Below are positions 1 through 64,000 of a stretch of 64,000 nucleotides of DNA, in pieces. The stretch is from a bacterium. GTDB lineage: Bacteria > UBA8248. The stretch covers positions 1,312,001-1,376,000 of the forward strand of contig OZ241996.1 of NCBI GenBank assembly GCA_965204535.1, written 5' to 3'. Positions within the stretch are counted from its first letter, which is position 1; each line of letters starts with the position of its first letter. A program made the translations under genes and the position numbers. The notes under the pieces were generated by a model. The model was not told the DNA's origin. It saw nothing but the letters and a program-made list of their open reading frames with translations, and did no database searches.

Positions 1-233
1 AAGTCGAGCCCCTCGGCCACCTTGTTCGTGATGACCGTGATGCAGGCGGAAAGCGCGCCGAGGGCCAGTTCGCGCGGCGTGGGGCCCGTGTCGGTTCCCC
101 CGCCCTGCGCCGGTTCATCGGCGACGAAGGCGTGCTTGCGCGCTTTCAACTCCACCCGGCAGCCCTCCGCGCGCGTGGCCCGAACCCGGCGCTCCTGTTT
201 GGCCATCACTTCCTTGTCTACGGATTCCACCAT
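1..233 (-). CDS. OsmC/Ohr family protein (N-terminal part; runs off the window)
   Basis: Not in ORF track. Manual translation from ATG at 233 (GAGGAG SD upstream): MVESVDKEVMAKQERRVRATRAEGCRVELKARKHAFVADEPAQGGGTDTGPTPRELALGALSACITVIT..., which has the OsmC-like DEP-x-GG-x-D-x-GPTP-x-EL...AL-x-AC motif. Confidence 0.8.
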   Translation of the reverse strand, partial: MVESVDKEVMAKQERRVRATRAEGCRVELKARKHAFVADEPAQGGGTDTGPTPRELALGALSACITVITNKVAEGLD

Positions 234-284
234 CGGTATTTCTCCTCGGAAATATGAAAACGAATGCGTCTTGGCGAATAAAAC

Positions 285-1346
285 CTAGTCGAACACCACC
301 GCCGCCCTTCCGGTCACCCGGTTTTCCATAAGCGCCTGGAAGGCGGTTTCGGTCTCCTCGAGCCGAAACGTCTCGGTGACGATGGGTTTGATTTTTCCCT
401 GCTGAATCAGCGCAAGCGATTGTCCGAGTTCTTCCATCGAGCAGTAGCGCGAGCCGTGAATCTCCTGCGCGTAGGTGAGAAGCTGGAGCGGGTCGACGGT
501 GAAGTTGGGCGATACGTTGTTGTACGCCGGCGCCGGGCGGTAGCCCACGATCACGAGCTTGCCCCCGCGTCCGATGCTGGCCACGCCGGCTTCGAGCGTC
601 TCGCGCGAGGCCACGTAGTCGATGTAGGCGTCCACGCCTCGCCCGTCGGTGAGCGAGAGGATTTCCTCCACCGTGTCGGTCTGCGCAGGGTTCAGGGTGG
701 CGAAGGCGCCGAGCTGGGATACCGTCTCGAGTTTTTTCTCCGACACGTCGATCCCGATCACGTGGCCGCCGCACACCTGGGCCATCTGCACCGCGTGAAT
801 CGCCACGCCGCCGCCCGCGCCCACGATAGCCACCACGTCGCCGGGTTTTATCTGCGCCTCGGCCACGCAGTTGTGGTAGGGCGTGCAGATGGCGTCCGCC
901 GCCACGCAGGCATCGAGCGAGGAGACGCCGTCCGGAATCTTGCACAGGTTCACGGCGGGGACGGCCGTGTATTCGGCGTAGCCTCCGTCCATGACGAGGC
1001 CGACATATCCCCGGAAATTCTCGCAAAGCGTCTCGCGCCCGCTGCGGCAATAGCGGCAGTTGTGGCAGGTGAGGTAGAAGTGGCACGTCACGTGATCGCC
1101 GACGCCCACGTTCGTGACATGGGAGCCTGTCTCGACGACCTCGCCCGCAATCTCGTGTCCCAGGATTCGGGGATATTCATCCACCAGCCCCGGCGTGCTG
1201 CGCATGATGACCAGCGTAAGGCCCACGCCCGTGGCCTTCAACTGCACCAGCGCGTCGTTCGGACCCGGCTGGGGCACCGGAACTTCTTCGAGCTGAAACG
1301 ATCCGCCCAACTCATGAAGCCGCATTGCTTTCATCGTGGATGCCAT
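285..1346 (-). CDS. Zinc-binding medium-chain dehydrogenase/reductase (alcohol dehydrogenase family)
   Basis: GHEIAG motif, structural Zn cluster CHNCRYCRSGRETLC, Rossmann GAGGGVA; GGAGG SD before the ATG. Confidence 0.9.
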   Translation of the reverse strand: MASTMKAMRLHELGGSFQLEEVPVPQPGPNDALVQLKATGVGLTLVIMRSTPGLVDEYPRILGHEIAGEVVETGSHVTNVGVGDHVTCHFYLTCHNCRYCRSGRETLCENFRGYVGLVMDGGYAEYTAVPAVNLCKIPDGVSSLDACVAADAICTPYHNCVAEAQIKPGDVVAIVGAGGGVAIHAVQMAQVCGGHVIGIDVSEKKLETVSQLGAFATLNPAQTDTVEEILSLTDGRGVDAYIDYVASRETLEAGVASIGRGGKLVIVGYRPAPAYNNVSPNFTVDPLQLLTYAQEIHGSRYCSMEELGQSLALIQQGKIKPIVTETFRLEETETAFQALMENRVTGRAAVVFD

Positions 1347-1586
1347 CTCTTCGCCTCCTCAGGTCGTATCGGGCGCGCCGGCCGCAACGGGTGGATGTGT
1401 CGGAACGCGTCATACGACTTTAAGGCTTTTCACGCGGCCTGAAAAGAGGCGAGGGGTTGTTGGGCGCGCCGAGATTTCTCACGCCGGTCCGGTTTATTCT
1501 CCTCATTCTTCACGAGAATCCCCATATACCCATTCCGCCTGTACTCATGCTAAAATCCGCGAAATGCACCGCCAAGGAGAGGCCAC

Positions 1587-1979
1587 TTGATCTTCAAACT
1601 GTTTTTGCTGTTCACGCTCATTCCCATCATCGAACTGATGATTCTCATCGATCTGGGAACCTCCATCGGCCTGGCCCCGACGCTGGGGGTGGTCATCCTC
1701 ACCGGCGCGCTCGGCGCATGGGCGGCGAGAACCCAGGGGTTTTACGTGGTCTCGCGCATCCAGGCGGAAATGGCGGAGGGGAAGCTTCCCGGGGCCGAGA
1801 TGGTCGAGGGTGCGATGGTGCTCGTGGGCGGCGTGCTGCTCCTGACGCCCGGACTCCTGACGGACGCCGCCGGTTTCGCCTTGATGATCCCCGCCGTTCG
1901 GGCCGTGGTGCGGGGCTGGCTGATGCGAAAATTCGAAAAGATGATCGAAGAAGGCAAGGTGCATGTCTACCGGGGCTAG
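1587..1979 (+). CDS. fxsA: FxsA family membrane protein
   Basis: LFTLIPIIEL...TGALG...GGVLLLTPGLLTDAAGF signature, hydrophobic, AGGAG SD. Confidence 0.9.
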   Translation: MIFKLFLLFTLIPIIELMILIDLGTSIGLAPTLGVVILTGALGAWAARTQGFYVVSRIQAEMAEGKLPGAEMVEGAMVLVGGVLLLTPGLLTDAAGFALMIPAVRAVVRGWLMRKFEKMIEEGKVHVYRG

Positions 1980-2910
1980 GGTGGAGCGCATCGGACCGGA
2001 GCACCGCCATTCCCTGACCGCCCTGGCGGCGGAGGCTTTCGGGCTTTCGCGCGAGGAAATGGATGCCGGTTTCGGCGCGCCGGGAACGAAGGTCTGGCTC
2101 GCCTGGCCGGGGGAGGGCGAAGACGAGACCCCGGCGGGCTACTGCCGCATGGTGGTGAACAGGGAGGCGAGAGCGAGGAACAGGGCCTGCATCGACGCTC
2201 TCTACGTGCGGCCCGAAGCCCGCAAGGCGGGTTACGCCCGGAATCTGCTGGAGGCGGCCCTCGCCGAAGCGCGGGAAAACGGCCTGGACGGCATCTGGGC
2301 GTATCTGCCCGTATCGCTTCCGGGGCGTTTCATATATCTGAGCGGCGGGCGAAAAGTGCGCGACCTCCGCTTCCTGAAGCATGACGCGCTCACGGAGTTG
2401 GGAGAACCGCGTCTGCCGGCGGGCTACCGGCTTCGCGCGGCGGCTCTTCCGGAGGACGGGCAATACCTCGCCGATCTGTTCAACGAGATTTTCCCGGACA
2501 TGTGGAACTTCATGCCTCATACGCCCGAGACGATCACCGCCTGGTACGACGCGCCGGATACGGACCCGGAAAACTCGTTCATTCTCGAATTTCATAACGG
2601 CGAATCGGGAAGCCCCCAGGGCGCGGGGATGGCGATATTGGCCGTCGACCCGAGCCGGTTGGCCACGGGCGATAAAGCCGTCTACATCCCCGACCTCGGC
2701 GTTATGCGCGGCCACCGGAGACGCGGGCTGGGCCGCTTGCTGATCCAGGCTTCCGCCCAAAGAGCGCAGGCGTGCGGTGCGGAGGCGCTCGAACTCATCG
2801 TTTCCGCAGAAGACGAAGACGTGCGCGCGTTCTACCAGGGTCTGGGATTCAACGAGGTGGGGGTCATCAGCGTCTATGAGTGGCTCTGCAGTGACTTAGA
2901 ATCTACTTGA
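1963..2910 (+). CDS. Tandem-domain GNAT family N-acetyltransferase
   Basis: Two acetyl-CoA-binding motifs (LYVRPEARKAGYA; LGVMRGHRRRGLG) and C-terminal FYQGLGF. Confidence 0.85.
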   Translation: MSTGARVERIGPEHRHSLTALAAEAFGLSREEMDAGFGAPGTKVWLAWPGEGEDETPAGYCRMVVNREARARNRACIDALYVRPEARKAGYARNLLEAALAEARENGLDGIWAYLPVSLPGRFIYLSGGRKVRDLRFLKHDALTELGEPRLPAGYRLRAAALPEDGQYLADLFNEIFPDMWNFMPHTPETITAWYDAPDTDPENSFILEFHNGESGSPQGAGMAILAVDPSRLATGDKAVYIPDLGVMRGHRRRGLGRLLIQASAQRAQACGAEALELIVSAEDEDVRAFYQGLGFNEVGVISVYEWLCSDLEST

Positions 2911-2939
2911 ATAAATATTTTCAACATATTGTTATTGAG

Positions 2940-4202
2940 TCATAAATTACTTTTTATGTAGCTCGATACTTCCTCGCGTCTCACCTCGGTCTGGCGGCTC
3001 TCATTCATGTGGCGAACGCTCACCACCCCCTTGGCCGCCTCGTCGTCGCCTAGGAGAAGCACGAACGCCGCACCCGAGCGATCAGCGCGTCTCATCTGGC
3101 TTTTCATGCTGCCCCCGCCGAAGGAGCGGTCGGTGCGAATCCCCCCCGCGCGAAGTTCTGCGGCGAGTCCGAAGACTTGGGGCTCTGCGGCGTCGCCGAG
3201 TGCGACGATGTAGACTTGCGGTTCCTCATTCTGCGCCGGGGCCTTTTTTCCCGCTAACTGCAAGAGACGCTCCACACCGACCGCGAAGCCGATACCCGGC
3301 GTGGGCGGGCCGCCCAGCTCCTCCATGAGACCGTCGTACCGCCCACCGCCGCATACCGCGTTCTGCGCCCCCAGGCTCTCGCTTGTTATCTCGAAGACGG
3401 TGAGGCAGTAGTAGTCGAGGCCGCGAACGAGCCTCGGGTTGATTTCATACGCGACGCCCGCGCTCTTGATGAGCCGGCATACGCTCTCCAGATGCTCCCG
3501 GCAGGCCTCGCTCCAGAACGCGTCTATCCTTGGCGCGCGCGCGATGATCTCCTGGTGGTCCGGGTTCTTGCTGTCCAGAAAGCGAAGCGGGTTGCGCTCG
3601 ACCCGCTCGGCGATTTCGGCGCCCAGGTGCTTCGTTTCTGCTCTGAGATATTCCTGGAGGGCGGCGGCGTAGGCCGGACGGCATTCCGCATCGCCCAGGT
3701 TGTTGATCTGGAGCGCCAGGCTCTTGACTCCCATTTTGTCGAGAAATTCCATGAGCATCACGATGAGTTCGGCGTCGACCGCCGGGTCCACCGAGCCGAA
3801 GACCTCGGCGTCTATCTGGTGGAACTGCCGCAGGCGGCCGGCCTGGGGACGCTCGTAGCGAAACATAGGGCCAATGCAGAAGAGCTTCGATACGCCGGGT
3901 CGGTTGTGGAGGCCGTTTTGCACGTAGGCGCGGCAGATCGAGGCGGTCGCCTCGGGGCGGAGGGTGATGGAGTCGCCCCCCTTGTCTTCAAAGGTGTACA
4001 TCTCCTTGGAGACGATGTCGGTTTCCTCGCCGATGCCGCGCGCGAAGAGTTCGGTGCGCTCGAACACGGGCACTCTTATCTCTCCGTAGCCGTAACGCGC
4101 GAAAATCTCGCGCGCCAGACGCTCGGCGCCATGCCACCGCAAGGATTCTTCGGGCAGGATGTCTTTCACGCCGCGCACCGCCGTGAGTCTGGGCCGCGCC
4201 AT
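2940..4202 (-). CDS. hisS: Histidine--tRNA ligase
   Basis: RGVKD, LRPEATA, FRYERPQAGRLRQFHQ, LVRGLDYY, GGGRYDGL motifs; start moved to ATG 4202 (GGAGGA SD). Confidence 0.97.
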   Translation of the reverse strand: MARPRLTAVRGVKDILPEESLRWHGAERLAREIFARYGYGEIRVPVFERTELFARGIGEETDIVSKEMYTFEDKGGDSITLRPEATASICRAYVQNGLHNRPGVSKLFCIGPMFRYERPQAGRLRQFHQIDAEVFGSVDPAVDAELIVMLMEFLDKMGVKSLALQINNLGDAECRPAYAAALQEYLRAETKHLGAEIAERVERNPLRFLDSKNPDHQEIIARAPRIDAFWSEACREHLESVCRLIKSAGVAYEINPRLVRGLDYYCLTVFEITSESLGAQNAVCGGGRYDGLMEELGGPPTPGIGFAVGVERLLQLAGKKAPAQNEEPQVYIVALGDAAEPQVFGLAAELRAGGIRTDRSFGGGSMKSQMRRADRSGAAFVLLLGDDEAAKGVVSVRHMNESRQTEVRREEVSSYIKSNL

Positions 4203-4204
4203 CG

Positions 4205-4954
4205 CTATCCTCCAAGAGCCGCTTCGAGCAGGCGGGGCAGGGCGACGCCCGAGGGCTCCTGCACCGCCTCGCTCATGTACGGGCTGATATCCGTCGGCTC
4301 GGGGTTCACCTCGAGCACGAACGCGCCGCCTCGCGAGGCCGTCATGGGCATCGAGGCGGCCGGCTGCACCGCGGCGGACGTGCCCGCCACGATCAGGTAA
4401 TCGCAATCATCCACCGCAACGAGCGCCCGACGCAACTGCTCGGGGTCGAGCATCTCGCCGAACCACACCACGTGGGGGCGCAGCAGGCTCTCGCACGCCT
4501 CACACTTCGGGGGCAGGGGGTCGATCGGTACGTCGCGGTTCTCCCATGCGAGCGTGTAGCGCTCACAGCCTATGTTCGTGCAGCGGACGCGCCAGATGTT
4601 GCCGTGCAGTTCCACGATTTCGCGCGTCCCGGCGACGCGGTGTAAGTTGTCGATGTTCTGCGTGATGAGTGCGAAGCGCGCGAAGTGCTCCTCAAGCGAG
4701 GCGATGGCGTAATGGCCCGGGTTGGGCGCCAGGGGTTCGAGCACCTCGCGGCGGTAGTTGTAAAACTCCCAGACGAGTTTCGGGTCGGCGCGAAAGGCCT
4801 CGGGCGTCGCCAGCGAGGTGGCGCTGTACTCGCGCCACAGGCCGCCCGCTCCCCGGAAGGTAGGCACGCCGCTCTCCGCACTCACGCCCGCCCCGGTCAG
4901 GACGACCACCGATTCCGCGTCTTTGAGAGTGTCAATCGCGCGTTGGCTGAACAT
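4205..4954 (-). CDS. cobB: NAD-dependent protein deacylase (class III sirtuin)
   Basis: GAGVSAESGVPTFRG, ITQNIDNLH, ELHGN, LRPHVVWFGE, GTS; YxxR (FYNYRR) desuccinylase motif; start ATG 4954 with GGAG SD. Confidence 0.93.
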   Translation of the reverse strand: MFSQRAIDTLKDAESVVVLTGAGVSAESGVPTFRGAGGLWREYSATSLATPEAFRADPKLVWEFYNYRREVLEPLAPNPGHYAIASLEEHFARFALITQNIDNLHRVAGTREIVELHGNIWRVRCTNIGCERYTLAWENRDVPIDPLPPKCEACESLLRPHVVWFGEMLDPEQLRRALVAVDDCDYLIVAGTSAAVQPAASMPMTASRGGAFVLEVNPEPTDISPYMSEAVQEPSGVALPRLLEAALGG

Positions 4955-5043
4955 CGTTTTCTCCATTCCATCATGCGTCCGCCGCCTACTCGGGATGAGG
5001 GGGCGGACCCGATCGGTGGGGGGCAAGCCCGATTGAAGAATGA

Positions 5044-5319
5044 GGGCTTGTTGAAAAGCTCCTTTTGAGAGCGCGCGCGTTGAATTTCACTCCCCCCTTG
5101 AGGGGGAGTCAACGAGGCAAGGGCGAAGCCCGCAGGCGAGTTGGTGGGGGGACATGCCACAGAATAAATCTCCCCCCACCGAATCGGCCTTCGTCCAAAG
5201 GACTCGGCCTCTTCGACTCCCCCTCAAGGGGGGAGTGAATCTCGCTTTTGCTCGTCTTGCCGCCGGGTTTTTCGAGGCGGAGAAACTCGACCCCCCCAAG
5301 AGGGCTTTTCAACAAACCC
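5044..5319. mobile_element. MITE-like non-autonomous element, copy 1 (TIR GGGYTTGTTGAAAAGC) enclosing a long hairpin
   Basis: Left end gggcttgttgaaaagc (5044) and right end gcttttcaacaaaccc (to 5319) are inverted with 15/16 match; internal perfect 25-bp inverted repeat 5086-5110 / 5215-5239. Confidence 0.7.
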
Positions 5320-5444
5320 CGCACAGTCGGGTTTGTTCGCAACGAACCCCGGCAATCTCTACCGCCGCCTCCCGCCATGTACGCCCGTATGAAACTTCGG
5401 AGAAGGTAGTCCATCGGCCCCGCGTGCGCAAACGGGTATGGAAG

Positions 5445-5473
5445 TTGACACGCGCGCGGATGCCGCCTAGCTT
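5445..5473 (+). promoter_or_regulatory. Putative sigma70 promoter for the ThDP-enzyme gene
   Basis: TTGACA (5445-5450), 17-nt spacer, TAGCTT (5468-5473). Confidence 0.55.
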
Positions 5474-5514
5474 TGGCGGGCTTTGTTTCTATGGGGGAAC
5501 CGGAGGAGTTTCAG

Positions 5515-7218
5515 GTGGCGCGAAACGGATCGCAGGTCCTGCTGGATGCGCTTAAGGAAAACGGCGCGGAATACATCTTTGGCATTCCGGGCACGCTCAC
5601 GCTGCCGGTCTACGACGCGATGATCGACGGCGCGGGCGCGACGCCGGTCGTCACGCGCCACGAGCAGGGGGCGGGTTTCGCGGCGGACGGCTACGCCAAG
5701 GTGTCCGGTAAGACGGGTGTGGTCTTCACCGTGCCGGGGCCGGGCGGCACGAACCTCGCCACCGCGCTTCGCTCCGCTTATGAGGACGCGGTTCCCGTCG
5801 TCGCGGTGACGGCCACCCTCGCCGACAACATGCGGAACAGAAGCGCCATCCATGACGTGGACATGGAAAAGGCGCTCGCGGGCTGCGTCAAAAAGGCGTT
5901 CACGCCCGATTCGGTCGCGGGCATAGAGCCCGCCGTGGAGGCCGCGTTCCGCTGGGCGGAGGCGGGAAGGCCGGGACCTGTGCAGGTGGTGATGAAGGCG
6001 GACCTGTTCCAGGCCGAAGAGGAGCGGGTGATCATAAAACCCGAATTCAAGGGGCCGCCGCCCCCGCCGCCCGTCGATGAGCGCGCGCTCGATGAGATCG
6101 CGAAATCGCTCCTGGCCGCCAGGCGCCCGGTGATTTACGCAGGCAATGGTGTTGTGGCTGCCCGCTGTGAGAGGGAGGTGCAGCTTCTCGCTTCCAGGCT
6201 GGGCGCGCCCGTCGTCACCTCCGTGAAGGGGCGGGGGATTCTGTCCGAAGCCGATCCGCTCTCCTTCGGCCTGGTGCATTTCCTGGGCTGTGAGGAGATG
6301 CTCGAAGAGGCGGATTCGTGTCTGGCCCTAGGGACGGGTTTCGGGCAGTTCGCCACGTTCTACTTCAAGGCACCGATGCCGAAGAATCTCGTTCAGATCG
6401 ACATCGACCCCGAGCGCATCGGGCGGAATTACCCGGCATCAGTGGGCCTGGTGAGCGACTTGAAGCCTGCACTCGATGGCCTGCTCAAGGGAATCGCAGA
6501 CGCGGATGACGCTGCCCTCACAGAAGGACACGTCCGCGTGCGCGAGGGGAAAAGGCGCTATGAGGAGAGGCTGCGCTCGTTTTTGGCAGAACCGGCCGAG
6601 CCGCCCTTCCACGGTCTTTTCGTGATGAAGACGCTGCGCGAGAACACCTCGCCGGATACCATTTTCGTCTCCGATTCCTCCGCCACCCAGAGCTGGCTCA
6701 TGGAGCAGGTGTTCGTGATTCACCGCCCCAGGAGCATCCTGCTATCAGAAGCCTACCAGTCGATGGGCTACGCGGTGGGCGCGGCGGTCGGTGCGAAGCT
6801 CGGCGCGCCTGAGAGGCCGGTGTGCGCGGTCGTAGGGGACGGCAGCTTCACGATGACCTGCGGCGAACTCGCCACGGCGGCGGCGCTCGGTTTGTCGATC
6901 ACCTACCTCATCTTCAACGACGGGGAATACAACGCGCTCAGACACTCGCAAAAGCACGTGTTCGGCGAGCGCTACATCGCCACTTCTCTCAACAACCCCG
7001 ACTTCCCGGATCTCGCGCGCGCGTTCGGCGCGAATGGGCATCGCGTGGAATCGGCGGAGGCGTTGGGGAGCGCCATCCGGGATGCGCAGTCGGGGGGCGG
7101 CGTTCACGTCATCGACTGTCCGATCGACCGGGATGTGCTCTCATCGAGATGGACGCGGACGGTGAAATCCTTCCGGGGCGGGGCCGCCACCGCGCCGCCG
7201 CCCGACGCGGGCTCTTGA
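5515..7218 (+). CDS. Thiamine pyrophosphate-binding protein (acetolactate synthase-like family)
   Basis: FGIPG, TRHEQGAGFAADGYAK, PGPGGTN, GRPGPV, ThDP motif GDGSF...IFND; start GTG 5515 (GGAGGA SD) or ATG 5491. Confidence 0.9.
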   Translation: MARNGSQVLLDALKENGAEYIFGIPGTLTLPVYDAMIDGAGATPVVTRHEQGAGFAADGYAKVSGKTGVVFTVPGPGGTNLATALRSAYEDAVPVVAVTATLADNMRNRSAIHDVDMEKALAGCVKKAFTPDSVAGIEPAVEAAFRWAEAGRPGPVQVVMKADLFQAEEERVIIKPEFKGPPPPPPVDERALDEIAKSLLAARRPVIYAGNGVVAARCEREVQLLASRLGAPVVTSVKGRGILSEADPLSFGLVHFLGCEEMLEEADSCLALGTGFGQFATFYFKAPMPKNLVQIDIDPERIGRNYPASVGLVSDLKPALDGLLKGIADADDAALTEGHVRVREGKRRYEERLRSFLAEPAEPPFHGLFVMKTLRENTSPDTIFVSDSSATQSWLMEQVFVIHRPRSILLSEAYQSMGYAVGAAVGAKLGAPERPVCAVVGDGSFTMTCGELATAAALGLSITYLIFNDGEYNALRHSQKHVFGERYIATSLNNPDFPDLARAFGANGHRVESAEALGSAIRDAQSGGGVHVIDCPIDRDVLSSRWTRTVKSFRGGAATAPPPDAGS

Positions 7219-7291
7219 GTCTGCGCCTTAAGCGGGGCTGTTGAAAAAGCCTGCAATGCGGTCAATGGGACACCGCCTTGCCGAAGGGATT

Positions 7292-7375
7292 GTAGGGGCC
7301 GCATATATGCGGCCCGAGTGCCGACGGTGAAAAAACAGGGACGCATACTATGTCGGACATATATGTCCGACCTAC
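7292..7375. repeat. GTAG-type REP doublet (REPIN-like)
   Basis: GTAG+GGGCCGCATATATGCGGCCC (7292-7315) and inverted GTCGGACATATATGTCCGAC+CTAC (7352-7375); both are perfect 20-bp palindromes. Confidence 0.8.
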
Positions 7376-7445
7376 AAAAACCGCCCCCTCCACGGTCGCG
7401 TCGAATCCTCGTTAATCGGGGTTTTTTCAGCAACCCTATTTTTAT

Positions 7446-7531
7446 CCCTCACCCTGAGTAGCCGCCGAAGGCGGCGTATCGAAGGGCGCTCCCTCTATAC
7501 GGCGCGCAAGCGCGCCTACTCGGGATGAGGG
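7446..7531. repeat. Palindromic intergenic repeat (CCTCACCCTGAGTAG...CTACTCRGGATGAGG family)
   Basis: Terminal inverted arms with internal gccgccgaaggcggc and ggcgcgcaagcgcgcc hairpins; homologous copy at 10228-10344 and half copy at ~4983-5001. Confidence 0.8.
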
Positions 7532-7592
7532 AGGGGTGAAGTCCGACCGAGGATGCCTTTTTCAACAACCCCTTTCCCGCTCCCGGTTCGTC

Positions 7593-10115
7593 TCACCGGG
7601 CGTAGGCGGCCCTTCGCCCCCTCTTCTCTCGGCCAGAAAATCCGGGCGCAAGGCTCCTGCGAAACGCGCGCCACCCGGCGGCGCCGCTGCCGGGCCAGGC
7701 TTCGGACGCGCGGAACCGCTCGACGGAAAGGTGTCTCCCATCGGGGTCGCCGCCCGCCTGAACGCGGAGCATCCCGCCGCGCCAGGGGCGATACACCCCC
7801 AGCCTTCGCTGTCTTCTACTCGTCTCCCGCCACAAGTCGGCTTTCATCCATTTCACCCTTTGGGGAGCAGCCACGAGGGCGCGGGGCGGACGCGCTTCGA
7901 GCCAGTCGAGGACTTCCCGTTTTCTCATCAAACTCTCGGGCAGGCGCACGAGGTCGTATCTCTTGCCCCGAAACCACTTTGCGTTGAAAGCCGGGTATCT
8001 CGATCGCAGCATGAGCAGCCAGCGCGAGCCGGTGGTTTCGACCTCGAATCCCCTCACGCCTCCTCCCCAGGAACGCAAGGAAACCCGCGCTCCGGCTCCG
8101 CTCATCCGCCAGATGGTGCGTGGGGAATGCCGCCTCCTGAAGCGGGAGTTATACGGCGCGGAAGCGCCGAGGTCGTTGATGCGAAACACGTTTTCGACCC
8201 GGATACCCGTGGCGAACGCATTCGCGGCGAGCCGGTCTTTGGGATACCTGGAGAGGCTGAGCATCGCGCGCCAGGTCAATTGATTCTCCCGGCGCATCAG
8301 GGGAGCGAGCACGTTCCCCCAGGCGTTGAAGCCGCCGGCCCGGCTTCCGGAACCATCCACCACCAAACCCTTTCCATCGGGGAGGCGAAGGAAAAAGGCG
8401 TCCGTGCCTCCGGCGTCGGGCAGAAACAGCGTGGTGTGCTTCGGAGTCACGGGCCGCGCGCCGGCGTCGGGGAGGAGCAGGAAAAACGTGAGGCCGCACA
8501 CGCCCGCCCAGGCGATCCGCCGCCTCTGCGCGCGTCTTGAGCGTAAGCCCAAGGCCATGAGGGCGTAGATCGAGGCGACGAGCCAGACCTGGGGACTCGG
8601 CGCGACGATGGAGGACCAGGGCATTTCAGAGGAATAAGTCGATACGAGAATCATGAATTGCGCGAGGGTGCCGGTGAGCCACGTGGCGGGGAGCAGGAGG
8701 GCGGACGCGCCCGCCGGCAGGACCGCAGCGAGGGCGCTCGCCACGAAAGACAGCGGCACGAGGAGCGAGGCGACGGGGATGAGCAGGAAGTTCACGAGCA
8801 GGCCGATGGGATGCGCCTGATGGAAATGGAGCGCCGTGAGCGGCGTGACCGCGGCGGTGACGACGAGTTGGATGACGGCGAGTTGATGCGCTCGCGCGAA
8901 CCACCACTCTTTCTCCCAGATTTTCAGGCGCGCCTCCGGCCGCGGTAGCCTGTCCGCCGCCAGGATGATGGCGCTTACCGCCACGAAGGAGAGTTGGAAG
9001 CCCACGTCCCAGATGAAGCCAGGCTCGACCAGCAGGATGAGCAGGGCGGCGAGCAGGACGGAGTGGATCGCGCTTCCTGGCCGCTCTAGGAGCCGGGTGA
9101 GGAGGTAGGTGACGATCATGATCGTGGCGCGCACGGTGGATATACGGGCGCCGCTCAAAAGCGCAAAGAGAATCACGAGAGGGATAACGCCGAGCGATGC
9201 GAGTTTGGACGGCGTGAGCACGAACGGGCGCAGGGGAAAAACCCGGGGCGGGAACCTGCGTAGAACGCCTTGCAGGGCGAAGAAGAAAAATGCGGCGATG
9301 AAGCCCACATGCAGGCCGCTGATGGCGAGCAGATGCGCCGCGCCCGATTTTCTGAATGCGTCCTTGAGTTCCGGGTCGATCCCCTCGCGCAACCCGATGG
9401 TCATCGCTTCGATGAGACCGGCGGCGCGTTCGGGGTAGACGGCGTTCATGTGGGCGCTCATGCGCTCGCGGAACTGAAACAAAAGCCGCCGCCAGCCCCA
9501 TTTCTCCCTTGGTTCCAAAACGTGGAGGTTGCGCACGGAACTGTATCCGACGGCGTGGACGCCTCTTAGGCGCAGGAATTCGCGGTAGTCGAACGCGCCG
9601 GGGTTCTTGAAGCGCTCGGGAGGTCTCAGGCGCACGCGCCGGATGAGCAGCCTGTCGCCGACTTCGGGTGTTTTTTCGAGCCGCGAGGCCAGCGTGATCC
9701 GCACGACGCCGGTCATGGGAACCTCGACGCCGCGAATGAGGGCGCGCTCGGCGTCGAGGTAGATGCGCGGTCTGCGCGACGCGCTGGTGTTACGCTCCAC
9801 GGGCCGGGAGAGATGGCCCGTGACGTTCATGCGCTCGTAGGGGATGTGCCGCAGCAGGTGATGCGCGGGCGTGGCGCCGCGATGGAGCGCGGGGGCGGCA
9901 ATAGAGGCGGCGAATCCCAGGAGCAGGAGGAGCACCGCGTGGACGCGCTGCCGCTTCCCCCGGATACGTCTGCTCAAGGCGAGCAGGACCGAGAAGGCCA
10001 GCACGAGCGCAGCGGTGAGGGTGGAGGCGACGTCTTCCCGCTCGAAATCGAAGGAAAGTCCGCCCGTCAACAAACCCGCGATGTAGCCGACAGCCAGCAG
10101 ATGCAGGGGGTGCAC
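7593..10115 (-). CDS. comEC: ComEC/Rec2 family competence (DNA uptake channel) protein
   Basis: NPGAFDY, HLLAISGLHVG, ISTVRATIM, GFQLSFVAV competence-domain motifs; many TM segments; degenerate C-terminal MBL-like domain. Confidence 0.92.
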   Translation of the reverse strand: MHPLHLLAVGYIAGLLTGGLSFDFEREDVASTLTAALVLAFSVLLALSRRIRGKRQRVHAVLLLLLGFAASIAAPALHRGATPAHHLLRHIPYERMNVTGHLSRPVERNTSASRRPRIYLDAERALIRGVEVPMTGVVRITLASRLEKTPEVGDRLLIRRVRLRPPERFKNPGAFDYREFLRLRGVHAVGYSSVRNLHVLEPREKWGWRRLLFQFRERMSAHMNAVYPERAAGLIEAMTIGLREGIDPELKDAFRKSGAAHLLAISGLHVGFIAAFFFFALQGVLRRFPPRVFPLRPFVLTPSKLASLGVIPLVILFALLSGARISTVRATIMIVTYLLTRLLERPGSAIHSVLLAALLILLVEPGFIWDVGFQLSFVAVSAIILAADRLPRPEARLKIWEKEWWFARAHQLAVIQLVVTAAVTPLTALHFHQAHPIGLLVNFLLIPVASLLVPLSFVASALAAVLPAGASALLLPATWLTGTLAQFMILVSTYSSEMPWSSIVAPSPQVWLVASIYALMALGLRSRRAQRRRIAWAGVCGLTFFLLLPDAGARPVTPKHTTLFLPDAGGTDAFFLRLPDGKGLVVDGSGSRAGGFNAWGNVLAPLMRRENQLTWRAMLSLSRYPKDRLAANAFATGIRVENVFRINDLGASAPYNSRFRRRHSPRTIWRMSGAGARVSLRSWGGGVRGFEVETTGSRWLLMLRSRYPAFNAKWFRGKRYDLVRLPESLMRKREVLDWLEARPPRALVAAPQRVKWMKADLWRETSRRQRRLGVYRPWRGGMLRVQAGGDPDGRHLSVERFRASEAWPGSGAAGWRAFRRSLAPGFSGREKRGRRAAYAR

Positions 10116-10174
10116 GTTCTCTCCATGTAAGGAATACGCCTATCCTACATCAAAATGCGCCGCGGGCGCATTCC

Positions 10175-10432
10175 GGGGTTGTTGAAAAAGCCCGCCTGCG
10201 ACTCCCGCAAACCGTCAACGTCTCTTTCCTCACCCTGAGTCGCCGCCGGAGGCGGCGTATCGAAGGGCGAGGGGAGCAGAACGCCTCGCGCCGAGCGAGA
10301 GGGCATCCTTCGATACGGCGCTTACGCGCCTACTCAGGATGAGGGGTGTCGGAGAACGGCGGAGCCTGTCCCGAGCGAAGTCGAGGGGCCGCTAGTCAGG
10401 ATGAAGCGGAGAGGGGTTATTCAACAGGCCCC
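10175..10432. mobile_element. MITE-like composite element, copy 3, enclosing the CCTCACCCTGAG hairpin repeat
   Basis: ggggttgttgaaaaagccc at 10175 and inverted ggggttattcaacaggcccc ending 10432; internal repeat 10228-10344. Confidence 0.65.
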
Positions 10433-10588
10433 TCAAGGGGGGGAGTGAGTCTCCTGCCTCCTCAGTCGGCTCCATACGCCGAATCACGAAATCATGTTTT
10501 TCAATATCCCCGTTCTCCTTCGACTTCCCGCCTGCTCGTGGTAGGCTTCGCCCCGGACGAATGGAAGGGTTCTTTTCAGAGGATGACG

Positions 10589-11587
10589 ATGCGCGAGCGC
10601 ACCCTGGGGAATACGGGTATATCGGTGTCCGAGATAGGTTTCGGCACGGGCGGCATCAGCCGTCTGATGGTGGGCGACGACCACGAGGCGCAGCTTCGCG
10701 CGGTACGCGGCGCACTGGACGGCGGCGTGAATTTCTTCGATACGGCGATGGGCTACGGGAGCGGCAAATCGGAAGCCAACCTGGGCGCCGCGCTCAAGAG
10801 ATTGGGAGCAGAAGTCGTCCTCACGACGAAGATCCGCCTCACCGCCCAAGAGCGCGAAGCGCCCGAAGCGGCGGTGGTCGCCTCGGTGGAGAAGAGTCTG
10901 GAGCGTTTGGGCCGACCCCACGTCGACCTGATCCAGATCCATAACTACGTGGCCCCCGAGCGGAACTGGCCGGTGGGGGAGGTGGCCTTCGATCTCTCTG
11001 ATATCTATCGCGCAGGCGGCGTGCTCGATGGTTTCAAGGAATTGCGCGATCGCGGGCTCGTGCGTTTTTTCGGGTTCACCGGCATCGGGCATCCCGCCTT
11101 GCTGAACGAGATGGTCGACAGCGGCGAATTTCACACGGTGCAGGTGTATTTCAATCTGCTCAACCCGAGCGCGGCGTATCCCGTCCCCGAAAGTTTCAGC
11201 GCGGTGGATTACGACCTGCTCATCGAGCGTGCCGCGTCCATCGGGATGGGGGTGCTGGCGATTCGCGCCCTGGCATTGGGTGCGCTGACCGCCGAGCCGA
11301 ACCTGCTAGGGTTTCTGGACGAGCGCCCGCCGGTTCTCTCGCTCGACTCGGAATACGATAAAGACGTAGAGCGCGCGGAGAAGCTCGCGTTCCTCGTTCG
11401 CGAGGATTGCACGCTGGCGCAGGCCGCGCTTCGATTTGTCTTGAGCCACGATGAGGTCTCTTGCGCGCTGGTGGGTTTCTCGGGCGAGGAGCAACTCGCA
11501 GAAGCGCTCACCGGTGCAGACGCCGGTCCTCTGACAAGAGATGAAATGCAGAGACTTGAAAAAATCTGGCAAAACGATTTCGCCTAG
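10589..11587 (+). CDS. Aldo/keto reductase
   Basis: RTLGNTGISVSEIGFGT, GVNFFDTAMGYG, TTKI, SLERLGRPHVDLIQIH; true start at ATG 10589 or 10583 rather than 10346. Confidence 0.92.
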   Translation: MRERTLGNTGISVSEIGFGTGGISRLMVGDDHEAQLRAVRGALDGGVNFFDTAMGYGSGKSEANLGAALKRLGAEVVLTTKIRLTAQEREAPEAAVVASVEKSLERLGRPHVDLIQIHNYVAPERNWPVGEVAFDLSDIYRAGGVLDGFKELRDRGLVRFFGFTGIGHPALLNEMVDSGEFHTVQVYFNLLNPSAAYPVPESFSAVDYDLLIERAASIGMGVLAIRALALGALTAEPNLLGFLDERPPVLSLDSEYDKDVERAEKLAFLVREDCTLAQAALRFVLSHDEVSCALVGFSGEEQLAEALTGADAGPLTRDEMQRLEKIWQNDFA

Positions 11588-11614
11588 GCGCAGAGCTAAC
11601 CGATCGCTGAATTC

Positions 11615-12862
11615 ATGGACACTCCCCAAAAAGCGCGCATGAGCCAGGCGTCCCTGTGGGTGCTGAGCTTCTCCCTGCTTCCCATCATGTTCGTCTACGC
11701 CAACTACCCGACCGCCATCCCGATCCTGAAGGCGGAATGGTCCCTCACCAATGCGGACGCCGGCGTTATTTATTTTGCCTTTTACGTGGGCTACGTCGTC
11801 GCCTCCGCCGTGCTCACCGGGGCGACCGACTATTTCAGTGCGAGAACGATATATCTCTTCTCGGCCGCCTGGCTCGGCCTCACGAACCTCATGTTTCCTT
11901 TTTTTGCCGAGGGTCTTTGGACGGCCGCTCTTCTCCGGTGCGCGTGCGGCGTGGGGCTTGCGGGCGTGTTCGGCCCGGGATTGCGCCTCGTGGCCGAGAA
12001 CGCCTCGCCGGGAATGCGTGCGAAGACTGTGTCCGGTTACGCTTTCTTCTTCAGTTTCAGCGTTTCGGTTTCGATGTTCCTGACAGGCTACCTGCTTCCC
12101 GATTTCGGCTGGCGCTTTACCTTCGCCGTGGGCTCACTCGGCCCGGTTGTCGGCATCTTGATGGTGCTGCTCCGGGTGCCCGACCCCGGCAGGGAGGAGG
12201 CGGGAAGCGGTGAGAAATTCACCTTCCCCCGCCTGCCGCTCAGGTGCTGGGTGCTCATCGGCTCCTACGTCATGCACCGCTGGGAGTTGTTCGCCTTCAG
12301 GGGGTGGGGCGTCACGTTCCTGGCCTCGGCGTTCGTGGCGCATGGCCTGCCGAGAGGTGACGCCGTGGACAACGCGGCCACGGCCTTGGCGTTCATGATC
12401 GCGATTTCCGCTTTTTCGAACTTCATCGGCGCATGGTCGGCCGACAGGTTCGGAAGGCTCCCGAGCATCGGGGGCAGTATGTTCTTGAGCGGCGCAATGA
12501 CGTACGGGATAGGATATCTCTTTCACGCGCCGATACCGGTTCTGCTGATCGTGGCGCTTGTCTGGGCGGTGACGATGGCCGTGGATGCGACGGTATTCCT
12601 GGTCGTGATGAGCGAAATCGCGCCAAAGCGCCACCTGGGCACGGCGCTGGGCTGCCTGGCCGGGTTCGGCTTTCTGTTCGGCGCGCTCTCCTCTATCGAG
12701 GTGGGCTACATTCTGGACGTCACGAATCCCGGCTCTCGGGGCGAGGTTCTGCCCACGGAATGGACGGCGGCCTGGGCGTCGGTGGGCGTGGCCGTCTGGA
12801 TTGGCCTGGGCGGAATCGTCTGGCTTTCCCGTATAATGAAGAGGCGGGCGCAGGATGCTTGA
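11615..12862 (+). CDS. MFS transporter
   Basis: About 12 hydrophobic segments; motif-A-like GAWSADRFGR. Confidence 0.88.
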   Translation: MDTPQKARMSQASLWVLSFSLLPIMFVYANYPTAIPILKAEWSLTNADAGVIYFAFYVGYVVASAVLTGATDYFSARTIYLFSAAWLGLTNLMFPFFAEGLWTAALLRCACGVGLAGVFGPGLRLVAENASPGMRAKTVSGYAFFFSFSVSVSMFLTGYLLPDFGWRFTFAVGSLGPVVGILMVLLRVPDPGREEAGSGEKFTFPRLPLRCWVLIGSYVMHRWELFAFRGWGVTFLASAFVAHGLPRGDAVDNAATALAFMIAISAFSNFIGAWSADRFGRLPSIGGSMFLSGAMTYGIGYLFHAPIPVLLIVALVWAVTMAVDATVFLVVMSEIAPKRHLGTALGCLAGFGFLFGALSSIEVGYILDVTNPGSRGEVLPTEWTAAWASVGVAVWIGLGGIVWLSRIMKRRAQDA

Positions 12863-12947
12863 ATTCCGGTTGCGAAGCTTATACGCTCCCGCGCCAGTGA
12901 GGAGATTCGTGAATTCAGGCGCGGACATGAATGAAGGATAAGAAATC

Positions 12948-14732
12948 TTGAGCGAGCTTTTGGAGAAAGGAAGAACCCACGACTGCGGAACGCTTCGCGC
13001 CACAGATGTAGGCAGCGAAGTCGTCCTGATGGGCTGGGCGGGGTCGAACCGCGACCACGGCGGGCTGATTTTCATCGATTTGCGCGACCGCTACGGCGTC
13101 ACCCAGGTGGTGGCCGACCCCTCCTATGACGAGGCGTCCCATGCCCTCGCCGAGCGGGTGCGCGGCGAATGGGTGCTCGCCGTTCAGGGGGTCGTCATCG
13201 AACGCCCCGAGGGGATGGCGAACCCGAATCTCGATACCGGCGAAATCGAGGTCCGGATAACGAAACTCGAAGTCCTGAGCGAGGCGAGAACGCCGCCTTT
13301 CGAGATAGAGGACGACTCCGACGCCGGCGAAGCGCTGCGCCTCCAGTACCGCTACCTGGACCTCAGGCGCTCCGCATTGCGCGAGAATTTCATCAAGCGT
13401 CATCAGGCGACCCAGGTGATTCGCAATTTCCTGACGGAAAACCACTTCGTCGACGTGGAGACCCCGGTGCTCACCAGGAGCACGCCCGAGGGGGCGAGGG
13501 ATTACCTGGTGCCGAGCCGGCTCGCGCGCGGTAGCTTCTTTGCACTCCCCCAGAGTCCCCAGATGTTCAAGCAGATTTTGATGGTCGCGGGCTTTGATCG
13601 CTACTACCAGATCGTCAGATGCTTCCGGGACGAGGACTTGCGTGCCGATAGGCAGCCCGAGTTCACGCAAATCGACGTCGAATGCTCTTTCCTGAACCGC
13701 GATACCTTTTTCGGCCTCATGGAAGGTCTGGTGGCCCGGATATGGAAAGAGGTGGGCGGGGTCGAAATCGAGACGCCCTTCGAGCGGGTACCCTACGCGG
13801 AGGCGATAGCGCAGTACGGGACCGACAGGCCGGACAGGCGCTTCGGCATGAAGCTGGCCACCTTCACCGACGTGGCGCAGGCGAGCGAGTTCAAGGTGTT
13901 CAAGGGGGCGGTGGAAAAAGGGGGCGTGGCGCGCGCCATGGCGGGGCCGGGCATGGCGTCGGCCTCAAGAAAGGAGATTGACGATATCATCGCGCGCGCA
14001 CAGGAGTTGGGCGCAGGCGGTCTCGCCTGGGCGAAGCGCACCGAAAACGGGTATGAGTCGAACATCACCAAGTTCTTTCTGGACGGCCAGTTGGAGGAGG
14101 TCGGCGCGCGGGCGGGCGTGGAAGTCGGCGATCTGTTGATGATGGTGGCCGATGCGCCGGCGGTGAGCGCCTCGGTGCTGGGCCAACTCCGCGAAGAAAT
14201 CGGCGCGCGTCTGGGCCTCGTTTCCCGCGACGATGGGGAATTCGATTTTTGCTGGGTCGTGGATTTCCCGCTTCTCGAATACGACGAGGCAGAGAAGCGG
14301 TTTCATGCGCTTCACCACCCCTTCACCGCGCCCGTGCCCGAGGACGTAGCACTTTTCGATTCCGACCCCGGCGCCATCCGCTCCCAGGCCTACGACATGG
14401 TGGTGAACGGGAACGAGATCGGCGGCGGCAGCCAGAGGATCCACCAGCGCGAGGTGCAGCAGAAGATGTTCGCCGCCCTGGACATGGATGAAGATGAGGC
14501 GCAGCGGCGCTTCGGCTTCTTCATGGAAGCGCTCGAATTCGGCACGCCGCCTCACGGGGGGATCGCGTTCGGCCTGGACCGCATCATGATGCTGTTGACG
14601 GGCGCTCCCTCCATCCGCGACGTCATCGCGTTCCCCAAGACACAGAAAGCCACCTGCCTAATGACCGGCGCGCCGGCCTCTGTCGAACGCCTCCAGCTCC
14701 GGGAGCTGGGCATCGACGGGGCGTTTCGGTAG
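12948..14732 (+). CDS. aspS: Aspartate--tRNA ligase (probably non-discriminating Asp/Asn)
   Basis: RTHDCG, RDHGG (His typical of ND-AspRS), STPEGARDYLVPSR, FRDEDLRADRQPEFTQID, PPHGGIAFGLDR. Confidence 0.97.
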   Translation: MSELLEKGRTHDCGTLRATDVGSEVVLMGWAGSNRDHGGLIFIDLRDRYGVTQVVADPSYDEASHALAERVRGEWVLAVQGVVIERPEGMANPNLDTGEIEVRITKLEVLSEARTPPFEIEDDSDAGEALRLQYRYLDLRRSALRENFIKRHQATQVIRNFLTENHFVDVETPVLTRSTPEGARDYLVPSRLARGSFFALPQSPQMFKQILMVAGFDRYYQIVRCFRDEDLRADRQPEFTQIDVECSFLNRDTFFGLMEGLVARIWKEVGGVEIETPFERVPYAEAIAQYGTDRPDRRFGMKLATFTDVAQASEFKVFKGAVEKGGVARAMAGPGMASASRKEIDDIIARAQELGAGGLAWAKRTENGYESNITKFFLDGQLEEVGARAGVEVGDLLMMVADAPAVSASVLGQLREEIGARLGLVSRDDGEFDFCWVVDFPLLEYDEAEKRFHALHHPFTAPVPEDVALFDSDPGAIRSQAYDMVVNGNEIGGGSQRIHQREVQQKMFAALDMDEDEAQRRFGFFMEALEFGTPPHGGIAFGLDRIMMLLTGAPSIRDVIAFPKTQKATCLMTGAPASVERLQLRELGIDGAFR

Positions 14733-14741
14733 GGCGTCAGG

Positions 14742-15731
14742 GTGTCGGCGAAGAAGAGGACCTCTCGAAGACGGGACGACGCGCGCACGCTCGATCTCGA
14801 GAAAATCTTGAGAAGCGGCGATGCGCGCCACGAGACGCCGGAGGGGTTTCGCTCCGGCTTCATCGCCATCATCGGCCGCCCGAACGTGGGCAAATCCACC
14901 CTGCTCAACCGCATCCTGGGCGAAAAACTCGCCATCGTCACCCGAAAGCCCGGAACCACGAGGCGCAGGCTTCTCGGCGTGCTGAACGCCGAAAACGCGC
15001 AGGCGGCTTTTTTCGATACACCGGGTCTTGAGCGCCCCGCCTCAAAACTCGGGCGCTTTCTGCTTGAAGAGGTGAAGGCTGCCTGCGCGGGGGCGGACCT
15101 CGCCCTGTTCATGACGGACGACGCCGAGGGGGAGGTGGACGAAAACGCGCTCGCTTTGATCGAGGATGCGGGTGTGCCCGCGTTTCTCGTCATCAACAAG
15201 GTGGACCGGTTGAAGGACAAGACGAAACTCCTGCCCGTTCTGGCGAAATACGCCGAAGACGAGGGGTTCGAGAGCGCCTATCCCATCTCGGCGCTCAAGG
15301 GGGACAACGTGGAGCCGCTGGTGGAAGAGATCATCCAGGCGCTTCCGGAAGGCCCCAGATATTTCTCTCCCGACATGACGACGGACGTGAGCGAAGCGCT
15401 CCTGATAGAGGAATTCGTTCGCGAGCAGGTGTACCGCCTGCTGCACAAGGAGATTCCCTACGCCGTGGCGGTGAAGGTGCGCGAGATGGAGCGCGCCGGG
15501 CGTTCCGGCCTGTTGCACGTCGAGGCGGAAATCTACGTGGAGCGGAAGAGCCAGCGGGGCATTCTGGTGGGCAAGGGAGGCGCGCTGATCAAGAAGATCG
15601 GAGAATTATCGAGAAAGGAGATCGAACGGCGACTGGGCGAGCAGATATATCTCGGCCTCAAGGTGGGCATCAAGCCGAACTGGCGGCAAAAGGATGCCGC
15701 GCTTTCCGAACTTGGGTATGAGAATGTCTAG
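14742..15731 (+). CDS. era: GTPase Era
   Basis: GRPNVGKSTL, DTPG, NKVD, ISA; KH domain with ILVGKGG. Confidence 0.95.
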   Translation: MSAKKRTSRRRDDARTLDLEKILRSGDARHETPEGFRSGFIAIIGRPNVGKSTLLNRILGEKLAIVTRKPGTTRRRLLGVLNAENAQAAFFDTPGLERPASKLGRFLLEEVKAACAGADLALFMTDDAEGEVDENALALIEDAGVPAFLVINKVDRLKDKTKLLPVLAKYAEDEGFESAYPISALKGDNVEPLVEEIIQALPEGPRYFSPDMTTDVSEALLIEEFVREQVYRLLHKEIPYAVAVKVREMERAGRSGLLHVEAEIYVERKSQRGILVGKGGALIKKIGELSRKEIERRLGEQIYLGLKVGIKPNWRQKDAALSELGYENV

Positions 15732-15733
15732 GC

Positions 15734-15922
15734 TTAGCGGTTCTGGGCGCGCATGCGCTTTTTGTGCGCGGCGAGTATCTTTCTCTTGCGCTTTACGCTG
15801 GGCTTCTCATAGTACTCGCGCTTTTTGATTTCCGTGAGAATGCCTGATTTTTCGCATTGTTTCTTGAATTGTTTCAAAGCCTTGTCGATGGATTCACCCT
15901 CGTGTACTTTTACTCCCGGCAT
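15734..15922 (-). CDS. rpsU: 30S ribosomal protein S21
   Basis: [42 protein letters not shown]; ATG 15922 with AGGAGG SD. Confidence 0.96.
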
Positions 15923-16049
15923 ATTGGTTTCGTTCCTCCTGTTTGCGGTAACTGGCGTTAGAAAATAGAATCGTTCCGGTCGCAAACTATCTCGCATCCG
16001 CCCGGTTTCGTCAAGACCCCCAAAAGAAGACCTGTCGGGAGGCGTTTTC

Positions 16050-16802
16050 TTGGCCATTCTGAACGACGAAGCCATCGTCCTGGGCGCGCGCCCGTTCTCG
16101 AACACGAGCCTGATCGTGACGTTTCTGACCAACGAGCAGGGAAAAGTGCGCCTGGTGGCCAAGGGCGCGCGATCGGCGAAGTCGAGGATGGGCGTGGGAC
16201 TCGAACCGGCGAGCGTGAATCATGTCGAGTGGAGCCGGCGCACGGGTTCCGGTTTGGGGACGATGCGAAAATGCGAGACGACACGGGTTTATCAAAGACT
16301 CTGGAAGAACTATGAGGCCATGCGGATGTCGTCGCGTTTATTGAAGATACTCGATGCGGTGTTGGGCGTGGACGAGGGTGAGCCCGCGCACTACCTGTTG
16401 CTCAAGTCCTCGCTCGAAGCGCTGGAGGCGGGCGCGGGCGCGGCGAGCATGGAGGGGGTCTTCCTCCTCATGCTGCTCAAGACGATGGGTCTCGACCCGA
16501 GCCTTGATTATTGCGCGGCGTGCGAAAAAAGACCAGGGAGCGAGACGGCGCGTTTCGATATCGCCACGGGCGAGCTTCGCTGCGCGAGGTGTCCGGAGCC
16601 CGCTGGCCGGGAGGCGCGCCTGCGCGCCGGCGCCGTCGCCGCGATGAGAGAGGTTTTTCGCCTGACGCCTGAGAAGTGTTTTTCCATCCGGTTCGCCGCA
16701 CCCCTGGAGCGTGAGATCATCGGGTGTGCGGAGGCGTTTCTGCAATATCACGGTGGCAAGAGCTTGCCGAGACGCTCCGGCCAAACCTCCGTTTCGCGTT
16801 GA
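16050..16802 (+). CDS. recO: DNA repair protein RecO
   Basis: EAIVL...[24 protein letters not shown]-fold; CxxC...CxxC zinc finger; near era. Confidence 0.92.
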
Positions 16803-16865
16803 CGGAATCCCGCCGGAGGAGTATTTGTTCCCTCGTTTCGGAGGTGATTTTTCGATGAGGTCGAT

Positions 16866-18539
16866 GTGCTGAAACAATTGATGGTTCCCATATTCGAGAA
16901 CGCGTTCGAAAGCGCGCGCGCGGCGGGCGACCTGACTTCGGAGGGGAAGCCCGAGGTCGTCATCGAGACGCCGCCGAACGAGGCGTTCGGCGATTTCTCC
17001 TGCAACATCGCGATGACGTTGGCGAAGGCCGAGCGCAAAGCGCCCCTGTTGATTGCGGAGCAAATCGTCAAGCACTTCGATGCGCCCGAAGGGTTTTTCA
17101 CTGATGTCCGAATCGAAAAGCCCGGCTTCATCAACCTGTATCTCGATGGAGAACTTCTGTGCGCGAAGCTCACCGACATATTGTCCGCACCGGATGATTT
17201 TGGAAAAAACGAATCGGGCGCGGGAAAATCGGTTCACTTAGAGTTCGTGAGCGCGAACCCCACGGGGCCGCTTCACGTCGGCCACGGCCGGGGCGCCGCG
17301 CTGGGCGACGTTCTGGGACGCGTGCTGGAGGCATCGGGCTTTCGCGTTCACCGGGAGTATTACATCAATGACGCAGGCAACCAGATAGAGACGCTGGCGA
17401 AATCGGCCTACGCGCGTTATCTCCAGGACGTGAAGGGGGAAGATGTTCCCTTTCCCGAAGACGCCTACCAGGGGGAATACATTCGCGAGATCGTGAAATC
17501 CGCGAGGTTCTGTGAGGGCCTCGAGACGCCGGAGGATGAGGAAGCGCTCCTCTCGCAAGCGGGCGCCATCGCCAAGGACTTGATACTGGAGGACATCGAA
17601 AAATCCCTCGCCGAGTTCCGGGTTCGCTTCGATGAATGGTTCAGCGAGTCTTCCTTGTTCACGGGAAACGGGAACAAGGTCGAGGAGGCGATCGCCGCGC
17701 TTGAGGCGAACGAGAAACTCTACGAGAAAGACGGGGCCAAGTGGCTCGCATCGAGTGAATATGGCGATGAGAAGGACCGCGTCGTCGTGCGGGACGACGG
17801 CCGCCCGACCTATCTGGCGTCGGACATCGCCTATCATCATCTCAAGTATGAGCGCGGCTTCGATCGCTACATCAACATCTGGGGGGCGGACCATCACGGG
17901 TACTTGCCCCGGGTGCGCGCGTCGATGGAGATGCTCGGCCATGACCCCGAGAAGCTCGACGTCCTCTTCGTTCAGTTCGTGAGCCTGCGCCGCGGCGGCG
18001 AGGCGGTGCAGATGAGCACGCGTTCGGGCGAGTTCGAGGAATTATCCACGGTGGTGGATGAGGTGGGCGTGGACGCGGCGCGTTTTTTCTTCTTGATGCG
18101 GAGCGCGGACACGGCGCTCGAGTTCGACCTGGACCTGGCGAAAGAGCAAAGCAGCGAGAACCCGGTCTATTACGTGCAATACGCACACGCGCGCGTATGC
18201 AGTATATTCAGGCAGGCGGAGGAGGAGGGCGTGCCGCTCGATAGTCGCGATGCTCCGCCGCCCGGCGTGCTCATGCTGGCCGAAGAGCGCGGGCTTATGA
18301 AGAATCTCCTCGAATGGCCCGACGTGGTGCGGACCGCGGCGGAGAGACTCGAACCTCACCACGTCCCGTTCGGCCTCGTCGCTCTCGCCAAACAATTCCA
18401 TGCCTACTATAATCGCAACCGTATATTGGGACAGGACGAGGAACTCACCCGCGCTCGTCTGTGCTTGGCCAGGTGTGTTCAGGTCGTCTTGAGGAACGGT
18501 TTGAATTTGCTGGGAGTTTCCGCTCCCGAGAAGATGTAG
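16866..18539 (+). CDS. argS: Arginine--tRNA ligase
   Basis: EFVSANPTGPLHVGHGR, YYINDAG, WGADHHGY, MSTRSG, YVQYAHAR, C-terminal APEKM. Confidence 0.97.
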   Translation: MLKQLMVPIFENAFESARAAGDLTSEGKPEVVIETPPNEAFGDFSCNIAMTLAKAERKAPLLIAEQIVKHFDAPEGFFTDVRIEKPGFINLYLDGELLCAKLTDILSAPDDFGKNESGAGKSVHLEFVSANPTGPLHVGHGRGAALGDVLGRVLEASGFRVHREYYINDAGNQIETLAKSAYARYLQDVKGEDVPFPEDAYQGEYIREIVKSARFCEGLETPEDEEALLSQAGAIAKDLILEDIEKSLAEFRVRFDEWFSESSLFTGNGNKVEEAIAALEANEKLYEKDGAKWLASSEYGDEKDRVVVRDDGRPTYLASDIAYHHLKYERGFDRYINIWGADHHGYLPRVRASMEMLGHDPEKLDVLFVQFVSLRRGGEAVQMSTRSGEFEELSTVVDEVGVDAARFFFLMRSADTALEFDLDLAKEQSSENPVYYVQYAHARVCSIFRQAEEEGVPLDSRDAPPPGVLMLAEERGLMKNLLEWPDVVRTAAERLEPHHVPFGLVALAKQFHAYYNRNRILGQDEELTRARLCLARCVQVVLRNGLNLLGVSAPEKM

Positions 18540-18568
18540 TCAGCATCCGCCCAGGAAACGAGAAGTCC

Positions 18569-19366
18569 ATGAAGTCCCGGCAGCGCGCATCCGCGAAACC
18601 CTATAGGATCGTTTTCGGTAAAGTGCAGGCGGGCGTTTTTGCGCTCGTTCTCCTCACGGGAATGGGGGCGTCCTTCGGCTTCGGCTACCTCTGGGGCACC
18701 AGCGGCGCGTCGAGCAAAAAGGTTATGGCTGGGGTCAAGCCTGAACCGGAGGCCGGGAAAAAGGGCGAGAGAAAAGAGGCGGAACGCGAAGAGGTCACCG
18801 CGCTGAAAAAAATGCCCGAACGCGAAGCGCAAACAGTGATGGCGAAGAAGCCCGCAGATGTCATCCAGCCGAAATTTTACCAGGACTTGCTCAAGGAGAA
18901 CCAGGAAGACGAACAGCCCATCGAACCGATCAAGCTGCCGGAGGTGAAAAAAGAAATACCCCAGAAGCCGACGCCCCCGCTCGCAGCGGCGGTGGAGGAA
19001 CCCTCCGAGAAGGAAAAGCCTCTCGAGGAGAAAGTTGACGAGAAGAAAGAAAATACGAACGGCGTCGGCAACCAAACCCCGAGGCAGGCAGAGGTGGATG
19101 CACGTGCTTCGAAACCCTGGACGAAGGCGAGCGGATATACGATTCAGGTGGTTTCCGTCAAAAAATTCGACGAGGCGCTTCGAGTCGTCCGAAAGCTGCG
19201 GGACGCGGGCTTTCAGCCTTTTATCAAGAATGTCGATCTCGGCGCCAGGGGCAAGTGGTACCGTGTCCGGGTGGGGCACTACCGAGACAAGGCGGAGGCC
19301 CAAAAGACGCTCTCCCGGATGCGGGCGAGGATAAAGCTCCAATCGGCTAGAATTATGGCAATGTAA
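18569..19366 (+). CDS. SPOR domain-containing membrane protein (FtsN-like position after argS)
   Basis: N-terminal TM helix, charged linker, C-terminal YTIQVVS...WYRVRVGHY SPOR domain. Confidence 0.85.
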   Translation: MKSRQRASAKPYRIVFGKVQAGVFALVLLTGMGASFGFGYLWGTSGASSKKVMAGVKPEPEAGKKGERKEAEREEVTALKKMPEREAQTVMAKKPADVIQPKFYQDLLKENQEDEQPIEPIKLPEVKKEIPQKPTPPLAAAVEEPSEKEKPLEEKVDEKKENTNGVGNQTPRQAEVDARASKPWTKASGYTIQVVSVKKFDEALRVVRKLRDAGFQPFIKNVDLGARGKWYRVRVGHYRDKAEAQKTLSRMRARIKLQSARIMAM

Positions 19367-19419
19367 AGTATATTTGAATACAATGTTTTGTGGTTTGTTT
19401 GCTATAAACGACTTTAAGC

Positions 19420-19448
19420 TTGACACCTGCGCTTCGCATTCCTAAGAT
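19420..19448 (+). promoter_or_regulatory. Putative sigma70 promoter of lipA
   Basis: TTGACA (19420-25), 17 nt, TAAGAT (19443-48), preceded by an AT-rich tract. Confidence 0.65.
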
Positions 19449-19482
19449 GAGCCTCCCGATTCCCGGGACTGGAGGCAATTCG

Positions 19483-20466
19483 ATGGCTTCTCGACGCTTT
19501 CCGCCCTGGCTCGTAAAGCGGTTGCCGAATCCGAGCCGATCGCACGAAGTCAAGGCGCTGATGCGGAACAAGCATCTGCACACCGTGTGCGAGGAAGCCC
19601 GTTGTCCGAACCTGTTCGAGTGTTTTTCCCGCAATACGGCCACCTTCATGGTTGGCGGGGACGTCTGTACGAGAACTTGCGGTTATTGCGCCGTCACGAA
19701 GGGCGCGCCCGAGCCTTTGGACGTAAACGAACCGCTGCACGTGGCGGAGGCCGCGAAAGGCTTAGGATTGAAGCACGTAGTCGTCACGATGGTGAATCGC
19801 GACGATTTGCCCGATGGCGCAGCCGGCCATGTCGTGGCGACGATTGAGGCGATTCGCGAATTGCTGCCCGAGACCACGGTGGAAGTGCTGGTGAGTGATT
19901 TCATGGGTGATTTCGACGCGGTCGAACGGGTGGTTCGCGCAGCCCCCGATGTTTTCAACCATAACATCGAGACGGTCAGGAGGCTGTTCAAGAGCACGCG
20001 CCCGAACGGCGATTACGAACGCTCGCTGCGCGTTATCGGCATGGCGAGGGAAATCGCCCCGGAGATGGTGACGAAAAGCGGCGTCATGGTCGGCATGGGC
20101 GAAACCGAAGAGGACGTGCTCTCCTTGATGGATGATTTGAGGGATGAAAAAGTCGACTGTCAGATAATGACGATCGGGCAGTATCTCTCGCCCAAGAAGA
20201 AGGCGATTCCCGTTCGCGAATACATTCACCCGGATGTCTATGCGCGCTACCGTCTGGCGGGCGAGGCGAGGGGTTTTGCGCACGTGTTCGCCGGCCCTTT
20301 CGTGAGAAGCTCCTACAATGCGGAGGAGGCCCTGCACGCCTCCCAGGGATTGCGGGAAGGGAAATTGCAAGGAGACCCCGAGGGCCGCGCTTTTATGACG
20401 AGCGACGGCTCGGGCCGGAACGTCCCGGCGCCCTCCCGTCACCTGATATCCTTGCCGGTCAGTTGA
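19483..20466 (+). CDS. lipA: Lipoyl synthase
   Basis: CEEARCPNLFEC, CTRTCGYC, HNIETV, VRSSY; ATG 19483 with GGAGG SD. Confidence 0.96.
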   Translation: MASRRFPPWLVKRLPNPSRSHEVKALMRNKHLHTVCEEARCPNLFECFSRNTATFMVGGDVCTRTCGYCAVTKGAPEPLDVNEPLHVAEAAKGLGLKHVVVTMVNRDDLPDGAAGHVVATIEAIRELLPETTVEVLVSDFMGDFDAVERVVRAAPDVFNHNIETVRRLFKSTRPNGDYERSLRVIGMAREIAPEMVTKSGVMVGMGETEEDVLSLMDDLRDEKVDCQIMTIGQYLSPKKKAIPVREYIHPDVYARYRLAGEARGFAHVFAGPFVRSSYNAEEALHASQGLREGKLQGDPEGRAFMTSDGSGRNVPAPSRHLISLPVS

Positions 20467-20478
20467 GGATTTTTGAAC

Positions 20479-21675
20479 ATGCATGAGTTCCAGCGCATTA
20501 CCCGCCTGCCTCCCTATGTCTTCGCCGGCGTTGACGAGTTGAAGATCGAGGCCCGCCGCCGGGGCGACGACATCATCGATTTCGGTATGGGGAACCCCGA
20601 CCTCGCCACCCCGCCGCACATCGTGGAAAAACTCGTGGAAGCGGCGACGAACCCCAGGAATCATCGCTATAGCGCTTCGCGCGGCATCACCCGGCTGAGA
20701 GCGGCCATCGCCGATTGGTATGGCCGCCGCTATGACGTGAATATCGACCCCGAAGAGGAGTCCATCGTCACCATCGGCGTGAAGGAGGGGCTCTCGCATC
20801 TGGCATTGGCCATCACGAACCCGGGTGATTTGGTCATGGTGCCGAGCCCGACATACCCCATCCATACCTACGCCATGGTGCTGGCGAACGGCAACGTGGT
20901 CCATGTGCCGCTCTCCCAGGGGGATGATTTCTTCGAAAACATGACCGACATCATCCGCCCGATATGGCCGCGGCCGAAAATCCTCGTTTTGAGTTTTCCG
21001 CACAACCCCACCACGGTATGCGTGGACCTCGATTTTTTCGAAAAAGTCGTCGCCTTCGCGAAAGAATACAACCTCATCGTGGTCCATGATTTCGCCTATG
21101 CCGACTTAGGCTTCGACGGCTACGAGCCGCCCAGCATTCTGCAGGTGAAAGGTGCGAAGGATGTGAGCGTGGAATTTTTCTCGCTCTCCAAGAGCTACTC
21201 CATGCCGGGGTGGCGGATAGGCTTCGCCGTGGGGAACCGGGAGATCATCGGCGCGCTCAGGCGCATCAAGAGCTATCTCGATTACGGCGCGTTCCAGCCC
21301 ATCCAGATTGCTTCCATCATCGCGCTCAACGGCTCTCAGGAGTGCGTCGAGGAGATTCGCCAGATTTATGAGAATCGCCGGGATGCGCTGTGCAACGGGC
21401 TGGAGAGAATCGGCTGGCCCGTTCAGAAACCCAAAGGCACGATGTTCGTGTGGGCCGAGATTCCTCAACAGTACAGGGAGATGGGTTCTCTGGAGTTTTC
21501 CAAATTCTTGTTGAGGGAAACCGAGGTGGCCGTCTCGCCCGGCATTGGTTTCGGCGAACTGGGCGACGGGCACGTTCGCTTCGCTCTCGTGGAGAATGAG
21601 CACCGGACACGTCAGGCGCTCAAAAACCTCCGTTCCCTGTTTCAGGAGAAAGCGCCCAGGCGAGCGGCGAACTAG
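20479..21675 (+). CDS. alaC: Class I/II PLP aminotransferase (AlaC/YfdZ type)
   Basis: [43 protein letters not shown]; lies upstream of hom. Confidence 0.88.
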
Positions 21676-21701
21676 TTCACCGTCCCCGGGGTCAAGAAGA
21701 C

Positions 21702-23030
21702 ATGAAGAAAATTTGCGTCGGTATATTGGGCTTGGGCACGGTCGGAAGCGGTGTGGTGAACTTGCTTGATGAGCAGCGGGAGTTGATCAAAAGGCGCCTC
21801 GGCGTGGAAGTGTGCGTCTCCAGAATTGCGGATCGCAGCGTTTTCACCAAGAAGAAGACGGCGCGCGGGGTGGCTCCCGAGAACATCGGGACGGACTTCG
21901 AAGCCGTGATCGACGCCCCCGAGGTGCACGTGATCGCGGAACTGATTGGCGGTACGGATGATGCCAGACGCCATATCCTGCGGGCGATCGGCAAGAAAAA
22001 GCCGGTGGTGACCGCAAACAAGGCGGTGCTCGCGGTTCACGGGGAAGAGATATTCGCCGAGGCGGAGAAGGCGGGTTGCCCGCTGGGTTTCGAGGCGTCC
22101 GTCGCAGGCGGCATTCCGATTGTCAGAAACCTGCGTGAAGCTTTCGCGGCAGATAGAATCGAGAGGCTCGCCGGCATCCTGAACGGCACGTGCAACTATA
22201 TCCTGAGCCGTATGACGGAGGTAGGCGCGGATTTCGGCGAAACGCTCAAGAGCGCTCAGGAACTCGGCTATGCGGAGGCCGATCCGGCATTTGATATCGA
22301 CGGCGTCGATGCCTCGCACAAGATAGCAATCCTGGCGAACCTGGCCTATGGCACGCCCGTGGATGTCGAGGAATATCACACCGAAGGGATACGCCACATC
22401 ACTTCCGTCGACATCGACATCGCCAAGGAACTCGGCTTCCGAATCAAGCTCATCGCCACGGCTCAGGAGAAAGACGGGAAACTGGATATCCGCGTTCATC
22501 CGATGATGCTTCCCGAAAGCCATCCCCTCTCGCAGGTGGGCGGTGTCTACAACGCGGTGGCGGTCGCGGGGGTGAATGCCGGGCCGCAGGTTTTCATCGG
22601 CAAAGGCGCAGGTTCGGAGGCGACGGCTTCCGCCGTCGTGGGCGATATCATCGAAGTGGCGAGGTGGCTGAAAAACGGTGGCGACTCGCGGATTCCCGCC
22701 GCCGCTTTTTTGCCGGATCAGCGCGCGCGCCTCGACATCCTGACGCCCCGGGAAATTTCAACACGCTTCTACGTTCGCTTTGCGGCTTTGGACAAGCCGG
22801 GGGTATTGAGCCGTATCTCCGGCGTTTTCGGCGATCACGACATCAGCCTCGAAACCGTCGTCCAGAAGGGCCGCGCCGACGAAGACGGCTATGCCCGTCT
22901 GGTGTTGCTCACCCACAAGGCGACGGAGGAAAACATGCAAAACGCACTCGGGGTAATTTCCCGCCTCGACGTGGTGCAGCCTTCTTACGCGCTCGTGCGT
23001 GTGGAATCGGACGGCATGGCGTTCATGTGA
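21702..23030 (+). CDS. hom: Homoserine dehydrogenase with C-terminal ACT domain
   Basis: GLGTVGSG, VTANKA, FEASVAGGIP, GILNGTCNYIL, GYAEADP, ACT DKPGVL. Confidence 0.96.
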   Translation: MKKICVGILGLGTVGSGVVNLLDEQRELIKRRLGVEVCVSRIADRSVFTKKKTARGVAPENIGTDFEAVIDAPEVHVIAELIGGTDDARRHILRAIGKKKPVVTANKAVLAVHGEEIFAEAEKAGCPLGFEASVAGGIPIVRNLREAFAADRIERLAGILNGTCNYILSRMTEVGADFGETLKSAQELGYAEADPAFDIDGVDASHKIAILANLAYGTPVDVEEYHTEGIRHITSVDIDIAKELGFRIKLIATAQEKDGKLDIRVHPMMLPESHPLSQVGGVYNAVAVAGVNAGPQVFIGKGAGSEATASAVVGDIIEVARWLKNGGDSRIPAAAFLPDQRARLDILTPREISTRFYVRFAALDKPGVLSRISGVFGDHDISLETVVQKGRADEDGYARLVLLTHKATEENMQNALGVISRLDVVQPSYALVRVESDGMAFM

Positions 23031-23055
23031 TCAAGCAGACAAGGGTTCATCCCTG

Positions 23056-24306
23056 ATGCGGAAAATCTTGATGGTTCTCGCACGCGGCCTGGCCGACAGG
23101 CCGGTGGCGGACTTTGGTGGTGAAACGCCTTTACAGAGGGCGCGCACGCCCGGGCTGGATCGCCTGGCCGATATGGGGTTTTCCGGCCTGTGGTCGCCAA
23201 CGCCTGAAGACGCGTATCCCTCTCTGGATGGATTTCTCAAGAAATTTTACGGCTCCTCCGTCGCCCTGTCTTCCGGCTTGATGATGGCCGCCGCCACCGG
23301 CCATCTTCCGGAAGCGGGAGAAGCTGTCTTCCGGCTCAATTTCGTGTGTTTGAAGCCCGGCGCTACGAGCGTCGTCATGCTCGACCCGACGGGCTTCGGC
23401 GTCACGGACGAGGAGAACCGCGAACTCATCGCTTACCTGGAGCGGCAGATGCCGCCGGATGAGGGGGAATCTTTCCGCTTCGAATCCCTGGGCGGCTGTG
23501 AGGCGCTTCTCTTTTACAAGCGTGCGGGTGCGCCGCTTCTGCAAGAATCTTTTCGCGACTTCTCGCCCCCATATGCGATTACCGGAAACCCCATCGGGGA
23601 TCATATGCCGGTAGCGGAGGCGGCCCGGCGCTTCGTTCATTTCGTCAACGATTCCCAGATGGTGCTCTCCACCCACTCGGGTTTGAGGGAAAAGGCGCAA
23701 ACCCGCATGTTCGCTGCAAACTCCGTGTGGCTTTGGGGAGGCGGCCTCACCGAAGAGGTCGGGCGGATGTCGGAAAAAACGGGAGGCAGGAGTTCGGCCC
23801 TGATAACAGACTCGCAACTCGCTAAGGGTTTTGCCAAACTAGGCGGCGCGGATGTATATGAGCCGGGGGAGAAGGTGCCCGTCACGGTGAGCCAGGTGCT
23901 TTCGAGCCATGATTTCGTCTGCTTGATAGAGGATGCGGACGACGTGTCCCCCTGGCGCGAACCGGAGGAGAAAATCGAGGCCATCGAGAAGTTCGACGCC
24001 GGGCTCTTCTCGCCCCTGTTGGGAAGGCTGAGCGAGCCTTGCCGCATACTCGTGGCGGTGGATCATGGATTCAGCGTGGAATCTCAGGAATGGACTGCCG
24101 ATGCCGTCCCGTTCGCCATCGCGGATTTCGATGGAGAGAATTTGACGCCGCCGAAGCGTCCGGGAGGGTTGGCCGCTCTTTGGGAGTTGATGCGTGGCGG
24201 AGAAGGAAAACAAAAAAATTCGGCCGTCGGTTTTTCCGAGGAACTCGGGGGAGCAAGGCGCGTCTATTCGCTGAATGCAGTGAAAAAGCGGTTGTTCGCT
24301 GGATGA
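23056..24306 (+). CDS. ApgM-like (cofactor-independent phosphoglycerate mutase family) protein, catalytic residues apparently lost
   Basis: GLADRP...GGETPLQRARTPGLDRLA, FRLNFV, ANSVWLWGGG, EKIEAIEKFD, ADAVPF match the ApgM family scaffold. Confidence 0.75.
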   Translation: MRKILMVLARGLADRPVADFGGETPLQRARTPGLDRLADMGFSGLWSPTPEDAYPSLDGFLKKFYGSSVALSSGLMMAAATGHLPEAGEAVFRLNFVCLKPGATSVVMLDPTGFGVTDEENRELIAYLERQMPPDEGESFRFESLGGCEALLFYKRAGAPLLQESFRDFSPPYAITGNPIGDHMPVAEAARRFVHFVNDSQMVLSTHSGLREKAQTRMFAANSVWLWGGGLTEEVGRMSEKTGGRSSALITDSQLAKGFAKLGGADVYEPGEKVPVTVSQVLSSHDFVCLIEDADDVSPWREPEEKIEAIEKFDAGLFSPLLGRLSEPCRILVAVDHGFSVESQEWTADAVPFAIADFDGENLTPPKRPGGLAALWELMRGGEGKQKNSAVGFSEELGGARRVYSLNAVKKRLFAG

Positions 24307-24316
24307 TGGGGATAAA

Positions 24317-25521
24317 ATGAGTCTGGTCGTAAAAAAATTCGGTGGTACCTCGGTCGCGAACCTGGAAAAGATTCGCGGCGTGGTCAAGCGAGTCTCGGGA
24401 GCGAGAAGTTCCTGGGAGCGCATCATCGTCGTGGTGAGCGCGATGGCGGGGGAAACCGACAAGCTCATCCGGTTCGCGCATGCGCTTTCGCCTCAACCGG
24501 TGGGACGGGAGATGGATTTGCTGCTCACCTCGGGGGAGCGCATTGCGAGTTCGCTTTTGGCCATCGCCCTCGATGCGGTCGGGATACCGGCCATATCCCT
24601 GACGGGCGGGCAGGCGGGCATTCTGACGGAAGGCGCCCATACCCGCGCCCGCGTGCGCTCCATCCGCCCGGCGAGGATTGTAAAGGAGCTCGACGAGGGG
24701 AAGGTGGTCGTCGCCGCGGGCTTTCAGGGCGTCGATGCGTTCGATGAGGAGACGACGCTGGGACGCGGGGGCTCCGACCTCACCGCCGTGGCGTTGGCTG
24801 CGGCGCTTGAAGCGGACCGCTGTGAGATTTATACCGATGTGGACGGGGTGTACACGGCTGACCCGCGCCTTGTACCCGACGCGAAGCGCATGGAGCAGAT
24901 ATCGTTCGAGGAGATGATGGAACTCGCGTCCCTGGGCGCGAAAGTGCTGCAGGCGCGCTCTGTGGATCTGGCGGCGAAGTATGACCTGCCGCTCGTCGTC
25001 CGATCCGCGTTTGATGAAGGAGAGGGAACGTTGATCATTCCAGAGTCGACGGGAATCGAGTCCCCCGCCGTTCGCGGCGTGAGCTGCGATTCGAAGCAAT
25101 CGAAACTCACGATTAGCGCCGTGCCCGACAGGCCCGGAATCGCCGCTGCTCTCTTCGGTCAGTTGGCCGAGAAATCCATCATGGTGGACATGATCGTCCA
25201 GAACGTGAGCGAAAACGGCCTGACGGACATCTCCATCACGGTGAACAGCGACATGGCGCAGCAAGCCGAACAAATCATGGTGGAATCGAATGAATCCTTC
25301 GGCGGGGCCACCATCTCCCGCGATGACGACATCGCGAAAGTCTCCGTCGTGGGCGTGGGCATGAAGAGCCAGGCTGGCGTGGCGGCGCGCGTTTTTTCCG
25401 CATTGGCGAGAAGCCGCATCAACATCATGATGATCTCGACTTCCGAGATTTCCATATCCGTTGTGGTGGGCCAGGCGGACTCCGAGAATTCGGTGCGCGT
25501 ACTGCATAAGGAGTTTATCGG

Positions 25522-25525
<4 letters not shown>
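24317..25525 (+). CDS. lysC: Aspartate kinase
   Basis: [40 protein letters not shown], two ACT domains, ISTSEI. Confidence 0.96.
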
Positions 25526-26499
<974 letters not shown>

Positions 26500-26510
26500 A
26501 GGGTTTCAGT

Positions 26511-28709
26511 TTGGGCAAAGAACTGCTTTTTGAAATCGGTACCGAGGAGATCCCCTCGACCTACATGCCGGGGATGATAGCTGCGCTCAAAGACCGGGCG
26601 GAGGCGGCGTTTGGCGAGGCGCGCCTTGATTACGAAGGTCTGAAGACGTTCGGGACGCCCAGAAGGCTCGTCTTGCATGTAGCCGATTTGGCGGAGCGCC
26701 AGAAACCGCTTCAAGAGGAGATACTGGGGCCGCCAGTGAAAAACGCGTTCGATGAAGACGGGAATCCGACGAAAGCGGCTCTCGGCTTCGCCCGGACAAA
26801 TGGGGCGGAGGTGTCCGAACTCAAGCAGGTGGATACGCCCAAGGGCGCGCGCCTGATGTATTTCAGAGAAGACTTAGGGGATGAGGCCAGGACCGTACTG
26901 GGGTCTTTGCTGTCGAAACTGGTTCAGGAGTTGCCGTCTCCCAAATCCATGCGTTGGGGAGCGGGCAAGTTTTCCTTTGTTCGGCCTGTGCAATGGATTC
27001 TGGCCCTTTATGGGCAAGAACGCATCGATGGTCCTGTAGCGGATGAGGATACATCGCTCCCGCTTTTTTCTTCACTCACGTACGGACATAGGTTTCATCA
27101 GAATAAACAATTAAATATCAATAACTATCAGGAATATATCCATGTATTACATGAGAGCAATGTGGAGCCTGTCGTCGATGACGGAAAGGGCGGCGGGCGC
27201 ATTCCCATGGTGCGAGCGGACGTCCTGGAAGTAGCCGGGTCCCTGGACGCCGAGCCGGCAGCGGACCCGGAGGCCGTGGAGCGCTTGGTGGAGAAGGTGG
27301 CGCATCTGGTGGAGTGGCCGTTTCCTGTGGCGTGCGGGTTCGATGAAAAATTTCTCGATCTCCCGAGTGAAGTCATTATCTCCACCCTGGAGGTGCACCA
27401 AAGATGTTTTGCGCTCAAGGAGAAGGGGGGAGAGAGACTCATTCCCTCCTTCATCGGCGTGAGCAATACGCATGCGAAGGACATGAGCGTCGTTCGGAAA
27501 GGATATGAACGCGTCGTGCGCGCGAGGTTGGAGGATGCGGAATTTTACTGGCGCCAGGACCTGGCGACACCCCTCGCCGACATGGCGGAGGAGCTCAAGG
27601 GCGTGGTTTATCACCCGAGGCTGGGCACGAGCTGGGACAAGGTGGAGCGGTTCAGACGCCTGGGCGCATGGCTTTGCGAGAAGCTCGCGCCGGGAGACGG
27701 CGCGTTGGCGAAAACCGTGGACGAGGCGGCATATCTCTGCAAGGCGGATTTAACCAGCGGCATGGTGTATGAATTCCCGGAACTTCAGGGCGTCATGGGC
27801 CGGCGCTATGCCGAACGCGAAAGCAGGAGCGAGGCGGTATCCCGCGCCATATATGAGCATTACCTCCCCAGAGGCGAGGGCGACGATCTCCCCAAAGAGC
27901 GCGCGGGCGCCATCGTGGGGCTCGCAGACCGCATGGACACCATCGTCGGCATGTTGGGGTTGGGCTACCTGCCCAGCGGTTCGGAAGACCCTTATGCGCT
28001 GAGGCGTGCGGCGAATGCGATTTTGCTCATTCTGGAGGACCGGGGTTTCAGAATCTCACTGCCCGAATGGGTGGAAGTCGCGAGCGAGCCTCTGGCGGAT
28101 AAGTTCAAGGGAGATTCCGCCGAGGCGGCTGAAAGAATTCTGGGTTTTCTGCGCAACCGGGTGTCCGCCTATCTTTCGCGTGGCGGCGCGCGAGGCGATC
28201 TGGTGGAGGCGGTGCTCGCTGCGGGAGAGGATTCCGGCTGGCGCGACGTGTTGGACGCGCGGGCGCGGCTTCGCGCACTGGAGCGGTTGGCCTCGAGCGA
28301 AGAGACCTTCGAGCCGCTCACGACGACTTTCAAGCGGGTGAGCAACATCATCCGACAGGCGAAAGAGGGTGGTGAGCATGATGAGGCGACCAGCCTGGAT
28401 GAGCGTCTTCTCGTGGATGACGCCGAGAAGAAGCTGAACGCATCTTTGTGCGCGGTTTCAGAAACAGTAGAGAAAGCGCTGGGGAACGTGCAGGCGGGAG
28501 ACGCCGCCTCTTTGGAGGAAGCCTATGTTTCGGCGAATACCTCCATTGCGGAAATTCGTCCGGTGGTGGATGATTTTTTCGACGAGGTGATGGTGATGGC
28601 CGAGGACGCCGCCTTGCGGAAAAACCGCCTTGCGCTGATGGCCGACGTCGGCGCGCTGTTTTCAGCGAATGCGGATTTCACAAAAATTCAATTGAGGGCG
28701 ACGAAATAA
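26511..28709 (+). CDS. glyS: Glycine--tRNA ligase beta subunit
   Basis: LLFEIGTEEIP, TPRRL, MRWG, EFPELQGVMG, DPYALRR, NRLALM. Confidence 0.96.
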   Translation: MGKELLFEIGTEEIPSTYMPGMIAALKDRAEAAFGEARLDYEGLKTFGTPRRLVLHVADLAERQKPLQEEILGPPVKNAFDEDGNPTKAALGFARTNGAEVSELKQVDTPKGARLMYFREDLGDEARTVLGSLLSKLVQELPSPKSMRWGAGKFSFVRPVQWILALYGQERIDGPVADEDTSLPLFSSLTYGHRFHQNKQLNINNYQEYIHVLHESNVEPVVDDGKGGGRIPMVRADVLEVAGSLDAEPAADPEAVERLVEKVAHLVEWPFPVACGFDEKFLDLPSEVIISTLEVHQRCFALKEKGGERLIPSFIGVSNTHAKDMSVVRKGYERVVRARLEDAEFYWRQDLATPLADMAEELKGVVYHPRLGTSWDKVERFRRLGAWLCEKLAPGDGALAKTVDEAAYLCKADLTSGMVYEFPELQGVMGRRYAERESRSEAVSRAIYEHYLPRGEGDDLPKERAGAIVGLADRMDTIVGMLGLGYLPSGSEDPYALRRAANAILLILEDRGFRISLPEWVEVASEPLADKFKGDSAEAAERILGFLRNRVSAYLSRGGARGDLVEAVLAAGEDSGWRDVLDARARLRALERLASSEETFEPLTTTFKRVSNIIRQAKEGGEHDEATSLDERLLVDDAEKKLNASLCAVSETVEKALGNVQAGDAASLEEAYVSANTSIAEIRPVVDDFFDEVMVMAEDAALRKNRLALMADVGALFSANADFTKIQLRATK

Positions 28710-28776
28710 TCGGAGTTGTTTTCAGCCACCCATATGTATTGCACAGACGCGCGAGGGGCGCGGGAGGACGCAGGTG

Positions 28777-31425
28777 ATGACGGAGAAGATGATTTATTCC
28801 TTTGGGGCCGGGCGAACCGACGGCAGCGCCGATATGCGTAATCTGCTGGGTGGCAAGGGCGCGAATCTGGCGGAGATGGCGAGTCTGGACATACCTGTGC
28901 CGCCGGGCTTTACCATCACCACGCAGGTTTGCGTCGATTACCTGAAAGAAAAGGCGTTACCCGGGGGCCTCTGGGAGGGCGTGAAGGAGCAGATGGCGCG
29001 TCTCGAAGAGGCGATGGGGGCGCAATTCGGCGGCGATGAGAATCCGCTTTTGGTGAGCGTGCGCTCGGGCGCGCGCGATTCGATGCCGGGCATGATGGAT
29101 ACCGTCCTGAATCTCGGGATGAACGACAAGACGGTCGCCGCCCTCGAGAAAAAATCGGGCAACCGGCGCTTCGCATACGACAGCTATCGCAGGTTCATCA
29201 ACATGTTCGGCAACGTGGTTCTCGAAATGGAGCACCACGACTTCGAATCGAAGATCGAGGCCATGAAACAGCGCAAGGGCGCGGAATCCGACCTGGAGTT
29301 GACGGCGGACGACCTGGTCGAACTGGTGACTGAATACGCCGTCCTTGTCGAAGAAAAAACGGGTGCGAGTTTCCCCCAGGATCCTTACGAGCAACTCCGG
29401 CTGGCCATCGAGGCGGTGTTCAAATCCTGGAACAACGATCGCGCCTTCACCTACCGCAGGCTGTATCACATTCCCCATGACTGGGGCACCGCGGTGAACG
29501 TGCAGTGCATGGTGTACGGCAATATGGGGGAGGATTGCGGCACCGGGGTCGCTTTCTCGCGGAACCCCGCGACGGGCGAGGATGCCCTCTATGGCGAGAT
29601 TCTCTTCAACGCGCAGGGCGAAGACGTGGTGGCCGGCATCAGGACGCCCGAACCCATCGAAAGCCTCAAGGCGAAGATGCCCGAATGTTACGCCGAGTTT
29701 GAAAGCATCACCGAGAAGCTCGAAGCGCATTACAAAGATATGCAGGACATGGAGTTCACGATTCAGAACGGGCGTCTTTTCATGCTCCAGACGAGAAACG
29801 GAAAGCGTACGGCGGCGGCGGCCGTGCGAATCGCCATCCAGTTGGTGAGGGAAGGCGTGATAGACAGGCGAACCGCTTTGAAAATGGTGGACCCCGACAG
29901 CCTGGATCAGTTGCTGCATCCGATGATCGACGCCGAGGGGGAATTGAAAGTAGTGGCCACGGGTCTGGCCGCGTCGCCCGGAGCCGCGGTAGGTCGAGTG
30001 GTCTTCACCGCGGCGGATGCGGTCGAGCGGGCCGAAGCGGGGGACCCCGTGATTCTGGTGCGCCAGGAGACGAGCCCCGAAGACATCAACGGGATGAACG
30101 TATCTCAGGGCATTCTCACGGCGCGGGGCGGACTCACCTCGCACGCGGCCGTCGTTGCGAGACAGATGGGGAAATGCTGCGTCACAGGGTGCAGCGCCCT
30201 GAACGTGAAGGCCGACGAGAAGGTGGTCCTCGTGAACGGCGAGACGGTGTCGGAAGGTGATCATATTTCCTTGAACGGTACTACCGGAGAGGTGATTCTG
30301 GGTGAGGCGAAGCTCAAGCAGCCCGAGCTTTCGGGGGATTTCGCCACCTTGATGGAATGGGCGGACGAGCTCCGAACTTTGGGAGTGCGCGCCAACGCCG
30401 ATACGGTGATGGACAGCGAGGCGGCCATCCAATTCGGCTGCGAGGGAATCGGCCTGTGCCGCACGGAGCACATGTTCTTCGAGGGAGAGCGCATCGACTA
30501 CGTGCGCGCGATGATTCTGGCGTCTACCGAGGAGGGGAGGCGGGATGCGCTTGATCACCTCCTGCCCATGCAGCGCGAGGATTTCGTCGGCATCTTCGAG
30601 GTGATGAAAGAAAGGCCTGTGACGATCAGGCTGCTGGATCCGCCGCTTCACGAGTTCTTGCCCAAAACGAAAGAAGACATGGAGCAGGTCGCCAGGCTGC
30701 TGGATGTGGACCTCGACGCGGTGCGCCATGCCACCGAGGCAACAGAAGAGCAGAATCCCATGCTGGGCCACCGGGGTTGTCGTCTGGTGGTCACCTATCC
30801 TGAAATCGCCGAAATGCAGGTGCGCGCCATCATCGAGGCGGCTTGTGAAATGAAATCGCGAGGCGTGGACGTGTTGCCTGAAATCATGATTCCTCTTACC
30901 TCGGGCATCGGGGAATGGGAGTTCAATCGCGACATCGTGCACGATATCGCCGGACAGGTGATCCAGGAAAAAGGCGTCACGCCCCGATATCTCACGGGCA
31001 CGATGATCGAAATTCCCAGGGCTTGCCTCCTGGCGGGAGAGATTGCCGACAGCGCGGAATTCTTCAGTTTCGGCACGAACGATCTAACGCAGCTGACCTA
31101 TGGTTTGAGCCGTGATGACGCGGGCTGGTTCCTGCCCAAATACATCGAAAAAGAGCTGATTCCCAGAGATCCGTTCGTGGCCGTCGATCGCGAGGGAGTG
31201 GGTGAGATGGTGCAAATCGGCATCGAGCGCGGCCGCGCGAGACGGGAGAATCTCGAGGTGGGCATCTGCGGGGAGCACGGCGGGGAACCCACCTCGGTCG
31301 AGTTTTGCCACATGATGAAAATGGATTACGTCTCTTGCGCGCCGTACCGGGCCCCGATCGCGAGGCTCGCCGCTGCCCAGGCGGCCATCACCCACGGCTC
31401 ATACCAGACTGTCGAAATCCATTGA
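28777..31425 (+). CDS. ppdK: Pyruvate, phosphate dikinase
   Basis: LLGGKGANLAEM, SMPGMMDT, GGLTSHAAVVAR (phospho-His), GIGLCRTEHMF, FSFGTNDLTQ, GICGEHGG. Confidence 0.97.
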   Translation: MTEKMIYSFGAGRTDGSADMRNLLGGKGANLAEMASLDIPVPPGFTITTQVCVDYLKEKALPGGLWEGVKEQMARLEEAMGAQFGGDENPLLVSVRSGARDSMPGMMDTVLNLGMNDKTVAALEKKSGNRRFAYDSYRRFINMFGNVVLEMEHHDFESKIEAMKQRKGAESDLELTADDLVELVTEYAVLVEEKTGASFPQDPYEQLRLAIEAVFKSWNNDRAFTYRRLYHIPHDWGTAVNVQCMVYGNMGEDCGTGVAFSRNPATGEDALYGEILFNAQGEDVVAGIRTPEPIESLKAKMPECYAEFESITEKLEAHYKDMQDMEFTIQNGRLFMLQTRNGKRTAAAAVRIAIQLVREGVIDRRTALKMVDPDSLDQLLHPMIDAEGELKVVATGLAASPGAAVGRVVFTAADAVERAEAGDPVILVRQETSPEDINGMNVSQGILTARGGLTSHAAVVARQMGKCCVTGCSALNVKADEKVVLVNGETVSEGDHISLNGTTGEVILGEAKLKQPELSGDFATLMEWADELRTLGVRANADTVMDSEAAIQFGCEGIGLCRTEHMFFEGERIDYVRAMILASTEEGRRDALDHLLPMQREDFVGIFEVMKERPVTIRLLDPPLHEFLPKTKEDMEQVARLLDVDLDAVRHATEATEEQNPMLGHRGCRLVVTYPEIAEMQVRAIIEAACEMKSRGVDVLPEIMIPLTSGIGEWEFNRDIVHDIAGQVIQEKGVTPRYLTGTMIEIPRACLLAGEIADSAEFFSFGTNDLTQLTYGLSRDDAGWFLPKYIEKELIPRDPFVAVDREGVGEMVQIGIERGRARRENLEVGICGEHGGEPTSVEFCHMMKMDYVSCAPYRAPIARLAAAQAAITHGSYQTVEIH

Positions 31426-31441
31426 GCGGGATTTCCCTTTG

Positions 31442-32599
31442 ATGGTTCACCTCTCCGCCGAGCGGAAAAACGAGTTGATGGGCCAGGCACTCTCTCTCGC
31501 GGGGCGCGCGGAGGGAATGACGAGCCCGAACCCGCTAGTCGGGGCCATTGTTCTTGACGCCGACGGAGAAATAGCGGGCCGGGGCTGGCACCAAAAGGCC
31601 GGGGAGCCGCACGCAGAAGTGCTGGCTCTTCAGGAAGCGGGTGTGCGTGCGCGAGGCGGTGTCTTGTTCGTCACGCTGGAGCCGTGTTCTCACCAGGGCA
31701 GAACGCCCCCTTGCGCGCCTGCTGTGGTGGAGGCGGGCGTCGCTCGCGTCATCGCCGCTGTTCTGGACCCGAATCCGCAAGTGCAGGGAAAGGGATTTGC
31801 GCACCTGCGCGCACATGGGGTCGGGGTAGAGACCGGTATAATGGCAGAGGAGGCGGTACGCCTGAATGAAGTATATTTTCACTGGTGGCGGCGTGGCCGG
31901 CCTTTTCTGACGCTTAAGGCCGCGGCGAGTCTGGACGGCAAAATCGCCACCCGGAGCGGGGAGAGCAGGTGGATAACGGGTGAGGCGGCGAGAGACGCGG
32001 GCCATCAATTCAGGAACAAGGTGGATGCCATCCTGGTAGGCGTGGAGACAGTACTGAAGGACGACCCGTTGCTCACCGCGCGGCCAAGTGGCGCCGAGGG
32101 CAAGCCGCTCATGAGAGTCGTGCTGGACTCGAAACTCAGGACGCCCGCCCATGCCCGCATACTGGTGCCCCGGTCGGGAAGTTCCACCATCCTTGTGGCC
32201 ACCGACGCGGCGCCCCCGGCGAAGGAAGAGGCGCTGCGCGAAGCGGGTGCGGAAATCATTCGAGGGGAAGCGGACCCCGAAGGCCGGGTGTCGCTCGCTC
32301 CGCTTTTGGAGTTGTTGGGAAGCCGCGGCGTTCGCCATATCCTTGTGGAAGGCGGCGGGCGGATGCACGGTTCCTTCCTTCGGGAAGGCCTGGCGGATCG
32401 GCTCCTGTATTTTCTGGCGCCCCTCGTAGTGGGGGACCATGAGGCGCCGGGCGCGGTTTCAGGCCTTGATGAAGAGAAATTGCAATCTCTGCCCGGGTTA
32501 TTTAATGTAACACATGAAGTTATGGGGAGTGATTTGTTGATTCAAGGATATTTCAAAAGACCGATTTGGAAAGATGTTGAGGAGTGGACAGGTGTTTAG
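31442..32599 (+). CDS. ribD: Bifunctional riboflavin deaminase/reductase RibD
   Basis: TSPNPLVGA, HAE, TLEPCSHQGRTPPC, SLDGKIA, VEGGG. Confidence 0.96.
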   Translation: MVHLSAERKNELMGQALSLAGRAEGMTSPNPLVGAIVLDADGEIAGRGWHQKAGEPHAEVLALQEAGVRARGGVLFVTLEPCSHQGRTPPCAPAVVEAGVARVIAAVLDPNPQVQGKGFAHLRAHGVGVETGIMAEEAVRLNEVYFHWWRRGRPFLTLKAAASLDGKIATRSGESRWITGEAARDAGHQFRNKVDAILVGVETVLKDDPLLTARPSGAEGKPLMRVVLDSKLRTPAHARILVPRSGSSTILVATDAAPPAKEEALREAGAEIIRGEADPEGRVSLAPLLELLGSRGVRHILVEGGGRMHGSFLREGLADRLLYFLAPLVVGDHEAPGAVSGLDEEKLQSLPGLFNVTHEVMGSDLLIQGYFKRPIWKDVEEWTGV

Positions 32600-33242
32600 C
32601 GGAATTGTTGAGGCCATCGGCGCGATTCGTGCATTGAAAAAAGACGCCAAAGGCGCGCGGATCACCATCGAGGCGCCGGGCGTTTTGGGCGGCGTGCGGC
32701 TCGGCGATTCGATTGCGCTCAATGGTGCCTGCATAACGGTTGTTGATTTTGACGACAGGAAGTTTGAAGCCGATTTGTCCGTCGAGACGCTGAGGCGTAC
32801 GAATCTGGGAGAACTGGTCGTCGGCGACCGATGCAACCTCGAGCGCGCCATGGCGCTGGGAGAACGCCTCGGCGGGCATCTTGTGAGCGGTCATGTGGAC
32901 GGCGTGGGAAGGATAAAGAGCAGAAAAAATGAGGGCGACTCGATTTGGCTCACATTCGAGGCTCCGGTGGAGGTGATGCGCTATGTCGTCTATAAAGGTT
33001 CTGTTGCGGTCGATGGAATCAGTTTGACGGTGGCGGCGTGTGATGGTGAGACTTTTTCGGTGTCGATCATCCCGCATACGAGCGAGCAAACGACGCTCAC
33101 GGAGAAGGAAGATGGCGCCGCTGTGAACCTGGAGGCGGATTTGATCGGGAAATACGTGGAGAAGCTGCTCGCGCCCCACGCGGATTCGAGGTCTCGAGAC
33201 GGCATCACGATGGAAAAGTTAAAGGAGCAAGGCTATGCCTGA
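32592..33242 (+). CDS. ribE: Riboflavin synthase (alpha chain)
   Basis: (M)FSGIVE start at GTG 32592, GDSIALNGAC, GGHLVSGHVDG, KGSVAVDGISLTV. Confidence 0.95.
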   Translation: MFSGIVEAIGAIRALKKDAKGARITIEAPGVLGGVRLGDSIALNGACITVVDFDDRKFEADLSVETLRRTNLGELVVGDRCNLERAMALGERLGGHLVSGHVDGVGRIKSRKNEGDSIWLTFEAPVEVMRYVVYKGSVAVDGISLTVAACDGETFSVSIIPHTSEQTTLTEKEDGAAVNLEADLIGKYVEKLLAPHADSRSRDGITMEKLKEQGYA

Positions 33243-34467
33243 GCCGGGGGAGGAAAGAAACTTCGACGAAAATCCTTTCTCGACGATTGAAGAGGCAATC
33301 GGCGATATTAGCGAGGGGCGCATCGTCGTCCTCGTGGATGATGAGGATCGTGAAAACGAGGGCGATTTCATCCTCGCGGCCGAGAAGGTGACTCCGGAAG
33401 TAATCAACTTCATGACGAAACACGCGCGCGGTTTGGTTTGCCTCGCGCTCACGCCCGAGAAAGTGGAATCTCTGGGGCTTCCCATGATGGTGCCCAGCGG
33501 CGAGAACGGCTCCGCCTTCGGCACGGCTTTTACGGTTTCCATCGAGGCTCGCGAAGGCGTTACGACGGGCATCAGCGCTTTCGACAGGGCCCACACCATA
33601 CAAACCGCAATCCAGGAAGACGCCAGGCCGTCGGACCTGGTGACGCCCGGCCACGTTTTCCCGCTGCGGGCACAGCCGGGGGGCGTACTCCGGCGAGCGG
33701 GCCACACAGAGGGCACGGTGGATCTGGCCCGCCTGGCCGGCCTGCAGCCCGCGGGTGTTCTCTGCGAGGTCTTGAATGAAGACGGCTCGATGGCGCGTCT
33801 GCCCAACCTGCGGAAGATAGCGAAAAAAAATAATCTCTCCCTCGTGACCATCAAGGATCTTATCGCTTACCGCATGCGGCATGATCGTCTCGTGGAGCGT
33901 GTGGAGGAGGCTGAGATGCCGACGGCGTTCGGCACTTTCAAGGTATATGCGTACCACAATCAAAGCAGCGGCAGGATTCACGCCGCTTTGGTGATGGGCG
34001 AGTTGAACCCCGACGAACCCACCCATATTCGAGTGCAGCCGGTGAACGCCATCTGGGACTTGTTGGCGCTTTTGCGCTCTGATTGCCCGGACAGGATCAG
34101 AAACGCGCTGGCCAAGATTCAGGAGGCGGGCAAGGGGGTGTTGGTCTTCTTGCAGCCCGATTCGATGGGAGAGGAATTTTCCAGAAAAGAGAAGGTTTCC
34201 CCCGGCCCGCGTGAGGTGGAGCAGAAAATCGGGATCAAGAGCGCGCCGCTCGAAGGGTTGCGCGATTACGGCATCGGGGCCCAAATACTCGTCGATTTGG
34301 GCTTGCGGCGGATTCGGATCATGACGAACGATGAGCGCAGGATTGTGGCGCTCGAAGGCTATGGCCTCGAACTCGAAGACAGAGTGGCGGTGGACATGGA
34401 GCCGCCCTTGCCGTCTTTGCAAAAGAAGAGGAAGGACGGCAGGGAATCCTACTTGCAGCGTCCGTAA
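33235..34467 (+). CDS. ribBA: DHBP synthase fused to a degenerate GTP cyclohydrolase II-like domain (RibBX type)
   Basis: N-terminal DDEDRENEGD, TTGISAFDR, RAGHTE intact; C-terminal domain keeps RDYGIGAQIL but lacks the RVHSEC...RCDC motif. Confidence 0.9.
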   Translation: MPEPGEERNFDENPFSTIEEAIGDISEGRIVVLVDDEDRENEGDFILAAEKVTPEVINFMTKHARGLVCLALTPEKVESLGLPMMVPSGENGSAFGTAFTVSIEAREGVTTGISAFDRAHTIQTAIQEDARPSDLVTPGHVFPLRAQPGGVLRRAGHTEGTVDLARLAGLQPAGVLCEVLNEDGSMARLPNLRKIAKKNNLSLVTIKDLIAYRMRHDRLVERVEEAEMPTAFGTFKVYAYHNQSSGRIHAALVMGELNPDEPTHIRVQPVNAIWDLLALLRSDCPDRIRNALAKIQEAGKGVLVFLQPDSMGEEFSRKEKVSPGPREVEQKIGIKSAPLEGLRDYGIGAQILVDLGLRRIRIMTNDERRIVALEGYGLELEDRVAVDMEPPLPSLQKKRKDGRESYLQRP

Positions 34468-34487
34468 CATAGGGGTGTGGAGAGGAA

Positions 34488-34988
34488 ATGGATAATCCGG
34501 TGACGGGCGATCTGAACGGGCGGGGACTGCGGATCGGCCTCGTCTCGTCGCGCTTCAACGATTTCATCGTGACGCACCTCGTCCGGGGGGCCGAGACGGC
34601 TTTGCGGCAATGCGGCGTATCCGGGGCCGATATTGCGCTCGTGCAGGTGCCGGGTTCGTTCGAGCTTCCGGCGGCCGCGATGAGGATGGCGAAATCGCAG
34701 AAATATGACGCCATCGTATGCCTGGGCTGCGTGATACGGGGCGCAACATCTCACTACGATCTGGTGTGCGCCGAGGCGACGAAGGGCATCGCCCAGGTGG
34801 GTGCTCAGACGGGAGTGCCGACCATTTTCGCCGTCGTCACGACGGACACGATTGAGCAAGCCATCGAGCGCTCAGGAACGAAGATGGGAAACAAGGGATA
34901 CGAGGGCGGGCTGGCGGCCGTGGAGATGGCGAACTTGTTTTCGAAAATGGATGAGGATGGGAACGACGCTCCCGAAGAGGGAAAGTGA
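34488..34988 (+). CDS. ribH: 6,7-dimethyl-8-ribityllumazine synthase
   Basis: SRFNDFI, VPGSFELP, GCVIRGATSHYD, IEQAIERSG, NKG. Confidence 0.96.
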   Translation: MDNPVTGDLNGRGLRIGLVSSRFNDFIVTHLVRGAETALRQCGVSGADIALVQVPGSFELPAAAMRMAKSQKYDAIVCLGCVIRGATSHYDLVCAEATKGIAQVGAQTGVPTIFAVVTTDTIEQAIERSGTKMGNKGYEGGLAAVEMANLFSKMDEDGNDAPEEGK

Positions 34989-35401
34989 TGGTGGAGAACA
35001 GAAAGGCGGGACGAGAGCTTGCGTTTCAAATCCTGTATCACACCGACCGCACCGCAAGTCTTACGCCGGAGGAAGTGGAGCGCTATTGGCGGTTGCATCC
35101 GGCGGATGAGAGTTCAAAAATGTTCGCCAACAGGTTGATGGCGCTCATTCTGGAGAAAGACCGGCAGATTAACGATTTGCTCAACGAAGCGAGCGAGAGT
35201 TGGTCGCTGGAGCGCATGGATGCCGTATCGAGGAGCATATTGCGTTTGGGCGTTTGTGAAATGTACTTTGTGTTGGATATCCCGCCCGCGGTCACGATGG
35301 ATGAAGCGATTCGCCTGGCCAAACGATACGGGCCGGAAAATGCGCCCGGCTTCGTGAACGGTATTCTGGATCGCCTCTATCAAGAGAAAACGGCGGTATA
35401 A
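34988..35401 (+). CDS. nusB: Transcription antitermination factor NusB
   Basis: RELAFQILY, WSLERM, ILRLG, EAIRLAKRYG, FVNGILD. Confidence 0.95.
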   Translation: MVENRKAGRELAFQILYHTDRTASLTPEEVERYWRLHPADESSKMFANRLMALILEKDRQINDLLNEASESWSLERMDAVSRSILRLGVCEMYFVLDIPPAVTMDEAIRLAKRYGPENAPGFVNGILDRLYQEKTAV

Positions 35402-35404
35402 GAG

Positions 35405-35959
35405 GTGATACGACTTCGCTTGTTTCCCCAGGGACTGCATGAGGTGAAAAGTTTTGCCGCCGTTTGCATGTTCGCGGTGGAGCATTTTCCGTTTCAAGGG
35501 CGATTGCTGCAAATCGACCGCTTGCTGGAGAGCGAGGTGAGCGGTCTCATCGAGCAGGGCAAATTGAGCGGCGCTTGGGAGTCGCAAGCCATGTTTGCCT
35601 CGAAGGGGCGGCTCGCGCCTGAGTATGTGTTGTTCGCAGGTGTCGGCTCTATGGAGGACTTGACCCTCACAAAGCTCTACCGGCATGCGAAGGATATTTT
35701 TGGAAGGATGATGAGGGCGTCGGCGAAGAATTTATCGATGCAGGTTTCCGGTTTCGCACAGCTTCCCGATGACTTCACTCCCGTGGCCACGGAGATTATG
35801 AACGGTGCGATACGAGGCGTCATCGGAAATCCCTGGGATGTCGATATTCTTGTTTGCGAACCAGATGATGAGAAATATGACGAATTGATTATGCTGAGTG
35901 AGCAAATTGCTTTCAGCAGTGTGAAGAATCGTGAACTCTCCTTGGAGGTTTTGATTTGA
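35405..35959 (+). CDS. Hypothetical protein, possibly a stand-alone M17 (leucyl aminopeptidase) N-terminal-like domain
   Basis: ID(R)LL...SGLIEQGKLSG...VLFAGVG pattern recalls Peptidase_M17_N; AGAGG SD; translationally coupled to lptE. Confidence 0.5.
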   Translation: MIRLRLFPQGLHEVKSFAAVCMFAVEHFPFQGRLLQIDRLLESEVSGLIEQGKLSGAWESQAMFASKGRLAPEYVLFAGVGSMEDLTLTKLYRHAKDIFGRMMRASAKNLSMQVSGFAQLPDDFTPVATEIMNGAIRGVIGNPWDVDILVCEPDDEKYDELIMLSEQIAFSSVKNRELSLEVLI

Positions 35960-36492
35960 GCGGGGCGCCTTTGAGGATAGTTCACGATATCCGTTTCGCT
36001 CTGCTGCTATGCATTTTTCTGTCAGCGGGCTGCGGCTACGAACTCGAAGGAACCTTACGGCCCAAGAAACTCGAAACAGTGCAGACCATTTCGATATCAC
36101 CATTCCTGAACCATACGGACGAGCCGGGCCTTGGACGCGCCGTTACGAAAGCGATGAGAGGAAGGTTCCTGCGGGACGGCCGCCTCCGGGTTTCCGACTC
36201 TCCCGATGCGGACGTCGCTCTCGAAGGTGTTGTGCGCGAATATCGTCTCTCTCCAATCGGCTTCACCCAGGCTGACAGGGTTCAGCGATACCGCGTCGTG
36301 GTGCGCACGCGAATACGTCTGCACGACAAAGGGCGGAAGAAATTGCTCATCAATCAGGATTTGGAGTCTTATGCCGAATTCGCTGTCTCATCTTCTATTG
36401 CGCAAAGTGACATGAGCCGCTCGAACGCCCATCAACAAGTGGCCGACTCTTTGTCGAAAGACGTCGTCAGCCTTGTGTTAGAGGGTTTTTAG
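35956..36492 (+). CDS. lptE: LPS assembly lipoprotein LptE family
   Basis: Lipobox LSAGC-GY, FLNHTDEPGL, ADVALEGVV; position upstream of holA. Confidence 0.85.
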   Translation: MSGAPLRIVHDIRFALLLCIFLSAGCGYELEGTLRPKKLETVQTISISPFLNHTDEPGLGRAVTKAMRGRFLRDGRLRVSDSPDADVALEGVVREYRLSPIGFTQADRVQRYRVVVRTRIRLHDKGRKKLLINQDLESYAEFAVSSSIAQSDMSRSNAHQQVADSLSKDVVSLVLEGF

Positions 36493-36493
36493 A

Positions 36494-37537
36494 TTGGCCT
36501 CGGGCCGAAAAAAGCCAAAAAGTTCTCTGGCAGCGCTCTCCGATGTCCAAAACGCGCCGACGCAACCCGTATACCTTTTGGAAGGCAAAGACTCTTTTTT
36601 GCGGGATGAATACCTGCGCGTCATTCGACGCAAGGTTCTTGGGGACGGGCCGGATGATTTCACCCATGACCGTTTCGACTGGGCCGAGGCCGATGCGCCC
36701 GCCATCATCACCATCGCCCAGACGATGCCGTTTATGGCAGAGAAGCGCCTCATCGAAATCCTCAATTTCACCAGGCCGGGCGAGAGGGATGAGTCCATCT
36801 TTCTCTCTTATCTCGAGCACCCATCCGCGTCCACGGTTCTGGTCTTTTGCGTCGAAAACGTCGACATGCGCACCACTTTCTTCCAACGCCTGGTGAAGGC
36901 GAGCGTGCATTGTCGGGTAGATATCCTGGAGGGGGAGGAATTAAAGAAATGGCTTCACGGGCGCGCCGTGGAGTTGGGGTTCGAGTTGCGACCGGAGGCC
37001 GCCGATATGTTGGTCGCCATGGTCAAACCCTCAATGATGAGGCTCAGCACCGAACTCGAGAAAATCGCTTCCTATTTGATGCCGGGAACGGTGGCCGGTG
37101 CGGAGGAGATTCGCGAAATCGTCGGCCACTCCAGAGAAGAATTGCTCTATAAGCTGGGCGATTCACTCAGCCAGGGGAGTTTGGGTGGAACCCTCGTTCT
37201 CTTGCGCCGGATGATGGAAACCGAACATCCCGTCGTTTTCATCGGGTTGTTGCGTAATTTGATTCGGCGTTGGACGATTTCAAAGTCCTTGATTAGAAGT
37301 GGCCGGGGCGCCCAGGGAATCTCTCAGACGCTGGGTCTGCAGCCCTTTGTGGCGAGGAGGCTCGAGAGTCAGGTCAGGGGATTGCGTTCCGCTTACTTGC
37401 GCGAGTTATACGGGAAGCTGCTTCAGGTGGACCGCAAGCTCAAGCGGACGAGCGACATGAAGGTCGCCCGTCAGACGCTGGAATTGTTTTTGGTGGATGT
37501 GCGATCCTCCAGAAGCGGGCCGCACAAGGTTGTTTAG
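36494..37537 (+). CDS. holA: DNA polymerase III subunit delta
   Basis: PVYLLEG, AQTMPFMAEKRLI, ELEKI, QVDRKLK; lptE-holA-rpsT synteny. Confidence 0.92.
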   Translation: MASGRKKPKSSLAALSDVQNAPTQPVYLLEGKDSFLRDEYLRVIRRKVLGDGPDDFTHDRFDWAEADAPAIITIAQTMPFMAEKRLIEILNFTRPGERDESIFLSYLEHPSASTVLVFCVENVDMRTTFFQRLVKASVHCRVDILEGEELKKWLHGRAVELGFELRPEAADMLVAMVKPSMMRLSTELEKIASYLMPGTVAGAEEIREIVGHSREELLYKLGDSLSQGSLGGTLVLLRRMMETEHPVVFIGLLRNLIRRWTISKSLIRSGRGAQGISQTLGLQPFVARRLESQVRGLRSAYLRELYGKLLQVDRKLKRTSDMKVARQTLELFLVDVRSSRSGPHKVV

Positions 37538-37795
37538 TTATTTCGAAGAGGCCGCATGAACCCGCTTGGCCAATCTTCCCGCGTGTCTCGACGCTGTTTT
37601 TTTGTGGATAATTCCTTTGGTGGCTGCGCGATCCAATTGCGACTGGGCTTTTCTCAGCAACTCTTCGGGGTTTTCTTCGCTATTCGCCAGGACTTGTTTG
37701 ATGGTATTGCGAAATTGAGTCCGAATAGCGCGGTTTCTGGCGCGGCGAACGATATTCTGGCGATTGCGCTTCTTGGCCGAACGAATATGTGGCAA
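37538..37795 (-). CDS. rpsT: 30S ribosomal protein S20
   Basis: PHIRSAKKRNRQ...LDRAATKGIIHKKTASR. Confidence 0.96.
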   Translation of the reverse strand: MPHIRSAKKRNRQNIVRRARNRAIRTQFRNTIKQVLANSEENPEELLRKAQSQLDRAATKGIIHKKTASRHAGRLAKRVHAASSK

Positions 37796-37858
37796 TTTGT
37801 TTCATTCTCCGTAAAGATGGTTGAAATGTCTCTCTTGAGGCTGTTTCACAGCCCCGGT

Positions 37859-37886
37859 AAAATACCACGGAACAAAGGGTTGTCAA
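37859..37886 (-). promoter_or_regulatory. Putative sigma70 promoter of rpsT
   Basis: Minus strand TTGACA (37886-81), 16 nt, TGn-extended TATTTT (37864-59). Confidence 0.6.
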
Positions 37887-37913
37887 GCTCACCGCCCTGG
37901 TGTCAGGAACCCT

Positions 37914-39593
37914 GTGACCACGCCACCTGAATCCTCTAATCCGGGACGAGAAGAAAATACTTTTGCCGCTGCGCCGGCAGGGAATGGCGATTCCTCGCCG
38001 GAGGAGAGTATTTCCAGGTTTGCGGGTCCCGTTAGCTTGGCCACTCTCCTCAGTCGCGTTGCGGGTTTTTTCCGGGATTTGCTCATCGCCAAATTTTTTG
38101 GCGCCGCGATGATGGCCGATGCCTTTTTTGTCGCATTTGCGATTCCCAATCTTTTCAGGCGCATGTTCATGGAAGGGGCTCTGAGTTCCTCGTTTCTTCC
38201 TGTTTACTCCGATGTGCGAGAGCAATCCGGGATCAAAGAAGCAAAAAAATTCGCCGGCGGCATGTTGGTGTTTCTCATCTTCGCAGGGAGTGCGGGCTGC
38301 GCGATAGGGATTTGGTTCGCTGACCCTTTGATGAGAGTGCTGGCGCCTGGTTTTTCGAGCAACCCGGAAAAACTGGATCTCGCGGCGCAACTCACCAGAA
38401 TTATGTTTCCGTTCATTGTTTTTATCGGGCTGTGGGCGGTCGCAGCCGGTATGTTGAACGCGGCGCGCCGCTTTTTCGTGCCTGCTTTCGCACCCGCGCT
38501 CCAGAACGTGGTTATCATCTTTGCTCTTTTGCTGGCGGATTTTTGGGCAAACAGGGCGGAAGCCATCCGTTGGCTCGCCTGGGCCGTCGTCATTGGCGGG
38601 GCGACGCAGTTTTTCTTCCAACTCCCCTTCATGGGGAAATTGCGAATTTTACCGCTTCCCTCTATTCCCTGGAGGGTGGAGGGTGTCGGTAGATGCCTGG
38701 CGCTGATGGGGCCGGCGGCTCTTGGCGGTGTTGTTTTTCAGGTCAATGTTCTCGTTGACAGGTGGCTGGCTTCGTTCCTGGCGGAAGGCTCCATTTCTTA
38801 TCTCTACTATGCGAACCGATTGGTTCAGCTCCCTCATGGCATATTGAGTCTCGCGGTGGTGTCCGCCGTTTTGCCGGTTTTGTCTGATTATGCGGCGCAA
38901 AACAGGGAAAATTCTGTATCGGGAGATTCCGAGCGGGGCGCCATGCTCGAGGCGGGGAGGCTGACGCTGTTCATCACCATTCCCTCTTCATTCGGCCTGA
39001 TGGTTTTAGCCCACCCGATCATGGAGGTTATTTTCGAGCGGGGCGCCTTTACGCAAAGCCATACCGCTGCGAGCGCAGCCGCTTTGCGGGCGTATGCGGC
39101 AGGGTTGATGTTTTTCGGGATCACGAGACTTTTGGCCGGGGTGTTTCACGCTCGATTGAACACGAGTTTTCCGGTGAAGTGCGCCAATATCACTGTCCTC
39201 GCCAACGTGGTACTCAGCGTCGCCCTGATGTTCCCTCTCGGGTTTATCGGCCTCGCGCTCGCCACGTCGTGCTCAAGCGCCTTAAACGCGGTGCTGTTGC
39301 TGCGGGGCGTCATGCGCGAGTGGAGCGATTTTCCGAAAAAGGAGTTGGCTCATTCCCTGAGCAGGCTTCTGGTGCTTGGAATCTTGACGGGGGTTCTCGC
39401 ATATTTCATCCATCTGCAACTCGTTCATCTGCAATTGTGGGATGCGCAGCACTCGTCGGCCCTTAAATTGGCGATGATGATGCTCGAGGTATCCCTGGCC
39501 GCCTGCTTCTATATTTTCATGGCGAAAAAAATCGATGCTTCTTCATATGAAACCTGGTGCCGTTTCACTCGCCTCACATGGAGAAAATCTTGA
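37914..39593 (+). CDS. murJ: Lipid II flippase MurJ
   Basis: SRVAGFFRD, ADAFFVAFAIPNLFRRMFMEGA, YYANRLVQLP, FERGAF. Confidence 0.95.
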   Translation: MTTPPESSNPGREENTFAAAPAGNGDSSPEESISRFAGPVSLATLLSRVAGFFRDLLIAKFFGAAMMADAFFVAFAIPNLFRRMFMEGALSSSFLPVYSDVREQSGIKEAKKFAGGMLVFLIFAGSAGCAIGIWFADPLMRVLAPGFSSNPEKLDLAAQLTRIMFPFIVFIGLWAVAAGMLNAARRFFVPAFAPALQNVVIIFALLLADFWANRAEAIRWLAWAVVIGGATQFFFQLPFMGKLRILPLPSIPWRVEGVGRCLALMGPAALGGVVFQVNVLVDRWLASFLAEGSISYLYYANRLVQLPHGILSLAVVSAVLPVLSDYAAQNRENSVSGDSERGAMLEAGRLTLFITIPSSFGLMVLAHPIMEVIFERGAFTQSHTAASAAALRAYAAGLMFFGITRLLAGVFHARLNTSFPVKCANITVLANVVLSVALMFPLGFIGLALATSCSSALNAVLLLRGVMREWSDFPKKELAHSLSRLLVLGILTGVLAYFIHLQLVHLQLWDAQHSSALKLAMMMLEVSLAACFYIFMAKKIDASSYETWCRFTRLTWRKS

Positions 39594-40564
39594 GCAATGG
39601 GGATCAAGCGGTGACAAAGGAAAAGTTTTCGACTGAAGAGCACGAAAAAAATAATCAGGTTTCGCTGGATACGAGCCTGGTCGATATTTTAAGAACTTTC
39701 AGGGATTTCCTTCTTATCGAGCGCCGCCGTGCGGTGAATACCGTCGAGAGTTACGGGCGCGACGTCGAATCGTTTTTCTATTGGCTCCAGGAAAACGAGG
39801 ACGTTTCACCGGCGAATTGGTCGAAGAGCATCGTCATTGATTATCTCAAGGATAAGCGGGAGAAGGGGAAATCGGACACCACGCTGCGGCGGCACTTGGC
39901 GTCCATTCGCGCGCTCGCCAGATTGTTGGTTCGCGACGGGTACGCAAAGGAGGATTTTACGGCGGACATTGCGCAACCTGCAAAATGGAAACGTTTGCCC
40001 AAGACCCTTTCGCAAGAAGAGATGTCAAAGATTTTGCTGGCGCCTGACGGCAAAACACCGCAGGCGGTGCGGGATAAGGCGATGTTCGAGCTTTTGTACG
40101 CCACCGGCATGCGCGTCAGTGAGATCATTCGACTCAAACTCAACCAAATTGAACTTGAATCGGGTTTTTGCATTGTTCACGGAAAGGGAGATAAGTCCCG
40201 GCTTGTTCCCATAGGAGATGCAGCGAAAGATATGCTTGCGGATTATCTTGGCGCCGCTCGACAAAGTCTGCTACGCGCCCGGAAATCGGATTATGTGTTT
40301 CTCACGGGCCGGGGAGGACCCATGACCCGTCAAGCTTTTTGGGCGCGGGTCAAGAGATGGGCCAAAGAAGCAGGTGTGGGCAAAAGCGTGAGTCCCCATG
40401 TGTTTCGACACAGCTTTGCAACTCATTTGCTCAATCACGGGGCCGATCTGCGGGCCGTTCAGGCGATGCTCGGGCATTCGGATATTTCCACCACCGAGGT
40501 CTACACGCATGTTGATAGAGAAAAACTGCGGGGACTCTTGGACAAGAGCCACCCGAGGGGGTAG
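39590..40564 (+). CDS. xerD: Site-specific tyrosine recombinase XerD
   Basis: RDKAMFELLYATGMRVSE, GKGDKSRLVP, SPHVFRHSFATHLLNHGADLRAVQAMLGH, TTEVYTHV, HPR end; start uncertain (TTG 39590 overlapping the murJ stop). Confidence 0.93.
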   Translation: MSNGDQAVTKEKFSTEEHEKNNQVSLDTSLVDILRTFRDFLLIERRRAVNTVESYGRDVESFFYWLQENEDVSPANWSKSIVIDYLKDKREKGKSDTTLRRHLASIRALARLLVRDGYAKEDFTADIAQPAKWKRLPKTLSQEEMSKILLAPDGKTPQAVRDKAMFELLYATGMRVSEIIRLKLNQIELESGFCIVHGKGDKSRLVPIGDAAKDMLADYLGAARQSLLRARKSDYVFLTGRGGPMTRQAFWARVKRWAKEAGVGKSVSPHVFRHSFATHLLNHGADLRAVQAMLGHSDISTTEVYTHVDREKLRGLLDKSHPRG

Positions 40565-40587
40565 GAAATAAAAATAAAGTTCTTTTG

Positions 40588-40616
40588 TTGACGCCTGAAA
40601 TTCTGGGGCGTACGAT
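40588..40616 (+). promoter_or_regulatory. Putative sigma70 promoter of the phoH operon
   Basis: TTGACG (40588-93), 17 nt, TACGAT (40611-16), A-rich UP-like tract upstream. Confidence 0.6.
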
Positions 40617-40698
40617 CAAATGGCGCATGGAGCTTGGATTTTCTTTTCGAAAGATGACACATGCAAATACGGGGAGCCTGAATCTTTTGGCGACAAGG

Positions 40699-41643
40699 AT
40701 GTCTGCAAGCCCGCTGGCCGGGCCGGATAGGCTGGTTCATATCATTGGGAATCGGGATGAATCTCTCAAGGCCGTAGAGAGGGCGTTTAACGTAAAAGTC
40801 AGACTTGCGTCAGAGGGGTTCGTAGTTGAAGGCCCGCCCGATGCCGCCGAGAAGGCCCGACTGTTCCTGGATGAGTTGACGGAATGCGTGGAGGAGGGAT
40901 TTCGGTTCGATCCGTTGAACGTCAAGACGCTGGCGCAGGCCGTTGCGGTTGAGCAAGACGTTACGCTTCGTTCCCTGGTGACGAATCGGATATCGGTTTC
41001 ATCGAAGAAACGATACGTCGTTCCCAAGGGCCCGGTCCAGAGTGAATACATAAGGGCGATTCGCGAAAAGGGAGTGACATTCGGAATCGGGCCGGCCGGA
41101 ACGGGGAAAACCTATCTGGCCATGGCTTTGGCGGTTTCCGGGTTGCTGGAGAAGGCATACGCTCGCATTGTGTTGACGAGGCCGGTTGTGGAGGCAGGCG
41201 AGAAGCTCGGGTTTTTGCCTGGTGATTTGCAGGAGAAGGTGAACCCATATCTCAGGCCGCTGTTTGACGCGCTGAACGATATGGTGGAATTCGAACGGGT
41301 GGAGCGTTTCATTCAAAGGGGTGAGATAGAGATAGCGCCGCTCGCATATATGAGGGGCCGTTCGCTGAATGATTCTTTCATCATATTGGATGAAGCGCAG
41401 AACACGACGCCCGAGCAGATGAAAATGTTCCTCACCCGCCTCGGCACCCGAAGCAAAGCGGTCGTAACGGGGGACATTACGCAAATCGATTTGCCCGAAA
41501 CTTCCGGTTGCGGGCTGATTCACGCTCAAGACGTTTTGGGAGATTTAGAAGAAGTTTGTTTCGTCTATTTCAGCGAACGAGATGTGGTTCGCACGCAATT
41601 GGTGAGAAAAATCGTTTCTGCATACGAGGCCCACAGTTTATAG
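40699..41643 (+). CDS. phoH: PhoH family ATPase (YbeZ-like)
   Basis: GPAGTGKTYLA, LTRPVVEAGEKLGFLPGDL, LAYMRGR, ILDEAQN; start placed downstream of the predicted promoter (uncertain). Confidence 0.93.
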   Translation: MSASPLAGPDRLVHIIGNRDESLKAVERAFNVKVRLASEGFVVEGPPDAAEKARLFLDELTECVEEGFRFDPLNVKTLAQAVAVEQDVTLRSLVTNRISVSSKKRYVVPKGPVQSEYIRAIREKGVTFGIGPAGTGKTYLAMALAVSGLLEKAYARIVLTRPVVEAGEKLGFLPGDLQEKVNPYLRPLFDALNDMVEFERVERFIQRGEIEIAPLAYMRGRSLNDSFIILDEAQNTTPEQMKMFLTRLGTRSKAVVTGDITQIDLPETSGCGLIHAQDVLGDLEEVCFVYFSERDVVRTQLVRKIVSAYEAHSL

Positions 41644-41742
41644 GCGAGTTCTCCGAAGAGTGCTTGCAATGCCGGGGGCGTTCACATATAGCCGATACGT
41701 CCACGATCCCTTCATAACTGAAGGATTCTGGAGATTGATCGC

Positions 41743-44232
41743 GTGATCCATCGAGCCGGCGTCGGGAAAACTGCCGGAAAACCCAAAAACATCTTTTTGC
41801 GTCTACTGGCGTCGGCGAGACGGTCGCTCGTGGATTGCGCCCTGGCGTTTGCCAACACAAGGACATATCCATGGATTCTGGGCGGGACGCTCGCCGTTGT
41901 GCTCTCGTTTCTGCTCACAACCGATCTTTCGGCGCCACGTGTGTCTTTCGAGGTGGGCGACGTCGTTCCCAGGGACATTAAAGCTCCGCAAGATATGCGC
42001 GTGGTCGATCCCATCGCCACGAATGCGAAGCGCCAGGCAGCCAGAGAAAAAGTCCTGCCTCGTTACGATATTGATACCCAACTTTCACAAGTTGTCCTTA
42101 CCAGGTTGAATGGCGCATTTGAATCCATTCAACGGTCGGTAGACAAAGAACTTGAGAAAGTAAAAGCGGAGCAATTGAAGAAACGGGCCAAGCAGAAGAG
42201 CCGGACTATTTTCTCCGAGTCGGAAGCATATCAGGAAATGTACGCTACTCCCACATTCGTCAAGGCCGAGAGCGCCTTTCACAAGCTCGTGGGAGATAAG
42301 GTTCCGAAGGAATTGGCCGTTTGGTTGAGAAACGAGAGGTTCGCGAACTGGATTCGGGAAGATATCGCCAAATTGTTAAAGGCGGCGTATGCGCATCAAA
42401 TCGTGAGTGACAAGCAATTGTACGCCACCCATGCGGCGAAAGGGATTACGGCGCGTGACATTAGGACAGGGAATCGCGTTTCCGTCAGCCGGTCTATGAA
42501 TCCTCTGGAGCTAAGGCAGGTAGATACATTACTCAAACAAGAAGCTCGAAAAATACTTCCCCACCAAATGCCTCAGAAAGTCGGGGCTTTGCTAATTGCT
42601 CAAACCTTGAAAATGATTCGACCGACGCTGACATTCAACAACAGGGCGACACTTGAGAGCAGAGAAAAGGCCGCGGCCACGGTTCCACCTATCTCTGAAG
42701 TTCTCAAGCAAGGGGAAATGATCGTTCGCGAGGGAGAACGTTTGAGCGAAGGACAAATTGTAAAACTCAAGAGTTTGGAGAATATCCACCGACAAAGTCA
42801 TGTGATAGGCAATTTCACCGGCACTGCTTTGGTGGTTTTCATTCTGCTCATTCTGGCATGGATTTGTGTGCAGAAATACGATGTGAGTTTTTTGTCATCG
42901 CAAAAAAACGTCACACTTTTTGTAATACTGCTTCTGAGTCAAGCCGTTTTGCTGAAATTGGGCATTCTTTTTTCCGAAGTGTTGCATGAAACTTTCCGGG
43001 GAATCCCACTCCACTCGTTTTACTATGTCATTCCATTTTGCTCCGCTTCTCTTCTTGCAGCCGTTTTGCTGGGACGCTCATCGGCGGTGTTGATGGCGGT
43101 TTTCTCCGCCGTTCTGACTGGACTGATTTTGCCGAATCACATCAATTTCAGCATCGTCGCTCTCGGCGGCGGCGTGCTGGCGGCCATCCGATGGAAAGAA
43201 TATCGACGCAGGACTTCTGTGCTTATCGTGGCGTTCATCCTGGGTTTGTTGGGCGCTGCGCTCGCCCTGGGTTTCAATATGCAAGAGGGTTTCAGCGCCG
43301 CAATCATACAGTGGACGGATATTCCCATCGCCTTGCTCGGCGGTCTTTCGAACGTCATCATCGTCGCGGGGGCCATGCCCCTGCTCGAGTCGATTTTCAA
43401 ACTCACGACCGATATGCGTCTTCTGGAGTTGGCCGACCAGAATCACCCACTATTGAGAAAGATGGTCGTCGGCGCGCCGGGCACCTATCACCACAGCCTT
43501 CTCGTCGGCAACCTGGCGGAGGAGGCGTCCGAGGCGATCGGCGCGAATCCGCTTCTGACCCGTGTAGGAGCGTATTTCCACGATATCGGCAAGATGATGA
43601 AACCGGAATATTTCATCGAAAATCAGGGTCGGGAAAACCGTCACGATAGACTGAAGCCCAACATGAGCGCGCTCATCCTGATCAGCCATGTAAAAGAGGG
43701 GGTAGAACTTGCCAAAAGCCATCAACTGCCCAAAGAGATTATCGATTTGATTCAGCAACACCATGGCACATCCTTGATTCGATTTTTTTACGAGAAAGCG
43801 AAGAAGCAAAATGGGGATGGCGCGACAGAAGAGTTTTTCCGCTATCCGGGGCCAAGACCTCAGACGAGAGAAGCGGGCATCCTGATGTTGGCTGATATGG
43901 TGGAAGCATCGTCGCACTCGCTTTCGGATCATTCTCATGGGCGCCTCACCGCTTTGGTAGATAGAATTGTCCAGAGTGCTTTTGCGGAGGGACAATTGGA
44001 CAATTGCAGTCTCACGCTCAGGGATTTGAGCAACATTCAGGACGCCTTCATGCGCGTTTTGGTTGGTATTCATCATCACCGGATTCATTATCCAGGGCAG
44101 GAAGACGCTCCTAAGAAAGGAGCTGCGAATGGAAGTCCTCATCAAAAACCAGCAAAAGCTGTTCGCGCTGGATCACAAAGCGCTGAAGCAACGTTTGGAA
44201 GTCATACGGAAAGCTCTCCGGTCCGGAGATGA
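41743..44232 (+). CDS. 7TM-HD family phosphohydrolase (PgpH/YqfF-like, HDIG domain)
   Basis: Extracellular domain, 7 TM segments, APGTYHHS, YFHDIGK, FIENQ, QHHGT, RYPGPRPQ, MLAD. Confidence 0.92.
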   Translation: MIHRAGVGKTAGKPKNIFLRLLASARRSLVDCALAFANTRTYPWILGGTLAVVLSFLLTTDLSAPRVSFEVGDVVPRDIKAPQDMRVVDPIATNAKRQAAREKVLPRYDIDTQLSQVVLTRLNGAFESIQRSVDKELEKVKAEQLKKRAKQKSRTIFSESEAYQEMYATPTFVKAESAFHKLVGDKVPKELAVWLRNERFANWIREDIAKLLKAAYAHQIVSDKQLYATHAAKGITARDIRTGNRVSVSRSMNPLELRQVDTLLKQEARKILPHQMPQKVGALLIAQTLKMIRPTLTFNNRATLESREKAAATVPPISEVLKQGEMIVREGERLSEGQIVKLKSLENIHRQSHVIGNFTGTALVVFILLILAWICVQKYDVSFLSSQKNVTLFVILLLSQAVLLKLGILFSEVLHETFRGIPLHSFYYVIPFCSASLLAAVLLGRSSAVLMAVFSAVLTGLILPNHINFSIVALGGGVLAAIRWKEYRRRTSVLIVAFILGLLGAALALGFNMQEGFSAAIIQWTDIPIALLGGLSNVIIVAGAMPLLESIFKLTTDMRLLELADQNHPLLRKMVVGAPGTYHHSLLVGNLAEEASEAIGANPLLTRVGAYFHDIGKMMKPEYFIENQGRENRHDRLKPNMSALILISHVKEGVELAKSHQLPKEIIDLIQQHHGTSLIRFFYEKAKKQNGDGATEEFFRYPGPRPQTREAGILMLADMVEASSHSLSDHSHGRLTALVDRIVQSAFAEGQLDNCSLTLRDLSNIQDAFMRVLVGIHHHRIHYPGQEDAPKKGAANGSPHQKPAKAVRAGSQSAEATFGSHTESSPVRR

Positions 44233-44611
44233 CGGGTTCAGCGTCATATTTATTCGAGACGAGGAGATGCGAGCGTTAAATTCGCGATATCGGCGGGAAG
44301 ATAAAACAACGGATGTCTTGGCTTTTCCGCCAGCTGATTTCTTTCCGTTCGTGGGTGAACAAAAAGGGGAAGAAACATTTTTAGGAGAAGTGGTCATCTG
44401 CGTGGATGAGGTGCTTCGCCAGGCGGAGGCCGAGGCAGTGGATTACGGAGTCTTGGCGGAGCGTCTGCTCGTACATGGCCTTCTACACCTCAAGGGGTAT
44501 GACCATTACACGGAGTCTGAATCTGCGCGCATGGGTGAGGAAGAAAAAAGAATAGCTTTTTTGCTTGACGGAGAGTGGCTCTATCGAGAAAGGCGTGAAA
44601 ATTTCGAATAG
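44129..44611 (+). CDS. ybeY: rRNA maturation RNase YbeY
   Basis: LNSRYR..DKTTDVLAF, LGEVVIC, HGLLHLKGYDH; ATG 44129 with AAGGAG SD. Confidence 0.94.
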   Translation: MEVLIKNQQKLFALDHKALKQRLEVIRKALRSGDDGFSVIFIRDEEMRALNSRYRREDKTTDVLAFPPADFFPFVGEQKGEETFLGEVVICVDEVLRQAEAEAVDYGVLAERLLVHGLLHLKGYDHYTESESARMGEEEKRIAFLLDGEWLYRERRENFE

Positions 44612-44792
44612 ATAATTGTGGGTGCCATGACACAGGAATTTTGAGTCAATTGCACATTGTTTCTCGTTGGAGAGAACTTAATCTCTTGCCCATTCTCATT
44701 GGCGTGAGGGTGATTTCTGGGAATTTAGAAACGGCCTGCAATCAAATCCGCCCCGATTTTGAAATCTGAAACCTGATGGACTTGGTAGTGAT

Positions 44793-45191
44793 ATGGGTAG
44801 CCTTCGACTCATCATCGGCTTGATTTTGGCATTGGCGATATCGAGCTTCGGTGTCATCAACATGAAGCCGGTGACCGTTGCCTATTATCAGGGCAGCGTC
44901 AACTTGCCTCTTTTTTATGTTCTGTTGGCTGTGTTTGTATGCGGTTTCATGGTGGCATGGTTTGGCGGGGCATTGGACAGATTGAAGTTCAGGAGTCAGA
45001 TAGGAAAATTAAAGCGGGAAGTCAAGACGTTAGAGAATAATCTGGATGAGGTGCGTGAGCAAAGCGGCAAGCTTCTTACCATGGGAAATACGCAAATCGA
45101 TGAATCCGTTGCCGCACGTGATGAACCCACGTCAAAAACGGATTCGAAGTCTCAGATCAGTCTATCCCCCCGCGAATCGAAGGCGGAATAG
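44793..45191 (+). CDS. lapA: LapA family (DUF1049) lipopolysaccharide assembly protein
   Basis: TM1-FGVINMKPVTV-loop-LPL-TM2 followed by a coiled coil (LKREVKTLENNL). Confidence 0.75.
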   Translation: MGSLRLIIGLILALAISSFGVINMKPVTVAYYQGSVNLPLFYVLLAVFVCGFMVAWFGGALDRLKFRSQIGKLKREVKTLENNLDEVREQSGKLLTMGNTQIDESVAARDEPTSKTDSKSQISLSPRESKAE

Positions 45192-45193
45192 GT

Positions 45194-47878
45194 ATGTCCT
45201 CTCCTAAAGGCGCCCTGCAAGCCAAGAAAGAAAAAAATACATCCGGCAAAAGTAGCCCTGGCCCTTCTCCTGCGATGCGCCAATATCTGGAAATGAAAAG
45301 ACGCTATCCGGACGCGATACTGTTTTTCCAGTTGGGTGATTTTTTCGAAATGTTCTATGAAGACGCGAAACTCGGGGCGAAAGTGTTGGAACTCGCGTTA
45401 ACGTCGCGCCAGAGTGATGACAAGGGACCTATCCCGATGTGTGGTGTGCCTTGCCATTCGGCCTCTTCATACTGTGGGCGATTGCTGGAAGCGGGCTATA
45501 AAGTCGCCATATGTGAGCAGGTGGAAGACGCAAGAGAAAGTAAGGGAGTTGTAAAACGTGAGGTAACTCGCGTCCTGACCCCAGGCACTTCGATTGCCGA
45601 CCTAGAGTTACTTGATAGCAAGGAATCTCAATACTTGGCGGGGATCACCGTATCGGCCAGAGAAGGAGAGACGCTTTGGGGAATGGCATGGCTCGATAGT
45701 TCGACCGGTGAGTTTTGTGCAACGCAGGTGGAAGGCGATTCTGCCGAGACGCTGATTTGCAATCAATTGGAGAGGCTCTCTCCTCGTGAACTTATTTTCC
45801 CAGATGCATTTTCCCCTCCAGATGGGTTGAAAAACAAAATTGATGAGCTAAGCATTCATATTGAAAAAAGACCGGACGCCACTTTTTGCGAGTCACTTGA
45901 TGCCAAAAGCCTGGGTTCCACATTTGCGGATGAAGCGAATGTTCTGGCGTATCCGGTAGCAGCAGATTCCGCCGTAGGTGTTTTAACGTATCTCAAAGAA
46001 AACCAGCCTGGAGATTTTCCCCATCTCAAGCCTGTCTTTTTCTCTAGACTCTCAGACTCCATGATTCTCGATACAGCCACGTTGCGAAATTTAGAAATTA
46101 CCCGTCCGGCAGTGGATCGGGGGAAACGGGGCACTCTGTTCGGTTTGCTGGATGAAACGTCAACGGGTATGGGGGGACGGCTGCTGAAAAAATGGGTGCT
46201 TTCACCCTTGATTCAAAAAAAAGCCATCGAATATCGCGCCGAATCAGTAGAAGAACTCGTGAACAATTCCGAAATCCTGAATAGACTCAAAAAAGCCCTT
46301 GAACCTATTCAAGATATCGAGCGGCTTCTGGGACGCGTGGGTTCTCAGACTGCGAATGCCCGAGATATAGCTGGACTAGGCGGATCTTTGGCCATGTTGC
46401 CGGAAGTTTGTGAGGCGCTCGAAGGGATGGCTTCTGAATTGTTTTGTTCCGTCCGGTCGGGCTGGGATTCACTCGAGGACGTAGCGTTGGAACTGAAGAA
46501 CGCGATTGTAGATGATCCGCCTGTTTCCATTCGAGAAGGTGGAATATTTCGAACTGATTATGACCCGGTACTTGCCCGCCTGAGAAAGGCGCAGCAGGAG
46601 GGTGATTCGTGGCTCAAGAATTATGAAAGCAGGGAAAAAGAACGAACGGGGCTGTCTCTGAAAATCGGGTTCAACCGCGTTTTTGGATATTATCTGGAGA
46701 TTCCCAAACGCTTCAGTGAGCAGGCACCGATGGAATATACGCGCAAGCAAACCCTCGTTTCTGCCGAGCGATACATTACTTCCGAGTTGAAAAAGATGGA
46801 AGAAGACCTACTCGGCGCGGAGGAAAAAGCCCATCACCTCGAGTTCATGCTTTTCGGGCGCTTAAGAACGCAAATATCTCAACACGCCAAGCGAATACTT
46901 GCCGCCGCCGAGAGGATAGCGATTCTGGATGCCGTTTTGTCCCTTGCGCTCGTTGCGCGCAAATTCGGATATGTCAGACCCCGAATTATGGATTCTACCG
47001 ATCTGGAAATCATGGAGGGGAGGCATCCCGTCATAGAGGCGGAGAATCCTGGCCTCTCTTTCGTGCCGAACGATTTGTCGATCCGTGACGACCGCCGAAT
47101 ACTCATTATCACAGGGCCGAATATGGCCGGTAAATCCACTTACCTGCGTCAAACGGCACTCATCATTCTAATGGCGCAGATTGGCAGTTTCGTACCAGCC
47201 AAGAGCGCGAAAATCGGTTTGGTTGACAGGGTGTTCACTCGCGTTGGTGCGCATGACCGACTTTTGGAGGGGCAAAGCACCTTCATGGTGGAGATGGTGG
47301 AAACGGCCACCATATTAAGAGAGTCGACCCAGAGGAGTTTCATCGTCCTGGACGAGGTCGGGCGAGGTACGAGTACCTATGATGGCGTCAGCATTGCATG
47401 GTCAATTGTTGAGTATCTTCATAACAAGGTCCAGCACAGGGCGAGGACTTTGTTTGCGACTCATTATCATGAGTTGGCCGAACTCTCAAAAGAGCTCGCT
47501 TGCGTGAAAAACTTGACGGTCGAGGTCCGGGAGTGGGGTGATGAAATCGTTTTCTTGCGAAAAGTAACCGATGGCAGTTGCGATAGAAGCTACGGCATTC
47601 AGGTAGGCAGGCTGGCGGGACTTCCGGAAGAGGTTATCGACCGAGCAAAGACGTTGCTCTCTCGGTTTGAGAGTACGGAGACGACCTCTCGTTCCAGCGA
47701 CGAAAAATCTAATTTGGAAAATCGCTGGGGCAATGGGCAATTGCCTTTGTTTTCAGGAACAGAATCGAAAATCGAAAATTTGTTGAAAAGCATCGATCCG
47801 GATTCCATGACACCTCGTCAAGCTCTCGAAACCCTGTATGAACTCAGGGAAATCATGGCAAATGTTGAGCAGCGATAA
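45194..47878 (+). CDS. mutS: DNA mismatch repair protein MutS
   Basis: MRQYL, GDFFEMF, PMCGVP, TGPNMAGKSTY, STFMVEM, DEVGRGTST, FATHYHEL, SYGIQV. Confidence 0.97.
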   Translation: MSSPKGALQAKKEKNTSGKSSPGPSPAMRQYLEMKRRYPDAILFFQLGDFFEMFYEDAKLGAKVLELALTSRQSDDKGPIPMCGVPCHSASSYCGRLLEAGYKVAICEQVEDARESKGVVKREVTRVLTPGTSIADLELLDSKESQYLAGITVSAREGETLWGMAWLDSSTGEFCATQVEGDSAETLICNQLERLSPRELIFPDAFSPPDGLKNKIDELSIHIEKRPDATFCESLDAKSLGSTFADEANVLAYPVAADSAVGVLTYLKENQPGDFPHLKPVFFSRLSDSMILDTATLRNLEITRPAVDRGKRGTLFGLLDETSTGMGGRLLKKWVLSPLIQKKAIEYRAESVEELVNNSEILNRLKKALEPIQDIERLLGRVGSQTANARDIAGLGGSLAMLPEVCEALEGMASELFCSVRSGWDSLEDVALELKNAIVDDPPVSIREGGIFRTDYDPVLARLRKAQQEGDSWLKNYESREKERTGLSLKIGFNRVFGYYLEIPKRFSEQAPMEYTRKQTLVSAERYITSELKKMEEDLLGAEEKAHHLEFMLFGRLRTQISQHAKRILAAAERIAILDAVLSLALVARKFGYVRPRIMDSTDLEIMEGRHPVIEAENPGLSFVPNDLSIRDDRRILIITGPNMAGKSTYLRQTALIILMAQIGSFVPAKSAKIGLVDRVFTRVGAHDRLLEGQSTFMVEMVETATILRESTQRSFIVLDEVGRGTSTYDGVSIAWSIVEYLHNKVQHRARTLFATHYHELAELSKELACVKNLTVEVREWGDEIVFLRKVTDGSCDRSYGIQVGRLAGLPEEVIDRAKTLLSRFESTETTSRSSDEKSNLENRWGNGQLPLFSGTESKIENLLKSIDPDSMTPRQALETLYELREIMANVEQR

Positions 47879-48005
47879 CAGCAGGGCCAGGTCACAGCGC
47901 ATAATCCGGAAGTGCTCCACGGACATGAAGCCACGGAAGTCAAACAAGGTATTGAGAGCTTTTTTTATATGCGATAGCATTGAATTTCAAGGCCAAGGGG
48001 AGCAT

Positions 48006-48611
48006 ATGTTATCTAACGCCCGGAAAACATTTGTTCTTAGGAAACTTGCCATAGCCATCTGTATGATTTTCGCTTTGGCGGGGCCGGCGATTTCCGCAAC
48101 AGATAGCCAAGATGGAATTCGGATAAAAGATATTATTGTTATCAAGAAGAATGGGCAGTTGCTTGTTTTTGGTTCTCTTTTGGGTGCATTTTCGACGAAA
48201 TTGTTGGAAGCTATTCATAGCGGTGTGACTACGAAGTTTATTTTTGACGTAAGTCTCTTTCGCTCTCGCAAGCTGATTTATGATTTGGAAGTCACCTCGC
48301 GGCAATTACATCACCAAGTGAAATATAGCGCCTTGAAAAAAACATACACTTTTCATCTCAAAGAAGGGGAAAAAGAGATCGAGAGAAAAGTGACGAAAAG
48401 CCAAGGCGAAATGACGGACTGGATGCGCGAGCTGAATGGCGCGCCCATTGCCCCTGGCAAGGTCTTGCCCCCAAATAGTCGATACTATGTCAAAATCAGA
48501 GCGCGGATGAATCATGTGGATTTTGTTTTTCCCTTTAATTACTTGCTTGCTTTTTGGGGGAAGCAGTCTGATTGGAGCTATTCCCAGACATTTAGTTCTG
48601 AAGGAATGTGA
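48006..48611 (+). CDS. Secreted/periplasmic protein, probably DUF4390 family (NtrZ-like partner of NtrYX)
   Basis: Signal peptide, LLEAIHSGV..F.F.V.L motif, position directly upstream of ntrY; start ATG 48006 with GGGGAG SD. Confidence 0.7.
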   Translation: MLSNARKTFVLRKLAIAICMIFALAGPAISATDSQDGIRIKDIIVIKKNGQLLVFGSLLGAFSTKLLEAIHSGVTTKFIFDVSLFRSRKLIYDLEVTSRQLHHQVKYSALKKTYTFHLKEGEKEIERKVTKSQGEMTDWMRELNGAPIAPGKVLPPNSRYYVKIRARMNHVDFVFPFNYLLAFWGKQSDWSYSQTFSSEGM

Positions 48612-48614
48612 ACT

Positions 48615-50876
48615 GTGCATCCAACGCGACTGAATCAGGAGATCTCTTCGCGCCGACGAAGAACACTTCTGCGATCCTTCATCGCTTTGATCATCATTGC
48701 GACTCTTTCGTTTACGGCTTGGATTTACTTCAAAGAGCTTGAGCCGGAAGTCCCACTGTTAAACAATGTTGTCGTATTTGCGCTAGTGAATCTGAGCATC
48801 ATTTTGCTCATGGTGGTTATTCTCCTGGTAGCAAAGCACTTGGTGCGTCTTTACTACGAGGGGAGAACGGGTGCCGGTCGTTCACGCTTGCAATTAAAAC
48901 TCGTATTGGCGTTTGTCGGATTTACGCTCATCCCTGTAGTGGCTCTTTTCGTGGTGGCCAGCGGTTTGATTAACCAAAGTTTTAATGCTTTGTTCAACAT
49001 GAACGTGGAGAGAGCGCTCAAAGGCTCTTTCGAAGTGGCTCAAACGTATTATCGCGAGGTGGAGCGAAACACGCTGTTCAGCGCGAGTCGCCTTGCGCTG
49101 ACGTTGGAGAAGACACGACCTAATATAATAACGAACTCCAAGGCGGCTGAAAAAACATTGGAGGCCGAGAGAAAGAACTTGGGGGTGGATTTCATCCAAC
49201 TCTACGATAGGGAGCGGAAGGAGATCGTATCGGTCAGGCGCCCGGGGTTGGCGCAAGCCACAACGTTTTCGCCACTGGTGGGATACGTAGATCAAGTGAT
49301 TGATGGGGAGTCGCGCTCAAGTATAGAGAATTGGGAAAAAGGAGATGTCATCTATGGCGTGGCGCCTTTGAAGAGTCAAAAAAAAGTGGTGGGGTTTATC
49401 GTCGTATCCAAATACGTGCCTGATCGACTTGTGGCGAAGATCAGAGGCATATCGGACTCCTTTGTGAACTATAAAGAGTTGGAACTGTCCAAGAATCCAA
49501 TCAAAGCAAACTACATCATTACTTTCTTGGTGGTTACTTTGCTCATTCTCTTTGCGGCCATCTGGTTCGGCTTCTACCTCGCTCGAGGGATTACGGTTCC
49601 CATCGAGAAATTGGCGGAAGCTACAAGGGCGGTGTCGGATGGCAACCTCGAACATCGCGTGGATGCGCAGGCAGATGGCGAAGTGGGGATTTTGGTCAAC
49701 GCATTTAACAGCATGACGGAAGAATTGTTGGCCAACAAGGAAAAAATCGAAGAATCTTCTGAAATCTTGAGCCGTTCCAACCTGGAAATCGACAGAAGAC
49801 GCAGGTATATGGAAGCGATGCTTGAAAATATCGGAGCGGGTGTAATATCAATCAATCGCCGAGGGCGCGTTACTATCCTCAACAAAGCAGCCGGGGAGTT
49901 GCTGAGGATTGAACCGCAGAATGCCGTAGGGCAAATGTTCAGCGAGGTTTTCGAAAGCACACATCTTGAGCCTGTTCGTCAGTTGATGCGCTCTATGCGA
50001 GCCCGAGAACACCAAAGCGCTTCGGAGCAAGTGGAGGTCATGATTGATGGCCGTGTGCTGACACTACGCGCGAGCTTGACTCTGCTGAAGAGCGCAGATG
50101 GCGGCAGACTTGGTGCCGTCATTGTGTTTGATGACATGACGGCTTTGATACGGGCTCAAAAAGTGGCCGCATGGCAGGAAGTGGCCCGTGGCATCGCGCA
50201 CGAGATCAAAAATCCACTTACGCCGATTCAACTTTCTGCTCAGAGAATGAGACGAAAATTTGATAATGAGGCCTATGATTTTACCGAAGTATTTGAATCT
50301 TGCACGGATACTATTATCAATCAGGTAACAAGCCTGATTGATATGGTGGATGAATTCAGCCGATTCGCTCGCATGCCGGAGCCGAGATTGAGGCTCTGCG
50401 GGTTTGTCCCCCTCATTGAGGATGTTGCAAATTTATATCGTGGCAGGAAGGGGGATGTGAAATTTTCGATTCATATCGATGTTGGGAATACTGCTGTCAT
50501 GGCGGATCCCGAGCAGTTGCAGCGCGTGTTTATCAATTTGTTGGAAAATGCCTTTGAATCCCACGATGTCGAGGGCGAGATTGATTTGCAAGCGTGGAGT
50601 GATAAAGACAGAAATATGATAGTTGTTGAAGTGGCCGACCAGGGGCAAGGTATATCGGAAGATGTGAAAGGCCATATATTCTCGCCTTACTTTTCGACAA
50701 AGGATAGAGGCACCGGGTTGGGTTTGGCTATATGTCAGCGCATTGTGGCGGATCACAATGGAACAATAGGCGTGCGAGATAACCATCCGTCTGGTTCCAT
50801 TTTTCGCGTAACATTGCCACTGGCGCCTGCTGTGGACATCACGCCCGAAAAGCAAAGGACGGCTTCCATTGGATAA
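48615..50876 (+). CDS. ntrY: NtrY-type sensor histidine kinase (TM, HAMP, PAS, HisKA, HATPase)
   Basis: AWQEVARGIAHEIKNPLTPIQLSAQR (NtrY H-box), NLLENA, DQGQG, PYFSTKDRGTGLGL. Confidence 0.92.
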   Translation: MHPTRLNQEISSRRRRTLLRSFIALIIIATLSFTAWIYFKELEPEVPLLNNVVVFALVNLSIILLMVVILLVAKHLVRLYYEGRTGAGRSRLQLKLVLAFVGFTLIPVVALFVVASGLINQSFNALFNMNVERALKGSFEVAQTYYREVERNTLFSASRLALTLEKTRPNIITNSKAAEKTLEAERKNLGVDFIQLYDRERKEIVSVRRPGLAQATTFSPLVGYVDQVIDGESRSSIENWEKGDVIYGVAPLKSQKKVVGFIVVSKYVPDRLVAKIRGISDSFVNYKELELSKNPIKANYIITFLVVTLLILFAAIWFGFYLARGITVPIEKLAEATRAVSDGNLEHRVDAQADGEVGILVNAFNSMTEELLANKEKIEESSEILSRSNLEIDRRRRYMEAMLENIGAGVISINRRGRVTILNKAAGELLRIEPQNAVGQMFSEVFESTHLEPVRQLMRSMRAREHQSASEQVEVMIDGRVLTLRASLTLLKSADGGRLGAVIVFDDMTALIRAQKVAAWQEVARGIAHEIKNPLTPIQLSAQRMRRKFDNEAYDFTEVFESCTDTIINQVTSLIDMVDEFSRFARMPEPRLRLCGFVPLIEDVANLYRGRKGDVKFSIHIDVGNTAVMADPEQLQRVFINLLENAFESHDVEGEIDLQAWSDKDRNMIVVEVADQGQGISEDVKGHIFSPYFSTKDRGTGLGLAICQRIVADHNGTIGVRDNHPSGSIFRVTLPLAPAVDITPEKQRTASIG

Positions 50877-53001
50877 GGGACATGTGCTTATCGTCGATGA
50901 TGAGCGTGAAATACTCGTGAGCCTGGAAGATGTCTTGCTGGATGAAGGGTATCGCGTAGAACGGGCCGAGTCCGGAGAAACTGCTCTTCAGTTGGTCCGG
51001 ACCGAAGCTCCCGATGTGGTTCTGGTTGATGTGTGGATGCCCGGCATTGATGGAATCAAAACTTTACAAGCAGTGAAAGAGTCCAACGCAGATATCGAAG
51101 TCGTCCTGATGTCGGGCCACGGCAATATTGAGACCGCAGTGGCCGCAACAAAGTCAGGAGCTTTTAATTTCATTGAAAAACCTCTATCCATTGATACGGT
51201 TTTGCGCATAGTCGATTCCGCCGTTCAAGCGCGAAGGGCCAAGGATATTAAGGCGAATAATGTTGGCGACGTGATACTTGACGGTGCCAGCAAGCATGTT
51301 CAGAGGGTTCGAAGAGCAATCAGGAGAGCGGCGAAAGATATTGGGCCCTTGCTGATCGCAGGTGAAAGGGGAACCGGCAAGCGTTTTATCGCAAGGGCGA
51401 TCCACGAGAACGGCGCCGGAAAAGAAGAAGGCTTTCGGCCTGTTCATTGCCGTTCGCTGTTTCCAATGGCGGAGATATGCGAATGGGAAGATGCCCTGGA
51501 GCGGCTGGTGCCCGATACCTTTCAAGGGACTATATATCTGGATGGTCTGGAACAGTTGCCCATAGCGGAGCGTGGAAAATTTCTTGTTCAATTTCTTGAG
51601 CGCATAGAGGATTCAAAGCGTTTAATCGTATCCGTTGATTACATAGGAACTCCAAAGGATAAGGCTTACGTGGAAGCCTTATCTGATAAAATTGGCGCGG
51701 ATGTAATACACTTGCCCCCTTTGCGCGAACGCAAAGGGGATATTTTGCCGTTAGCAAACAGATTCTTGAGTGAATGCGTTGAAGTTGGCGGGCATGAAAA
51801 GGAATTTCCTGAGGATGTCATTGCGGTTCTGGAGGACTATGACTGGCCGGGCAATATTGCTGAATTAAAAGGTGCAGTGACCAAAGCGGCATCCACATCG
51901 CAAGGATCGGAGATTCACATCGACCACTTGCCGGACACGATACGCGAGGCTTCTGATTTCGAGGTGAGCACATCAAAAAACGATACCCCGTCCAATTTTA
52001 ATGTGGCCAGAACGCAGTGGGAGAGACAGTACCTTGCCTTCCATTTGGAGGAGCACGGTTGGGACATCAATAAGACCGCCAAGGCGGTGGGCATGACGAA
52101 ACCTGCTTTAATGCGAAAAATTAAAACATACAATATAGAACCCATATTGCCGGCGTCGACGACGCTAAGGGAATCAAATCAGAGGAGCATTTCGAAAAGT
52201 GTCGTATTGTATGGCCGGGGGCTTCACTCAGGGCTGAAAACCGGATTGATCATCGAGCCTCTGCCACCGGGGAGCGGGATACAATTCGGCAACCTGACAA
52301 GCCCCGATACTGTGAGGGCGAGTGTCGATTTCGTGGATGGCACCAACCATGCGACAAACTTGCGCAATGGGACTGTGACTGCTCGAACAATTGAGCATCT
52401 CATGAGCGCGCTGCACGCATATAAGATAAGCAATATACTCATCAAAATGAGTGAGGAAGTGCCCGTCATGGATGGGTCGGCAGTGGAGTTTTGTCTCTTG
52501 CTTGAAGAAGCAGGCATTGAAGATCAGGAAGAAAAACGCGAGGACTTGTGGATTGATAAGGTATATGAGGTAGGTGAACCGAATGACGGAAAGGGCTACG
52601 TTCGTATCGAGCCGGCGGATTCTTTTTCGGTTTCATACCTTATTGATTATCCTAAACCGATTGGGAAGCAAACCTACGTGTATGAGCACAAGAATGCATT
52701 GGGTTTTCAGGAAGAAATCGCACCGGCCCGTACTTTTGGTTTTGTCAATGAGTTGGAGTCGCTCGAAAAAATGGGCTTGGCCGAGGGAGGTCGTTGGGAT
52801 AACGTGATTCTCGTGGACAAAGCACGCGTTGTGAATACCCGATTGCGATTTCCCAATGAGTTCGTTCGCCATAAAATTCTTGACGTGATCGGAGATCTGT
52901 ATTTAACCGGTCGTCCCGTCCGAGGAAAAGTAACCGCTGAGAGAAGTGGACACCGACATAATGTAGCTTTGGTCAAGAAATTGATGGAAGTCCATGGCTG
53001 A
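50869..53001 (+). CDS. lpxC: Fusion: NtrX-like response regulator (REC-AAA-HTH) + UDP-3-O-acyl-N-acetylglucosamine deacetylase LpxC
   Basis: N-term VDD...VDVWMP...SGHGNIETAV...FIEKP; GERGTGK; LPPLRER; WPGNIAEL; Fis HTH. From ~52177: QRSI...GRGLHSG, TIEHLMSAL, EVPVMDGSA, IAPARTFGF, EFVRHKILDVIGDL, SGH. Confidence 0.92.
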   Translation: MDKGHVLIVDDEREILVSLEDVLLDEGYRVERAESGETALQLVRTEAPDVVLVDVWMPGIDGIKTLQAVKESNADIEVVLMSGHGNIETAVAATKSGAFNFIEKPLSIDTVLRIVDSAVQARRAKDIKANNVGDVILDGASKHVQRVRRAIRRAAKDIGPLLIAGERGTGKRFIARAIHENGAGKEEGFRPVHCRSLFPMAEICEWEDALERLVPDTFQGTIYLDGLEQLPIAERGKFLVQFLERIEDSKRLIVSVDYIGTPKDKAYVEALSDKIGADVIHLPPLRERKGDILPLANRFLSECVEVGGHEKEFPEDVIAVLEDYDWPGNIAELKGAVTKAASTSQGSEIHIDHLPDTIREASDFEVSTSKNDTPSNFNVARTQWERQYLAFHLEEHGWDINKTAKAVGMTKPALMRKIKTYNIEPILPASTTLRESNQRSISKSVVLYGRGLHSGLKTGLIIEPLPPGSGIQFGNLTSPDTVRASVDFVDGTNHATNLRNGTVTARTIEHLMSALHAYKISNILIKMSEEVPVMDGSAVEFCLLLEEAGIEDQEEKREDLWIDKVYEVGEPNDGKGYVRIEPADSFSVSYLIDYPKPIGKQTYVYEHKNALGFQEEIAPARTFGFVNELESLEKMGLAEGGRWDNVILVDKARVVNTRLRFPNEFVRHKILDVIGDLYLTGRPVRGKVTAERSGHRHNVALVKKLMEVHG

Positions 53002-53052
53002 TTTTGGGTACATCCCGAACGATTCCGCCTGCTAAATCATGGAACATCACTT

Positions 53053-54108
53053 TTGAATGAGGATTGTCTGACATACCGCGACGCGGGCGTCGATATCGAG
53101 TTGGGCGAGGGTTTCGTTCAGGCTATCGCCCAAATTGTAAAATCCACCCATTCTAGCCAAAGTGGCCGTATTCTGAAGGGGACGACGGATTTTGCAGGTT
53201 TGTTCCGTCTGGGCGGGGAATATGAAGATCCTGTACTTGTTTCAGGGACCGACGGTGTCGGCACGAAATTGCTCTTGGCCCAAGAGTTCGAGCGTCATGA
53301 TTCCATAGGGGTCGACTTGGTGGCCATGTGCGTCAACGATATCCTAGCCATGGGCGCAGAACCGCTTTTTTTTCTTGACTACATTGCGACGGGCAAGATT
53401 GATCAGAGCGTATTGAAGACAGTCGTATCCGGGATTGCGCGAGGATGCCGGGAAGCAGGATGCGCCCTCCTCGGGGGTGAGACCGCCGAGATGCCTGATA
53501 TGTATAAGTCGGGCGTGTATGATCTCGCCGGATTCGCCGTGGGAGTGGTTGAGCGTGGAAACCTCGACAATAGAACGCCTGTAAAAGCAGGTGATGTTAT
53601 TGTAGCTCTTCCTTCTTCAGGAATTCATAGCAACGGATATTCTTTGGTGCGAAAAATATTTGATTCAAAAGAAACACGGGATGCGGCGGCGCAAAAGCTA
53701 GGTGCTCTCATTGAAGATGTTTTATTGGAGCCGACCCGGATTTACGCCAAAGGGGTCCATTCCGTTCGAAGAGAAGAGGGAATTAGCGGCATCGCGCACA
53801 TCACTGGAGGTGGAATTCCGGGAAACGTAAACCGTGTCATGCCAGATGAATTGCAGGCTAAATTTTATCCTGAAAAATGGGTGGCGCCCGAGATATTCTC
53901 ATTGATCCAAGAATTCGGCCCGGTTGAGAGCGCGGAGATGTATCATACTTTCAACATGGGCTTGGGTTTTGTCTTTCTCGTGAGATCGGAGCGAGCCGAG
54001 TCTTTGCTTGGATGTTTGAAAAATGCGGGAGAACAAGCCATGGTTGTTGGCGAAGTCGCCAATAAACCGAAGGGCGGCCAATCCGTCGTCATTGAGGGCG
54101 TATTTTAG
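53053..54108 (+). CDS. purM: Phosphoribosylformylglycinamidine cyclo-ligase
   Basis: TYRDAGVDI, GTDGVGTK, DLVAMCVND, GGETAEMP, SSGIHSNGYS, TFNMG. Confidence 0.97.
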   Translation: MNEDCLTYRDAGVDIELGEGFVQAIAQIVKSTHSSQSGRILKGTTDFAGLFRLGGEYEDPVLVSGTDGVGTKLLLAQEFERHDSIGVDLVAMCVNDILAMGAEPLFFLDYIATGKIDQSVLKTVVSGIARGCREAGCALLGGETAEMPDMYKSGVYDLAGFAVGVVERGNLDNRTPVKAGDVIVALPSSGIHSNGYSLVRKIFDSKETRDAAAQKLGALIEDVLLEPTRIYAKGVHSVRREEGISGIAHITGGGIPGNVNRVMPDELQAKFYPEKWVAPEIFSLIQEFGPVESAEMYHTFNMGLGFVFLVRSERAESLLGCLKNAGEQAMVVGEVANKPKGGQSVVIEGVF

Positions 54109-54761
54109 TGCATTCAGGAACACGATTACGTGTGGGTGTTTTGGCTTCGGGTCGTGGGTCCAACTTGCAAGCTCTTATTGATGCCGCGCGGAACGCGAAT
54201 TTCCCGGCGGAAGTTGTATTGGTGCTGAGCGACAAAAAAAATGCGTATGCGCTCAAGCGCGCCTCGATGGCCGGCATACGGGCTAGGCATCTGGCGCCGA
54301 AGGAGGAGGGTTTTTATCGGAAGATGGGCGATGAGATTGAAAATTACGGAATCGATCTCGTCTGTTGCGCTGGTTTCATGCGCATTTTACCGCCGGAGTT
54401 TGTCAACCGTTTCTCAGGAAGAATCATCAACATTCATCCCTCGCTTCTGCCGAGTTTCCCTGGTCTGCATGCACAAAGAAAAGCCTTGGATACCGGTGTG
54501 AGAGTGACCGGCTGCACGGTCCACTTTGTGGACGAGGGGGTGGATACGGGACCGATTATTTTGCAAGCTGCCGTACCGGTTCTGCCCCGTGACGATGAAG
54601 AAACCCTTTCGGAGAGGATTCTCGCTTATGAGCACCGCATCTACCCACTGGCGGTGCGACTCATCGCCGAGGGGAGCGTTCGTTGGGTTGATGGTGTTGC
54701 GGAATACATGGGCGACGCTTTTCTGGATGGCGGAGGTTTCATCTCACCTGTTTCGGAGTAG
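54108..54761 (+). CDS. purN: Phosphoribosylglycinamide formyltransferase
   Basis: LASGRGSNLQA, AGFMRIL, NIHPSLLP, GCTVHFV, DTGPII. Confidence 0.97.
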   Translation: MHSGTRLRVGVLASGRGSNLQALIDAARNANFPAEVVLVLSDKKNAYALKRASMAGIRARHLAPKEEGFYRKMGDEIENYGIDLVCCAGFMRILPPEFVNRFSGRIINIHPSLLPSFPGLHAQRKALDTGVRVTGCTVHFVDEGVDTGPIILQAAVPVLPRDDEETLSERILAYEHRIYPLAVRLIAEGSVRWVDGVAEYMGDAFLDGGGFISPVSE

Positions 54762-54786
54762 TCATTCATAAAGGATTACAAGAGTT

Positions 54787-55515
54787 TTGCGCAAATTGAG
54801 TTTTTTCATACTGGTATTCGGTTTTTCGTTTTTCGCATTTTTGCAAGAGTACGCTCTCGCCGCGTCTATGGCGGAAGAATCGCGTCCAAAGGCGGAGAAA
54901 ATAATCACCGAACTTCAGAAAAAATATGACACACTTGAATCTCTGCAAGCCTCATTCGAGCAGAAAAATGAATTGAAGTCCCTCGGGCGAACGACGACGT
55001 CGAGCGGAACCCTGTTGTGGAAGAAGCCCGGCAGACTCCGCATGGAGTACGTTACGCCTGAAAAGCAACTCCTGGTTTCCGATGGCCACACGTTTTGGCT
55101 CTACACCGCTCGCTTCAAGCAGGTGATGGTTTCCAAAACCGGGGGCTTTGGGTTTGGCGCCACTCCTTTGTTATTTTTGTCAGGAAAGGGGAATTTGAAA
55201 AAGAATTTTCATGTAACTGTGGAAGAGGTTGGAATTGCCGAACGAAGCGGGGGGATTTGGAGGGCCGGTCAGCCCCATCGCATTCGCATGGAGCCGAAGG
55301 CTGCGAGCGCTTCGTTTCGCCGAATGTGGATCGAAGTGGAGCCTGAAAATTTCAGGATCCTCACTCTGGTTTATATTGATAACATCGGCAACAAGAGCCA
55401 TCTGCGGTTTTCAAATATCAAAGAAAACGTCAGAATCACAAGAGAGGAATTTCGATTTATCGTGCCGCCGAACGTCGAAGTTCTGCAAATGCCGTCTCAC
55501 AGTGGCCAGCGATAA
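54787..55515 (+). CDS. lolA: Outer membrane lipoprotein carrier LolA family
   Basis: Signal peptide, ASFEQ, SGTL..KKPGRLRMEY..PEKQLLVSDG..FWLY. Confidence 0.9.
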   Translation: MRKLSFFILVFGFSFFAFLQEYALAASMAEESRPKAEKIITELQKKYDTLESLQASFEQKNELKSLGRTTTSSGTLLWKKPGRLRMEYVTPEKQLLVSDGHTFWLYTARFKQVMVSKTGGFGFGATPLLFLSGKGNLKKNFHVTVEEVGIAERSGGIWRAGQPHRIRMEPKAASASFRRMWIEVEPENFRILTLVYIDNIGNKSHLRFSNIKENVRITREEFRFIVPPNVEVLQMPSHSGQR

Positions 55516-55530
55516 AGGATTCTTTTGAAA

Positions 55531-56730
55531 ATGGCGATGCAAGTCATAAACTGGGTGATGGGTTTTGGGCAGACGATTTTCTGGGCTGTGCTGGTTCTCG
55601 GATTGCTCATCTTTATCCATGAACTGGGCCACCATCTCGTCGCGAAATGGCTCAAAATCGGCGTTTCCACGTTTTCCTTGGGTTTCGGGTGCCGCATCTG
55701 GGGTTTTCAGCGGGGAGAGACTGAATATCGCGTGTCCCTGATCCCTTTGGGCGGTTATGTGAAGCTCGTGGGGGAAGACCCCGAAGCACAACCTGATAAT
55801 CCCGATATTCCCAAAGAACCGGATGAGCCGGAGAAATCATTCTACTTGCGGCCTGTGAGTCACCGATTGGCTGTGATTTCGGCGGGGCCTTTGTTTAATG
55901 TCGCCTTGGCGATACTCCTCAGTTGGGGGTTGCACCTTGGAGGTATTCCCGTCCCTGGAACGTGGGTCGGCGGTGTTTTGCCCGATACGCCTGCACAAAA
56001 GGCGACCCTTCAAGCAGGCGATCACATCGTTGCCATCGATGGGAAGAGGATTCAGAAATGGTCCGAGCTTGTCGAAATTATACGAAGAAACGCCGATAAT
56101 AAACTCGTTTTGACGGTGGAACGCGGCCGCAAATCCTTTGAAACGTCGATCATTCCGACATCGAAGAGTGCGACGGGCAAGGAGTTGGGTTATGGCCGAA
56201 TCGGTATCAGTATCGGTCAAGGCACTTACACCGAGCGTTTTGGCTTTTTTGAGTCCCTGGGGAAGGGATTCGAACAGAATTACCGCATCGCCAGCTTAAC
56301 GGTCATTACGCTGTATTCGATGCTCACGAAGACCATTCCGGCGGACATTGGCGGCCCGATTCGTATTTCTGTGGTGGCCGCGGAGCAGGCGCAACGCGGG
56401 TTCCGCTATCTCATCATGTTTACGATTTTACTCAGCATTAACCTGGCGATTTTGAACTTGTTGCCAATCCCGGTTCTCGATGGCGGGCATATTTTTTTCT
56501 TGCTTATCGAAGCCTTGCGTGGCAAACCTATCAGCCTCAGGGTCCGAGAGGTGGCCATGCAGGTCGGCACCGTTCTTCTCATCGGTTTGATGATCTTTGC
56601 TACCTACAAGGACAGCGTGTATTATCTTTTTGGGAGGGACTCGGCAACGATAACGAAAAAAGAAGAGCAAAAGGGAAAAAGTAGGGATACAATGAAATTA
56701 TCTCCTGAAAGCCAGAAAGGCGGCAAATAG
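55531..56730 (+). CDS. rseP: RIP metalloprotease RseP
   Basis: IHELGH, PLGGYVK, AGPLFN, PDZ domain, NLLPIPVLDGGH. Confidence 0.95.
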   Translation: MAMQVINWVMGFGQTIFWAVLVLGLLIFIHELGHHLVAKWLKIGVSTFSLGFGCRIWGFQRGETEYRVSLIPLGGYVKLVGEDPEAQPDNPDIPKEPDEPEKSFYLRPVSHRLAVISAGPLFNVALAILLSWGLHLGGIPVPGTWVGGVLPDTPAQKATLQAGDHIVAIDGKRIQKWSELVEIIRRNADNKLVLTVERGRKSFETSIIPTSKSATGKELGYGRIGISIGQGTYTERFGFFESLGKGFEQNYRIASLTVITLYSMLTKTIPADIGGPIRISVVAAEQAQRGFRYLIMFTILLSINLAILNLLPIPVLDGGHIFFLLIEALRGKPISLRVREVAMQVGTVLLIGLMIFATYKDSVYYLFGRDSATITKKEEQKGKSRDTMKLSPESQKGGK

Positions 56731-56741
56731 GGATTTTGACC

Positions 56742-57986
56742 ATGTTTCAGCCATTTACGGACGACGTGTTTTACACGAAACCCATACCGGGAATCGGCCT
56801 GCCCCCCAAAGAGCAGGCCGGCACCACTCTGCCGATGGTTGAAGCGGATTCAACCGGCGAAGCGTTGCCTTGTGCGGATCCGTCGTTGTTCCCCCTGAAT
56901 CGACGAAAAAGCTCCCAGGTCGAAGTGCGGGGCGTCAAAATCGGTGGCGGCGCCCCCATCGTGGTGCAATCGATGTGCAACACCTACACGCACGATGTGG
57001 AGGCAACCATAGCTCAAATCGAACGCCTGGAAGCCGCCGGGTGTGAAATTGTGCGTTTGGCCGTTCCTGACGAGAAATCGGCCAATGCGCTCTCTAAAAT
57101 CAGAAAACGCACCGAGATGCCCTTGGTGGCGGATATCCATTTCGATTATCGCTACGCCTTGATGGCGGCGGATGCGGGGATAGATTGCTTGCGCATCAAT
57201 CCCGGTAACATCAATGGAGAGGAACGGGTGAGTGAGGTGGTCGCCGCGGCGAAAGACCACGGCCTGCCCATTCGCGTGGGTGTGAACGCCGGTTCTTTGG
57301 AAAAGCATCTGCTCGATCGTTTTGGCGGCGCAACCCCCGAAGCTATGGTGGAAAGTGGTTTGCGTCATGTCGCCATGCTGGAGAAGCGAAACTTTTATGA
57401 CACGAAAATCTCCCTGAAAGCTTCCGATGTCGCGAGGGCGGTGAAAGCCTATCGGTTGATGGCGAAACGCGTCGAGTATCCTCTCCATCTCGGCATCACG
57501 GAGAGTGGAAGCCTCCAGACGGGGAGCATAAAAAGCGCTGTCGGCCTGGGCATTCTGCTCTCAGAAGGCATTGGCGACACCATTCGCGTTTCCTTGGCCG
57601 CGGACCCGGTGGAGGAAGTGCGCGTGGGCTACGAAATTCTGAAAAGCCTCAAGTTGCGCCAAAAGGGCGTGAATGTTGTCGCATGTCCATCATGCGGGCG
57701 TGTCCAGATTGACGTGGATAAGCTGACCATGGAGATAGAACAAGAGCTGGCCCACATCAATGCTCCCATCACGGTGGCTGTCATGGGTTGTGAGGTGAAC
57801 GGTCCCGGAGAGGCGAAAGACGCAGACATCGGCGTGGCCGGCGGCCACAAACGAGCTCTGATTTTCATGAAAGGTGAAAAATCGGGCTTGGTGTCCTATG
57901 AGGATATCAAGAAAAATCTGGTTGAGCGTGTAGAGCAACTTGCAGAGCAATATGAACGAGGTCAATTCGAGATAGCTCATTCCTGA
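56742..57986 (+). CDS. ispG: 4-hydroxy-3-methylbut-2-en-1-yl diphosphate synthase (flavodoxin)
   Basis: VQSM, ADIHF, RINPGN, GVNAGSL, HLGITE, CPSCGR, VMGCEVNGPGE. Confidence 0.96.
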   Translation: MFQPFTDDVFYTKPIPGIGLPPKEQAGTTLPMVEADSTGEALPCADPSLFPLNRRKSSQVEVRGVKIGGGAPIVVQSMCNTYTHDVEATIAQIERLEAAGCEIVRLAVPDEKSANALSKIRKRTEMPLVADIHFDYRYALMAADAGIDCLRINPGNINGEERVSEVVAAAKDHGLPIRVGVNAGSLEKHLLDRFGGATPEAMVESGLRHVAMLEKRNFYDTKISLKASDVARAVKAYRLMAKRVEYPLHLGITESGSLQTGSIKSAVGLGILLSEGIGDTIRVSLAADPVEEVRVGYEILKSLKLRQKGVNVVACPSCGRVQIDVDKLTMEIEQELAHINAPITVAVMGCEVNGPGEAKDADIGVAGGHKRALIFMKGEKSGLVSYEDIKKNLVERVEQLAEQYERGQFEIAHS

Positions 57987-58000
57987 GAAAAATCTGATTC

Positions 58001-59713
58001 ATGCGATTCTCACGCGGGTTTATACCCACATTAAAAGAAGCGCCCGCTGATGCGGAAGTCGTCAGCCATAAACTGATGGTACGGTCGGGCATGATTCGCC
58101 GCCTGGCGGCCGGGGTATACACGCTTTTGCCCCTCGGCGTGCGCGTGCAGCGCAAAGTCGAACAGATTTTGCGCGAGGAGTTGAATCGCGCAGGCGCACA
58201 AGAGGTTTTCCTGCCAACGCTGAATCCCGCAGAGCTTTGGCGAAAAACGGGACGGTGGGAAGTGTACGGCAAAGAATTGCTCCGCTTGAAAGATCGCCAT
58301 GAGCGTGATTTTTGTCTGGGTCCCACACACGAGGAGGTAATCACCGATCTGGTGGCGCGCGAAGTGAGGAGTTATCGGGAACTGCCTCTCAACCTGTATC
58401 AGATTCAAACGAAATTCAGAGATGAGATAAGGCCCCGCTTCGGCGTCATGCGAGGGCGGGAGTTTACGATGAAGGACGGCTACAGCTTTGATCGAGACGA
58501 GGCGGGTGCGGAGCAAAGCTATGAAGAAATGGTGCAAGCCTATACCCGGATATTTCGGCGTTGTGGTTTGAAGTTCAGCGCTGTGGAGGCGGATTCAGGT
58601 GCTATTGGCGGGAGTTTTTCGCATGAGTTCATGGTCATGGCCGATACAGGTGAGGAAGCGATCACCGTTTGTGATTCGTGCGCGTACGCAGCGAACGTCG
58701 AAAAATCGCCGGTATCTTTGAAGTTACCCGAGACCGAAGAAAGCGAGCTTAAAAAAGTTCATACTCCCGGCGCCCATACGATAGAGGAGGTTGCCGAATT
58801 TTTTTCTTTGCCTCCATATCGCATGGTGAAAACTCTTTTGTATGTTGCGGATGGTGAGCCGGTGGCGGCAATGATTCCAGGCCACAGGGATTTGAATGAA
58901 ATCAAACTGAAGAATGCGCTTGATGCGGTGGATATAAAGCTTGCTGACGCCGAGACGGTAGAGGAGCTCACCAATTCCGAAGTGGGTTTCGCAGGCCCTG
59001 TAGGCTTGTCGAATGTCCGACTCGTCGCCGATTACGCCATTGAAAATAGAGGCGGGCTCATTGTCGGGGCGAATCAAACAGACTATCACTACACGGGCGC
59101 GCGCGAGGGTCGTGATTTTGAGGCAAGTGAATTTGCAGACCTTACCGTTGCCCAGGAAGGAGATGCTTGTCCCAGTTGTAAAGCGGAGCTCAGCATCAGG
59201 CGCGGGATCGAAGTGGGGCATGTCTTCAAACTGGGTTGTAAGTATTCCGAATCCCTGGATGCTACCTATCAGGATGAGAGTGGCGAGACGCACACCATCG
59301 TCATGGGTTGTTACGGCATTGGCGTGGGCCGCACAGTGGCGGCAGCCATAGAGCAGAACCATGATGAGGACGGCATTATCTGGCCGACTCCCATCGCTCC
59401 ATATCATGTGGACATCATTCCGGTGAGAGTGGATGATGAAACCATGAAAGTTTGCGATGGCATATACGATTCGCTCGAGTCCGCAGGGCTGGATGTTGCG
59501 CTTGATGACAGGGATGAGCGCCCGGGTGTGAAATTCAAGGATGCCGACCTTATCGGTTTTCCCTATAAGATAGTCGTCGGACCAAAGAGGCTCAAGGAAG
59601 GAAAAATCGAGTTGAAATCGAGGAAAACAGGGGATACACAATTTGTGGCGATAAACGAGGCTGCATCTTTTCTCAAAAATCTGATTTCCGAAGAAATGGA
59701 TTTCGTCGGATAA
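58001..59713 (+). CDS. proS: Proline--tRNA ligase (with INS editing domain)
   Basis: GPTHEE, KFRDEIRPRFGVMRGREF, GIEVGHVF, MGCYGIG, DADLIG. Confidence 0.97.
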   Translation: MRFSRGFIPTLKEAPADAEVVSHKLMVRSGMIRRLAAGVYTLLPLGVRVQRKVEQILREELNRAGAQEVFLPTLNPAELWRKTGRWEVYGKELLRLKDRHERDFCLGPTHEEVITDLVAREVRSYRELPLNLYQIQTKFRDEIRPRFGVMRGREFTMKDGYSFDRDEAGAEQSYEEMVQAYTRIFRRCGLKFSAVEADSGAIGGSFSHEFMVMADTGEEAITVCDSCAYAANVEKSPVSLKLPETEESELKKVHTPGAHTIEEVAEFFSLPPYRMVKTLLYVADGEPVAAMIPGHRDLNEIKLKNALDAVDIKLADAETVEELTNSEVGFAGPVGLSNVRLVADYAIENRGGLIVGANQTDYHYTGAREGRDFEASEFADLTVAQEGDACPSCKAELSIRRGIEVGHVFKLGCKYSESLDATYQDESGETHTIVMGCYGIGVGRTVAAAIEQNHDEDGIIWPTPIAPYHVDIIPVRVDDETMKVCDGIYDSLESAGLDVALDDRDERPGVKFKDADLIGFPYKIVVGPKRLKEGKIELKSRKTGDTQFVAINEAASFLKNLISEEMDFVG

Positions 59714-59817
59714 TTTATGAGATTCTCGGATTCTTCTTCGAAAAGGATTTTGGATTTCCTTATCAAATGTTGGTCGCGTCCGGGGTTTAGGGCGAGGGAA
59801 AAGCAAAAATAGAAAAC

Positions 59818-59847
59818 TTGACGTTTTCGGGCCTGTGCATTTATATT
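59818..59847 (+). promoter_or_regulatory. Putative sigma70 promoter upstream of the small-ORF/tRNA/tilS unit
   Basis: TTGACG (59818-23), 18 nt, TATATT (59842-47), A-rich upstream. Confidence 0.5.
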
Positions 59848-59890
59848 CTGCTCCTGTAGCGAGGTGAGTTTTGGAAGGAGATAGTCGAGC

Positions 59891-60082
59891 GTGGCCTACC
59901 AGGGAGTTCGCGAGTGTGCAGTTTGCGCTTGGCGAGAGGGTTGCCGCCTGAAGTATCGCAATGAACCGAACGGAGCGATTTTTTGTCCGGAATTTTCTCC
60001 GGATTTGAAGATACAACAAACCGAATCGAGGGAAATGCCGCCTTCGCCCGAAGGCTTGGAACGGGGAGCAAATGACAAATGA
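59891..60082 (+). CDS. Small Cys-rich hypothetical protein (CxxC-WRxxC...CPEF)
   Basis: AAGGAG SD before GTG; four cysteines in a metal-binding-like arrangement. Confidence 0.65.
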   Translation: MAYQGVRECAVCAWREGCRLKYRNEPNGAIFCPEFSPDLKIQQTESREMPPSPEGLERGANDK

Positions 60083-60234
60083 GACGTGAAATCGAGATTC
60101 TTATTTTGCTCTTTTTGGGGTACCTGTGCTTGATGGTAGGCTTTCGCATGGAAGACATTGGCATACAGGTTTTTTGCTATATTCTCTCGGCCATGTTTTT
60201 TTTCGCCATATTCCGACCCAAGCAGTCTCCCTGA
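60079..60234 (+). CDS. Small two-TM membrane hypothetical protein (51 aa)
   Basis: Not in ORF track. ATGA overlap with the previous stop; MRREIEILILLFLGYLCLMVGFRMEDIGIQVFCYILSAMFFFAIFRPKQSP. Confidence 0.5.
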   Translation: MRREIEILILLFLGYLCLMVGFRMEDIGIQVFCYILSAMFFFAIFRPKQSP

Positions 60235-60247
60235 CGGGGTGCATTCT

Positions 60248-60324
60248 GGCGGCGTAGCTCAACCGGTTAGAGCATACGGCTCATATCCGTAGTGTTGGGG
60301 GTTCAAGTCCCTCCGCCGCTACCA
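60248..60324 (+). tRNA. tRNA with CAT anticodon (most likely elongator tRNA-Met)
   Basis: Acceptor GGCGGCG/CGCCGCT, D-arm TAGCTCAACCGGTTAGAGC, anticodon stem TACGG-CTCATAT-CCGTA, GTTCAAGTC T-loop, encoded ACCA. Confidence 0.95.
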
Positions 60325-60352
60325 TTCCTCGCCACCAGGGGAGGAACTCCCG

Positions 60353-61840
60353 ATGACCTCGGACACCTCGCAAACAAATCCACTTAAAATAAAAAAACGA
60401 TTTGAAGCCAAGGTGAGAAAAGGCCTCCAGAAATCGGCTTATGCGGCCGAGTCTGCCCCTTTGATGGTCGGTTTTTCCGGTGGCGCAGATTCCACGGCTC
60501 TTTTGTTGTCCTTGAAGTCGATCCTGCCGGAATCACAACTCCTGTGTGCCGTTCATATCGAACATGGACTCCGTGGCGGTCTTTCAAAAAAAGATGCTGA
60601 GCATGCTGAGCAGGTGTGTTTGCGACACGATATCGATTTTCGTTGTGAGCACGTTCATGTGTCTCGAACAGCGCAATTGGGTCTTGAAGGAGCTGCCCGC
60701 GAATCAAGGCGCTCGGCCTTCCTGACGATTGCGAAGGAGATGGGCGCTGATACCATCGCGTTGGCCCACAACAGGGATGATCAAGCCGAAACCGTGCTCA
60801 TGCGTTTATTTGAAGGGGCAGGCGTCAGGGGGATGGGAGGTATGAAGTGGAGGACCCCGCTTTCGTCGAAAGGAGAAGATGCGTTCCACATCATCCGGCC
60901 TTTACTGGATTTGTCGCGTGAGGAGATTTTGGAGTACTTGGAGATACTGGGCATCTCCTGGGTCGAGGATGAAACGAATCTGGACGAGAGTCGCCTCAGA
61001 AATCGGATACGCAAAAAAATTATGCCGATGGTTCGGGAGCACTTGGGGGATGCGGCCATTAGCGGAATCGCCAAGAGTGCGGAGATATCGGCCCCGCTTG
61101 TTTTCCTGATGGATGAAATGTCCAAGGAATTGACGGTGAAATTCATCCATAAAGACAACGGGAAACTCGTTGTTTCTCCTTTAGGGGCAGTGAAGGAACT
61201 CGCTCAATCGCTTAGAGCGGAGGTTTGGCGTGCGGCACTTGCAATGCTCAGAGGCGAATCGCCCGCCCAAACCGGCAGACGCGCTCTCCGGGAATGGATT
61301 GAAGGCCTGGATCGCCTGGCAATGGGAGATAAACCCTCGGGTGTGTTGAGTTTGCCGGGCGGCCTGGAAGCGAGAAAGGAATATGACCGCCTTATCTTCG
61401 GGAGTTCCCTTGTTGATTCGAAGTTGCTTGAGGAGAAAAAACTGCGGGTTCCAGGAAAGACGGTTCATCATTCACTAGGCCTTGCGATAGAAGCATCATG
61501 TCATTTTACACATCGTTCAAACGGCGCATGGGAGGTGTGTCTCGACCTGGAAAAGCTGGGGGCGGATGCCTGTATCCGAACCCGGCGTGATGGAGATCGG
61601 TTCCATCCATTGGGACGAACAAAAGCGAAGAAACTCAAGGATTACCTCATAAAGCGGAAAATACCGAAATCCGTAAGGAATCGAATACCTCTCCTGGCCG
61701 TAGGAGGTAAGGTGGCATGGATCATAGGTCATCAGGTTTCAGCGGAATTCGTGCTTGATGGGAATGAGAAGAGGGGGGTTACCCTTAAAGCGTTGCTGGA
61801 GAATGAAGACAGTAAGCTCTTAAGTTCTTTGGGTTATTGA
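60353..61840 (+). CDS. tilS: tRNA(Ile)-lysidine synthetase
   Basis: SGGADS PP-loop, HGLR, AHNRDDQAETVLMRL, IRPLL, DETN, RNRIR, C-terminal KKLKDYLI..KIP. Confidence 0.95.
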   Translation: MTSDTSQTNPLKIKKRFEAKVRKGLQKSAYAAESAPLMVGFSGGADSTALLLSLKSILPESQLLCAVHIEHGLRGGLSKKDAEHAEQVCLRHDIDFRCEHVHVSRTAQLGLEGAARESRRSAFLTIAKEMGADTIALAHNRDDQAETVLMRLFEGAGVRGMGGMKWRTPLSSKGEDAFHIIRPLLDLSREEILEYLEILGISWVEDETNLDESRLRNRIRKKIMPMVREHLGDAAISGIAKSAEISAPLVFLMDEMSKELTVKFIHKDNGKLVVSPLGAVKELAQSLRAEVWRAALAMLRGESPAQTGRRALREWIEGLDRLAMGDKPSGVLSLPGGLEARKEYDRLIFGSSLVDSKLLEEKKLRVPGKTVHHSLGLAIEASCHFTHRSNGAWEVCLDLEKLGADACIRTRRDGDRFHPLGRTKAKKLKDYLIKRKIPKSVRNRIPLLAVGGKVAWIIGHQVSAEFVLDGNEKRGVTLKALLENEDSKLLSSLGY

Positions 61841-61932
61841 TTTGGAGTTTAGCTCGTAGACGGATGGGAAAAATCCTGATAACGTGTTTTCAGGGTTTAG
61901 AGAGCCGCTTACGCGAGAAAAAGGAAGGCATT

Positions 61933-63852
61933 TTGAATCAATTTTACAAGAATTTGGCGCTTTGGCTGATTATCGGGTTGATAATGGTTGGTTTGTTTCA
62001 AGCCTTCAATAGCCCGCGCTCAACCGACCGAACGGTTGTCTACAGCGATTTCCTGCAAGCGGTATCTGATGGACAGGTGACCGAAGTGATCGTCCAGGGA
62101 GACAATATTCGAGGTCGCTACCTGAGCGGCAGGTCCTTTCATACCCATGCTCCCAAAGACCCGAAGCTGATCGACACACTCAGAGCCAAGGGCGTTCGCA
62201 TCACGGCGCAGCCCGTAGAACAAAACTCCTGGTATATGAACATGCTGTTGAGTTGGCTGCCTATGCTGGTGATGCTGGGCGTTTGGATTTTCTTCATGCG
62301 CCAGATGCAAATGGGCGGCTCCAAAGCTCTGTCGTTCGGAAAAAGCAAAGCGCGAATGATGCCCGAATCTGCGAAGAAAAAGATTACGTTCGCAGATGTG
62401 GCCGGTATCGAGGAAGCCAAGGAAGAACTTGAAGAACTCGTTGATTTTCTCCGCGACCCGCAGAAGTTCACGCGCCTGGGCGCGCGTATTCCCAAGGGTG
62501 TCCTGATGGTTGGGCCTCCGGGCACGGGCAAAACCTTGCTGGCGCGGGCCATCGCGGGTGAAGCGGACGTGCCGTTTTTCTCGATAAGCGGATCGAGTTT
62601 TGTGGAGATGTTTGTCGGGGTCGGGGCGTCGAGAGTCCGGGATTTGTTCGAGCAGGGCAAAGCAAATGCGCCTTGCATCATTTTCATCGATGAGATTGAT
62701 GCTGTCGGGCGACACAGGGGCGCCGGCCTGGGAGGTGGTCACGATGAGCGCGAGCAAACGCTCAATCAACTTCTCGTCGAGATGGATGGTTTTGAGTCGA
62801 ATGACGGGGTCATCCTGATGGCAGCGACGAACCGGCCGGACGTGCTGGATCCGGCTTTGCTCAGGCCAGGCCGCTTTGACCGCCAGATTGTCGTTTCCTT
62901 GCCAGATATTAAAGGGCGCTTGGCCATTTTGAAGGTGCATGCCGTAAAGGTGCCGCTCGATGAATCCGTCGATTTGAGTCTCATCGCGCGCGGAACCCCG
63001 CGATTTGCGGGCGCTGACTTGGCGAATCTTTTGAACGAATCCGCACTTCTCGCGGCGCGCCGGGGAAAACAGTCCGTTGAAAACGAAGACTTGATGGAAG
63101 CGAAGGATAAAGTCTTGATGGGCAAGGAGCGGCGCAGCATGGCGCTCAGCGAAAAAGAGAAGAAAAACACGGCCTACCACGAAGCGGGGCACGCCCTTGT
63201 TTCATTACTGATACCCGGGACGGACCCGGTAGAGAAGGTAACGATCATCCCGCGTGGTTTTTCGTTGGGAAGTACATGGTCCTCTCCTCTTGAAGATCGT
63301 TACAGCAACGACAAGACATTTTTAACGAACCAGCTTGCCTGCCTGATGGGTGGACGTGCGGCAGAGATGTTGGTCTTTGAAGAATTGACGACAGGGGCGA
63401 AAGCAGATATCCAGACGGCGACCGACCTGGCGAGAAGTATGGTTTGTGAATGGGGGATGAGCGAAAAACTCGGTCCTTTGGCGTATGGGAAAAAGCATGA
63501 GCAGATCTTTTTGGGCCGTGAAATCTCCCAGCACAGGGATTATAGCGACCAGGTGGCCTTGGAAATTGATAACGAAGTGAAGGATATGGTCTCGTCGAGT
63601 TATGAGAGAGCGTATAAGTTACTCGAGGAAAATCGGGACAAGCTCGATTTGCTCGCCAATGCGCTACTCGAGTATGAAACCATCGATCTCAAAGACATCG
63701 AGTCTTTGATGGAAACCGGGGAGATTTCCAGGAGTCGCAAGCGAAAAGACGGGGTTGGTGAGGGAAAGACCCCTGTCTCTTCTGAACCGGAGGAAAAACC
63801 TCGCGAGGATCCGCAAGGGTCACCGACGGACCTGGCGCCCGGCCAAGCCTAG
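61933..63852 (+). CDS. ftsH: ATP-dependent zinc metalloprotease FtsH
   Basis: (M)[10 protein letters not shown] start at TTG 61933, [33 protein letters not shown]. Confidence 0.97.
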
Positions 63853-63965
63853 TTTCTCCTTAAATTTCAATTTATGATAGAGCATAGGAGTGCCGCTGAA
63901 TTTTGGCATTCGGGAGACGAACGTCCAAATAGCATCGTGTTGCAGGTGTGGTTTTGAGGGATAAG

Positions 63966-64000
63966 ATGGCTAAGCTCTGTGTGAATGTGGACCACGTTGC
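63966..64000 (+). CDS. pdxJ: Probable pyridoxine 5'-phosphate synthase, N-terminal fragment
   Basis: MAKLCVNVDHVA matches the PdxJ N-terminal L-x-VN-[IV]-DH-[IV]-A motif; only 11 full codons visible. Confidence 0.7.
   Translation, partial: MAKLCVNVDHV

Follow-up and report, generated by a model that had tools for sequence, protein, structure and literature searches.

Can a two-component system act on outer-membrane synthesis through the enzyme itself, with LpxC as the output of the response regulator? The question is raised by a gene in the window, a stretch of 64,000 nucleotides from a UBA8248 bacterium (contig OZ241996.1), in which an NtrX-type response regulator and LpxC are encoded in one frame directly behind an NtrY-type kinase. 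LpxC is the enzyme that commits cells to lipid A, carries out the rate-setting step of outer-membrane synthesis, and is an antibiotic target.

One reading frame for NtrX and LpxC

The fusion ORF starts with TTG, runs for 710 codons without a stop, and overlaps the stop codon of ntrY (TAA, positions 50874 to 50876) by 8 nt at its 5' end (Table 1). The initial annotation had described a continuous frame with a receiver, an AAA region, a helix-turn-helix (HTH), and a full LpxC, overlapping the end of an NtrY-type kinase gene preceded by a DUF4390-like gene, and had proposed a domain scan. Pfam bears this description out for all three genes. In the fusion protein it finds Response_reg (residues 6 to 114, 98.5 bits), Sigma54_activ_2 (residues 139 to 285, 40.4 bits) followed by AAA_lid_14 (residues 286 to 365), HTH_8 (residues 383 to 421, marginal at 23.4 bits against a cutoff of 22), and LpxC (PF03331; residues 438 to 706, 277.7 bits), the last matching model positions 1 to 267 of 268. 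The LpxC domain, expected from about position 52177, begins at Q438 (52180), and the phospho-Asp of the receiver is D54 (codon 51028 to 51030). TIGR00325 (lpxC) scores 240.7 bits, above its cutoff of 187.25, and the NCBIfam NtrX equivalog NF051870 scores 248.2 bits, below its cutoff of 600 and still the best of the regulator models. NF009667 (LpxC-FabZ) matches the LpxC part only, and the fusion protein has no C-terminal FabZ.

Table 1. Features of the plrP-ntrY-fusion operon and the DNA in front of it (positions in the window)
Feature	Position	Strand	Basis
Sigma-70-like promoter candidate before plrP-ntrY-fusion	47952..47980	+	9 of 12 consensus positions match
plrP-like gene, periplasmic protein (DUF4390)	48006..48611	+	PF14334, 92.4 bits; ATG 48006 aligned with the starts of relatives
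NtrY-type membrane sensor kinase, 753 aa	48615..50876	+	Pfam: NtrY_N, HAMP, PAS, HisKA, HATPase
NtrX-LpxC fusion gene, 710 aa	50869..53001	+	ORF reading, Pfam, NCBIfam, contig coverage
Receiver domain; D10, D11, D54, S82, and K104 intact	50884..51210	+	Pfam
Degenerate sigma-54-type AAA+ domain	51283..51963	+	Walker A and LRER present; Walker B Glu and GAFTGA gone
Fis-type HTH, relaxed yet under purifying selection	52015..52131	+	Pfam, dN/dS, model
Linker, short and fast-evolving	52132..52179	+	dN/dS 0.60 at residues 424 to 435; pLDDT <50 at residues 427 to 432
Complete LpxC domain, predicted deacetylase	52180..52986	+	Pfam, TIGR00325, residue alignment, model versus solved LpxC

The fusion ORF was confirmed as real. 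Single contigs from three of the four sequencing runs compared (X4, X8, and X9, from three studies) cross the junction at 52100 to 52200, coverage of which had been called for, and no insertion or deletion occurs there among the contig pieces listed for these runs; the pieces listed for run X6 do not bridge this interval. Wherever a habitat is stated for a run containing the fusion gene, the run is a sponge metagenome, and no RNA run is among the sequencing runs listed as containing it. Near homologues of the fusion protein are labelled Nitrospinae (84 to 88% identity) and Tectomicrobia (57%), which makes an uncultured bacterium of that group, living with sponges, the probable host.

A second, stand-alone lpxC was looked for in this genome and none was found, the fused copy being the sole match; elsewhere the genome contains lpxA, lpxB, lpxD, lpxK, a separate fabZ, and a kdtA-like gene. 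Residues E509 and H510, the HKxxD residues H668, K669, and D672, and the late histidine H695, which we take to be the zinc ligands and catalytic residues of LpxC and which had been reported as kept, align with solved LpxC and are the same in all 108 full-length homologues. In Foldseek comparisons, the LpxC part of the model matches 2jt2 with an E value of 1e-31 and an rmsd of 1.4 Å, and solved LpxC structures mostly at 1.2 to 2.5 Å. On sequence grounds, the fused domain is predicted to be the working LpxC of the cell. A replacement of LapB by the fusion was also considered. LapB was not found at E ≤1e-12 in this genome or in any of four family genomes, and no LapB-like match in this genome is better than 8e-9; however, matches to LapB were obtained in 10 of 26 genomes with the fusion and in 10 of 18 without it, none of them above the cutoff.

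The initial annotation saw no obvious internal Shine-Dalgarno sequence or ATG before LpxC. There is indeed no Shine-Dalgarno match, but one in-frame TTG is present at codon 427. Start codons within 15 codons of the LpxC start were found in 26 of 60 fused genes, leaving 34 with none, compared with 20 of 20 stand-alone lpxC genes, and starts with a Shine-Dalgarno match in 3 of 60 versus 9 of 20. An internal LpxC start appears not to be conserved among the fused genes.

The kinase carries the H box HEIKNP at residues 528 to 535 and hydrophobic segments at residues 17 to 121 and 295 to 328. It is the only full-length NtrY in this genome, whose other kinases are 24 to 25% identical, and no second NtrX-like regulator was found there. 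By analogy with Bordetella PlrP (PMC13001219, available portion), the plrP-like protein is likely an accessory modulator of the kinase. A promoter and terminator scan of positions 44000 to 56000 stayed at chance level, with 12 sigma-70-like consensus matches against 11.2 expected; the candidate in Table 1 is, by eye, the most strongly preserved stretch of the gap between mutS and plrP in most relatives within the genus. Inspection by eye revealed no sigma-54 motif in this gap in the genus relatives and no conserved operator palindrome in 32 upstream regions, two of which could not be delimited.

Distribution and origin of the fusion

The same architecture, which the initial annotation had proposed to seek in other genomes, is found throughout the host phylum and beyond it. 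LpxC is present in 50 of 51 genomes of the phylum, as a single match in 47 and as two pieces of one gene in 3, and is fused in all 50 (47 fusions inspected, 3 judged by a frame length of 726 to 727 aa). At least 21 further fusion loci lie outside this census in species genomes, which were scanned as a sample (79 loci kept from at least 604 stretches). Among the matches listed, fusion loci are labelled Nitrospinota, Desulfomonile, Syntrophorhabdus, other Thermodesulfobacteriota, Deltaproteobacteria, Holophagales, and Bdellovibrionota, and one fusion protein is labelled Spirochaetota; these labels come from the depositors of assembled genomes and could be mistaken. Of 20 other fusion genomes, 19 have no LpxC match besides the fused copy, and the remaining one adds a 56-aa fragment. 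Full-length NtrY was found in 18 of the 20, and where it lies apart from the fusion, the roughly 1.5 kb around it showed no receiver gene. In two assemblies (L029 and L034) receiver and LpxC are separated by a frameshift, which may be an error or a real split.

The NtrX-LpxC fusion is widespread and apparently undescribed, no description having been found in the main texts of the openly accessible literature. Two candidate descriptions, PMC5007114 and 10.1101/2021.11.05.467447, turned out to be on other matters. In the available text of two reviews (PMC12444477, 2025, and PMC13333357, 2026), the terms "fusion," "fused," and "response regulator" do not occur, nor does "receiver" in the latter.

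In an LpxC tree of 149 rows, a branch with an SH-aLRT value of 96 parts 60 stand-alone sequences from 84 fusions and 5 stand-alone records. Two of these five records resemble N-terminal fragments, and the other three may be true reversions. A receiver-only tree (118 columns) is poorly resolved, the fused rows needing seven changes, so that the case for a single origin comes solely from the LpxC tree, which allows one origin of the fusion and does not prove it.

Unfused relatives suggest what preceded the fusion. Among the unfused ntrX loci listed, all of which were caught by the receiver pattern and none through the LpxC pattern, 48 of 58 have ntrY directly upstream, and a separate lpxC is found at 24 of the 47 loci whose upstream sequence reaches at least 4.5 kb, mostly in the order lpxC-(plrP)-ntrY-ntrX. 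A -24/-12 sigma-54 motif lies within 350 bases upstream in 7 of these 24 by a strict and 11 by a relaxed pattern, compared with shuffle means of 0.54 and 2.1 (maxima, 4 and 7) and with 1 and 3 on the opposite strand, related loci not being independent in these counts. We infer that the regulator descends from a sigma-54 activator whose target, lpxC, was a gene of its own, and that the transcriptional output of this activator became dispensable after the fusion. A wider reading, which we regard as possible but would not yet favor, includes the idea that this activator swallowed its target gene and that lipid A control would thus have been the original job of NtrYX.

Retained and decaying domains

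Within the genus, the receiver and LpxC have dN/dS values of 0.050 and 0.053, compared with 0.19 for the AAA+ domain and 0.13 for the HTH (20 members; 114 to 150 of 190 pairs per domain left after the dS filter), and AAA+ is relaxed. Mean identities of receiver and AAA+ are both 0.60 in 58 unfused NtrX proteins, versus 0.55 and 0.31 in 47 fused ones. The architecture of NtrX (receiver-AAA+-Fis HTH) and its position behind an NtrY-type kinase and plrP are retained. The sigma-54-type AAA region reported by the initial annotation is present but degenerate, keeping two features of a sigma-54 activator, Walker A (GERGTGK, residues 165 to 171) and the arginine finger (R286 and R288), and lacking two others, GAFTGA and the Asp-Glu of Walker B, which here reads YLDG (D225-G226). 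A GAFTGA-like motif occurs in 39 of 58 unfused NtrX proteins versus none of 47 fused ones, and is absent from 108 of 108 full-length fusion homologues; the Walker B Glu is found in 56 of 58 versus 9 of 108, and 107 of 108 retain the Walker A Lys. The receiver residues D11, D54, S/T82, and K104 are intact in 46 of 47 long fusions and in 35 of 36 short ones of the form receiver-LpxC (81 of 83 in all), and a dead receiver is present in two fusions (P0144 and P0139).

Deletions have removed the AAA+ and HTH in 11 of the 50 phylum genomes, which retain the receiver and ntrY. Within the host's family, the short form needs four origins (4 to 4 over bootstraps), and a single origin is rejected with a p-AU of 2.9e-7 (27 rows, AAA+/HTH columns excluded); one short-form case still bears the last HTH helix. 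The receiver-LpxC form needs at least 10 label changes in the wider LpxC tree. When a short-form profile was used as the query, the best 150 clusters at 50% identity comprised 49 receiver-LpxC (many of them fragments), 9 full, 6 HTH-less, and 2 receiver-HTH-LpxC clusters, 7 of fragments without the N terminus, 53 with LpxC only, and 24 with the receiver only. The linkers of short forms, about 22 to 69 residues long, are variable and unconserved and so fit a loose tether no less than a switch. This pattern of retention points to receiver, LpxC, and kinase as the conserved core, not the transcription factor. Because the AAA+ and HTH of the genus are under purifying selection, they may still do something, and the long form may retain some function in DNA binding or as a scaffold.

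The predicted structures of the fusion protein (mean pLDDT, 87.8; pTM, 0.51) and of the homologue P0063 (pTM, 0.42) have no fixed domain arrangement, and no interdomain packing was found in either of these single-chain folds. A prediction of the receiver (residues 1 to 126) in complex with LpxC (residues 432 to 710) and zinc scored 0.00 in two runs and returned no arrangement. In the model of the fusion protein the HTH helices lie at residues 376 to 420, and the best solved relative of residues 5 to 421 is the NtrX structure 5m7n (E, 1.2e-51).

A patch of four residues, V446, G459, I461, and K526, is common to long and short fused LpxC and absent from stand-alone LpxC. The V446 position is hydrophobic in 98 to 100% of fused versus 23% of stand-alone sequences and the I461 position in 86 to 91% versus 17%, and G459 and K526 occur in 83 and 82 of 84 fusions, respectively. 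The patch occupies alternating positions of the predicted strands 445 to 451, 457 to 464, and 523 to 527, which are polar in stand-alone enzymes, and this alternation would place it on the outer face of the first β-sheet of LpxC. It is a candidate surface for docking or dimer formation but may also reflect shared ancestry of one LpxC clade. In the receiver, E88, K110, and N117 are nearly invariant in unfused NtrX and free in the fusions, which fits lost coupling to AAA+.

Proposed control of LpxC and known systems

The reading we favor, as reasonably probable on comparative evidence, is that a transcriptional switch of lpxC was turned into post-translational phospho-control. As relatives repeatedly lost the DNA-control parts and kept the receiver, outer-membrane synthesis is likely to be switched directly at the enzyme. 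NtrY, tuned by the periplasmic PlrP, would phosphorylate or dephosphorylate D54, and the phosphorylation state would set LpxC output in cis rather than lpxC transcription. Our committed guess is that the unphosphorylated receiver would hold LpxC down through contact with the hydrophobic patch; alternatively, it might set the oligomer state or turnover of LpxC, and catalysis, oligomer state, turnover, and membrane recruitment are all candidate levels of control. Phosphorylation would switch LpxC on, with the sign of the ancestral circuit retained; the ancestral regulator having been an activator, phosphorylation would mean more lipid A. The earlier suggestion that a membrane sensor could switch LpxC through the receiver gains good comparative support from the retention of receiver, NtrY, and phosphorylation residues. 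The companion idea, feedback of LpxC substrate on DNA binding, is disfavored, since repeated deletions removed the HTH and AAA+ and spared the receiver.

The joint retention of receiver and NtrY and the variable linkers would also suit a receiver that acts as a tether or phosphate sink, docking on NtrY and either holding LpxC at the inner membrane or passing the state of LpxC to the kinase, with catalysis unchanged by phosphorylation. The recruitment of LpxC to the membrane by Ght in Neisseria is a precedent (PMC12444477, available portion). We consider such a tether unlikely, since this genome yielded no second NtrX-like regulator to take the signal and since a tether would not obviously need the full set of phosphorylation residues that 81 of 83 fusions keep. 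Somewhat less probable again is a bifunctional transcription factor and enzyme, in which the receiver governs DNA binding by the HTH and LpxC either works constitutively or signals the substrate level to the HTH. An HTH above the Pfam cutoff with a dN/dS of 0.13, the Walker A Lys in 107 of 108 homologues, the closeness of residues 5 to 421 to 5m7n, and Brucella NtrX, an atypical repressor that represses without GAFTGA (PMC6158489, available portion), are all consistent with this account. However, AAA+ and HTH were deleted four times in the family and in 11 of 50 phylum genomes with receiver and ntrY kept, HTH-less long forms exist, and inspection by eye showed no conserved palindrome in front of the operon; the account leaves the short forms unexplained but may apply to the long form as an additional function.

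Since lpxC and ntrX are neighbors in unfused relatives, the fusion could also have arisen by accident and persisted as a frozen rearrangement that couples expression only, the receiver being a folding or solubility partner without signalling. The LpxC tree allows a single origin, and an essential C-terminal enzyme protects the frame. Yet the AAA+ frame is equally protected and decays, whereas the receiver is as constrained as the enzyme, every deletion spares it, and the kinase is kept, so that we regard a frozen rearrangement as improbable. It is scarcely credible that the fusion is an artefact of assembly, or that there are two products and LpxC is translated from an internal start. The in-frame TTG at codon 427 and the nearby start codons of 26 of 60 fused genes would favor such an account, but contigs from three studies span the junction, dozens of genomes keep the frame open, nearby start codons are missing from 34 of 60 fused genes, and Shine-Dalgarno matches are found in 3 of 60 versus 9 of 20 stand-alone genes.

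If the fused receiver does exert phospho-control over LpxC, a phosphorelay would be a fourth mode of LpxC control beside proteolysis, partner binding, and transcription, the three given in the available portions of reviews. The graded series from separate genes with a sigma-54 promoter through the full fusion to receiver-LpxC would document the move of a regulator from transcriptional to post-translational control. The locus would also provide a one-enzyme read-out for what NtrY and PlrP sense, and the fusion may reveal an allosteric surface on LpxC.

The closest precedent, by analogy, is the lpxC regulator of Desulfovibrio, with orthology to DVU2934 suggested by the papers and by gene order. 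According to the available portions of these papers (PMC3333781, PMC4045070), lpxC is the single target of DVU2934 (with DVU2931) in D. vulgaris; lpxC alone, with its sigma-54 promoter, is strongly raised in a kinase mutant of the Dde_3000/Dde_3003 system of D. alaskensis; and in S. fumaroxidans lpxC lies directly upstream of the orthologous operon, the gene order also seen in 24 of the 47 unfused loci above. In both cases a two-component system is dedicated to lpxC, but the Desulfovibrio system acts on transcription through separate proteins, whereas here there is a single chain from which the activator motifs are lost.

The envelope link of alphaproteobacterial NtrYX, cited by the initial annotation, is similar but indirect, and the Desulfovibrio regulator is the closer precedent. 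NtrY/NtrX (Rhodobacter, Caulobacter, and Brucella; 5m7n) and PlrP/PlrS/PlrR of Bordetella share with this locus the kinase architecture, the HEIKN box, and the DUF4390 gene in front. Alphaproteobacterial NtrX and Bordetella PlrR further share a receiver-AAA+-HTH architecture without GAFTGA and a link to the envelope and to lpxC level (PMC7240162, PMC12444477, PMC6158489, and PMC13001219, available portions), and Bordetella PlrP limits the phosphatase activity of its kinase (PMC13001219, same portion). In contrast to the fusion, the regulators described in these portions bind DNA and govern dozens of genes, their effect on lpxC is indirect, as in Rhodobacter (PMC7240162), and none is fused to LpxC.

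LapB/FtsH and MurA likewise represent post-translational control of the LpxC step, LpxC being allosterically controllable by LapB and MurA in the available text (PMC11046580), but these partners act in trans (PMC11046580, PMC12444477, available portions). LpxC-FabZ (NF009667) is another natural LpxC fusion, which differs in that the second enzyme is C-terminal, fabZ being a separate gene here. Response regulators with enzyme outputs are well known, among them CheB, PleD/WspR, and RpfG, which also join a receiver to an enzyme switched by a cognate kinase. Their outputs are signalling enzymes, whereas the output here is an essential biosynthetic enzyme, a combination found in none of the openly accessible papers searched. 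Enzyme-output response regulators and two-component control of lpxC transcription in Desulfovibrio are thus both known, and the receiver-LpxC fusion is apparently new.

Separation, dead receivers and possible reversion

The ntrX-lpxC fusion and ntrY were found at separate loci in Nitrospinota-labelled genomes and in the genome G036 (loci L135, L137, L138, and L139; L035, L036, L040, and L126), and no regulator gene was seen adjoining the ntrY that is set apart in these genomes. In two fusion proteins, P0144 and P0139, the receiver is dead, the phospho-Asp having been replaced, and these proteins offer natural controls for experiments. The stand-alone LpxC proteins P0190, P0180, and P0169 were placed among the fusions and are possibly reversions through receiver loss.

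One genome with an archaeal label also carries a full fusion, on a 3163-base contig (L033). This fusion clusters with the bacterial ones, and the contig has probably been misbinned. The genome that holds the window contains, on different contigs, two receiver-containing frames that match the same domain, which may represent a duplication or a mobile copy.

Gene setting of the fusion

Across the window (1-64000), G+C content drops gradually from approximately 63% to 47 to 50% near 44 to 54 kb; the drop spans ordinary housekeeping genes and has no sharp border. The sigma-54 gene lies approximately 5 kb beyond the window end. No lapB adjoins the LapA-domain gene, and a genome search returned no LapB-like match below an E value of 8e-9.

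Features in the window and elsewhere in its genome
Feature	Coordinates	Remark
LapA-domain gene	window 44793-45191	mutS directly next
Further envelope genes, same housekeeping run	window 35956-39593, 54787-56730, 61837-63852	lptE, murJ, lolA by Pfam; rseP-like, ftsH-like read from sequence
Receiver-containing frames (455 aa each)	C1:218230-219594; C2:31457-32821	

Unfused NtrX and the promoter of lpxC

Among the matches listed, several unfused NtrX proteins at Desulfobacterales-labelled loci (L058 to L087) have a changed GAFTGA loop, the AAA+ loop of sigma-54 activators, and at none of these altered-loop loci does a sigma-54 (-24/-12) motif precede the adjacent lpxC. Where a relaxed motif precedes lpxC, the adjoining NtrX retains an intact GAFTGA loop (11 of 11 among the matches listed).
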